Assembly (NCBI GenBank): GCA_051294905.1
Contig: CM119371.1
Coordinates: forward strand, 41,666,001-41,730,000
Reading direction: 5' to 3'
Source: Botryllus schlosseri
Lineage: Eukaryota
DNA length: 64,000 nt
The notes under the pieces: model-generated
Told to the model about the DNA's origin: nothing
Databases searched by the model: none
The model's input: the letters and a program-made list of their open reading frames with translations, nothing else
Shown: positions 1-64,000 of the stretch, one piece after another
Position numbering within the stretch: the stretch's first letter is position 1
Layout of the letters: each line of letters begins with the position of its first letter
Program-made: the position numbers and the translations under genes

Positions 1-1499
1 CTGATAGCCTGAGCCTAAGCCTAAGCGTGGCGGCTGCATAGTGAATAGTTGACTGAGAGGAGTGATTGCCAAAAAATGAACTTGCGCATTAGGGCTGTTC
101 AAAAATAACCTTTTTTCCTGAATCTTGCTGGTTACTTGATTAAATCGTTTGAGCCTACTAATGAGCCTGGTAGCTGTACAATAGGTTTGCTTAGTTGCGT
201 ACTGTACATTGTACTAGTGTCTGATAGCATGAGCATGAGCAATGAGCATGAGCCTACGCCTCAGCTGATAGCTGAATACGTGAATGGTCGCTGTAGAAAA
301 CCTTGCTGGCGCTGAGGATTTAAACCTTCCTAATATAACTTGTGGAATTCGACTTTCTTAGATGTTATGGAAGCCATAATTGTATAATTGTATCATTTCA
401 AGCTACTATACTACTACTTGTAATTGAGAAGAAATTTACTGCTCTATGTGATAGTTTATACTCGAAATAATTCGCCAAATCACGGTTTCTAGGTTTGTAA
501 ATTCGACTGCATTGCAACGGATGTTTTATTAAATGCAGTATTGAAACTCGACCGCAGAAAACTTCAGTCCGGAGATATTTTGTGTTCAGAGGAGGTCAGA
601 CTCTCACAAACAAGAAAAACGTTCTATGACGCAACCAATCACCACGCGTGACGTCATGAAAGCACAAGACAGCATGAACAAGAGGTGATGATTCAATAAT
701 CCATTGTTTATTGCTGATAGACTAGATTTGTAGGATAAGAGGAAAGCTAATTTAATAGTGAATAAATGGCGACGCAAGATTACATAATGCGGTTTTATAC
801 AGTCTGGCGATATCATCAACCGATATTCTGTCATGAATGACGTAACTCTGCGGAAATAATCCATTTTATTCGACTCGTGGATTTGAATGCGTTTCGAGAG
901 CAATCTTCAAGTCAACTTTTCACCTTTCTATGTCTGCACTTATTTACTCAAGCCATTACAGGCGGCTTTTCTGTACGCCCGAGCGAACGCGAGCTCGATA
1001 TCATATCAGGGAAGCAGGTATTTGTAACACACTGCGTGGGATGTGTGTTATTTCTTGCAGATAGGCGAGGAGATTAGCGTTTAGTTCACTTTTTACCGGT
1101 AATCCTGTAATCGCGATTAACAGCAAGTCTATAAGGAGATTGGAAGGTCTTTGCACGACTTTGCCAACAGTGCATTGTTGTGTTATGTAGGCTACAACAA
1201 ATAATTGTGCGAAAATTGTTAATTTGTGTCAAGCGTTGGACAATTAAAAAATGCAACAAAATTCAAGATTAATTCGCATCAATCCAGAGTTGATTGTTGT
1301 GAGCATGAGACTTGCAAATGTATGTGCATGTGCACTGTACAGCAAGCCTGGCACGTTTCGCGCGATATAGTTCTCTTGTGCCATTTTCAGGAAAAACAGA
1401 AATTACATTGGAATTAAAGCATAGAAAGATTTCGCGAAAGAGATTGGAATTACGTTACTATAGACTGTGAATCGACTTTAGCGGTTTTCTGGCATTACT

Positions 1500-2762
1500 C
1501 AAAAGCGTCAGCATATCAGTAATATATAAAGATTTTATGCGACTACAGAGAAAATAAGACCAGTTCTACGCCACGTATAGATATCATCGTATTTTCCGAC
1601 CAGCGCTGTGAATTAATGGGTGCAAAATAACCGTATTTATGAGACCTAAGTTATAAATTGGGTAAATAGCACTGACAGGTACAGTGAAGGTAAACTGTGA
1701 TTTACACCCTTACATGGGGTTAAAATCGTCAAACACACCTTGCCCAATGAGATTATACGGGTGTGTTTGCATGTAACACCTTTCAGATGGCTTGGGGTGG
1801 TTCACGAAAACACACCACTAAAGATATCTTCCGTGCATAACTGCATATGGCTATTTCCACTGGTAATAAGGCTGTGAGATCGCAATATAGTAATGTACCA
1901 AAAGGATATTTTACCTTATTTACACCCTACGTCAGATCTTCACAGTGACTTCTACGTTACACCCTTCCAAGGGCTTAAAATAGTGGGATACAAAACTGTA
2001 AATCAGGCAACTGCACTTTCAGATCCTGATAGGGGTAAATTGCGCTAAATCACTCGTCTAATAAGTAAAAATAGTCAAATACACCTCAACTAAAGCCATT
2101 AGTGAGGGTGTGCTTTGGGTAATACTATTAGAGATGACGTCGGGTGGTAAACCTAAAACAGGCGTTGGATATATCTCCTGGCTTTGTATTTCACTATTTT
2201 CATCAATTGGACGGGTGTAAATCGCAATTTAGTAACAAAAGTGCATTTTACGTGACTTATACGGTACGTTACGGTGAAAATTGACGAAATACGCCTATTT
2301 TCGTATGCCGTATGCCGTGTGCCTATTTCATTGCAGTTTGTTATAATGCTGCGAGTTGATTGTGACTTGGCAAATATGTTATTCCCACTAACGTATGTAG
2401 CTTTGTACTGCTTTTTTCGTATGTTGTGACGCAACCAATCAAGGTTTTCAGCCTGCTGCAGTGGAAAATTGCAGCGAAACTATAATTAATACTACGCTTT
2501 ACTATACTATACTATACTATCTATACTACATTATACTGGTATCTGTACATGCAATTTAGCTTTACTGTACTAGTAACTGCCTTTTACCTTATTTGCTGCC
2601 TACGTTAAGGCGAAAATCTGATAAATACACTTATTTTACAGCCATGAATTTACAGTGTTGACCGGAAAGACAACATATTATCCATACGCGGCGTAAAATT
2701 GTCTTATTTTCACTGTTTTCGCATAAATATTACATATATTCCGCATCATCCATACGCTTTTG
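1500..2762. mobile_element. Old foldback/MITE-like element with diverged long inverted repeats
   Basis: ~1500-1632 (gaaaataagac...tacgccacgtat...ttccgac...aaaataa) is the reverse complement of ~2630-2762; internal tttacaccc-type motifs recur. Confidence 0.55.
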
Positions 2763-4694
2763 AAGCTTTAATGATTAGATGATACCAGAATACCATTATA
2801 TATACCCGCTTCGCAATCTGGTAATCTCAATTTCAATATAGGCTAAATTGTGAATGTTTGCGGTAGCATTATCGACCAGACGTTTACATTTGCGTTATAT
2901 CAACTCGCCGCAGACATTGACATATTGGTCGAGTCGTTATTTCTATGCGTAATCCGACAGCGATTTTCTTCAGTTCGAACGCATTGCTAGCATTGACAAA
3001 TTATCCGACGTGCTGTTCAAACTATTCGACAAATTCCTGGTATCGCTAGGTTGACGTTGAGAGGTATCGCTTAATTCCATGCGTCGAACATGAGACAGTA
3101 ATTTTATAAGCTTTATGAGCGGCTAAAAGGTTTTGTCAAATCGGTAAAACTGATTTTCACGCCTTCGTATAGTCTTACGCTAAGTGATGTCTTATCGAAA
3201 CGAGGCAGGGTTGATGGGTTGGCAACTGGTAAAAGATTTTGTGTACAAACAACCAATCCAGATAGTTTACGGGCAACTTTACCTAACTATATAGTGAATA
3301 GTGAATAGTTCTAATTACGCATATTGAAAATACAGTACTTCTACAAGTCTGCTCTGGTTTGCCAAATCTTTCGAAAATAACGCCTAATAGTGCGAATTGA
3401 ACGCCAATATTCCTAACATCCCAACATATAAGGAAGAACTATAAATTCAGCAGTTCAATTGCGCCCAAAGCGGCTTACTTTAATTATTCTAAAGAACATC
3501 TAATTATATAGATAGATTAGGCTAAAAATCGACACTGTTCCGAACAATCGCATCGCCAAATTATGGAATTGAATGTTACATTCGAATCTAAAATCTGGAG
3601 GGTTTGCTTTTGAAAACGTCAAAGCCGCCGTCTCTGCCTAATTTTATAGTTGGTTCGAGTAAGTTCATACATCCAAGAAGTAATTAGTCTTTATTGCTCA
3701 CTGCGCGATTCTCAATCAATTTTAAGAGGCCATAAAGAGTCATTAAGACGTGACAGATAGATTGTGACAACGCTGTGAACCGGACATCGTGAATCTTGAC
3801 TCAGAAGTGATTCTTACGAGCGCCTTATTTACAGAGATGGACAACTATACAGAATTTTTAGCTTTTTTTAGCTTTTTTAGAACCAAAATGTGAGCATAGA
3901 ATTAGATTAGAATTACATTGCCTCAATTTGCTATAATTAGTTTAATGAGACAGCCAAAATGACCTGGTTGTCTATGTCTGGGCAAAATTGGCTTTGTAAA
4001 AGTTTGTAACACGATTTTCCTCGATTGGTTTGCTACCAAACGCCGCCAGTGATAACAGACAATAGCATCGTAGCTCTGATATCAATTACATGATTCCATA
4101 ATGTAAAATTCTATATCGTTGTAATATTATCTTGAGAGGTGTCAACGAGATACGCGCACAGTAGTAGATCACCGTATCTTGGTAGTGCGAGGCTTGGAAA
4201 ACACTCCATATAGTCGGTAGTATACGCTATCAAGGAAGGGAGCATACAGTAGAGCAGCTGTAGAATATATATAAATCAAATTCAGTTCGTATCAAATCAG
4301 AATGATTCTCATTTTTAAATTTAGATTGGGGTGGAATTTATAGCTACGTAATTTCATGCAAAATTAGATTTCAATTAGCTTCTGTTTTGTTTCAAATTAT
4401 AGCTTGGACTTAAAATGATAGCTACACAGTTTTTTTTACAAATTACACTGGAATTAGAACTAGAAATACACATTTTCCAAATTACATTAGAATCAGAATT
4501 TTAGCTACACCCTTTTTCCAAATTAGACTAGAATTGGAATTATAACTACACAGCTTTTTCCAAATTGGATCAAACTTAGAATGATTGCTAAAGGTACATA
4601 GTGTTCATCGAATTAGTTTAGTATTAGAATTACCGAATTTGCGAAAACTAAGGTTCAGTTCAAGTCATAGCGGAGCTGATTCTCTAATTCTCGA

Positions 4695-5040
4695 CAAGAT
4701 AGCGTAATGGTTAAGCGTCCGGCTTCTTGATCGGTAGGTGGTGGGTTGGATTCCCGGCCGGGTCAGACCACCAAAGACCTGATTAGTAACACTGGTATCC
4801 ATGGCTTCCCTGCTTGGCGCTCATGCGTTACTGGGATAGCATGGAGGGGTGGAGCATCACTTAGAAAGCCGTAAAGGCTACATCTGCATTTCCTTGTCCA
4901 GCGGCATATGCACATCATGCACTCATGGTATGCATATGCGCAGATCGTGTGTATGTGTATCATGAGTCGGTGTGTATGCCACAAAAACATCAAGGACAAA
5001 AATAAACTACGTCCTTTCCTTTCCTTTTCCTTTCCTTTTC
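4695..5040 (+). mobile_element. tRNA-derived SINE (central domain resembling the Meta-SINE core)
   Basis: A-box-like tagcgtaatggtt, B-box-like ggttggattcc, core ccaaagac...ggcttccctgcttggcgctca and a (ctttc)n tail; near-identical copy at 13744-14065. Confidence 0.8.
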
Positions 5041-7650
5041 GTAAGTACGAGAATGGTAAATGTTTGTACAGCAAGCTTAGTTCGTAATATACACAGTTCT
5101 CCTGTTTCATTTTCAGACAAACCACAACTTATATTATAATTCATATGAAAGCATTGAAACATTGCACGATTTAGATTACAATTGGATTTATGCAGACATT
5201 GATTTCGCTCTGATTGCAGAACTCCAATTATCAACATTTGCCCAAGTCTACAATTGAACATAAGGTCTTGTTAATTACATCGAAATGGATTTTTAAAACG
5301 GAACATATCGCCTACATTGAGTAGATTTGATTTAGACCAGCCGTTGACAATAATATTGTAGCTGTCAACTTTGGTGTAAACCCAAAGCAGTCTGGTTTAT
5401 TTAAATATCAATATCTATGCATTGAAGTTCAGTACGTTCCAAAATATATTCAAACTGTATTCTCAAAGTATTCATTGAATTTCCAAACTGAAAGCTTCAC
5501 ATATGGTGCTAAGTGGACGCGTCACTATCAAGTGTTGAGAAAAGGAGGCTTATTAATCACAATTGGACCCGCAGGAACCGCAGGACAAGAAATCCGAAAT
5601 GAATCATTCTATGGGAAACAGTTAAAGTTTTTATCTACATTAATCCTAGTTTAATAATACATTGGCATTCAAAGAAACCCGAATGTTTTCGGCTGGTACT
5701 CGTCGGGGCTCATCGTCAGCAACTAGTAGAGAATTGGAAAGAACATTGCATATCTTCAAGTTGCAAATCAAATTTTAGTGATAGAATTTGCCTGTGACTT
5801 GCAAATGACATTCGTTTGGTATGTTATAAGTATATATTTGTAATATTTTGATCTAATTCCGAAATACCTGTGTAGCTATAATTCTAATGACACTCTAATT
5901 CGGAAATAACTGTGTAGCTACAACTATAATTCTAGTCTAAATTGAAAGTGTGTAGATATAATACTAATTCTATTTTAATTCGGAAAAAAACTGTGTAGCT
6001 ATAATACTATAGTTATACTCTATTTTCGAAAAAAGTGTAGCTATCATTCTAATTCTTATCTAATTCGGAAATATCAATGTAGGTATAATTTTAGTTATAC
6101 TCTAATTGGGAACATTATAATTCCAATCTTATATGGAAACTACTGTACAGCTGTAATTTCAATTATACTCTAATATGGAAAAACAATGTAGCTGTAATTC
6201 TAATTGTAATCCTATTTGGAGGAAATTGTAGCTGTAATTATAATTCTAATCTAATTTGGAAAAATCTGTGAAGCTATACACATCGGCGTATTTGTTTTCG
6301 TATGGCACGGTTCAATCCTCGTTGGTCGCCATTATGACATTACCATACCAATACATTCTGACTGTTAGGTCGTACTGCATATTGGTTTTGTTATGAATCT
6401 GGATTCGTAAGCTGTACGTCTGTATAGCCTACGTAGGCTACTTATACACTGTAGATAAACTAAACGCATTTCCGGATTAGTTTATACAGCATTCAGTATT
6501 AGTCCACACAGTAGGTTTCAGTTATGATCAGGACAGCTTTAGAATTTGCTATACGAAGACTTGGACAATAAATAATTCCTGTTGTATAAATTGGGTGATT
6601 AAAGCGAAATGCAGGTAATATAATACAAATACAATTTGCGAAATGTAATCTAATTCGAAAATAAACTGTGTAGCTATCATTCTGAATTGTAAAATATTGT
6701 GTAGCCACCCTTATCAGGAAAAGGTGTGAAGCTATAATTTTAATTATTAGTATAATTTGAGAAAAAGTGGTGCGTAGCTCTAATTCCAATTCCAATCTCG
6801 TTTGGAAAAGCGGAATATTTTATCCAGTTTTCCAAGTCTGGTTATATGTAGGCCTAGCTCAAATCTATAGTTTGATGACCATGGTACTTTAGGAGTAGCG
6901 CGGCGTGTGACTTTAATTAATAGGGTGTCGTTTGCTGTATTGGTTTTATTTTGAATCTGGATTACGCAGAGGTTGTACTCGGGTTACGTAATCACGGTAC
7001 ATAAATAAACAGGCTTCAAAGTAACCGCATTTCCGGATTAGTTGATACAGCCTGCGGATTAGTCCACACATTACTATTCAAATGAACGATTTATTTTTGA
7101 AATTCGAAGATGTTTGCGCGGGGCGTGATATGTCCTGGACTGCTTCAGACTACACTTTTAGAATTGAAATGAATTGTGATACTTCGAAACTTACCAATGC
7201 ACCTCAGCCGTTGTAAGATAAGGCGTATTTACAATTTTATTCGAAATTTTCGTTGCCACGATATATGAATGATTGCCTACGGATTAGGCTTTTGAAGTAA
7301 TAACTGATGCTGTTAGGAGAGCGATGAATCAATATCGTAATATTGCAATTGAAAATTCAATAAATATGACCGCGGTTTAGTATTTGGAACTGAAAATTCG
7401 GATGCTTTTCAGTTTTCATGCGATATTTTAACCAAAATCAGCCTTGATCAGATTTTAACCCGAGTTTATAAACACCGTATCGAAAGTTTTCTCTGCTCTG
7501 AATTTGATTCAAATCTTAAATCGTTCCATATTCGGGGTTTAGAGTCAGTTTAGGGTCGGGATTAGGTACCGAATTGATTTGCAAACAACCCGCCAAGAGT
7601 AATTTGACACTGATAAAACATTCAGAATTACGATATGATTGTTTTTTCAG

Positions 7651-7860
7651 CAACGCAGCTAACTCTGATAGTGAGGAAGAACTGAATTTTGTGGAGAGGC
7701 TGAAATTTTTCAAACAACTATCGACCAAACCCAAAAAAGGTGATGCTTTTCCTTTTTGACTATCTCAATTATATCACAAACCTTCTCAATTCCAGGTTCC
7801 GTGGTTCGGCGTCAATCGGAATCGAGGGAAAACTTTCAAGCGAAAACAACTCACGACCCG
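7651..7860 (+). CDS. SVIL: Supervillin N-terminal exons 7651-7739 and 7796-7860 (56-nt intron)
   Basis: tttcag acceptor; [16 protein letters not shown] resembles supervillin N-terminal repeats; phases join to the 12015 exon. Confidence 0.6.
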
Positions 7861-10800
7861 GTGATCATCTCCCTACTATTTTATTCTCTAGTTCGTGGGC
7901 TAGTTTCAATCTGACTTCAGATCGTCTCAAAATCTGCTGACTACGTTCAAGTGTTTATTTTAAGCTGTAGATGTTGTTACAGAACTAGAACTACTGGAAA
8001 TAGATGTATTCACTCTTGAAAATCTAGAACTATAGACCTACTTACATTTCAAAACTAGCAAATAGAACTAGAACTACAGGTACTCACTTTTCAAAATCTA
8101 GATCTAGAACTAAAACTACTCACTTTCAGAATCCGCCACAAGAACTAGCGAGCTACTCAAATTTCAAAATTAGCCACTAGGAACTATACACTATTTTCAA
8201 AATCATTAAATCAAATCCAATCGAATTCTCTGCTTATCAATGTGTATTTATCCGATCGCCACCCTAGAGTGGGATGGAAATCGGGCACACGGCACTTTCT
8301 AACGCTAAATTATGGTTTCACGTTCTTCGAATGGGTAAAAATGAGTCAAATACACCAATTCGTATTCAGACATATCCAAGTGACGCAGTGGATCATGTTT
8401 TCGTTATGACCGTAACCTTAAAGTTTTCGTTGGACTTGCAGAAACTATCCCCTTTCCGAGATCAGCAACTAAAACTAGAACAAGAAATACTAGAGATACC
8501 AACAGTAAGCTTGCTGATAATCAGTAGTTTGTACGGGTATGTCCTATTTCCAGCATTATAATGACAAAAACTAACTTGAAATCGTTCATTTTTTCGATAT
8601 ATCGTAAATGAAAGTAGTTTCAAGCGCTGGATATCGCGTTTCAATTGTCGCTCGCTTTAACATGGTCCATGACGTCATCGGTTTGTTATGGCGGATTTTA
8701 TGAATGAGCCGTTCTTGGCTTCAGAGCTTTAGAATTACGGGAAATGGCCTTTTGTATTGATTCACCAGCTTCTTTGAGGTACAGAACTTCAATATACAAT
8801 TGAATAGTATATTCATATTAAAATGAACCCGAATATTTTCGGCTGACACTCGTCAGGGGTAATCGTCAGCAACTAGTAGAGAATTCGAAAGAACAGCGTA
8901 TATCAACAATCGTAACACAAAATATGACGTCACCAGCACGAAATGTCGAATACGAGAGCGTTCAATGTACTATTTTTAGATGATACACGAACTCTTTTTG
9001 TTGACACAGCCTTGGCTGGTGTATTTTGATAAAAGTCGACTCCAAGGCGCACAAATGAAAGTGTGAGCGACCCTTTCCGAGTATGCGAAATCTGTCGTCT
9101 CGATAATTTTTCGCGCAGGCGTATTGATTCATTGAGTAAATTTCAACAGATTTGAGTTGCAGCTAGTTCGTTTTGTGTGTATACGTATTATTGACCGAAG
9201 TGCGCAACTAGTAGGCGGTGCCGTACTGTAATACCGGTAGATGAGTCACAAGAATGTCATACTGGATACCGCCTGGCGCCTGCGCCTACCACTACATTAA
9301 CAATAATAAGATATGAATTCGCCTTAAACTCTCGAGTTATATACCAGAGGTTGTAGTTAGTACTGATAGAAGTAACGTTTCATAGTTCTACTCAATTTAA
9401 ATTACAAGTTGTTATTTTCAAGTGAGAATTTTTGCATGCTCTCCAAATTAGATTAGAATTAGAATTTGCGATCACTTTCTCATCAAATCACTAATCAGAG
9501 TTAACTCATAATAAGCACGAGAACGGTACACTACACCGGGACTGGCAATATACAGTTCTGTAGTATTTCCAGAAAAACCGGAGATTAAATTAGATTTGAT
9601 TATGGAGCATATCAATTTTCCAGAATTTAGATTAGAATTACAATCACTTAATTTGCTAAGCCACAGTATTGGCTTACTTTTGTAACTAAACCAACTTGAT
9701 TGTCGTTTATTTGCAATAACAACTTGTACAATTGAATAATATAATATTGAAATGAACATGAATATTTTATGGTTTATTTCAATTGACACGATACGAAGTT
9801 ACTATTCAATTGTATACTGAAGCTCTGTATAGGGCTCTTCAAAACACAGCAGCACAGTCTTATTCTTCGTCCTGTTCAGCTACAGACTAACAATATGTAG
9901 CAATAGGCCTTGGTCGGAGCCATAATCTCTCCAGAACAAGTGATGCATTCTGCTTATTGCTTTGATAATAACACTTTACCGGATTTTGTGGAGAATTGGA
10001 TTGGATTCGATGATTTTGAAAAGTGCGAACCGTAGTTCAGGTTGCGCATTTCTTAAAGTGAGTACGGTTGCTCAAAGTTTTAGTTCTAGTTCCTAGTTTT
10101 CTAGATGAATAGTTCTTGTTCTACTTGCTAGTTTTGGAAGGGAGTAGTTATAGTTCTAATTGCTGGTTTTCAAAATGAATAGTTTTAGTTCTAGTTCAAT
10201 TGCTAATTTTCAAAAATGAATAGTTCTAGTTCTAATTGCTAGTTTTCAAAAATGAATAGTTATAGTTCTAATTGCTAGTTTTCAAAAATGAATAGTTCTA
10301 GTTCTAATTGCTAGTTTTCTAAAATGAATAGTTCTAGTTCTAATTGCTAGTTTTCAAAATGAATAGTTCTAGTTCTAGTTATAATTGCTTGTTTTCAAAA
10401 TGAATAGTTCAAGTTCTAATTGCTAGTTTTCGAAATGAGTAGCTCTAGTTCTAATTTCTAGTTTTCAAAATAATAGTTCTAGTTCTAGTTCTAATTGCTG
10501 GTTTTTGAACTGAATAGCTCTAGTTCTAATTGCTAGTTTTCAAAATAAATACCATGGTTCTAGTTCTAGTTTCTAGTTTTAAAAGTGAGTACCGTAATTT
10601 TCCATGTATAATGCGCAAACTTTTACCGTTTTTTTGCCCTAAAATAGGGGGGTGCGTATTATACATGGGTACAGCAAGCCTTGAAAAAAATCTCCCTCAA
10701 TCAAAAACTTTAAATCACACCTTTCTTCATGTTTGTTTCCAATGGTGCATCACCTCTAGCCATCATGCCCCATAATTCGTATTACAGAGTATAGCGTGTT

Positions 10801-13800
10801 GCCAATTAACCAGAGTCGTATGCACAGCACTTGATCTCTTGCTTTTAGTTTGCTGTGTGTACGCGAGCGAAATTAGGTCGCTGATCGCTACAAGCGTGCG
10901 CAGCAATCCTTGCTTATTTTATAGGTTTAAATAAAAAGGTTTGTAGTACTAACAATTTTACTTGTGACAGTTCGTCAAAAATAGGTCTGCGCCGATATTT
11001 TCCCAACTTTATAGTATCAAACAGACTTGGCCATGTAGTTTTAGTTCTAGCTCTAGTATTCTAAATCTCTCTTGTGAAATGTTTCCATACTCCCATTTCA
11101 ATTCCGATTCTAATCCAATTTTTGAAATGTTTCCATACTCTAGTTGTAATTCTAATCTACTTCCTGGTTCTCCGGAAAATGCTACAGGAAAACTGTAGGC
11201 TATAGTGTGAAATGAGTCTAGCTTGCTGTACAGACATTTGTCATTCTTGTGCTTGCAAAAATCATCTATGATTTGATAGCCTATCCAAGTTTTCGCAAAT
11301 TCAGTAATTCTAATGCAATTTGTAAAAAAACTATGTGCTTCAGCTAATATTCTAATTCTAATCTAATTTGGACAAAATCGATGCAGTTATCAATCTTATT
11401 TTAGTCTTATTTGGAAAGATTAGGTAGCTATAATTTAATTTTAATCTAATTTGGGAAAAAACTATGTGGGTATAATTCTAATTCTAATCTAATTTGGACA
11501 AGAGTGTGTAGGCTAGCTATATTTCAATTCTAGTCCAATTTAGAATAGAGTTGGTAGCTACTAACTATAATTCTAATTCTAGTATAATTTGAAAAAGAGT
11601 GAAAGCTTTTATTGTAATTTTAATCTAATTCGTAAAAGAGAGTGTATTGTGCATGTGCATGCTGTTTTTCTAATTTCAATCTAATTTTGAAGAAAAAAAC
11701 TATGTAGGCCTAGCTATAATTCTCATTTTTAATCTACTTTTGAAAAAACTGTGTCTAGCGATCATTCTATATTTAATCTAATTAGGAAAAAAAATCAGTA
11801 CCTTTTTACAGAAGTTTTTTAGCTGACTCTCAAAGTAGTTAGGTCTCGAACAGAAGTAGAAATAACGCTCCTCAAGCACCCCTGTTGATAATCTATATTC
11901 TACCCGTCGATATCAGAATACTCTGAAGTATAAGTAACCAATTTCCGAGTTAGTAAGAAAATTAATATAAAAATTGTGGGAGCCTAATAGTTTATGACTG
12001 TTCATTTTTTCCAGAAAACGCCAGATTCTGAGATTTCTCGCAAAAACTCGAGTTCGAGTTCGACTACGATCGATGAACCAGAATCGGGAAGGAAAAAGGT
12101 TCCCCCGAAGTAATTTATTATTATTTTAAAATTCAAAGTGCCGAATTTCGGACACATATCCTGTTTCGAAAACACTTTTATCCCAATCCAATGTCCAAGT
12201 CTGGATCCACGAGTTCTGTTTCAGTTCCGAGATGTCGGAGTCCATTTCTGAACGAATGTCGAGACTACGCAACAAACAGAAGGAAGAGAAATGGAGGAAA
12301 GAGAACAGAAGTTCTGAGGTCAAGTCCAGTGTCTCCGAGAGATTGAACTCTTTGAAAGGACAGGAGGAAAGGTGAAAAACTATTATTTTTCAAAACCACC
12401 CCGCTAAATACACTACCGAGTAGAAATTGATAACATTACTTCTACGTTTTTATCGGTTGTGACCAAGACACAAGGCTCCGAGTCACAGGTCAATATCGCT
12501 TTGATAGTTTTGACTCGAGTCGAGTCATTTTCAATTCACCACCGAGTTAAGTCCGAGTCAGCTAGTAGAGGGTCGAGTCCGAGTCATGGTATTGTGACTC
12601 GAGTCCGAGTCCAAGTCATTGTGTTGACTGCTCAGTTTCCGGTTAAAGTCTCGTTAAACCCACTTTTTATAACTCTGTTTGGCGATATCGAATGGTTCGC
12701 ATTCATAGTATACTAAATTTCCTCACTTTTTGCAACCCTGCTTTTTACATTACAACGTTGACTGCTACTTGAAGCAGTTTTTGTACGTCTTGTAAATCAA
12801 TACTTCAACTAGTAATTGAGTAGCTTTAGATGAGTGCTCTTCAACCTTTTTCGCCAAGGTACAACCTTTTACCGTTTACTGAAAACTCATACACTCCTGA
12901 CCCCCAGTTATACACGTCCGCATTTCGAATACACATAACATATGGTTGCACTCCAGCAGGGTGTCGTCATAGCCCCCTGCACAACAAAAAGCCTATTACT
13001 GGGAAATTTGCCTTTGTGGTGTTCTGTGCCATCGCTGAGTTCTTGATATATACCATGTGTATGAAAGTTTCTACATGCAGGCTTACTATATAAGATATGC
13101 ACCAAAATCGCGAGGATAAATGTTAGGGAAAGTTGATGGAATGCAACTTCTAGTCCGTGAAAATCTTCTCAACCTCGTGAAGGAATTTTGTCGTTAATAT
13201 TATAGGTAGGGCAATTTAGTTTTGACGTGTAAAAAAAAGTCAAAATTCGATCAAAATTGTTGACAAGTCAGAACTTTTTGCAGCTTGCATTTCGTTTTTG
13301 TCGTAGATTTTGCACGGCGAACTTATCATTCAACATTTTACAGCTTGTAGCCTACTTTATCGGCCTACCATTGTAGACGGCCCATTGTCTGATCATTGCG
13401 AATCATAAACATTCAAATGAAACAAATAGGTAGACATGGTGTTATATGCTTAACGTGCCGCAATATCCCAACTGGAGCAGGACTGCGTGGGCACTGCATG
13501 GTTCTTATATCAAGAAGCGCATGATGAAAAATTGTGATGTAGACAAAACTGTCAGAATGAAGCAACACGGTGTGTCACCAGCAGTGTACGCACAACTTTC
13601 GTGTTGTCAGCCAACAATTACTGCTATCGAACGTTCTTTCTCCATTCTTGGCAAGCTACTTAGTAAGGACAGACACTTTCTAGTCGAGAATGCAGGAAAG
13701 TAATTTTCTGTTGCACCACAAATTTTTTCAATTATTTCTACCAGGAAAGGACGTAGTTTATTTTTGTCCTTGATGTTTTTGCGGCATATACACCGACTCA

Positions 13801-16800
13801 TGATACGCATACACACGATCTGCGCATATGCATACCATGAGTGCATGATGTGCATATGCCGCTGGACAAGGAAGTGCAGATATAGCCTTTACAGCTTTCT
13901 AAGTCATGCACCACCCCTCCATGCTATCCCAGTAATGCATGAGCGCCAAGCAGGGAAGCCATGGATACCAGTGTTATTACTCAGGTCTTTGGTCTGAACC
14001 GGCCGGGGATCCAACCCACCACCTACCGATCAAGAAGCCGGGCGCTTAACCATTACGCTATCTTGACCATAATATGTAATGTAACTACTGGAATTCTGCA
14101 AAGGGCCAGATTTCGTTCAAATGAAGTTTTTTTTCTTCTCAAAATTGTCAGTTTTTGAGGCAAAAAAGTATTTTATCATGCCAAACTACTTCATAAGGAC
14201 AGACAGTTTCAACCAGAAATGAAGATAAGTAGTACAATTCCGTTATTATGTGGGAAAACACCTAGTTCGCATACGCTAGGCCAAATTTGGTCAAAGTTAT
14301 GATTTTTTTAAGGTCCAAAAATGTTAAAATTTTGATTTTTTAGGTCAAAATCTTCTGTTTTTTAGGTAAAAAAATCGCCCTAATAATCAGTTACTTCCCA
14401 GCTTGTTGATGGATACGTGGCTAGCTCATTGGTTTCCTGTCCGGGTCAGACCAAAGACTCAAACACTAGTATTCACGGCTCTGCATCCGCGTATAGTATA
14501 GACGAGATAACGTAGGGGATGCAGACGAAAATAAATCGGATATCTCCCCCCTGTTACTTGTAATTCAGTAGAATTTTAATGACGATACTTCTACTTCTAC
14601 TTCAGTTGCGATAATGGCTGGTACTTGGCAGGGTTATAATGACTCGAGTCCAACTCTTGATTTTTTAGTGACTCGACTTGACTCGAACCATTTTTTCAAG
14701 TGCGTAAAATGACTTGTCTCGAGTCAATCTGTGTACTGAACAGGTAGCATAATGACTTGAACTCGGACTTGACTCGGTGGTGAATTGAAAATGACTCCAC
14801 TTGATTCGAGTCAAAACTATAAAAGTGACTTGGTTACAACTCTGGTACTTTTTGGCATCTCTTGAAATCATTATTTCCACTTGTAATTGAATATATACGG
14901 TATTCACAAAATATTCATTCTTTAGTAGTGATGCTGACTTCTCCGCTAACATGTATTTGTTGATCAGGTGGAAGAAAAACAACCCGGAATTTGTGGCCCG
15001 CGTCGATAAATTGAGCGACAGGATCGCGAAAATCAAGGAAGGAACGGAATCGTGGAAAAATCGGACGGGAAAACAAAACGACGCCGCTCAGTTCACGATT
15101 CAGGCAAAACTGGCGAAAAGAGGTTGGATTTCACTAAGTTCTGCTAAAATATTGCTCGTTTTTCGAGTTACGATGTGAAAATCCGACTTTCAAGACAACA
15201 TGTTAAAATTGGTCTGGGAAGATGATAGATATCAAATAACGAATATTTGGGTGTAGAGAATTTTTATATACATTTGAATATATGATTATGTAGCTTTCAA
15301 ACACATCTCTAAATCTAAATCCACAATTAGCTGGATGTAGTGTTTAAATCCTATTTGAAATCACGTATTTGTTAAAAAAAGGTGGCTTAAAAGATCAGAA
15401 ATTTCAAAATTGGGATTCAACTCCAGAGGCCAAAAAGTTGGTTTCAGCTCTTTCTTCTCATGGGAAGAACGAAATGTGCCCCAAAAAGTGTCTTGAAATC
15501 TAATTCTGCAATTGATTTGCGTGTCAAAACTCCAGCCTTCAGAATTTGTTTTTAAATTTCAAATTTCTATTCGAAATTCAACTTCTTGTCCGCAGGGCCT
15601 TGTGCAGAAATGCAATTGGGAAATTTCAGACTAACGAGCTTACATTTCAGAAATTCAACCCAAATTCCAGGCTCACAAGCTCATTTCTCTGAATATGAAC
15701 CCAATTTTCAAGCTCATGAACTCAAATCTGAGAATTTCAACCCAGTTTTCTAGGCTCACAAGCTCCAATCTGAGAATTTCAACCCAATTTTTAGGTTCAC
15801 AGGCTTATTTCCCAGAATATGAACCCAATTTTCAAGCTCATGAACTCAAATCTTAGAATTTCAACCCAATTTTCAGGCTCACAAGCTTATTATAGTATGA
15901 TCCAAATTTCAGGTTTATCACAAACCCTTTTTATTTTCCAGAAGGCAAAAAGTTAGTTTCAGTTCTTCCTTCGCCTGTCGTAAAACGCCGAGTCGTCTCG
16001 TCTGAGATCGTGACTCAACAGAAAGCCGTCACCATTGACGACGCTCACAAAAACGACGACTCATCGAGCATGACTCAGCTTTCGTTCGTTGAGAAACTTT
16101 CGAAAAAAGGACTCGAAGAAAACGTGATCAAGGTGAAAAAGTGCTCCCCGTGGACACCCATATGTAGGTTTAATGATCACCATGAACATGTCTAGTTGTC
16201 TACGTGTTTGGTGTTTCACATGAGGACGGTATAGGGAATGATCCCCTTGATCACCCGTATTTATTGATAGAAGCACACTTATACAGTTATATTTTTTATT
16301 CCAGACGCAGGAAGTTTTAACGATAGAGGTTCCAATGATAGACCAGCAAGAATTTGACAAATTTTTCACGCAGCCCTCTCCGCATCAGCACAACCACACG
16401 AACCACTTGTCCGAAGACATTGAAAATTTCCCCTCGCAAGAGGTGAGCTCATTTATTAATTCCGCAAAGTTTTTGCGCCTAAACAATTAGTTTTGAGAAG
16501 TAGAATTGGTCGGAAGCGGCTTTCCTGTTGTTTATGTGGGCGAATGTCGTTTGTTTTCAGAATTTCTGTCGTCTCTCAGACCTGGGACGTCTGAAATCTT
16601 CCGTGAAAATGCGAACGAAACGAAAACCTTCTCAGAGAAATCCGTTGAAAGCTCTTGCCGCGAGAACTGACATCAAGGTGACATTTGGATGGACTGTTAC
16701 AAAACGAGACAACCAAGACTTATAAATTACATTACAATTAAAATTGTAGCTACAAAGCTTTTCAAAATCGGACCACAATTAGAACGATAGCCACACAGTT

Positions 16801-19800
16801 TTTTTGCCAGATTACATGAGAATTAGTACAATTTGAGCTATACAGTTTTTACCAAATTAGATTAGAATTGGAATTATGGGTATAAAAGTTCTTTGCCAAA
16901 GTAGACTAGAATTGAAATTATGGCTTTTAATTTCTTTTTTTAAATTAGATCAAAATTAAAATCATTGCTACATTTTTTTTCAAATTAGATCAGAATTAGA
17001 ATTATGGCTACAAAGTTTTTTTTCAAAATAAATTATAATTGCAATTATGGCTAGAAAGTTATCTAGTAGCTATCTTTATAATTCTATTAAAATTTTGAAA
17101 AAACTCTATAGAGCTAGCATTTTAATTCTAATGCCAATCCAATTTGTAAATTAAAACTAGCTATAACTCTAATTATAATATAGAGCTATCATTATGATTC
17201 TAATCTAATTTGGAGAAAAGGTGTGAGATATCTTTCTGATTCTAATGTTTTTTCAATAATAATTCTAATGTAATTGGTTATTCTAATTATGATTGTAAAA
17301 TAACTTTGAAAAAACTACAGAGCTATCATTCTAATTCTAAAGCAATTTAAATGAAAGCTGTGTAGCTTCAATTCTAATTCCAATATAATTTGCAAAAGGG
17401 GCGTGTAGCTATCATTCTAATTCTAATGTAATTTAAAAAAGATTTGTAGCTTCTATTCTAATTCCAATCTAATTTGGAAAAAGGCGTGTAGCTATCATTC
17501 TAATTCTAATGTAATTTAAAAAAGATTTGTAGCTTCTATTCTAATTCCAATCTAATTTGGAAAAAGGCGTGTAGCTATCATTCTAATTCTAATGTAATTT
17601 AAAAAAGATTTGTAGCTTCTATTCTAATTCCAATCTAATTTGGAAAAAAGAGTGTAGCTATCGTTCCAATTCTAATGTAATTTAAAAAAGATTTGTAGCT
17701 TCTATTCCAATTCCAATCTAATTTGGAAAAAGGCGTGTAGCTATCATTCTAATTCTAATGTAATTTAAAAAAGATTTGTAGCTTCTATTCTAATTCCAAT
17801 CTAATTTGGAAAAAGGCGTGTAGCTATCATTCTAATTCTAATGTAATTTAAAAAAGATTTGTAGCTTCTATTCTAATTCCAATCTAATTTGGAAAAAGGC
17901 GTGTAGCTATCATTCTAATTCTAATGTAATTTAAAAAAGATTTGTAGCTTCTATTCTAATTCCAATCTAATTTGGAAAAAAGAGTGTAGCTATCGTTCCA
18001 ATTCTAATGTAATTTAAAAAAGATTTGTAGCTTCAATTCTAATTCCAATCTAATTTTGAAAAAGGCGTAGCTATCATTCTAATTCTAATGTAATCAAAAA
18101 AAGCTTCGTGGCTTCAATTCTAATTCCAATCTGATTTGGAAAAAAGAGTGCACCTATCATTCTAATTCTAATGTATTTAAAGAAAAGCTGTGTAGTAGGG
18201 CTGTTCAAAAATAACCTTTTTTCCTGAATCTTGCTGGTTACGTGATTAAATCGTTGGGTTGCCTTAAAAACGACGCACACCAAATTTGAATTCATTCCAA
18301 CCAATATTCGCGGCATCGCGGGTTTCGTACAGTTTGAAAATTTTGAATTTGCCCAAAAATGCAAAAAAAAAATTTTATTTAAATTTTCTTCCGACCCCAT
18401 GAAATTGTTGCGCTGTCTTCAAAAACGATGCAAAACAAATTTGACTGATTTCCAAGTCGTAAAAGTGGAGTGATTTCCGTTTTTCTTTGATAATTCTGGG
18501 ATTATCCTTGATCGGTGGATCATCCCAGAATTATCATCGAAAAACTTGAATAACTCCGCTTCTACAGCTTGGAATTGAGTCAAATTTGTTTTGCATCGTT
18601 TTTCAATGCCACCTAACAATTTAATCACGTAGCCAGCAAGATTCAGGAAAAAAGGTTATTTTTGAACAGCCCTACTGTGTAGCTATCATTTTAATTCCAA
18701 TCTAATTCGGAAAAATAACGTGTAGTCGTGTAGCTATCACTCTTTTTCTAGTCTGATTTGGGAAAAAGTGTGGGGCATTGTTCTATGCTGATCTGATTTG
18801 AGTAAATGTGCGTAGCTACCATTACAATTCTAGTCTAATTAGGAAATAAAACTGAAGGTACAACTTAATTCTGATTACAATCTGACTTGAAAATAAAACA
18901 GTCGTTATAATAGTAATCTACTATGGAAAAAAGTGTGTAGCTGCAATTCTCATTCAAGTCTAATTTTGAATTCTATCTTTCAACTTAATTTGGCGTAGCT
19001 ATCGTTGTGATTTCAATGTAATCTTGAAAAAGGTGTGTAGTTGGGCTCTTCAAAAATGACTTTTTTTCTCAAATCGCACTGGCTACTTGTTAAAATTGTT
19101 AGGTTACCTAATTCAAGCCTACGCACAAAATTTGGTTCAATTCCAACCAGTAGCCGCATTGCTACAGGAGAAGAAAGTTTGCATTTATTACATAAAAAAT
19201 AAATAACAGAAAATTTGAAAATTTTCTGTTCACCCCATGAAAGTGTTAGGCTGTCTATAGAAACGATGTCCACCAAATTTGGTTCAATTCCAACCAGTGT
19301 AAGCGGAGTTATTGCCGTCAAAAAATTTGGATTAAAATAAAATAGTATTTACGGTGGGCACCACTATAATTAATAATTAAAGAATTGGTCACCGTAAATA
19401 CTATTTTATTCATAATCCAAATTTGGTGTGTAGCTATCCGTATAATCGTAATGTGGAGAATCATTCCTGTAACGACGGTTGTGTTCTTCCAGCAATCATA
19501 CGATACAGAACGATCCAACGTTGTGAAATTGGAGCAGCAGAGAATCGCGTCTCAACGAGGCTACGGGGCCAATTTCACTTCCGCGGCTTTGGCTGGACTC
19601 GCGGCAAAAGCTGATCTCAAAAAGGTTTGTAATACTTGAAACTTCATTCGTAACTGCTATCATATATAGAAGTATCTACCTAAATAAGTGGTCGAGAACC
19701 TATGGCTGGTGAGCCATATGTGGTATTTTTGGGTATAAAATGTGGCTCTTTGCCAAATATTTATTTTATTATCACTGAATTGATCAATATTTTGGCAACT

Positions 19801-22800
19801 TGTTCTTAAATTTTCATCACAAACAGAATCATTATTCTCGTGGCCGTACAATCATGTCTTTGAGAGGTAAAGACAATGCCGTCTTCAGGTTTAGGACCTG
19901 GTATTATGACTTGAGTCCGAGTCCAAGTCATTGTGTTGACTGCCCAGTTTCCAGTTAATGTCTTGTTAACCCACTTTTTATAACTCCGTTTAGTGATATC
20001 GAATGGTTCTCATTGATAACATGCTAATTTTCCTCACTTTTAGCAGATTCTGGTCACATTTTCAAGTACCAGTATCAATAGTAAATCCCAAATAGTTCGG
20101 GTCATTACAATCGGTGTTGTTTGGGTATTTAGAGAAAATGACTCGATTGCAAGTCAAGGCATTATGCAGATTGACTCGAGACGAGTCATTTGTGTATTTT
20201 GGAAAATGAGTCAAATCCAAGTCGAGTCAATCTGTGTATTTTAAGAAAATGACTCGAGTCCAAGTTGAGTCATTGAACAGATTGGCTCGAGTCGAGTCAT
20301 TTGCGTAGTTTGGAAAATGCAAGTCGATCTAATTTGTGTAATTTGCATATTTCAAGAAAATGACTCGACTTCAAGTCAAGTCGTTACACAGATTGACTCG
20401 AGTCGAGTCATTTGCATATGTTGGAAAATGGGTCAAGTCCAAGTCGAGTCAGTACACAGATTGACTCAATTCAAGTATTTTGAGAAAATGACTCAATTCA
20501 AGTCATCAGAACATCGTTACTTGAGTCGAGTCAATACAACCCACATTTCCAGAGTGCTCGTTTCCAGGTGAGTCTCCGTAGCACGAAGCAAACTCCGATG
20601 TTGTCCAACGACGACCTGAAGCCGTTCCACGACGTGATGCTGATCCGGGCCAAAGGTCGACGTAAAGTGCAAACCAGGATCGTGGAACCTCGCGCTTCTT
20701 CTTTGTGCAGCGACGACGCTTTTTTGCTCGTCACTCCCAACAAACTTTTCGGGTGGTTCGGAGAATATTGTAATGTCATCGAAAGGGCAAAAATCAATGT
20801 GAGTCGTTTGATACTGCTAAAATTTTCTAAAATCTTCGAGTATTAACTAAAATTTCAAAATAAAGAAGCATGAATAACGCAGTCAATTGGTACGCTGGTA
20901 TTTTTTCTGTCCCACTGAAAAGTGAAGTAAAGCCTCTAGGCTTTTTCTAAAATAGTTTTTTTTTCTGGACTCCAGCGATTCACTGATTAAATTGTCAAGT
21001 TACCCTAAAACTCTGCACACCAAATTTGGTTCGATTCTAACCAGGGCTAATTGGAATCTTAATTTATCATGAAAAATTATAAAAAAAATTTCAATTTATT
21101 CTGTGAATACCATGGAATTTCCGAGTTATCTTCAAGAACAATGCAAAACAAATTTGACTCAATTCCAATAAATTGAAGCGAAGTTATTCAAGTTTTTCAT
21201 TGATAATTCTGGGATTCCCCACCATCAACCCCATTTTTGCAAATCCAGAACCTTCAACTGCAATAACTCTGCTTATACCGGTTAAAATCGAGTCAAATTT
21301 GTGTTTGGCAGATATTAGGCTTTCGGGGAATAGAGATTAGGGTTGTATATGGGTTTGGGTCAAAGTTGAGGACCGGCTATTCCCGGATTAGGGTTGGGGT
21401 GAGGGACAGGGACACGATATCCACCCCCTGATATCCCAATTCCCCCAACCCCAATATTCCACCATCTCCGAAACATAATATCCCCTACCCTAATCTTGGG
21501 ATGTCCCAACCCACATCCAACCCTAACATCCCTCTCTCCAAAAGCAAGAAACAATTTATTTTGACGTTCATAAATTCAATTGTGTTCATGAAAAACATTT
21601 GTTGGTGTCACGGGAAACACTGTTTCGATCTGGGGCATAGATCGAAGAAGCGCCAAAATTTCATGGTGTTCACAGAAAAATTTTTGGACATTTTCCGTGA
21701 TAAATAAAAAATTCAAATTGGCTCTGCGGCGGCCTATATTGATCAGTATTGAACCAAATTGGCTGTGCAGCGTTTTTTAGGGAAACCTCTAGTGATATCA
21801 AAAACTAGCATAATAAAAGAGGAAAAAAACTGAAATAACTTTAAATTTCTTCTCAACTACAGTTGTAAATATTAAAAAGTACTTAAAATAGAATAAGAAA
21901 TAACTTTAATTACTTCTCAACTACGATTACAAGTTGTATTATCATAACCTTATGGAGATAGAACCAAAAATAACTATCAATTTCTTCCAAACTACAATTA
22001 CAAGTTGTATTATCATAACCTAATTAAAATAGAATCAGAAATAACTTTCCATTTCTTCTCAACTACAATTACAAGTTGTATTATCATAAACTAATTAAAA
22101 TAGCAGGAATAACTTTGAATTTAAACTCAACTACTGGCAGTGATATCAAAATCTAATTAAATTAGAAGCAGAAATAAATTTCAACCTAAACTCAACTACT
22201 GATAGTGATATCAAAATATAATTAAATTAGGTGCAGAGATAGCTTTCAATTTAAACTCAACTACTGGTAGTGATATCAAAATCTAATTAAATTAGAAGCA
22301 GAAATAAATTTCAACCTAAACTCAACTACTGGTAGTGATATCAAAATATAATTAAATTAGGTGCAGAGATAGCTTTCAATTTAAACTCAACTACTGGTAG
22401 TGATATCAAAATCTAATTAAATTAGAAGCAGAAATAACTTTCAACCTAAACTCAACTACTGGTAGTGATATCAAAATATAATTAAATTAGGTGCAGAGAT
22501 AGCTTTCAATTTAAACTCAACTACTGGTAGTGATATCAAAATCTAATTAAATTAGAAGCAGAAATAACTTTCAACCTAAACTCAACTACTGGTAGTGATA
22601 TCAAAATATAATTAAATTAGAAGCAGAAATAACTTTGAATTTAAACTCAACTACTGGTAGTGATATCAAAAGCTAATTAAAATAGAAGCGGAAATAACTT
22701 TGAATTTAAACTCAACTACTGGTAGTGATATCAAAATATAATTAAATTAGGTGCAGAGATAGCTTTCAATTTAAACTCAACTACTGGTAGTGATATCAAA

Positions 22801-25800
22801 ATCTAATTAAATTAGAAGCAGAAATAAATTTCAACCTAAACTCAACTACTGGTAGTGATATCAAAATATAATTAAAATAGAAGCGGAAATAACTTTCCAT
22901 TTCTTCTCAACTACAAGTAGTGATATCAAAATCTAATCAAATTAGACGCAGAAATAACTTTGAATTTAAACTCAACTACTGGTGGTGATATCAAAAACTA
23001 ATTAAAACTACTTCAATTAGAAACTCCGTCAGCTCCACTCAATTATGAGTAGTGATAGCCATTTTCAAGACAAGTAGTTCAAGTAATATTAAAACTACCG
23101 TGACATCATTAACATTGCTCCTTGCACTGTTAGTAAACATTACTAAAACTAAAACTAAATCCATAGCGTAAATTATTTTGCCTGCAAGATACCGTCGACC
23201 AACCTTACTAGTCAGTAGTCAGCTGTCTGTGGGCTACTTGTTATTTAAAAATTCGACCTATTTTCAAATTTCGCTTCCGCCTACTTGAGTAGGCTACTTG
23301 CTGACGATCTTTGCAAATGACTTGTCCAGGAAATCGCCGACTACATCGTGATCAAAGGAGATTTGGGCTGCAAAGTATCTTCTCTGAAATCGATCGAGGA
23401 GAATTCCAGTCCCACTCTGCATTCGGACTTCTGGGACATTCTCGGAGGACAGTAAGTATCGACTTATTCTGCCCTGTCTAGACAACTACCTCATTCTGGA
23501 AGTCTAATTAGACTAATTGAAGTGAAATGCCAGTAGAATCACCTATGATTTGAACTAAACTGATTGAATTGAATTACCAAATTTACACGATTTCAGTAAA
23601 CTAATTCTGATCTAATTTTGATAAGCTGTTTTGATATCATTCTAATTCTTGTGTAATTTAAAAAAAAAAATTCTTCTATTAGTAATCTAATTAGAAATTG
23701 AATTAAATATCCATGTTTTCGCGAATTTATTATTTTAATTCAAATCTAATTTAAAAAAACGGTCTTGCTGTTATTCTAATTTATTATTACTCGGATAATC
23801 TGCGCACCTATTATTCTAATTGTAATCTATCTAGAAATTAAATTAAATATCCATGTTTTAGCGAATTCAGTATTTTAATTCTAATCTAATTTAAAAAAAA
23901 ACTTGTGTCAGTCTCATTTTAATATTACTCGGATAATCTGTGTACCGATTATTATAATTGTAATCTAACTAGGAATTGATGGCAATTACCAAGTTTTCGC
24001 CACTGCATTAATTATAATTCAAATCTAATTTGACCAAGCTGTGTGGCTATTGTTCTAATTCTAATGGGAATTTGGAAAACTGTGACCTATTACCAATTTT
24101 AATCTAACTATAAAATTGAAGTCAGATTCCATTACCGTAGCTCTAGTTCTGATGTAATAATGAAAATCGGTGTAGGTATCATTTTAATTCTAGTGTAATT
24201 TGGAAAAACTGCGTTCATATCATTTTATATGTAGGCTAATTTAATTCAGGAATGAGTTCAATTTCGGAATTTTTCGTGAATATCATTAATTCCAGTTTTA
24301 ATCTGATTTGGAAAAGCTCTGTATCTATCATTCTGATTATAATGTAATTTGGAAAAACTGCATACTTTAATTTTAAATGTAGTCAACTAGAAATTGAACA
24401 GATGTCCAATTTTTTAACATTCAATAATTGTAATTTATAAAAGCAGTGTAGCTATAATTCTAATGTAATGTGGTAAAACTACATACCTATAATTTTCATC
24501 AACCAAATTTTCATTCTGCTGGACAGCTTGAGCATACGACCCCTCGACCGTATTTACATTTCGAAACTTCTCCCATACTATTCAGACCTTCATTTTTCAA
24601 TTCTACTTGAAGTAGTTTTGGCGTGTCTTGGGAATCATTATTGGTTCTTTGGGTGGAAACTAATGACATTACTTGTTCTCGAGTATGGGAACCCTCGATC
24701 AAATCGATTTCTTAATGAGAATCCGCGAAATTCAATGTCATAATTCTACTTCATTACCGAAATTATTAGTTTATAAGTTTATAATTCTTTCAATTTATAT
24801 TCAATTATTTTTTTTATAATGATTTCAAATAATGCCATTAATTTTTGTTGCAGTGGAGATTGGGACCGAAATCCATCGCCTGGCAGTGACGAAAATTACG
24901 AGGTCGACGTCGAAACTACAATCAAAACCTACAAAATGACGGTATTGCAACTAACGACATGTTGATTACAATTAGATGAGAATTAGAATAATAGTTACTG
25001 TAGTTTTTCTTCCAATTTTAATTAGAATTATAGCCACACAGATTTTCGAAATTGGGATACTACTAGAGTCATAGTTACATTTTTTTTTTGAAATTTAGAT
25101 GAGGATTATTGTCACGGTTGTAACCAAGTCACCAGGCTCCGAGTCACAAGTCAATCTTACTTTTATAGTTTTGACTCGAGTCCAAGTCAGCGAGCAGAGG
25201 GTCGAGTCCGAGTCATGGCATTATGACTCAAGTCCGAGTCCAAGTCATTGTGTTGACTGCTCATTTTCCAGTTAAAGTCTTGGTAAACTCACTTTTTATA
25301 ACTCCGTTTGGTGATATCGAATGTTTCGCAATTATAATTCGCAATTATAATAATTATAATTAGTGACCAATTTTCCTCACTTTTAGCAGTTTCGGGTTGC
25401 ATATTCGAGTACCAGTGCCCACAGACGAAATCCTTATACTGTGTTGGCTTCGGAATTACAATGAAATGTCGGTCTTGGTCGTCTGAGTCTCGAGTCATAT
25501 GACTTGGTTCGAGTCATGCGCAATGACCTGAGTCCAAGTCGAGTCAATACACAGATTGACTCGAGTCGAGTCATTTCCGTATTTTGAAAAAATGACTCGA
25601 GTCAAGTCGAGTCATCAGAAAATCGTGACTCGAGTCGAGTCATGACTCGAGTCATTACAACCCTGATTATTGTTATAGTTATTTTTTTTTCAAGTCAAAT
25701 TAGAATGATAGCTACACAGTTTTTTCGAAATTTGACCCAAATTAGTATCATAGTTAATTTATTTCCAAATTAGATTAGAATTATAGCTGCAGTCTTTTCG

Positions 25801-28800
25801 AAATTAAACTATAATTAGTATCATAAATATTTTTTTTGAATGATATTAGAATTATATCTACATTTTTTTTTCGAAATTAGACTACAATTAGTTTTATAGT
25901 CAGTTTTTTCCAAATCAAATTAGAATTACAGCTGCCGTCTTTTCGAAATTGGACTAGAATTGGAATCGTAGCTGCATAAGGTTTTTGAAATTAGATTAAA
26001 TTAGCCACTTAAAATGAGAACATAGAATCATTTCACAAATTAGATCAGGGACATATCGATTCAATTAGAATAACTCGTCAACTAGAATGCTAGCCTGACA
26101 ATAACTTTATCTACGACAACTAATTTCAGGGCTCTAAGTTGGTTCCTCACCCCGAAGCTTGGGGCAGACTGCCCAAAATGTCGATGCTCCAACCACCAGA
26201 CACGTTCGTCTTTGATTTTGGAGCGGAAATGTACATCTGGCAGGTAAAATGGGCCTTTCTATAGCCTTAGAATCGCATATTACAAACCACTATTCTAATT
26301 CGTTTACATTGCTTTGTCAGTAGTTCTAGTTCTAATTTTTTAAAAGTGACTAGTTCCAGTTCCAGTTCTGAGGGTTGGAAGGTGAGTAATTTTAGTTGTA
26401 ATTGCGGATTTTGAACAGCAAGTAGTTCTAATGCAAGTTCTGAGGTATGAAAATCGGTTAGTTCTATTACTAGTTGAGCATTTTAAAAAGTGAGTAGTTC
26501 TAGTACTAGTTGGGTATTTTAAAAAGTCAGTTGATCTAATTGTAGTTCTGAGGTTAAAAGATGAGTAGTTCTAGTTCTAATTGCGGTGCTAGTTTTGAAA
26601 ACAGACTAGTTCTAGTTGTAGTTGGTAATTTTTAAAATTGAGTTGCCCAAATTGTCGTGAATTTTGTGAAGTGAATAGTTGTGGTTCTAGGTGCAGAGTA
26701 CTTCTAATTATACAGGTTCCTTGCGGTACAGAATTTGAATATTGCAACGAACAACACATTCATATTCGCATTTATTTACACCAAGCTTTTCGACTGATAC
26801 TCATCGGGAGCGGCCGTCAGTAAATACGGAGATTTCAATTTGAAATATAAAGTGGAAATAAGTAGTGTGACATAAGAATGGTATAGCAACGACGAGAGCA
26901 TTAAGCAAAAATGCAATTAGCACAAAACAAATCGACTATAATATACAGCCAGAGACGAAACACTCATGAAATACAAGGAGGAAAAGAGTCGGGCCTTTTG
27001 CCGACAAAGAATCGGTTGCTAACGTTTTATTATAGTCGATTCGAGAACCTTAACATGAAACAGAGTACGTCCACGAGCAAGAATCGAAAATCTGCTATCG
27101 TTATACGATTTTGCACATTCAGGATGCGTAAGAAGGTGGCAGAGTGGCATGCCACGGTCTGGTCATAGACTTGCAAGAAAGGGTTACCTGTCTGCGATTG
27201 GGTGTCTGATATGGCATTGACGTAACTTGTAGCTTGTATTTTGAAAATGTTCAGAACTAGAATTACTTCCTTGTCGAAACTTGTCTTCTATTTTGTCCAC
27301 GTGTTAACATGCAAAGATTGGTTTTTGTTTGTAAATTCCGATAGTCTCTCGTTACCAGGGAAAAGAAGTTTCGTTTGCTGACCGTAGGCTGGCGATCCGA
27401 CTTGCTCGAGTACTGTGGGAGGAGGAGTACGATTTCACGGAGCAGGGAGTCTGCCCTTTTCACGGCAAAGACTTGAAAGGGAAAAGGCCCGCGTTCGGGT
27501 TATTCGCGAGGTTCGTTTTAACGAAAACCACGAAATAAAACAACCAACAGAGATTTGAAAATGATTTGTGGGTTGTACTTGCAACACGTATTTGAAATGA
27601 CTACTTTGGTTTGAGTAGAACTTGACAAGGTGCTTCCACTTGTGAAGCTATAGCAATATTTCAATTCTAGAATACCTAATTTTATACTTGGAAAACACCA
27701 AGTAGACATTCGCAATGCTACTTCCACTTGAGTAGCTGCAGTGGAATATAATGTAAGAAAACTTTGTAGAATGAAACCAAATGAATAGTGGTGTTTATCC
27801 CAATTCTAGTAGGCCACATTAACTTGGTGTGTGTGCGGTGTGTGCAGTGAACCTGTGTCCAAGTCAAGTCCAAGTCAACCAAGTCATATGACTCGAGACT
27901 CTGACGACCAAGACCGCCATTTCATTGTAATATAAAAAAATAGTAAAACAACCGCACTGTGCCCAAGTGGTACTTGGAAATGCGACCGGAAATCGAAAAA
28001 AATGACTACACGCGAATATTACCATGCGATATCACGAACAAAGTGGTTCAACTCGTTCAACAGTTATCACTAGGGCAAGTTTTTGCAGCTTTTGCAACTT
28101 TTTTTTACAGCTCCCGGCAGATTCCTAAATACTCGTAAGAAATGCAGAATGCTGATTTAAGCTGTTTGAAGGAATCTTATAGTGCAACTTCTTGCTACTT
28201 TTGTCCATTTTTTTTCCATGCAACTTTTTGCAACTTTTTCGATTTTACATGAAAGTATTTTCGATTTTGGTGAAATACACGCTTTTACGGGTATTTTGGG
28301 AGCTGAGCCAGAAAACCGACCTTTTTTTTAGTCAATCTGGGAAGTTGACCTTTTTTTTAGTCAACCGAGCAAAATGTGGTTTTTCAGTGCAAGTTTTGTG
28401 AAAAAATAAATGCAACTTTTTACGGCAACTTTTGTCAAAAATAACTGCAACAAAAACTTGCACAGAAAATTACACCACCCAAATCGAAAGGCATCTGTTA
28501 AATCCGACATGTGACAACATGAACATTGAACAATGATGGAACAATGCAACACCCATCATAACAATATTTATTCAACTCGAAAACGGCTCCGTGTTTAGTG
28601 ACGTATGACAGGATGCCGTGATGTCACAGTGGCAGACGGCTGGGTCCGCATGTGACGTCACAGTTGCTATTTCACGGCCTTTCGCTAATCTTCATCTCCG
28701 AGCAGCAAAGGAGGAAGAAGCCCTCGTTGTACCGGTCATCCCAGAAGAGTCCGTTGACGTCTGTTTTGTTGAAGTTTCCGTTCAGGCTGAAGCTGTTGCA

Positions 28801-31800
28801 GTCGTCATCATACCACCAGGGACCTTCGTAGTAAGCGGCACAATTCCCAGACCAACCATCGTGATCCGCGCCGGGCGTCGAGAATTGTTTATTGCTGCTG
28901 AACACGAGACCATCTCCCATCCCGGGATAACCGGATCTGTAGTCTGTCTGTAGTTGTCGGATTCAGGACCGACGCTGAAATGGCTGGAAAATCAACAAGC
29001 AGTTCTTATTTAATCATGATTGAGGCGTCCAAACAAAGCTTGCCTGTATTTTGCCCACACATGGATTCCTGCTTCATGATAGCCTGGTCTCTCTCTCGTC
29101 ATCATGTTGATTTCCAACGACATGTTTCCTCCTTTTGTCAACTGGTGCACTGTCTCGAGCCCTGGAAACAGATACGATAGAAGCCGTCGCTTTTATATCA
29201 CTACACTATCAATGGAGACTCTATTACTCAAACTCCGATTCAAATATAACGCAAAACCCCCCTAACCAAGCCAGAAATCTCCATCGCAATCCCCGAATCC
29301 GTTCTTGTAATCCTCCCAACCTCGGTCGAAATCAACATTTCCATATTTTCTTCGCTGGAAAACCTGAAACGGAATTCATAAAACTCACAAAGTCCAACAA
29401 ATCTCACGACTTTTCTTCTATAACTGTGGGTTCGAGGTTACGGCTCAAAATTTGAGGGTGTCTCGGCCTTATAATAAACTTTGACTTGTTAGCGATGTTG
29501 CCAAGGTTAAAAATTCTACTCACAGTCCATTTCTCGTGTGCAGCACACGTTTTCTTCATCTCTTCTGCTCTCAGTCGAAGCTCGTGGTTCGCAAGTCCGA
29601 ATGTCACAAGAAGCCACACCCTCGGCGACATTTTTAGTCACGCAGCACGCGTAAAAAAAGATGCGCCCAACTTCAACTGAGCCTTGCAAACAAATGTGTT
29701 GTTCACCAATTGCATATGTTCTACACAACTAACCCTTCCTTCAAGAGGACTTCCTGACAACGCTTAGGAAATGCGTTGGAACGCGTTTCACAGTAAGCTC
29801 AATCGGTCTAGCATCAGATCAGAAGGAAAGCTTCTTTGAAACGAAATTAGCGATGCCTCGATCTCGCTTGAATACAAATCAAAATGATCAGATCTTGCAG
29901 ACTTGCGGACAACTAGAAAATGATAGCTTTTCTGAATTAGATTAGAGCTACACAATGTTTTCCAAACTTGATTGGAATTAGAGCTACACAGATTTTTCTA
30001 AATTACTTTGAAATTACAGCTACGCAACTTTTTTTACAAATTAGATCAGAATTATACCTACACAACTTTTCCAAACTAGTTTAGAATTAGAGCTGCACAA
30101 TTTTTTTCTAATTAGATTAAAATTAGAGCTACATATTTTTTTCCAAATTAGATTGGACTTAGAGCTACACTTTGATTGCCATATTTTTGTTGCTCAAATC
30201 CCGACACTCTTTAGCGCCTACTAGCGGATTTTGCAATGAGATATGACTACGCACTCATTCCCTAATTAACCACTGATTCCGTAATTAACATTTGTGATGC
30301 CGTAATGAGCCGTCAATAAAAATATTAAAAACATCTGATATTGCGGACGCAAACACTTTTACTCAAGTAGTTATTGTGGAATATATTGTAATAAAATTTT
30401 GTAGAACTCGAACTAAATTGATGATTGTCATATTTTTCAATCCTAGCATACTCACATTTTTACTTCAAAGACGCTACTTCTACTTGAAAGTGAGTAGAAA
30501 ATTACAAAGTTACTCCTACTTTAGTAGCTGTAGTGCAGTGGTTCTCAACCTTTTTGACCCGCTGACTCTTCTCAAGCTCGTCTATATATATCTCAAGCTT
30601 TATATTAACGAAAAGTAGGTTTTTTGATTTCTCTCCAGGAGAGTGTAATACGGTATCAACAAAAAAGCAAGCACTGGTTTTCACTCAACCCACACTTAAT
30701 GAGAGCTTTGTCCTTGATAACAGGTTGACAATCTGTCAACGTGTGTGCCGAGCCGATTATGTTACTTAAAATTTCTGTGCTCGCGGACTCAAATGAGTCC
30801 GCGGACTCGGGGTTGAGAAACACTGCTGTAGTGGAATAAAAAAATTTTTAAATAGAATTAATTTTAATTCTTCGATAATTTTTCATTTTTACGATCTTTT
30901 ATATTTTTTGATAAATATTTTGATATTTTTCCAGAGTTAACGAGAATCTGGAAATTAAACAAAATTGATTATGAAACTTAGTATACGTGTAATTGAGTCC
31001 AAATTTATAAAAGTTACTTCTGCTTCGAATTGACTAGCTATAGTGAAATATAATTGAATAAATTTTGCAAAATTCTTCCAAATTGATAATTGCGATTAAT
31101 TTATTATTTTGATTCTTCCAAATATTTTTTATTTCTTATGATTTTTTTTATCATTTTTCAGAGTGAACGAGAATCTAGAAACGTCTCTCTTCCAAGAAAA
31201 ATTCGACGACTGGTCCAATATTCATCGAGAAACCGCAAAAGACGAAGCCGTTCTGCGGGAAAATAATCGAGGAAAAACGGAATCTGAAATCGGGGCGAAA
31301 ACGGAAATTGCTATCGATTTGAAACCTTGTGACGTCCTAAAGATGATGGAAAACAAACCAAAACATTTTCCTCTTATTGTTGATGGTATGATCTTTGATT
31401 AGGCTATTTAATTGATCTGCTAAAAAATAATAAAAAACCTTGAATACCACAATTCCAGTCTCAAGCTATTTTCAACCCAACAAGCTTATTTCAACCAAAT
31501 TTTCATGACCACAAGCTTAAGTCTCTGAATTTCAATTTTCAGGCTCACTAGAATATTTTAACTAAATATTTAGCCTCACAAGCTTGAATATCTGATTCGC
31601 GACCCAATATTTAGTATCACAAGCTTAAATGAATATCCACCCCAATTGAATTTTATCCCAATATTAAGTCTCACAAGTTATTTTCAACTCGACAAGCTCA
31701 TTTTCTAGATCACAAACTTAAATCTCTGAATTTCATCCCAATTTTCAGGCTTTCAAGGATAATTTCAACTGAATATTTAGGCTCACAAGCTTAAATCTCT

Positions 31801-34800
31801 GAATTTAAATTTTCAGGTGCACAAGGATATTTTAACTGAATATTTAGTCTCGCATGCACAAATCTTGTAATTTGAACCCAATTTCCAGGCTCACAAGCTA
31901 ACTTCAAGCATTTTTCAGGCTCATGAGCTTGGATCTCAGAATTTTAACCCAATTTTCAGGCTCACAAGCGTGTATCATCATTGCGCCGATAGCAGACGAT
32001 ATATATAAACGTAAAACTTTGGTAGCTTTCAGCCTTTCACACCCTATTTAATTTCCCCTTGTCAATTAATTTAACTTTATCAGTTACATTAATAACTAAT
32101 TAAGTCATATTCATTGGAAAGTGAAAATGAAGTTTTAACCTGATTTTCAGGCTCACAAGCTTCTTTTAACGCAATTTTCAGGCTTACGATTTTAAATATT
32201 TGAATTTAAACCAAATTTCCAGGCTCATAAGCTTAAATCTCTGGAGTTCATCCCAATTTTCTTGCTCCCAAAGATGTTTCAACCAAATTTTTAGGCTCAC
32301 AACATTAAACACAGACTTCCAACCCGATTTCCAGGCTTTGACGTCGCGTTGGGTGACGGTGAAATCGTCGACGGTGACGGCCGCGTTCTGGAAATCGTCA
32401 CGTCGGAAACGGAACTGTTTTTGGTGTCGGAAAACAGCGTCGAAAAAATGCGCGATTCCGTTTTGCGTCGAGGAAATTCGTACGTCGTCAAATGGAAATA
32501 TTCAATTTCAAGTCGAGGAAGGTTCGAAAACAGCAAAAGTGCGACCAACATCACAGATACAGGTATTTTTTTTTGATATCTCTATCTGCACATACTACTA
32601 CTGCAGTTTAAGGCAGGGGTGGGCAAGCTACGGCCCGCAACACCGTTCTGTGCGGCCCGCGAGAGTCTAAAGAAACTTTTTTTCAAATATTGATAAAATG
32701 CGTACTAAAAATCGAATTATTGCAGGGACTTGATTTACTTTTTCTGAGTATATTTCACCATGATATTTTTAAGACAGTGGTTCTCAAACTGGTGGGCACG
32801 TCCCCCTCGGGGGCGTGAAAGCATCTGAAAGGGGGCTCGAAGCTGAGATCGATCGAAAATTTATCGCGCTTTGCGCGATTCACTTCCAATTCAAAGTTAT
32901 TGCTCCGTATTTAGTCTGAATTAAATATTTAAAAATCTCTCTCATCCCCAGTTACCGTAACCTTCCATACCACCAAACTACCCGTTAGGTTTGCTAGCAT
33001 CCTGGTTGCGTTTTGTGATATGACGATAAGGGGGTGCGAAATATATCGCCATCATAGGGGTGGGGGGCGTGTTTGAGAATGTCTGATCTAAGGTAAATAC
33101 TTAATATCACAGCGGGATAGCTGCAGCGAGATTGACATAATTTGGATCACGAATGAGATTTCGAATTGGCAATTCCATTTTCAATTATTTCAGTGTTGTG
33201 CTTATAATAACGATTCGGGCGTGTCTTAGGTAGATTCGTTGTCTGTATGCATAGAATTGGGGTATTTATATTTTATCTACACATAGTAGAAGCGTGTTTG
33301 AAGCTAACATAGTTATGATGCTGTCAGCATTGTGTGTCCTGGGACTGAACCCAAAGTGGAATTAGTAAATCTATGTACAGATCGCTGTCAAAGATTTAAA
33401 TTTTAATCCGGTTGTAATAATCGGGCAAACCGACTTTCATCTCTATAGTTTGGACAAATTGGTCATTGAGGTCATCCAGCCTATCAAATCCCGCCACTAT
33501 ATAGGTTTCTGCCGCGCGTACGATATCATCAAAGCAATGTTTGGCTTGTTTTAAATAAGCCCATGTATTATATCCATGGCCTCGCTATATAATCAAATAT
33601 CAATATTGCGTTTTGGTTTATAATCTCAATTTTATATAGTGCGGCCCGCGAATGGATTCAGATGTTGAATGCTGCCCGCGAGCTCAAAAGTTTGCCCACC
33701 CCTGCTTTAAGGGATGTGTCAAGTCACAAGGCACTTTTATAGTTTTTTATAGTTCTTTGAAGTTAAAATGAATGTCTGTCATGGCCATCATATTCTTGAG
33801 TAATGCGCAATGAATTGAGTATTTAAAAAATAAAAAATCGCGACTCGAAACTGACTTCAAACTGCTGCAAGTTTAAGTAAGGTTGTAGCCTACAATGTAC
33901 ATGTACATCTGTCGTTTTGCTTTCCAAGACAGCTCAAATCTATTCCAACAGGGGTCGGCAAACACCGTTTTGTGCGGCCCGCAAAAGGCTCAAGAAACGT
34001 GATAAGTAGGGCGATTTTATTTTTACATAAAAAATGGTAGATTTTGCCCAAAAAAATCAAAATCTTGACAATTTTTACCTAACAATCTTAATTTTGATCA
34101 AATTTGACCTGACGTATGCAAATTAGGTGTTCTCCCACATGATGTTGGAATCGTACTATTTAACTTCATTTCTGGTTGGAACTGTCTGTCCTTATGAAGT
34201 AGTTTGGCCTGTATAAAACACTTTTTTGCCTTAAAAACTAACAAATTTCTTGCATTTTAACGAAGTATGGCCCTACGAAAAATTCCAGTTAATTTTTTTG
34301 TTTTTGTTTTGAGGTATTCATGGTGTTTGTCGACTATTATTGTCATTTACACCAGGCCGATATTCTTCATTTTTATTCCGTAACTGCCGGCCTATATTGA
34401 TATTGATAGAATGCCTATTAAAAATCTTACGTTAGTGTATTTCTTTCATTGCTTGCGCAATAGCCCGACCTCACGGCCAACACATTTTAAAAGGTTTCAA
34501 CTGCTAAACATCACAGAAAGTCAAAACAGGAATGGGTCGAACCACGAGTGTAATTTAACATTGGCCAACAAGCAAGTTTATTACTTTTCGTTCTGTTGAA
34601 TAGTTCATTCATATTAAAATCAACCAGATTATTTCCGGCAGACTTTTTAGGGGTGATCGTCAGCAACTAGTACAGAATTATACAGAACATTGGTCATCAA
34701 CAATGGTAGCACAAAATATGACGTCACCAGCATGAAATATCGAATAGGAGCGTTCAATGTGCTATTTTTAGATGGTACACGAACTCTTTTTGTTGACAAA

Positions 34801-37800
34801 GCCCTGGCTGGTGTATTTTGATAAAAGTCGACTACAAGGCCTTGTTCTTTTGAAACCTCTACCAGTTGCTGACGATTTCCCCTGACAAAATTTTTCGACG
34901 GCAATAACTCCGCTTCCACTGATTGGAATTGAACCAAATTTGGTGAATAGCGTTTGTATAGACAACCTAACACTTTCATGGGGTGAACGGAAAATTTTCA
35001 AATGTTTTTCATTCATTTTTGTATAATAAATAAAAACTTTCTTCTCCTGTAGCAATGCGGTTACTGGCTGGAATTGAACCAAATTTTGTGTGTAGGCTTA
35101 AATTAGGTAACCTAACAATTTTATCAAGTAGCCAGTACGATTTGAGAAAAAAATCATTTTTGATGACCCCTAACGTGCACGGTATCATCAAACCAATGAT
35201 TGGTTTGAATTAAATAAACATGCATATTATTTTCATATCCACATCAAATACCATAACAGTGCGTTATGGTTTATGATTCCAATCTTATATGATGCGCCCG
35301 CAAATGGATTATAATGTTGAACACGGCCTGCGAGCTAAAACGTTTGCTTGCTTCACCTCATTGCAACGCAAGCAGAGCTAGCCAATTTTCACATTTTTTA
35401 GGTTTTGGGTATAAACTTGGATTTCTAAAATTTGTATTTTGATTTTCATCGCTTCCTAATTTCTTGAGCCCGATTTTCATGTCGAGTTTCATGTTCCAGG
35501 TTCGTCCACTAGCGGTCGGGAGAGAATCATTTATTTCAGTTGGGTGGGATCGGATTCCGGGAGGAACGAGAAAGGTGCTTGCGCTATGATTGCTTCTACC
35601 ATGGACACAGGTTTGTTTGTGAACAACACACAATTTACAATGCTGCATTTCCACTACAAAGGTATATTCACTCATTAGTTAACAGTGGCTGTTTGGCAAT
35701 CAAAGCTATCCCGAAATTACTCTCTACTTTGCAACATGATCGCTCAAGCAAGTTTGAGTACAACTACAAGTAGATTGCAAGTAATATTGCTGTAAACCAA
35801 TCCCAAAACTATGTTACTTATTCTTTTTGAAACCTTCAACTCCAACTAGAACTAGAACTACCGGTACTGACTTTTGAAAATGCGCAACTAGAACTCCAAC
35901 TATTCACTTTTTAGTAGAGGTCGACCGGTTATCGACATGGCTGATATTTAGAGCTTTCCCGATTATCGATATCGGCTGATATTTTATATTTGAAAAAGAA
36001 TTCAAAAATTTCGGAAATTCAATGCTCCGTCAATCTCAAGAAATCGAAAAGCGACATATGACAGATTTACCCTTGGAGGACGAGATTAGCCGGGTGAGAA
36101 TGCAGAGAAACTATGCTTCCTGCATTGCAATCTACTTTTTCTGGACCGATCTGCAATTCTGTATCATGTTTTGCTTTTTGGGTTAACCCAAATTTCATCG
36201 AATGTGCACAATTAAGCAATAATTCTTCTCAATTTCAGTTTTCTCGTTTGTTGTTCCGCTTTCTGTGGCATGTACATCTTGCCTAATATATAATATTTTT
36301 GGTGAAATTGTTCTCTGCTCCTTCCATATTAATATCGGCCTATGATATCGGTATCGGCCCTGTAAGTGAGCCGATATATCGGTATCGGTATCGGCCTGTG
36401 AAAATCAATATCGGTCGACCTGTACTTTTTAGACTGCGAACGAAAATCAATCAATTTGTAGACTAACGAAAATCAGTCCACAACTAGAACTAGAATCACA
36501 TTTTCAAAATTATCAAATGTCACAACTAGGATTAGATCATACAAAGTATTTCATTGTATTTTCTTATCCATTAGACCAGTGGTCGGGAACCTATGGCTCG
36601 CGAGCCATATATGGCTCTTTTGCGTATAAGATATGGCTCTTTGCCAAATAATTATTTTTGTACTGAATTGATCAATATTGCAGGGACTTGTCAGTAAATT
36701 TTCTTCACGGCTAGAATAATCATTCTCTTCTCAGCATAAACATGTCTTTGAGAGGTAATGACAATGCAGTCTTCAGTTCAGGGGCTCGGACCCTCTCTCT
36801 CTTTTCAAAATCCTCAAATTTAAGTTACTGCCGCGCCGGCGACCAATATCACTTACGAATTTTATGCACTCGACTCGAAATCTTGGATTGTGAGATACGT
36901 TAATTAATGAAAGGGAATAGCAGACAAGGCGACGCCGATATCACAATCGCAACGCAGTTCTCAAATACACATTGTCTTCCTGATCTACGATGCGAAATGA
37001 GCTGCCGTGGACGTGACATTCACAATTACAAACTCGACTTACAAACAACGCCATTGCTATCTACGTTCTTGATTGGCAAGTAGCTCTGTCGTACCGGTGA
37101 TAGGCGTGTCGCAACGTTACATGTTACCGCTGAATACTTTGAGAATTGATAAGTCGATCAGTATTTAGATTTTCGGAATCGTTGTGACTGTTACATTCGA
37201 TTAATATCAGGTATAATAAAGCTAAGCCGAATAATATAATAAAGCCGAAGCTAATTACGATGAATTGCGTTATCAATAGTGAGGCTTGGCCGGTCTGTGC
37301 CTTTTACCTCTCGTTTCGCGCTTCATTATCGAACAATAAACATACAAATTGTGTGAAATTAGGAGTAAAATTTTCAGTGTCTAGTCATTCGTGAACATCA
37401 ATAGAAACTACCAATAGTAGGACACGTTCTCTTTGGAACTTAACTCCAAAATACAAGTAAGTTTTCACTTTCAAATTATTGAGCTCGATATCTGACTGCA
37501 TGTCTAGCAACTCAAGTTGAAAATTACTAGCTTTCTTGACTACTTTTACCACCTCTGAGTAATTGTGTATTTCATAATTTTCGTTCACTCATCCTGATGA
37601 CAGGTGAGGTACTTCCTCACTTGCCTCCTCTGGCCCCACGCCACTAATGTATCACAGCTTAGAGTATGCAGGCCTACATACTGCTGTAGGGACCATGCCT
37701 GGCTTCACCTACACATGTGATCATGGATTCTCGCATTTAAAAGGATCATCACGACAAACCTATACGTTCTCGTAACTCAGGTTCCGCATGCTCAAATAAA

Positions 37801-40800
37801 GCAACCAGCATGATAAGTACGAGTTTTTACAGAGAAAATGTGGCGCACACGACGAATCCCATGTAGTGAGTTTGAATTTAGCGCTACCATGACGTCACGA
37901 AATTTAAATTGTGACGTAACATTTGATTGGCATGTATGGCTCTTTCGGAGTTAAAATGGAAAATATAGGGCCAATATGGCTCTTCGGACAAAAAAGGTTC
38001 CCGACCGCTGCATTAGACCTTTGATTTTTTTATTGTAGTAATAACATGTTATACTGTACAATTTTTACTGTACAACGAGAATGGCGAATGTTACAATTAG
38101 GGCGATTTTTTTGTGCGTACAGTTGTCTAGCCTGTGATCCTGAATTGCCATGACTAGGGTGATATTTTTTGACCTAATAAACGGAAAATTTTGTCCTAAA
38201 AGATCAAAATTTTGACCTTTTTTACCTAAAAATCTTAATTTTGACCTTTTTTTTCTAAAAAATCTTAATTTTGACCAAATTTGACGAAGCGTATGCAAAT
38301 TAGTTGTTTTCCGACATATGTTAGAATTGTAGGCCTACTGCTTATCTTCATTTCTGGTTGGAACTGTTGATCCTTTCCATGTAGTTTAACTTTTTTGCTT
38401 AAAAAACTGACAAATTTTCATATGCAAAAACTGTATTTTAACGAAATCTAGCCCAATGAGGATTTCCAGTTGTTACATCACGCATTGTAGTGGAAAGAAA
38501 TTAAAAAAATTTGTGGTACAACGAAAGATGCTTTCCTATATTCTCGGGTAGAAAGTGTCTGTTCTTACTAAGTAGTAGGTGCCAAGAATGGAGAAAAAAC
38601 ATTCAACAGCAGCAGTTGTTGGCTGACCACATTGAAATTGTGCCCTATTTATAACATAATAATATGTGACGTATTCCCTACTCAGGAGAATGGCCCGTGA
38701 TGAGCGTGAGCGAGTCCACATCTCCTCTCGCGTTCGACAAATGTTTTGACGGCGCATTGACGATAGAAAACGGCAAGCACGGCTCCAGAAGAGGCAGCTA
38801 CACTTGGAAGATGTTCCGAGTGAAAGGAAATTGCGAAAAATCCGTGTCGTTGGTTGAGGTTCGATTAGCAAAGTATTTTGCCAAGATTTGTACAAGTTAT
38901 CGGGGTAAAATGATTGAAATTTGGGCCCCCGAAACCCCAACAAACATCAACAGCAGTATGTTTGTATCAGAAGGCTATTGGCAATTGAAATGAGCTTACA
39001 CGGTTGTGCTTCATTAGGGTTACCGCACATTGTCCTTTCTCTGGTTTTTATAAATGTTCTCTGAGGTCGCCTAAATGACCTCTTTTTGACAATTCGTCTT
39101 CCTTTAGAGCTTTTAGAGCTGAGATAGTGGACAAATTGAAGTGAAAATGGGCAGAAATGACGCTAAATCAGAATTTCGTGGTTCGAACGAAAGTGACGAC
39201 CATTTTTTAGTGAACCGACCACAATGTCGTGTATAATTGACCATTTTTTCTGGATTTCACTCCACTATTCTAAGATTGAAAATTTTGAAAAAGTGATTCC
39301 CGATTCCTATGCTTCAGGAATAAGGATTTTAAAAATGAATAACTTCCATAATGATTTCAAGTTCTTGCTCCCTCTAATTTCAACAAACGAGTCAAAAAGA
39401 GCTAACTTTGCCGTATCTTGATAACCGCTTATACTAGAAAGCCAGTTTTGGGTTTAAAATCTGCGGAAGCAACATGTTTCTATCTCACTTCCATAGAACT
39501 TTGTCTTGAAAATGTACAGAAAAAAAGTCACAAGCCAATTGTTGATTTTTAGACCGCCAATAAGTGTTGGTTGGTTGTGCCAAGTTTGCATGCCAATTAG
39601 CGTGTGACATTGCTGCTTTAACAACAAAATCTTCTTGGAAGGACTTATCCGTTGATTTTTAAAAGGTAGAAGTGATGATATCTACTCGAGTAAGCACATC
39701 ATACTCCAGAAATGTCCGAAATAAGCAAAGTTCAAAGCAGAATTGCCAACAAATTCTCGTTCTCAGGTCCCGTGCTGCTGCAAATCTCTCCGATCTTTCT
39801 GCTCGTTCGTTTTGCTCCAAAAACGGAATTGCGAAACCATTTTGTGGAAAGGAACTCGTACTTCAAACTCTCGGCTTGCTGACGTCGCGCTCCGGCGGGT
39901 TTGTCTCGCTCGATCGAATTCAGGCCGAGCTCAAAACGAGATTTGTTTTGTTCCAGTTGAACGATCGCGTGCAGGGCTTGAAAACGACGACAGAAGAAGA
40001 AGGAAAAGAGTTGGAACATTTCTGGGAAGGTCGGTGTCGAAATTTTCCCAAAAATCCAAAAATTTCGACAAAAATCCCGAAAATCGCAGCCGTCGGTCTG
40101 CAACGAGTCGAGCATTTTTCGAGTCTTTGGGAAAAACCCGAATTGGAGACGAGAGCGACTCGCGTTTGGGAATTCACCATCGACGCGAACACCTTCTCAG
40201 CGCTGGGAATTTCCCCTCGTGACGTCACAGACGTGCTGGCCGTGGAACAGAGTCAGATGACCCGAGGTCGGTGACCGGGAGTGACCTTTTGCTCTTATCC
40301 CCTTGGCAACCGGATCATGTTTTCAGGGTTATTTCTGGTCGACTGCACTTTCGGGACCTTCCTTTATCATCACCGCGACGGCGAGTGTGACGTCACAACG
40401 GCGTCCGCCAAGAGACGCGATGACGTCATAAAGCGACTCGCCGTGGAGACTGCCATCGACTTTTGCAAAAGTACTCGAAGTTTTGTCAAGTAGTTTTTAA
40501 CGGAAACCGTCGGCTACTTTTCAAGCAATTCCCTTGATTTAATAACTGATCAGAATTTAGTTCGTCCCCCAGAAAATTGTTGGCTGTGAAAATTAGTAAA
40601 TCCAATCCAAATCATTCGGGAGAAAATCTCCAATCCTAATCCATTGCCAATTCAATAAAATTTTACAAATCCCAATCTCTTTGCGAAATTTTTATTTCTG
40701 CTGATGTATAACGACCGTGTTCGGATCCACCTACGTCTACGTCTGCTGGAAATCTAAATGTTAATTGTCGGACGCTTTGTGAAATATCATTTTCTTCTCA

Positions 40801-41610
40801 GTGCAGTGCAATTGACAATATTGCCAAATATCTACACTTGCCAAATATCACACTTGCCAAATATCTATGTAACTCAAGTTTTGCATACTCATGCTCAAAT
40901 GAGGCAATCAGCATATGTTGTTGGTAGAAATTCAGCAAGCAAGACATTCTGCTGTTTTAGCGAAAGGATCGCAAGCAGTCAAAGGCGGGCTTGACCCTAC
41001 TGACAATAATTCAAAAGTTGGGGATAGATATGAAATCTGGGAATATATAACATAAGGTCGGAGTCAATATGGAAAGATAAAATATGAATGACAGTAAAGG
41101 AATGATAACACGAACAAAATATCTTATAGAATAGTTGCAATATTTTTGTTTTGGAGTCATTTTCTTAATACTTAATTGCAAAGATGAAGTCTAATTCGTG
41201 GCATTTTTCAGAGTTCGATCGAGCCGAGTCAATTTGGATCGAGTCCGGAAACGAGACGACGGATTTCACGAACGCTTTTCCCGCCTGGAAAGAAAAAGAG
41301 AAATCTGCGCGACTCAAGCTGGTGACAAATATTCCCTATTTCAGACTACTTTCTACTTTACAAATCGACGTTCCGTTTTCAGGTGAAACCGACGAAAGTG
41401 AGTCAGGTTCTGAGCAAACTGACTCGAGTCACGTACTCTCTGCAGGAGCTCACGGCCAAAGAGCTCCCGGACGGAGTCGACGCTCGACATCTGGAAACCT
41501 ACCTTTCCAACCGAGACTTCGAGCAACTTTTCCAAATGACAAAAGCAGAATATTACAAATTGCCGGCTTGGAAACAGATCAAACTGAGACAAGAGAAGAA
41601 TTTCTTTTAG
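7651..41610 (+). CDS. SVIL: Supervillin (gelsolin/villin family), multi-exon gene, 5'-incomplete
   Basis: 24 GT-AG exons join in one frame: 7651-7739, 7796-7860, 12015-12109, 12225-12371, 14968-15122, 15942-16132, 16305-16442, 16561-16677, 19493-19624, 20568-20798, 23330-23451, 24854-24941, 26130-26243, 27359-27510, 31162-31385, 32335-32562, 35500-35610, 38686-38858, 39767-39898, 39957-40029, 40090-40266, 40327-40470, 41212-41321, 41383-41610. Supervillin-like motifs include [72 protein letters not shown] and a C-terminal headpiece. Confidence 0.9.
8827..8860 (-). ncRNA. Minimal type I hammerhead ribozyme-like motif within a dispersed repeat
   Basis: Minus strand reads ACCC-CUGACGA-GUGUCAGCC-GAAA-AUAUU-C-GGGU: intact core boxes, 4-bp stem I, G-C closing stem II and palindromic stem III (AAUAUU). 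Confidence 0.45.
10130..10590. repeat. ~38-44-bp minisatellite
   Basis: Unit aatgaatagttctagttctaattgctagttttcaaa; degenerate relatives at ~7980-8200 (-), 26320-26690 and 35830-35910. Confidence 0.85.
10592..10690 (+). mobile_element. Tc1/mariner-pogo-like terminal fragment
   Basis: TA followed by ccgtaattttccatgtataatgcgca...ggggtgcgtattatacatgg, an end structure I recognise from pogo-like elements; the other end was not found. Confidence 0.45.
12015..12371 (+). CDS. SVIL: Supervillin exons 12015-12109 and 12225-12371
   Basis: KTPDSEIS...; [20 protein letters not shown]...[15 protein letters not shown]; canonical splice sites, phase 2/2. Confidence 0.8.
13207..14382 (+). mobile_element. 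Decayed non-autonomous hAT element with a transposase dimerisation-domain remnant, interrupted by the SINE
   Basis: Ends tagggcaattt / aaaatcgcccta; remnant peptide [19 protein letters not shown]; related minus-strand copies at ~34008-34290 and ~38098-38630 ([15 protein letters not shown]). No clear TSD. Confidence 0.55.
13744..14065 (-). mobile_element. tRNA-derived SINE, second copy
   Basis: Reverse complement of 4695-5020; a short degenerate head also occurs at ~14415-14480 (+). Confidence 0.8.
14968..15122 (+). CDS. SVIL: Supervillin exon
   Basis: WKKNNPE...[25 protein letters not shown]; cag acceptor and GT donor. Confidence 0.85.
15942..16677 (+). CDS. SVIL: Supervillin exons 15942-16132, 16305-16442, 16561-16677
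   Basis: Phase-consistent; ...QQEFDKFF...; [19 protein letters not shown]. Confidence 0.85.
17320..18195. repeat. 83-bp dimeric minisatellite (homogenised form of a pervasive ~42-bp intronic repeat)
   Basis: gcgtgtagctatcattctaattctaatgtaattt... recurs at 17401, 17484 and onward; degenerate versions occur in many introns on both strands. Confidence 0.9.
18196..18674. mobile_element. hAT-type MITE
   Basis: ~60-bp TIRs (tagggctgttcaaaaataacc...) and an exact 8-bp TSD ctgtgtag; partial relatives at ~90-155, ~19042-19320 and ~34900-35172. Confidence 0.9.
19493..19624 (+). CDS. SVIL: Supervillin exon
   Basis: [17 protein letters not shown]...[18 protein letters not shown]. Confidence 0.85.
20568..20798 (+). 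CDS. SVIL: Supervillin exon, first gelsolin-like repeat
   Basis: VSLRS...[54 protein letters not shown], followed by a gtgagt donor. Confidence 0.92.
21830..23020. repeat. 65-bp (130-bp dimer) minisatellite
   Basis: tgatatcaaaa at 22141, 22206, 22271 and onward, alternating two variants. Confidence 0.9.
23330..23451 (+). CDS. SVIL: Supervillin exon
   Basis: [15 protein letters not shown]...DFWDILGG, gtaagt donor. Confidence 0.88.
24854..24941 (+). CDS. SVIL: Supervillin exon
   Basis: [29 protein letters not shown]; phase fits neighbouring exons. Confidence 0.82.
25113..25665. mobile_element. hAT-type MITE with gactcgagtc subterminal repeats
   Basis: Ends cacggttgta / tacaaccctg, exact TSD attattgt; related fragments at ~12452-12730, 14628-14840, 19900-20540, 27860-27990 and 44258-44445. 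Confidence 0.85.
26130..26243 (+). CDS. SVIL: Supervillin exon
   Basis: [38 protein letters not shown]. Confidence 0.9.
27359..27510 (+). CDS. SVIL: Supervillin exon
   Basis: [26 protein letters not shown]...[12 protein letters not shown]. Confidence 0.9.
28672..29631 (-). pseudogene. Nested antisense fibrinogen C-terminal domain (FReD/FREP, ficolin/tenascin-like) gene, frameshifted in its last exon
   Basis: Exons 29631-29524 ([12 protein letters not shown]...KWT), 29363-29267 ([33 protein letters not shown]), 29161-29044 (LETVHQLT...AKYS), 28983-28672 ([12 protein letters not shown], frameshift, then [10 protein letters not shown]...FSTPGADHD...NCA...GPWWYDDDC...LNG...EMKI). Confidence 0.8.
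30536..30825. mobile_element. hAT (Charlie-like) MITE
   Basis: TIR cagtggttctcaacc / ggttgagaaacactg, exact TSD ctgtagtg. Confidence 0.9.
31162..31385 (+). CDS. SVIL: Supervillin exon
   Basis: [17 protein letters not shown]...LKPCDVLKM...IVDG. Confidence 0.9.
31440..32334 (+). repeat. Degenerate minisatellite containing ttttcaggctcacaagc units (also 15600-15915)
   Basis: Repeated caattttcaggctcacaagc motif. Confidence 0.75.
32335..32562 (+). CDS. SVIL: Supervillin exon
   Basis: [20 protein letters not shown]...[10 protein letters not shown]. Confidence 0.88.
32614..33704. mobile_element. hAT MITE containing a nested MITE (~32775-33085)
   Basis: TIR caggggtgggcaa / ttgcccacccctg, TSD gtttaagg/ctttaagg (7 of 8 match); inner element cagtggttctcaaac...gtttgagaatgtctg. 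Confidence 0.85.
35500..35610 (+). CDS. SVIL: Supervillin exon
   Basis: [25 protein letters not shown], a gelsolin-repeat motif. Confidence 0.88.
35915..36424. mobile_element. hAT-type MITE with atcggt/atcggc motifs
   Basis: TIR tagaggtcgaccg / cggtcgacctgta, exact TSD ctttttag. Confidence 0.88.
36577..38010. mobile_element. Non-autonomous hAT (Charlie/Buster-like) element with a transposase remnant
   Basis: TIR cagtggtcgggaacc / ggttcccgaccgctg, exact TSD cattagac; minus-strand remnant [11 protein letters not shown] (~37480-37530); 5' part also found at ~19686-19890. Confidence 0.85.
38686..38858 (+). CDS. SVIL: Supervillin exon
   Basis: ...[17 protein letters not shown]...WKMFRVKGN...LVE. 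Confidence 0.87.
39767..40470 (+). CDS. SVIL: Supervillin exons 39767-39898, 39957-40029, 40090-40266, 40327-40470 (introns 58, 60, 60 nt)
   Basis: [10 protein letters not shown]...; [21 protein letters not shown]...[10 protein letters not shown]. Confidence 0.85.
41212..41610 (+). CDS. SVIL: Supervillin terminal exons 41212-41321 and 41383-41610 (villin headpiece)
   Basis: [65 protein letters not shown] then stop. Confidence 0.93.
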
Positions 41611-41917
41611 TTTATTTCCGTATTATGCTTTGTGAGCCATACGCGCCTCTTTTACTGCACTCCAGACTGCCAGATTTCTAGTAAATTTATTCACAGCATG
41701 CTTCCGTGTCGCAGCAGTAGCCAACTATCATCAACTCAGTTCAGGTCAGGGCTCTCCAACGAAAAATTTCAATCATTCATGATTGAATCGGTCAATATGA
41801 TCGGGAATTGCATATATATTGCTGTCATTTTTTCATTCTTTCTCTGCTCAATTGCTCATGTATTCAGATTTATCGATAAAGCTGAGTGAGGTGTCTTGGA
41901 AAATGTAGGGCCTGGAA

Positions 41918-43882
41918 TTGTTAAAAAACCGCAATGAGCCTGGAATAAGCTCACAGGAACGTCGTTAAGATTTGTCGCAAAGCGTTTGAAAGTAGCTACC
42001 GACGAGTGCTGGGCGTACCAGCAACCCATAGAACGGCAACAAGACCAGTAATCACGAAATCACGGCTTTCGATTGGCTAATAAGCTATGCTTCAGTGATC
42101 ACGACGGCAGTGGCTTGCTGATCTGTTGTTGAAGGAGTCTACTAACGGCGGTGATTCTGTAAGCGCATTGTAGGTTGGTTGGCAGATAATGATTTAAGAT
42201 TGATTCAGGACATGTTCAGTGACTAGATACATGATGATGAACAAACAACAGCTACTTATCGGTATGGAGAAATACTACATCACGTGACTTATCGCATATT
42301 TATAACCGAGCGCATATCGCATATCAAAATTCACACAAACTTAAACATGACTGGCTTACTGTGAAGGAAACCGCCGTAGCCTACATGTCTGTTTTGACCG
42401 ATGGATAGCACAGAACCTGCGGAGAAATATTGCAAAGGCGCTTATGCAAGAGGCGAACGAATTTCTTGTCTCAGAAGAGATGCATCATCATTGAATACAA
42501 ATATAAAGCTTAACAATGACACTACTTGGTCTGATCTTATTAGGCTCCAGTATAACTCAAGTATAACTCAAGTATAACTCCAGTATAACTCCAGTATAAC
42601 TCAAGTCTTGAATGCTCTAAGGATTGGCTGAATCAGTTTTACTGATTGACTTATTAAACTCTTACAGCAAAATGAATTCTACAGCAAAATGAATTTCCTC
42701 GTAAGTGTTGTCAAAGTCGTCAATGATGCCGTAGAAAGAGGTGTAGAGGTAAGCACAGACTATGCAAAAATACAGTACATCTTAGCATGTCCTGAAGGAA
42801 TCTTGAGTCATTACCGGCTGTAACACTACAAATGCTGGAACGAAAAACGAGCTTAAAATGCATTGAAGCAGTGCGATAGTTACATATCTTCGTGGTTCCA
42901 TTACATAAGCAGATGGTTCCATTATATGAGCTATCTGGCCGGCCAATATAACATAATGCGAGCAGATAAGATTTTGTGCGGCATCCATCTCACGTATGGT
43001 GTGCTGTACCAGCTTGCGATGACTAATATACTTTGCTTACGCCCAGTCTGACGTATTTGCAACCATAACTAGGTATTTCTTGGATGTATATCTAGTTCTA
43101 AAAGAGCACAATTGTTCGCCGTTTCACCTCTGTTATGCCTGCAATTCTCTAAAGGTAAGTTGAGCTATACAATCAAACTGTCTTTTTAATGGGCATAATA
43201 GCATAGTCTGTGCTTATACCTTTTAACTCTGTGTGCGGCGTCATTGACGACTTTGACATCCCCAGCATATACGGCTGATCCAGCCAATCCTTGGGGCATT
43301 CAAGACTTCAAATATACCGCGACTGGAACCTAATAAGATCAGACAAAGTGTAGTGTCATTGTTAAGTTTTATATTTGTATTCAATGATGATGCATCCCTT
43401 CTGAAACAAGAAATTCGTTCACCACTTGCATAAGCGCCTTTGTAATATTTCTCTGCAGGTTCTGTGCTATCCATCGGTCAAAACAGACATGTAGGCTACG
43501 GCGGTTTCCTTCACAGTAAGCCAGTCATTCGTTAAGTTTGTGGGAAGTAGCCGCTGTTTGTTCATCATCATGTATCTAGTCACTGAACATGTCCTGCATC
43601 AGTCTTAAATCATTATCTGCCAACCAACCTACAATGCGCTTACAGAATCACCGCCGTTAGTAGACTCCTTTAACAACTGATCAGCAAGCCACTGCCGTCG
43701 TGATCATTGAAGCATAGCCGATTAGCAAATCGAAAGCCGTGATTACGCGATTACTAGTCTTGATTCCGTTCTATGGTCGCTAGCACGCCCACTCGTCGGT
43801 AGCTACTTTCAAACGCTTTGCGACAAATCTTAACGGCGTTCCTGTGAGCTTATTCCAGGCTCATTGTTGTTTTTTATCAATA
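41918..43882. mobile_element. Foldback-like element with ~600-700 bp inverted arms
   Basis: ~41918-42635 is the reverse complement of ~43275-43882 (caatgagcctggaataagctcacagg / cctgtgagcttattccaggctcattg); spacer ~640 bp. Confidence 0.85.
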
Positions 43883-44743
43883 CTCTATAGAATGAGACAT
43901 TGATACCCATCATTTTTGAGATTTTCCAAATTTTGGACAACCCTAAATTGCACAACTCCGAGCCGCCGCCATGCGTCTCTTCATGCGATGGTTCGCATGA
44001 AGCACATCATAATATACACGCACGCTCAAATATTATTGAAAACATTCTTCCATTTATTAAAAAAAAATTCCGCTCCACGCAACTAGGCCCTAAATTCACA
44101 CTGATTGTTCATCACTTAATGCCAGCGATTTGGGCTCGTCCGTGAAACGATCGTCCAATAAAAGCTATATAGTTGACATAGCTTCCATAGGGTGTGTGTG
44201 TGTGTGTGCGCGCGTCTAAGAATCGGATGTATAAAGGGTATAGTGATGAAATTGCCCCAGTGTTGGGATCAAGTCACTACATTCGAGTCACGAGTCATCT
44301 CGAAACATTGCACATTTTGACTCTAGTCAAGTCAAGTCAATCGATTTTCGAAAGTGACTCGAGTCAAGTCACTCGATTTTTGGAGGTGACTCGAGTCAAG
44401 TCACGAGTCAAGTCACAATTCAAGTCAAGTTGCCTTTTTGAAGTGTGAGGCATGATTACGTCATTGCATTTTGCTAGCCATGTCTAAAATACAGATTGAA
44501 TGGTCATTGATTCCAAACCAATGAGAGAGAGAGAGGCCCGTATTCAAAGAGACGCCTCGAACTCAAACTCAAGGCTTGCTCGACGGAGTAAAGGCTGAGT
44601 TCGACTCCATTGGAGTAGCTCCTTGGTATTCAAAGACATTTTCTAGCTTTGCTCAGTTTCGAGTCTTACTCGACACGTCTGGCATCATTCACAACTGTGC
44701 GCTCGCTTGGTATGAACTGTTAAGATGCCGGGTTGGAATACCG

Positions 44744-46828
44744 GGAGGAAGTTGGCCATCAAATTCTAGCCATCAAAAAAAAATTCGGAACTACTATGTA
44801 CAACAACGCAGGTATCGGATGTATCACCAGGACCACTCTTCCGGACATGGCGCGTGGCAGCAATCGGCCACATATGATATTTCGACGTTGGCCGGCCGCG
44901 TTGGAATACGAATTAAAGTAATTTCAAATCAATCAGCATACAAATTACCGACTGATTTCATCGCATCACGTCATTTGTGAAACAACTAACAAAGAATATA
45001 AACTCGACTGGCACCTGAACAGAGCTATCTCGCGAAACACTATCGCCGTCGCGAAATCTTCACAGCTGCTAGTTGTCGCTCTGCTGCAAACAAAATATCG
45101 CCAAATGCATTTCTAGCCAACAAAATCTGGATTTGACAAAACAAATAGTGTTCCGACACGTGAAACGCCGTACCTCAAAATCTTAATGTCTATTTTTCGA
45201 TCAAACAGTTGTTTTAGAAAGTAATAGGACAGTCCTACATGTTGCTAAACAATAAAGAAGTGTGTGCAACTCACCTTGAATAAATCTCAAAACTATACGA
45301 TACGCTCAACTATACAGTCAAGAATATTAAAATTTATTCACGAAAAATATTCAAAATTTTTCAATCTATTCACTGTGTCAAGGAATGGATTTCAAATACG
45401 TAGAGCCTATAGTTAGGCCTAGCAGCACCCCAATTTTCAGAGATATCCAAGTGGCTCAAGGTGTCCAACGGGCCCAATAAGCTCGACTGAACAATCATTG
45501 AAATTCAAATTTATTAACGAAAAATATTCGAAAATTTTAAAACTATAACCTGTGTCAAAGAATGGCTTTCAAATACGTATAGCCTACAATTAGGCCTAGA
45601 AGCACCCCAATTTTCAGCGATATCCAAGTGGCGCAAGGTATCCAACGGGCCCGACACACCTGACTGCTCAGTGATAAAAATACAAATTTATTCACGAAAA
45701 TATTCGAAAATTTTCAAACTATAACCTGTGTCAAGGAATGGCTTAAAAATACATATAGCCTATAGTTAGGCCTACCATCACACTAATTTTCTGAGATATC
45801 CAAGTGGCGCAAGGTGTCCAACGGGCCCGACACACCTGACTGCTCAGTGATAAAAATACAAATTTATTCACGAAAATATTCGAAAATTTTCAAACTATAA
45901 CCTGTGTCAAGGAATGGCTTAAGAATACATATAGCCTATAGTTAGGCCAAGCATCACACTAATTTTCTGAGATATCCAAGTGGCGCAAGGTGTCCAACGG
46001 GCCCGATACGCTCGGCTGCACAGTCATTGAAATTCAAATTTATTCACGAAAAGTATTCGAAAATTTTCAAACTATAACCAGTGTCAAAGAATGGCTTTCA
46101 AATACGTATAGCCTATAGTTAAGCCTAGCAGCACCCCAATTTTCAGAGATATCCAAGTGGCGCAAGGTGTCCAACGGGCCCAATAAGCTCGACTGAACAA
46201 TCATTGAAATTCAAATTTATTCACGAAAAATATTCAAAATTTTTCAATCTATTCACTGTGTCAAGGAATGGATTTCAAATACGTATAGCCTATAGTTAAG
46301 CCTAGCATCACACTGATTTTCAGCGATATCCAAGTGGACTGTCCTATTACTTTCTAAAACAACTGTTTGATCGAAAAATAGACATTAAGATTTTGAGGTA
46401 CGGCGTTTCACGTGTCGGAACACTATTTGTTTTGTCAAATCCAGGTTTTGTTGGCTAGAAATGCATTTGGCGATATTTTGTTTGCAGCAGAGCGACAACT
46501 AGCAGCTGTGAAGATTTCGCGACGGCGATAGTGTTTCGCGAGATAGCTCTGTTCAGGTGCCAGTTGAGTTTATATTCTTTGTTAGTTGTTTCACAAATAA
46601 CGTGATGCGACGAAATCAGTCGGTAATTTGTATGCTGATTGATTTGAAATTACTTTAATTCGTATTTCAACGCGGCCGGCCAACGTCGAAATATCATATG
46701 TGGCCGATTGCTGCCACGCGCCATGGCCGGAAGAGTGGTCCTGGTGATACATCCGATACCTGCGTTGTTGTACATAGTAGTTCCGAATTTTTTTTTTGAT
46801 GGCTAGAATTTGATGGCCAACTTCCTCC
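44744..46828. repeat. ~490-bp near-identical inverted repeat (44744-45235 / 46336-46828)
   Basis: Direct reverse-complement comparison shows only scattered substitutions. Confidence 0.9.
45290..46337. repeat. ~177-bp tandem satellite, about 6 copies
   Basis: aaatttattcacgaaaa...gatatccaagtgg...ccaacgggccc recurs with ~177-bp period. Confidence 0.9.
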
Positions 46829-46832
46829 AGGT

Positions 46833-49800
46833 GTTTTTCAGGGGGTCAAATCTGGTCTAGCTTTCACGTCTCTGAGAGTTTGATACGATCGGTTGAAGGT
46901 CCAGGACCATTTTCAATAACGACCGCCCGCTTGAACACGTTGAAATAGGGTATCGGATTATTCATTCTGAATATGCTACTTTTTTAGGGGGTATAATAAA
47001 TGAACTTGATTTCAATTAAACTTTTGCGCCTCTTTAAGCGTCGCGTCGACGAAATCCCCCGTCTTTGAGAGTTTAATACGATCGGCTGAAGCTCCAGGAC
47101 CATTTTCAATAACGACCGCCCGCTTGAACACGTTGAAATAGGGTATCGGATTATTCATTCTGAATATGCTACTTTTTTAGGTGGTATAATAAATGAACTT
47201 GATTTCAATTAAACTTTTGCGCCTCTTTAAGCGTCGCGTCGACGAAATCCCCCGTCTTTGAGAGTTTAATACGATCGGCTTTAGCTCCAGGACCATTTTC
47301 AATAACGACCGCCCGCTTGAACACGTTGAAATAGGGTATCGGATTATTCATTCTGAATATGCTACTTTTTTAGGGGGTATAATAAATGAACTTGATTTCA
47401 ATTAAACTTTTGCGCCTCTTTAAGCGTCGCGTCGACGAAATCCCCCGTCTTTGAGAGTTTATAACGATCGGCTGAAGCTCCAGGACCATTTTCAATAAGG
47501 ACCGCCCGCTTGAACACGTTGAATTAGGGAGAGTAGGATAATTGATTCTGATCAAGCTAGTTTTTCAGGGGGTCAAATCTGGTCTAGCTTTCACGTCTCT
47601 GAGAGTTTGATACGATCGGTTGAAGCTCCAGGACCATTTTCAATAACGACCGCCCGCTTGAACACGTTGAATTAGGGAGAGTAGGATAATTGATTCTGAT
47701 CAAGCTAGTTTTTCAGGGGGTCAAATCTGGTCTAGCTTTCACGTCTCTGAGAGTTTGATACGATCGGTTGAAGCTCCAGGACCATTTTCAATAACGACCG
47801 CCCGCTTGAACACGTTGAAATAGGGTATCGGATTATTCATTCTGAATATGCTACTTTTTCAGGTGGTATAATAAATGAACTTGATTTCAATTAAACTTTT
47901 GCGCCTCTTTAAGCGTCGCGTCGACGAAATCCCCCGTCTTTGAGAGTTTAATACGATCGGCTTTAGCTCCAGGACCATTTTCAATAACGACCGCCCGCTT
48001 GAACACGTTGAAATAGGGTATCGGATTATTCATTCTGAATATGCTACTTTTTTAGGGGGTATAATAAATGAACTTGATTTCAATTAAACTTTTGCGCCTC
48101 TTTAAGCGTCGCGTCGACGAAATCCCCCGTCTTTGAGAGTTTAATACGATCGGCTGAAGCTCCAGGACCATTTTCAATAACGACCGCCCGCTTGAACACG
48201 TTGAAATAGGGTATCGGATTATTCATTCTGAATATGCTACTTTTTTAGGTGGTATAATAAATGAACTTGATTTCAATTAAACTTTTGCGCCTCTTTAAGC
48301 GTCGCGTCGACGAAATCCCCCGTCTTTGAGAGTTTAATACGATCGGCTTTAGCTCCAGGACCATTTTCAATAACGACCGCCCGCTTGAACACGTTGAAAT
48401 AGGGTATCGGATTATTCATTCTGAATATGCTACTTTTTTAGGGGGTATAATAAATGAACTTGATTTCAATTAAACTTTTGCGCCTCTTTAAGCGTCGCGT
48501 CGACGAAATCCCCCGTCTTTGAGAGTTTAATACGATCGGCTGAAGCTCCAGGACCATTTTCAATAACGACCACCCGCTTGAACACGTTGAAATAGGGAGA
48601 GTAGGATAATTGATTCTGATCAAGCTAGTTTTTCAGGGGGTCAAATCTGGTCTAGCTTTCACGTCTCTGAGAGTTTGATACGATCGGTTGAAGCTCCAGG
48701 ACCATTTTCAATAACGACCGCCCGCTTGAACACGTTGAATTAGGGAGAGTAGGATAATTGATTCTGATCAAGCTAGTTTTTCAGGGGGTCAAATCTGGTC
48801 TAGCTTTCACGTCTCTGAGAGTTTGATACGATCGGTTGAAGCTCCAGGACCATTTTCAATAACGACCGCCCGCTTGAACACGTTGAAATAGGGTATCGGA
48901 TTATTCATTCTGAATATGCTACTTTTTTAGGTGGTATAATAAATGAACTTGATTTCAATTAAACTTTTGCGCCTCTTTAAGCGTCGCGTCGACGAAATCC
49001 CCCGTCTTTGAGAGTTTAATACGATCGGCTTTAGCTCCAGGACCATTTTCAATAACGACCGCCCGCTTGAACACGTTGAAATAGGGAGAGTAGGATAATT
49101 GATTCTGATCAAGCTAGTTTTTCAGGGGGTCAAATCTGGTCTAGCTTTCACGTCTCTGAGAGTTTGATACGATCGGTTGAAGCTCCAGGACCATTTTCAA
49201 TAACGACCGCCCGCTTGAACACGTTGAATTAGGGAGAGTAGGATAATTGATTCTGATCAAGCTAGTTTTTCAGGGGGTCAAATCTGGTCTAGCTTTCAAT
49301 TGGACTTTTGCGCCTCTTTAAGCGTCGCGTCGAAGAAATTTCACGTCTCTGAGAGTTTGATACGATCGGCTGAAGCTCCAGGACCATTTTCAATAACGAC
49401 CGCCCGCTTGAACACGTTGAATTAGGGAGAGTAGGATAATTGATTCTGATCAAGCTAGTTTTTCAGGGGGTCAAATCTGGTCTAGCTTTCAATTGGACTT
49501 TTGCGCCTCTTTAAGCGTCGCGTCGAAGAAATTTCACGTCTCTGAGAGTTTGATACGATCGGCTGAAGCTCCAGGACCATTTTCAATAACGACCGCCCGC
49601 TTGAACACGTTGAATTAGGGAGAGTAGGATAATTGATTCTGATCAAGCTAGTTTTTCAGGGGGTCAAATCTGGTCTAGCTTTCACGTCTCTGAGAGTTTG
49701 ATACGATCGGTTGAAGCTCCAGGACCATTTTCAATAACGACCGCCCGCTTGAACACGTTGAAATAGGGTATCGGATTATTCATTCTGAATATGCTACTTT

Positions 49801-52800
49801 TTTAGGTGGTATAATAAATGAACTTGATTTCAATTAAACTTTTGCGCCTCTTTAAGCGTCGCGTCGACGAAATCCCCCGTCTTTGAGAGTTTAATACGAT
49901 CGGCTTTAGCTCCAGGACCATTTTCAATAACGACCGCCCGCTTGAACACGTTGAAATAGGGTATCGGATTATTCATTCTGAATATGCTACTTTTTTAGGG
50001 GGTATAATAAATGAACTTGATTTCAATTAAACTTTTGCGCCTCTTTAAGCGTCGCGTCGACGAAATCCCCCGTCTTTGAGAGTTTAATACGATCGGCTGA
50101 AGCTCCAGGACCATTTTCAATAACGACCGCCCGCTTGAACACGTTGAAATAGGGTATCGGATTATTCATTCTGAATATGCTACTTTTTTAGGTGGTATAA
50201 TAAATGAACTTGATTTCAATTAAACTTTTGCGCCTCTTTAAGCGTCGCGTCGACGAAATCCCCCGTCTTTGAGAGTTTAATACGATCGGCTTTAGCTCCA
50301 GGACCATTTTCAATAACGACCGCCCGCTTGAACACGTTGAAATAGGGTATCGGATTATTCATTCTGAATATGCTACTTTTTTAGGGGGTATAATAAATGA
50401 ACTTGATTTCAATTAAACTTTTGCGCCTCTTTAAGCGTCGCGTCGACGAAATCCCCCGTCTTTGAGAGTTTATAACGATCGGCTGAAGCTCCAGGACCAT
50501 TTTCAATAACGACCGCCCGCTTGAACACGTTGAATTAGGGAGAGTAGGATAATTGATTCTGATCAAGCTAGTTTTTCAGGGGGTCAAATCTGGTCTAGCT
50601 TTCACGTCTCTGAGAGTTTGATACGATCGGTTGAAGCTCCAGGACCATTTTCAATAACGACCGCCCGCTTGAACACGTTGAATTAGGGAGAGTAGGATAA
50701 TTGATTCTGATCAAGCTAGTTTTTCAGGGGGTCAAATCTGGTCTAGCTTTCACGTCTCTGAGAGTTTGATACGATCGGTTGAAGCTCCAGGACCATTTTC
50801 AATAACGACCGCCCGCTTGAACACGTTGAAATAGGGTATCGGATTATTCATTCTGAATATGCTACTTTTTCAGGTGGTATAATAAATGAACTTGATTTCA
50901 ATTAAACTTTTGCGCCTCTTTAAGCGTCGCGTCGACGAAATCCCCCGTCTTTGAGAGTTTAATACGATCGGCTTTAGCTCCAGGACCATTTTCAATAACG
51001 ACCGCCCGCTTGAACACGTTGAAATAGGGTATCGGATTATTCATTCTGAATATGCTACTTTTTTAGGGGTTATAATAAATGAACTTGATTTCAATTAAAC
51101 TTTTGCGCCTCTTTAAGCGTCGCGTCGACGAAATCCCCCGTCTTTGAGAGTTTATAACGATCGGCTGAAGCTCCAGGACCATTTTCAATAACGACCGCCC
51201 GCTTGAACACGTTGAATTAGGGAGAGTAGGATAATTGATTCTGATCAAGCTAGTTTTTCAGGGGGTCAAATCTGGTCTAGCTTTCACGTCTCTGAGAGTT
51301 TGATACGATCGGTTGAAGCTCCAGGACCATTTTCAATAACGACCGCCCGCTTGAACACGTTGAATTAGGGAGAGTAGGATAATTGATTCTGATCAAGCTA
51401 GTTTTTCAGGGGGTCAAATCTGGTCTAGCTTTCACGTCTCTGAGAGTTTGATACGATCGGTTGAAGCTCCAGGACCATTTTCAATAACGACCGCCCGCTT
51501 GAACACGTTGAAATAGGGTATCGGATTATTCATTCTGAATATGCTACTTTTTCAGGTGGTATAATAAATGAACTTGATTTCAATTAAACTTTTGCGCCTC
51601 TTTAAGCGTCGCGTCGACGAAATCCCCCGTCTTTGAGAGTTTAATACGATCGGCTTTAGCTCCAGGACCATTTTCAATAACGACCGCCCGCTTGAACACG
51701 TTGAAATAGGGTATCGGATTATTCATTCTGAATATGCTACTTTTTTAGGGGGTATAATAAATGAACTTGATTTCAATTAAACTTTTGCGCCTCTTTAAGC
51801 GTCGCGTCGACGAAATCCCCCGTCTTTGAGAGTTTAATACGATCGGCTGAAGCTCCAGGACCATTTTCAATAACGACCGCCCGCTTGAACACGTTGAAAT
51901 AGGGTATCGGATTATTCATTCTGAATATGCTACTTTTTTAGGTGGTATAATAAATGAACTTGATTTCAATTAAACTTTTGCGCCTCTTTAAGCGTCGCGT
52001 CGACGAAATCCCCCGTCTTTGAGAGTTTAATACGATCGGCTTTAGCTCCAGGACCATTTTCAATAACGACCGCCCGCTTGAACACGTTGAAATAGGGTAT
52101 CGGATTATTCATTCTGAATATGCTACTTTTTTAGGGGGTATAATAAATGAACTTGATTTCAATTAAACTTTTGCGCCTCTTTAAGCGTCGCGTCGACGAA
52201 ATCCCCCGTCTTTGAGTGTTTAATACGATCGGCTGAAGCTCCAGGACCATTTTCAATAACGACCACCCGCTTGAACACGTTGAAATAGGGAGAGTAGGAT
52301 AATTGATTCTGATCAAGCTAGTTTTTCAGGGGGTCAAATCTGGTCTAGCTTTCACGTCTCTGAGAGTTTGATACGATCGGTTGAAGCTCCAGGACCATTT
52401 TCAATAACGACCGCCCGCTTGAACACGTTGAATTAGGGAGAGTAGGATAATTGATTCTGATCAAGCTAGTTTTTCAGGGGGTCAAATCTGGTCTAGCTTT
52501 CACGTCTCTGAGAGTTTGATACGATCGGTTGAAGCTCCAGGACCATTTTCAATAACGACCGCCCGCTTGAACACGTTGAAATAGGGTATCGGATTATTCA
52601 TTCTGAATATGCTACTTTTTTAGGTGGTATAATAAATGAACTTGATTTCAATTAAACTTTTGCGCCTCTTTAAGCGTCGCGTCGACGAAATCCCCCGTCT
52701 TTGAGAGTTTAATACGATCGGCTTTAGCTCCAGGACCATTTTCAATAACGACCGCCCGCTTGAACACGTTGAAATAGGGTATCGGATTATTCATTCTGAA

Positions 52801-55800
52801 TATGCTACTTTTTTAGGGGGTATAATAAATGAACTTGATTTCAATTAAACTTTTGCGCCTCTTTAAGCGTCGCGTCGACGAAATCCCCCGTCTTTGAGAG
52901 TTTAATACGATCGGCTGAAGCTCCAGGACCATTTTCAATAACGACCGCCCGCTTGAACACGTTGAAATAGGGTATCGGATTATTCATTCTGAATATGCTA
53001 CTTTTTTAGGTGGTATAATAAATGAACTTGATTTCAATTAAACTTTTGCGCCTCTTTAAGCGTCGCGTCGACGAAATCCCCCGTCTTTGAGAGTTTAATA
53101 CGATCGGCTTTAGCTCCAGGACCATTTTCAATAACGACCGCCCGCTTGAACACGTTGAAATAGGGTATCGGATTATTCATTCTGAATATGCTACTTTTTT
53201 AGGGGGTATAATAAATGAACTTGATTTCAATTAAACTTTTGCGCCTCTTTAAGCGTCGCGTCGACGAAATCCCCCGTCTTTGAGAGTTTATAACGATCGG
53301 CTGAAGCTCCAGGACCATTTTCAATAACGACCGCCCGCTTGAACACGTTGAATTAGGGAGAGTAGGATAATTGATTCTGATCAAGCTAGTTTTTCAGGGG
53401 GTCAAATCTGGTCTAGCTTTCAATTGGACTTTTGCGCCTCTTTAAGCGTCGCGTCGAAGAAATTTCACGTCTCTGAGAGTTTGATACGATCGGCTGAAGC
53501 TCCAGGACCATTTTCAATAACGACCGCCCGCTTGAACACGTTGAATTAGGGAGAGTAGGATAATTGATTCTGATCAAGCTAGTTTTTCAGGGGGTCAAAT
53601 CTGGTCTAGCTTTCAATTGGACTTTTGCGCCTCTTTAAGCGTCGCGTCGAAGAAATTTCACGTCTCTGAGAGTTTGATACGATCGGCTGAAGCTCCAGGA
53701 CCATTTTCAATAACGACCGCCCGCTTGAACACGTTGAATTAGGGAGAGTAGGATAATTGATTCTGATCAAGCTAGTTTTTCAGGGGGTCAAATCTGGTCT
53801 AGCTTTCACGTCTCTGAGAGTTTGATACGATCGGTTGAAGCTCCAGGACCATTTTCAATAACGACCGCCCGCTTGAACACGTTGAAATAGGGTATCGGAT
53901 TATTCATTCTGAATATGCTACTTTTTTAGGTGGTATAATAAATGAACTTGATTTCAATTAAACTTTTGCGCCTCTTTAAGCGTCGCGTCGACGAAATCCC
54001 CCGTCTTTGAGAGTTTAATACGATCGGCTTTAGCTCCAGGACCATTTTCAATAACGACCGCCCGCTTGAACACGTTGAAATAGGGTATCGGATTATTCAT
54101 TCTGAATATGCTACTTTTTTAGGGGGTATAATAAATGAACTTGATTTCAATTAAACTTTTGCGCCTCTTTAAGCGTCGCGTCGACGAAATCCCCCGTCTT
54201 TGAGAGTTTATAACGATCGGCTGAAGCTCCAGGACCATTTTCAATAACGACCGCCCGCTTGAACACGTTGAATTAGGGAGAGTAGGATAATTGATTCTGA
54301 TCAAGCTAGTTTTTCAGGGGGTCAAATCTGGTCTAGCTTTCACGTCTCTGAGAGTTTGATACGATCGGTTGAAGCTCCAGGACCATTTTCAATAACGACC
54401 GCCCGCTTGAACACGTTGAATTAGGGAGAGTAGGATAATTGATTCTGATCAAGCTAGTTTTTCAGGGGGTCAAATCTGGTCTAGCTTTCACGTCTCTGAG
54501 AGTTTGATACGATCGGTTGAAGCTCCAGGACCATTTTCAATAACGACCGCCCGCTTGAACACGTTGAAATAGGGTATCGGATTATTCATTCTGAATATGC
54601 TACTTTTTCAGGTGGTATAATAAATGAACTTGATTTCAATTAAACTTTTGCGCCTCTTTAAGCGTCGCGTCGACGAAATCCCCCGTCTTTGAGAGTTTAA
54701 TACGATCGGCTTTAGCTCCAGGACCATTTTCAATAACGACCGCCCGCTTGAACACGTTGAAATAGGGTATCGGATTATTCATTCTGAATATGCTACTTTT
54801 TTAGGGGGTATAATAAATGAACTTGATTTCAATTAAACTTTTGCGCCTCTTTAAGCGTCGCGTCGACGAAATCCCCCGTCTTTGAGAGTTTAATACGATC
54901 GGCTGAAGCTCCAGGACCATTTTCAATAACGACCGCCCGCTTGAACACGTTGAAATAGGGTATCGGATTATTCATTCTGAATATGCTACTTTTTTAGGTG
55001 GTATAATAAATGAACTTGATTTCAATTAAACTTTTGCGCCTCTTTAAGCGTCGCGTCGACGAAATCCCCCGTCTTTGAGAGTTTAATACGATCGGCTTTA
55101 GCTCCAGGACCATTTTCAATAACGACCGCCCGCTTGAACACGTTGAAATAGGGTATCGGATTATTCATTCTGAATATGCTACTTTTTTAGGGGGTATAAT
55201 AAATGAACTTGATTTCAATTAAACTTTTGCGCCTCTTTAAGCGTCGCGTCGACGAAATCCCCCGTCTTTGAGTGTTTAATACGATCGGCTGAAGCTCCAG
55301 GACCATTTTCAATAACGACCACCCGCTTGAACACGTTGAAATAGGGAGAGTAGGATAATTGATTCTGATCAAGCTAGTTTTTCAGGGGGTCAAATCTGGT
55401 CTAGCTTTCACGTCTCTGAGAGTTTGATACGATCGGTTGAAGCTCCAGGACCATTTTCAATAACGACCGCCCGCTTGAACACGTTGAATTAGGGAGAGTA
55501 GGATAATTGATTCTGATCAAGCTAGTTTTTCAGGGGGTCAAATCTGGTCTAGCTTTCACGTCTCTGAGAGTTTGATACGATCGGTTGAAGCTCCAGGACC
55601 ATTTTCAATAACGACCGCCCGCTTGAACACGTTGAAATAGGGTATCGGATTATTCATTCTGAATATGCTACTTTTTTAGGTGGTATAATAAATGAACTTG
55701 ATTTCAATTAAACTTTTGCGCCTCTTTAAGCGTCGCGTCGACGAAATCCCCCGTCTTTGAGAGTTTAATACGATCGGCTTTAGCTCCAGGACCATTTTCA

Positions 55801-58800
55801 ATAACGACCGCCCGCTTGAACACGTTGAAATAGGGTATCGGATTATTCATTCTGAATATGCTACTTTTTTAGGGGGTATAATAAATGAACTTGATTTCAA
55901 TTAAACTTTTGCGCCTCTTTAAGCGTCGCGTCGACGAAATCCCCCGTCTTTGAGAGTTTAATACGATCGGCTGAAGCTCCAGGACCATTTTCAATAACGA
56001 CCGCCCGCTTGAACACGTTGAAATAGGGTATCGGATTATTCATTCTGAATATGCTACTTTTTTAGGTGGTATAATAAATGAACTTGATTTCAATTAAACT
56101 TTTGCGCCTCTTTAAGCGTCGCGTCGACGAAATCCCCCGTCTTTGAGAGTTTAATACGATCGGCTTTAGCTCCAGGACCATTTTCAATAACGACCGCCCG
56201 CTTGAACACGTTGAAATAGGGTATCGGATTATTCATTCTGAATATGCTACTTTTTTAGGGGGTATAATAAATGAACTTGATTTCAATTAAACTTTTGCGC
56301 CTCTTTAAGCGTCGCGTCGACGAAATCCCCCGTCTTTGAGAGTTTATAACGATCGGCTGAAGCTCCAGGACCATTTTCAATAACGACCGCCCGCTTGAAC
56401 ACGTTGAATTAGGGAGAGTAGGATAATTGATTCTGATCAAGCTAGTTTTTCAGGGGGTCAAATCTGGTCTAGCTTTCAATTGGACTTTTGCGCCTCTTTA
56501 AGCGTCGCGTCGAAGAAATTTCACGTCTCTGAGAGTTTGATACGATCGGCTGAAGCTCCAGGACCATTTTCAATAACGACCGCCCGCTTGAACACGTTGA
56601 ATTAGGGAGAGTAGGATAATTGATTCTGATCAAGCTAGTTTTTCAGGGGGTCAAATCTGGTCTAGCTTTCAATTGGACTTTTGCGCCTCTTTAAGCGTCG
56701 CGTCGAAGAAATTTCACGTCTCTGAGAGTTTGATACGATCGGCTGAAGCTCCAGGACCATTTTCAATAACGACCGCCCGCTTGAACACGTTGAATTAGGG
56801 AGAGTAGGATAATTGATTCTGATCAAGCTAGTTTTTCAGGGGGTCAAATCTGGTCTAGCTTTCACGTCTCTGAGAGTTTGATACGATCGGTTGAAGCTCC
56901 AGGACCATTTTCAATAACGACCGCCCGCTTGAACACGTTGAAATAGGGTATCGGATTATTCATTCTGAATATGCTACTTTTTTAGGTGGTATAATAAATG
57001 AACTTGATTTCAATTAAACTTTTGCGCCTCTTTAAGCGTCGCGTCGACGAAATCCCCCGTCTTTGAGAGTTTAATACGATCGGCTTTAGCTCCAGGACCA
57101 TTTTCAATAACGACCGCCCGCTTGAACACGTTGAAATAGGGTATCGGATTATTCATTCTGAATATGCTACTTTTTTAGGGGGTATAATAAATGAACTTGA
57201 TTTCAATTAAACTTTTGCGCCTCTTTAAGCGTCGCGTCGACGAAATCCCCCGTCTTTGAGAGTTTAATACGATCGGCTGAAGCTCCAGGACCATTTTCAA
57301 TAACGACCGCCCGCTTGAACACGTTGAAATAGGGTATCGGATTATTCATTCTGAATATGCTACTTTTTTAGGTGGTATAATAAATGAACTTGATTTCAAT
57401 TAAACTTTTGCGCCTCTTTAAGCGTCGCGTCGACGAAATCCCCCGTCTTTGAGAGTTTAATACGATCGGCTTTAGCTCCAGGACCATTTTCAATAACGAC
57501 CGCCCGCTTGAACACGTTGAAATAGGGTATCGGATTATTCATTCTGAATATGCTACTTTTTTAGGGGGTATAATAAATGAACTTGATTTCAATTAAACTT
57601 TTGCGCCTCTTTAAGCGTCGCGTCGACGAAATCCCCCGTCTTTGAGAGTTTATAACGATCGGCTGAAGCTCCAGGACCATTTTCAATAACGACCGCCCGC
57701 TTGAACACGTTGAATTAGGGAGAGTAGGATAATTGATTCTGATCAAGCTAGTTTTTCAGGGGGTCAAATCTGGTCTAGCTTTCAATTGGACTTTTGCGCC
57801 TCTTTAAGCGTCGCGTCGAAGAAATTTCACGTCTCTGAGAGTTTGATACGATCGGCTGAAGCTCCAGGACCATTTTCAATAACGACCGCCCGCTTGAACA
57901 CGTTGAATTAGGGAGAGTAGGATAATTGATTCTGATCAAGCTAGTTTTTCAGGGGGTCAAATCTGGTCTAGCTTTCACGTCTCTGAGAGTTTGATACGAT
58001 CGGTTGAAGCTCCAGGACCATTTTCAATAACGACCGCCCGCTTGAACACGTTGAATTAGGGAGAGTAGGATAATTGATTCTGATCAAGCTAGTTTTTCAG
58101 GGGGTCAAATCTGGTCTAGCTTTCAATTGGACTTTTGCGCCTCTTTAAGCGTCGCGTCGAAGAAATTTCACGTCTCTGAGAGTTTGATACGATCGGCTGA
58201 AGCTCCAGGACCATTTTCAATAACGACCGCCCGCTTGAACACGTTGAATTAGGGAGAGTAGGATAATTGATTCTGATCAAGCTAGTTTTTCAGGGGGTCA
58301 AATCTGGTCTAGCTTTCAATTGGACTTTTGCGCCTCTTTAAGCGTCGCGTCGAAGAAATTTCACGTCTCTGAGAGTTTGATACGATCGGCTGAAGCTCCA
58401 GGACCATTTTCAATAACGACCGCCCGCTTGAACACGTTGAATTAGGGAGAGTAGGATAATTGATTCTGATCAAGCTAGTTTTTCAGGGGGTCAAATCTGG
58501 TCTAGCTTTCACGTCTCTGAGAGTTTGATACGATCGGTTGAAGCTCCAGGACCATTTTCAATAACGACCGCCCGCTTGAACACGTTGAAATAGGGTATCG
58601 GATTATTCATTCTGCATATGCTACTTTTTTAGGTGGTATAATAAATGAACTTGATTTCAATTAAACTTTTGCGCCTCTTTAAGCGTCGCGTCGACGAAAT
58701 CCCCCGTCTTTGAGAGTTTAATACGATCGGCTTTAGCTCCAGGACCATTTTCAATAACGACCGCCCGCTTGAACACGTTGAAATAGGGTATCGGATTATT

Positions 58801-61800
58801 CATTCTGAATATGCTACTTTTTTAGGGGGTATAATAAATGAACTTGATTTCAATTAAACTTTTGCGCCTCTTTAAGCGTCGCGTCGACGAAATCCCCCGT
58901 CTTTGAGAGTTTAATACGATCGGCTGAAGCTCCAGGACCATTTTCAATAACGACCGCCCGCTTGAACACGTTGAAATAGGGTATCGGATTATTCATTCTG
59001 AATATGCTACTTTTTTAGGTGGTATAATAAATGAACTTGATTTCAATTAAACTTTTGCGCCTCTTTAAGCGTCGCGTCGACGAAATCCCCCGTCTTTGAG
59101 AGTTTAATACGATCGGCTTTAGCTCCAGGACCATTTTCAATAACGACCGCCCGCTTGAACACGTTGAAATAGGGTATCGGATTATTCATTCTGAATATGC
59201 TACTTTTTTAGGGGGTATAATAAATGAACTTGATTTCAATTAAACTTTTGCGCCTCTTTAAGCGTCGCGTCGACGAAATCCCCCGTCTTTGAGAGTTTAT
59301 AACGATCGGCTGAAGCTCCAGGACCATTTTCAATAACGACCGCCCGCTTGAACACGTTGAATTAGGGAGAGTAGGATAATTGATTCTGATCAAGCTAGTT
59401 TTTCAGGGGGTCAAATCTGGTCTAGCTTTCAATTGGACTTTTGCGCCTCTTTAAGCGTCGCGTCGAAGAAATTTCACGTCTCTGAGAGTTTGATACGATC
59501 GGCTGAAGCTCCAGGACCATTTTCAATAACGACCGCCCGCTTGAACACGTTGAATTAGGGAGAGTAGGATAATTGATTCTGATCAAGCTAGTTTTTCAGG
59601 GGGTCAAATCTGGTCTAGCTTTCACGTCTCTGAGAGTTTGATACGATCGGTTGAAGCTCCAGGACCATTTTCAATAACGACCGCCCGCTTGAACACGTTG
59701 AATTAGGGAGAGTAGGATAATTGATTCTGATCAAGCTAGTTTTTCAGGGGGTCAAATCTGGTCTAGCTTTCACGTCTCTGAGAGTTTGATACGATCGGTT
59801 GAAGCTCCAGGACCATTTTCAATAACGACCGCCCGCTTGAACACGTTGAAATAGGGTATCGGATTATTCATTCTGAATATGCTACTTTTTCAGGTGGTAT
59901 AATAAATGAACTTGATTTCAATTAAACTTTTGCGCCTCTTTAAGCGTCGCGTCGACGAAATCCCCCGTCTTTGAGAGTTTAATACGATCGGCTTTAGCTC
60001 CAGGACCATTTTCAATAACGACCGCCCGCTTGAACACGTTGAAATAGGGTATCGGATTATTCATTCTGAATATGCTACTTTTTTAGGGGGTATAATAAAT
60101 GAACTTGATTTCAATTAAACTTTTGCGCCTCTTTAAGCGTCGCGTCGACGAAATCCCCCGTCTTTGAGAGTTTAATACGATCGGCTGAAGCTCCAGGACC
60201 ATTTTCAATAACGACCGCCCGCTTGAACACGTTGAAATAGGGTATCGGATTATTCATTCTGAATATGCTACTTTTTTAGGTGGTATAATAAATGAACTTG
60301 ATTTCAATTAAACTTTTGCGCCTCTTTAAGCGTCGCGTCGACGAAATCCCCCGTCTTTGAGAGTTTAATACGATCGGCTTTAGCTCCAGGACCATTTTCA
60401 ATAACGACCGCCCGCTTGAACACGTTGAAATAGGGTATCGGATTATTCATTCTGAATATGCTACTTTTTTAGGGGGTATAATAAATGAACTTGATTTCAA
60501 TTAAACTTTTGCGCCTCTTTAAGCGTCGCGTCGACGAAATCCCCCGTCTTTGAGAGTTTAATACGATCGGCTGAAGCTCCAGGACCATTTTCAATAACGA
60601 CCGCCCGCTTGAACACGTTGAAATAGGGTATCGGATTATTCATTCTGAATATGCTACTTTTTTAGGTGGTATAATAAATGAACTTGATTTCAATTAAACT
60701 TTTGCGCCTCTTTAAGCGTCGCGTCGACGAAATCCCCCGTCTTTGAGAGTTTAATACGATCGGCTTTAGCTCCAGGACCATTTTCAATAACGACCGCCCG
60801 CTTGAACACGTTGAAATAGGGTATCGGATTATTCATTCTGAATATGCTACTTTTTTAGGGGGTATAATAAATGAACTTGATTTCAATTAAACTTTTGCGC
60901 CTCTTTAAGCGTCGCGTCGACGAAATCCCCCGTCTTTGAGAGTTTATAACGATCGGCTGAAGCTCCAGGACCATTTTCAATAACGACCGCCCGCTTGAAC
61001 ACGTTGAATTAGGGAGAGTAGGATAATTGATTCTGATCAAGCTAGTTTTTCAGGGGGTCAAATCTGGTCTAGCTTTCAATTGGACTTTTGCGCCTCTTTA
61101 AGCGTCGCGTCGAAGAAATTTCACGTCTCTGAGAGTTTGATACGATCGGCTGAAGCTCCAGGACCATTTTCAATAACGACCGCCCGCTTGAACACGTTGA
61201 ATTAGGGAGAGTAGGATAATTGATTCTGATCAAGCTAGTTTTTCAGGGGGTCAAATCTGGTCTAGCTTTCACGTCTCTGAGAGTTTGATACGATCGGTTG
61301 AAGCTCCAGGACCATTTTCAATAACGACCGCCCGCTTGAACACGTTGAATTAGGGAGAGTAGGATAATTGATTCTGATCAAGCTAGTTTTTCAGGGGGTC
61401 AAATCTGGTCTAGCTTTCACGTCTCTGAGAGTTTGATACGATCGGTTGAAGCTCCAGGACCATTTTCAATAACGACCGCCCGCTTGAACACGTTGAAATA
61501 GGGTATCGGATTATTCATTCTGAATATGCTACTTTTTCAGGTGGTATAATAAATGAACTTGATTTCAATTAAACTTTTGCGCCTCTTTAAGCGTCGCGTC
61601 GACGAAATCCCCCGTCTTTGAGAGTTTAATACGATCGGCTTTAGCTCCAGGACCATTTTCAATAACGACCGCCCGCTTGAACACGTTGAAATAGGGTATC
61701 GGATTATTCATTCTGAATATGCTACTTTTTTAGGGGGTATAATAAATGAACTTGATTTCAATTAAACTTTTGCGCCTCTTTAAGCGTCGCGTCGACGAAA

Positions 61801-64000
61801 TCCCCCGTCTTTGAGAGTTTAATACGATCGGCTGAAGCTCCAGGACCATTTTCAATAACGACCGCCCGCTTGAACACGTTGAAATAGGGTATCGGATTAT
61901 TCATTCTGAATATGCTACTTTTTTAGGGGGTATAATAAATGAACTTGATTTCAATTAAACTTTTGCGCCTCTTTAAGCGTCGCGTCGACGAAATCCCCCG
62001 TCTTTGAGAGTTTAATACGATCGGCTGAAGCTCCAGGACCATTTTCAATAACGACCACCCGCTTGAACACGTTGAAATAGGGAGAGTAGGATAATTGATT
62101 CTGATCAAGCTAGTTTTTCAGGGGGTCAAATCTGGTCTAGCTTTCACGTCTCTGAGAGTTTGATACGATCGGTTGAAGCTCCAGGACCATTTTCAATAAC
62201 GACCGCCCGCTTGAACACGTTGAATTAGGGAGAGTAGGATAATTGATTCTGATCAAGCTAGTTTTTCAGGGGGTCAAATCTGGTCTAGCTTTCACGTCTC
62301 TGAGAGTTTGATACGATCGGTTGAAGCTCCAGGACCATTTTCAATAACGACCGCCCGCTTGAACACGTTGAAATAGGGTATCGGATTATTCATTCTGAAT
62401 ATGCTACTTTTTTAGGTGGTATAATAAATGAACTTGATTTCAATTAAACTTTTGCGCCTCTTTAAGCGTCGCGTCGACGAAATCCCCCGTCTTTGAGAGT
62501 TTAATACGATCGGCTTTAGCTCCAGGACCATTTTCAATAACGACCGCCCGCTTGAACACGTTGAAATAGGGTATCGGATTATTCATTCTGAATATGCTAC
62601 TTTTTTAGGGGGTATAATAAATGAACTTGATTTCAATTAAACTTTTGCGCCTCTTTAAGCGTCGCGTCGACGAAATCCCCCGTCTTTGAGAGTTTAATAC
62701 GATCGGCTGAAGCTCCAGGACCATTTTCAATAACGACCGCCCGCTTGAACACGTTGAAATAGGGTATCGGATTATTCATTCTGAATATGCTACTTTTTTA
62801 GGTGGTATAATAAATGAACTTGATTTCAATTAAACTTTTGCGCCTCTTTAAGCGTCGCGTCGACGAAATCCCCCGTCTTTGAGAGTTTAATACGATCGGC
62901 TTTAGCTCCAGGACCATTTTCAATAACGACCGCCCGCTTGAACACGTTGAAATAGGGTATCGGATTATTCATTCTGAATATGCTACTTTTTTAGGGGGTA
63001 TAATAAATGAACTTGATTTCAATTAAACTTTTGCGCCTCTTTAAGCGTCGCGTCGACGAAATCCCCCGTCTTTGAGAGTTTATAACGATCGGCTGAAGCT
63101 CCAGGACCATTTTCAATAACGACCGCCCGCTTGAACACGTTGAATTAGGGAGAGTAGGATAATTGATTCTGATCAAGCTAGTTTTTCAGGGGGTCAAATC
63201 TGGTCTAGCTTTCACGTCTCTGAGAGTTTGATACGATCGGTTGAAGCTCCAGGACCATTTTCAATAACGACCGCCCGCTTGAACACGTTGAATTAGGGAG
63301 AGTAGGATAATTGATTCTGATCAAGCTAGTTTTTCAGGGGGTCAAATCTGGTCTAGCTTTCACGTCTCTGAGAGTTTGATACGATCGGTTGAAGCTCCAG
63401 GACCATTTTCAATAACGACCGCCCGCTTGAACACGTTGAATTAGGGAGAGTAGGATAATTGATTCTGATCAAGCTAGTTTTTCAGGGGGTCAAATCTGGT
63501 CTAGCTTTCAATTGGACTTTTGCGCCTCTTTAAGCGTCGCGTCGAAGAAATTTCACGTCTCTGAGAGTTTGATACGATCGGCTGAAGCTCCAGGACCATT
63601 TTCAATAACGACCGCCCGCTTGAACACGTTGAATTAGGGAGAGTAGGATAATTGATTCTGATCAAGCTAGTTTTTCAGGGGGTCAAATCTGGTCTAGCTT
63701 TCAATTGGACTTTTGCGCCTCTTTAAGCGTCGCGTCGAAGAAATTTCACGTCTCTGAGAGTTTGATACGATCGGCTGAAGCTCCAGGACCATTTTCAATA
63801 ACGACCGCCCGCTTGAACACGTTGAATTAGGGAGAGTAGGATAATTGATTCTGATCAAGCTAGTTTTTCAGGGGGTCAAATCTGGTCTAGCTTTCACGTC
63901 TCTGAGAGTTTGATACGATCGGTTGAAGCTCCAGGACCATTTTCAATAACGACCGCCCGCTTGAACACGTTGAAATAGGGTATCGGATTATTCATTCTGC
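46833..64000. repeat. Large homogeneous satellite array of 193-bp and 148-bp monomers in higher-order repeats
   Basis: Spacings of the repeated 61-aa ORF (489, 682, 920, 1068, 1306, 1454, 1647) all decompose as a*193+b*148. Confidence 0.97.

Follow-up and report, generated by a model that had tools for sequence, protein, structure and literature searches.

Truncated ends of Penelope-like elements (PLEs) that carry hammerheads number in the thousands in animal genomes. In the 64,000-nucleotide window considered here (the whole stretch of DNA that was analysed), a dispersed repeat at 8.8 kb carries a hammerhead-like motif on the minus strand, which raises the question of what kind of element brought the motif there and whether its RNA would cut itself. 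The original prediction took the repeat for a member of a non-autonomous, ribozyme-bearing mobile family. Our reading, held with high confidence, is that it is a 5′-truncated copy of an endonuclease-bearing PLE, with an 11-bp duplication and an empty allele, whose pseudo-LTR (pLTR) holds a type I hammerhead with a one-pair helix II, a predicted 7-bp pseudoknot as its brace, and cutting that is likely confined to dimers. The element itself is ordinary; the build of its ribozyme is less so.

Read directly, minus strand 8860-8827 is ACCC CUGACGA GUGUCAGCC GAAA AUAU UC GGGU, exactly as had been claimed. The candidate type I hammerhead (8827-8860, minus strand) comprises a 4-bp stem I (8860-8857 with 8830-8827), the core CUGACGA (8856-8850), the single helix II pair G10.1-C11.1 (8849/8841), a 7-nt loop II (8848-8842), the GAAA box (8840-8837) and the helix III palindrome AAUAUU (8837-8832), with cutting predicted after C8831, between 8831 and 8830. 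C3-A9, G12-A14, A15.1-U16.1, H17 and the three helices are all there, and related loci show the same layout 106-196 nt downstream of the ORF end. The copies at 5.7, 26.8 and 34.6 kb fall short of this type I core. A loose hammerhead scan of 1-44,000 returned three matches, where 60 Markov simulations averaged 0.27 and in no case (0/60) reached three, and the compact geometry is found only at 8856; the match at 34663 draws on an upstream repeat of the core, and the one at 23301 was set aside as probably due to chance. Rfam reported no hammerhead family at the gathering score across the whole window, and the covariance-model check that the original prediction had recommended found no hammerhead even at E values up to 10 (8600-10000; 8800-8900). 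Among the best 40 of 165 contig-derived variant rows, none lay inside 8821-8885, and of 185 pattern matches in viral contigs, none was confirmed.

The limits of the element carrying the motif are set by its flanks. The 356-bp segment 8765-9120 (minus strand) lies between exact 11-bp repeats at 8754-8764 and 9121-9131; chance sharing of an 11-mer has a frequency of 1.1% among random window pairs. In run X3, from another sample, record 25 aligns with 8400-8753 and with 9121-9358, the two parts being contiguous in the record; by joining 8753 to 9121 it represents an empty allele that retains one copy of the 11-bp repeat. Record 16 of X14 likewise begins at 9121. The insertion is present on some chromosome copies and missing from others, and this polymorphism, together with the clean duplication, indicates that the family was recently mobile. 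Contig depth gives the same limits: run X1 placed 45,438 contigs on 8400-10200, and summed depth, which in X1, X3 and X14 is a sum over contigs and not a copy number, reached millions over 8766-9070, peaked at 8827-8887, fell stepwise towards 9131 and stood at 54-290 (X1 and X3), a single-copy level, over 9132-9436. These profiles show that the PLE family is very abundant and that its 3′ end is the common part.

The same observations bear on a plain DNA transposon, which the original prediction had kept as its alternative and in which 8780-9830 would be one TA-flanked MITE with terminal inverted repeats and an incidental hammerhead look-alike. Both inverted matches that had suggested it exist: one, of 39 nt at 87%, joins 8780-8818 to 9791-9829, each beginning with TA, and the other involves 34843-34886. 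However, homology at the left continues to 8766, past the end that such a MITE would have, the 'terminal repeat' corresponds to the start of a retroelement ORF, and the duplication is of 11 bp rather than 2 bp and sits elsewhere. The single-copy interior (9132-9436) and the empty allele, which misses just 8765-9120 and one duplication copy, refute the MITE reading, and we give it practically no weight; the first inverted pair belongs to two insertions, not to one element. We conclude that 8765-9120 is almost certainly a truncated Penelope-like copy. Its supposed partner is a separate small head-to-head insertion (9727-9843) that has no hammerhead core and was recognized by blastn and by raised depth over 9681-9863. 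It consists of tail pieces at 9727-9768 (minus strand) and from 9791 to about 9843 (plus strand), the second covered by blastn over 9791-9829 and extended to about 9843 from its reading frame, and it shows no target duplication of 6 bp or more. Adjacent inverted or head-to-head pieces have been described for PLEs (PMC8557442).

Coding sequence on both sides of the hammerhead ties the insertion to this class. Upstream, an open frame (9120-8965, minus strand, stop at 8964-8962) encodes the C-terminus of a PLE GIY-YIG endonuclease over 52 codons and the stop (8962-9120; profile score 71.7). A 57-aa minus-strand frame matched both of two candidates (P0001 and P0002) at 82% identity with E about 1e-24, and tblastn aligned the endonuclease C-terminus at 90% over 51 aa. 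The two short window peptides matched no Pfam family, and the family link comes from the homolog search instead: with one of the two proteins as query, 24 longer relatives among 968 candidates have RT-EN ORFs of up to about 850 aa, PF00078 (the RT family) is found in 22 of these 24, and of four full-length relatives scanned all have RVT_1 above the cut-off and three have GIY-YIG just under the Pfam cut-off. Downstream, the ORF start opens with an ATG at 8816 and runs for 17 codons (8765-8816, minus strand), including an optional tail of about 35 nt that is delimited by two classes of 3′ end. In a profile of the relatives' N-termini, 26763-26710 and 8816-8766 rank top in 1-46,500; a weak match at 15287-15231, without an upstream hammerhead by eye, was left uncounted.

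In the 8.8-kb copy the hammerhead lies 105 nt after the stop, and the ATG follows 14 nt after the predicted cut. This order of ORF end, UTR, hammerhead and ORF start identifies the segment as the pLTR plus tail of a PLE, and a hammerhead also stands at the ORF start in the full-length loci L008, L011 and L012. The window holds both ends of the ORF; the RT is absent from its truncated copies and is found in the relatives as part of full RT-EN ORFs. The linked Penelope RT/GIY-YIG reading frames that the original prediction had suggested looking for are therefore at hand, with the endonuclease end in the window and the complete frame in the relatives, and its view of the motif as a type I hammerhead, palindromic at stem III and linked to Penelope-like elements, is upheld by the core and by the coding homology. 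The motif CX2-5CxxC is missing from the RT-EN linker in all nine full-length relatives (9/9), and an extra Zn-finger-like CX2-5CxxC in this linker marks Neptune and Nematis (PMC8557442); this absence, the one feature used for placement, points to an element of Penelope/Poseidon type.

The related copies named in the original prediction are real and confirm this origin. A short copy (5650-5754, minus strand; 82% over 105 nt) and a truncated copy with an endonuclease tail (34596-34840, minus strand; 86% over 249 nt) belong to the same family. As had been noted, the first has a CCGA core and the second is decayed; in the first, 5/7 pseudoknot pairs are left to the decayed hammerhead, and in the second the hammerhead is destroyed. 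At the 5′ junction of the 34.6-kb copy lies an inverted piece (34843-34886, plus strand) that adjoins another repeat (34888-35170). The truncated copy at 26713-27141 (minus strand) belongs to a second, more distant PLE family, as judged by profile, N-terminus profile and motif, and contains an endonuclease remnant with one stop (27141-26980, minus strand), a decayed hammerhead (26821-26778, minus strand) with G at the cleavage position and the AAGCUU at stem III and CCGA core reported earlier, and an ORF start at 26763 (minus strand). We rejected a tblastn extension of this remnant to 27387, since it would overlap an exon of supervillin (27353-27511) and only 27141-26980 has profile support. 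No convincing target duplication was found for the 5.7-, 26.8-, 34.6- and 9.8-kb pieces. Endonuclease-coding sequence lies upstream of the motif in three of the four main copies and an ORF start downstream in two of the four, which makes them truncated copies of a coding PLE; a separate non-coding family, as first proposed, is not needed to explain them.

An extra short non-autonomous subfamily might still account for most copies, being about 120-130 bp long (8767 to 8885/8895), retrozyme- or SINE-like and moved by the PLE protein. Depth drops about threefold from 8827-8887 to 8888-8948, loose contig ends in X1 lie behind 8885 (189) and 8895 (195), a head-to-tail joint from 8885 to 8767 occurs in X1 and X3, the 5.7-kb copy spans just 105 bp, and a 2026 preprint derives retrozymes from PLE pLTRs (10.64898/2026.07.22.740005). 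However, the 8.8-kb copy and two others include endonuclease sequence, the depth falls off over several steps, which is also what plain 5′ truncation would produce, the loose ends at 8895 could reflect breaks in the alignment of diverged subfamilies, and summed contig depth does not equate to copy number. The contigs contain tandem and strand-switch joints; the window has no tandem array of the motif, its copies being dispersed. We consider such a subfamily unlikely and retain the truncated coding PLE as the source of the window copies.

The 3′ ends of these copies fall into two classes. Ends near 8800 were found in the 5.7-kb, 34.6-kb and 9727 pieces and, among the matches listed, as loose contig ends at 8798-8801; ends at 8765-8776 were found in the 8.8-kb and 26.8-kb copies, and among the matches listed at least 713 X1 contigs have loose ends at 8767. 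The spacing between the two classes is about 35 nt in the 8.8-kb family and about 30 nt in a related one, where the distance from cut site to end is 22-40 nt in 20 of 40 distinct copies and 56-66 nt in 16, with one further end at 47 nt and three beyond 100 nt (five loci, including the reference, are omitted from this count). This pattern matches the optional 30-40-bp tail of PLEs (PMC11167929, PMC8557442), which Frangieh et al. link with two sites of RT initiation within the ORF (PMC11167929).

We then turned to the relatives for the structure of the ribozyme. A protein-based scan of metagenome contigs yielded 201 candidates; 179 of them were confirmed, and 80 loci were kept. A strict canonical-core pattern placed a motif after 8 of 65 related ORF ends. 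A relaxed pattern with the window's spacing, modelled on motifs already observed, placed one 106-196 nt downstream of 50 of 61 ORF ends, mostly copies of one family and hence not independent loci, and in none of 70 control stretches just upstream; 42 of these 50 motifs have the core UUGAAGA, with a U3-G8 wobble. In the loci used for the comparison of structure, whose peptides are 45-67% identical to those of the window, the 7-nt loop II pairs with the 7 nt ahead of stem I. In the 8.8-kb copy the predicted 5′ strand of this pseudoknot is GCUGACG (8864-8870, minus strand), which forms 7/7 pairs with loop II.

The pairing was assessed in an alignment of 11 rows, picked out of 68 matches for carrying the motif and to span families. 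In it, 94.2% of cells pair, compared with 20-38% in slid controls, and both sides change in 5/7 pseudoknot pairs, in 2/3 counted stem I pairs and in the middle palindrome pair; 0/500 shuffles equalled these pairing and covariation values. The covariation of helices that the original prediction had proposed to examine is thus seen across families, as compensatory changes in stem I, palindrome and pseudoknot. When each of the six families is represented by a single row, 40 of 42 pseudoknot pairs are kept, whereas swapping strands between families leaves a mean of 29 pairs, and of the 720 assignments only the true one reaches 40. Stem III is palindromic throughout the families (AAUAUU, AAGCUU, AACGUU), and 5/6 families keep the catalytic boxes, G10.1-C11.1 and H17 while the helices change. 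By eye, no conserved helix IV can be made out in the alignment. We regard the pseudoknot as very probably real.

Whether the structure is a ribozyme is a separate matter. The element may be a PLE whose RNA structure acts as a signal for protein binding, dimerisation or translation and has no useful cutting rate. The U3-G8 cores in 42/50 related copies would fit such a role, as would the predicted fold of the monomer: its lowest-energy form is inactive, with the core paired with loop II, in a program that does not model pseudoknots, and self-pairing of AAUAUU contributes only -0.2 kcal/mol. Published metazoan PLE hammerheads also cut poorly in vitro (PMC4209133), and a test made with one PLE showed that insertion in vitro can do without the ribozyme and revealed no RNA ends at the cut site (PMC11167929). 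Against a signal alone, the catalytic boxes, G10.1-C11.1 and H17 persist despite the changes in the helices. Fast cleavage is known from a type II hammerhead whose stem II has one pair, with activity lost and regained as its pseudoknot is broken and restored (Perreault et al., PMC3088659), and the anole PLE ribozyme does cleave, for which it requires its protein (PMC11167929). The trap hairpin between core and loop II is not conserved across families. We therefore think a signal without useful cutting improbable, though to be taken more seriously than a short subfamily. On the reading of the motif as a ribozyme, its pseudoknot, in a hammerhead with a one-pair helix II, likely helps self-cutting, and the keeping of a covarying 7-bp pseudoknot in a PLE clade suggests selection on a folded, probably catalytic structure.

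From these features a mechanism can be proposed. The full-length RT-EN protein would nick AT-rich DNA, as PLE biology suggests (PMC11167929, PMC8557442), and reverse transcription primed at the nick would begin within the ORF start, at a distance of about 30 or about 65 nt beyond the ribozyme; by stopping early, after 356 nt, it could have left the truncated copy. Two motifs in the tandem transcript of the parent would pair through their palindromic helix III halves, which has been proposed, and weakly demonstrated, for the hammerheads of PLEs (PMC4209133), and the pseudoknot would hold helices I and II parallel through a helix I-II contact. The cut after C8831 would then trim the RNA at a point 14 nt upstream of the start codon, probably aided by the element's protein. 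Dimer cleavage in the parent element seems somewhat more probable than its absence; for the host gene, the lone 8.8-kb copy is most likely an inert passenger.

That host gene resembles supervillin. Its exons lie on the plus strand from 14966 to 41607, the best solved relative of its headpiece is supervillin, and its supervillin relatives were found by a full scan, none of them by word-index search. Mapped exons stand on either side of the 26.8-kb and of the 34.6-kb copy. For the 8.8-kb and 5.7-kb copies the exon on the upstream side is a weak match (584-670, E 0.012) and the next one begins at 14966, which makes them probably intronic. The antisense orientation noted in the original prediction is true of all four main copies, a count with a two-sided chance of 1 in 8 and hence not significant. 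The ribozyme strand would be absent from the host pre-mRNA.

In its overall plan the element resembles canonical EN+ PLEs of the Penelope/Poseidon type, such as the anole element PAc (PMC8557442, PMC11167929): RT and then a C-terminal GIY-YIG in one ORF, as seen in the relatives, with 5′ truncation, adjoining inverted pieces, a pLTR hammerhead at the ORF start and an optional 30-40-bp tail. In PAc, however, stem II is where the ORF begins, and cutting takes place 26 nt after the start codon (PMC11167929), whereas in the 8.8-kb copy the ATG follows the predicted cut. Non-LTR retrozymes (PMC7229834) are comparable as repeated animal elements with a type I hammerhead that are likely moved by PLE proteins, but their units are non-coding, tandemly repeated, about 170-400 nt long and equipped with canonical hammerheads, whereas the window copies are dispersed and contain ORF remnants.

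The ribozyme itself shares with the minimal hammerheads of metazoan PLEs (PMC4209133) the type I topology, a short helix I, a palindromic helix III, G10.1-C11.1 and a place in the pLTR; its 6-nt palindrome is as in Drosophila variants, and U3-A8 and U3-G8 cores both appear in Fig. S3 of that study as well. It departs from them at helix II. Cervera and de la Peña characterize the PLE hammerhead as long in helix II and minimal in helix III (PMC4209133), and helix II has 3 bp or more in 56/56 of the motifs listed in their Fig. S3; the very short stem II regarded in the original prediction as a PLE trait is not the one published for these elements. The short stem II itself is present in the window motif, accompanied by the pseudoknot that had been overlooked. 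Where the consensus of PMC4209133 has an extra unpaired base after A9 and a multi-pair helix II, the window motif has no extra base, one pair, a 7-nt loop and a covarying pseudoknot with its 5′ flank, and a review presents PLE hammerheads as variants without helix III or without loop-loop contacts (PMC7761336). Parallels at this point are the pseudoknot-stabilised hammerheads (PMC3088659, PMC11300833), in which helix II is one pair or is replaced and a 6-7-bp loop II pseudoknot forms the tertiary contact; in the crystallised example, the partner of loop II is the loop on an additional stem, helix IV (Zhan et al. 2024, PMC11300833). Unlike these, the window form has a palindromic, probably dimer-dependent helix III and resides in an animal retroelement. 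Our literature search returned no account of a pseudoknotted PLE hammerhead; outside its scope lay Lünse et al. 2017, where such contacts are reportedly treated as common in hammerheads generally. That the element is of a known class and that its ribozyme departs from the published PLE form is well supported, with a prior description possible. More tentatively, and less likely than not, an animal PLE clade may have united in one hammerhead the fast, pseudoknot-braced one-pair helix II of microbes and phages with a dimer-gated palindromic helix III. If true, this would provide an efficient metazoan PLE ribozyme, fast at physiological magnesium when two copies come together, with which the role of hammerheads in PLE mobilisation could be tested.

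A hammerhead motif lies about 150–200 nt past the ORF end in an abundant related Penelope-like element (PLE) family among the loci recovered by a protein-based scan of metagenome contigs (L002–L080). In 42 of the 50 motifs the core carries a U3–G8 wobble, with the pseudoknot between loop II and the 7 nt ahead of stem I and the palindrome of stem III both retained; rarer core forms are C3–G8 (five motifs) and U3–A8 (two). The U3–G8 family may have spread after its ribozyme had weakened. Within the window, CCGA replaces CUGA at 5706–5700 and 26807–26801, both on the minus strand and in copies of two different families, and may reflect either chance decay or a tolerated variant.

Joints in sequencing-run contigs mapped onto the 8.8-kb PLE copy connect 8885, 8938 and 8824 with an earlier position near 8767 (region 8767–8885), showing that at other genomic sites pieces of this family stand in tandem, head to tail. 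Such pieces could be sites of dimeric folding.

A repeat roughly 330 nt long is present in two mutually inverted copies (4687–5020 and 13743–14073) that share 93–96% identity. Another dispersed repeat (19043–19328 and 34888–35170; 90% over 286 nt) has further copies near 18.2–18.7 and 21 kb, and its copy at 34888–35170 adjoins the inverted PLE piece ending at 34886. An abundant minisatellite family, with units of 36–46 nt and a common AT-rich motif, is dispersed through introns (4433–4566, 5852–6112, 11305–11601, 16846–18181, 23670–24031, 25675–25995 and 29936–30170). A supervillin intron also holds, on the opposite strand to supervillin, a fibrinogen C-terminal domain exon (28675–28962, minus strand; Pfam PF00147, E = 1.8e-08), which makes it a nested gene or gene fragment.

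From 46867 to the window end extends a large satellite array of at least 66 overlapping copies, many at 97–100% identity, whose start-to-start spacings of 193, 341 and 489 nt form a higher-order pattern. At 44775–46796, inverted arms of 461 nt, 99% complementary, flank a 177-nt tandem array (45298–46337), an arrangement that marks a young foldback-like element. Directly past the supervillin headpiece exon, nested inverted arms of 92, 232 and 179 nt (94–96%) at 41917–43881 delineate a second foldback-like element of about 2 kb.
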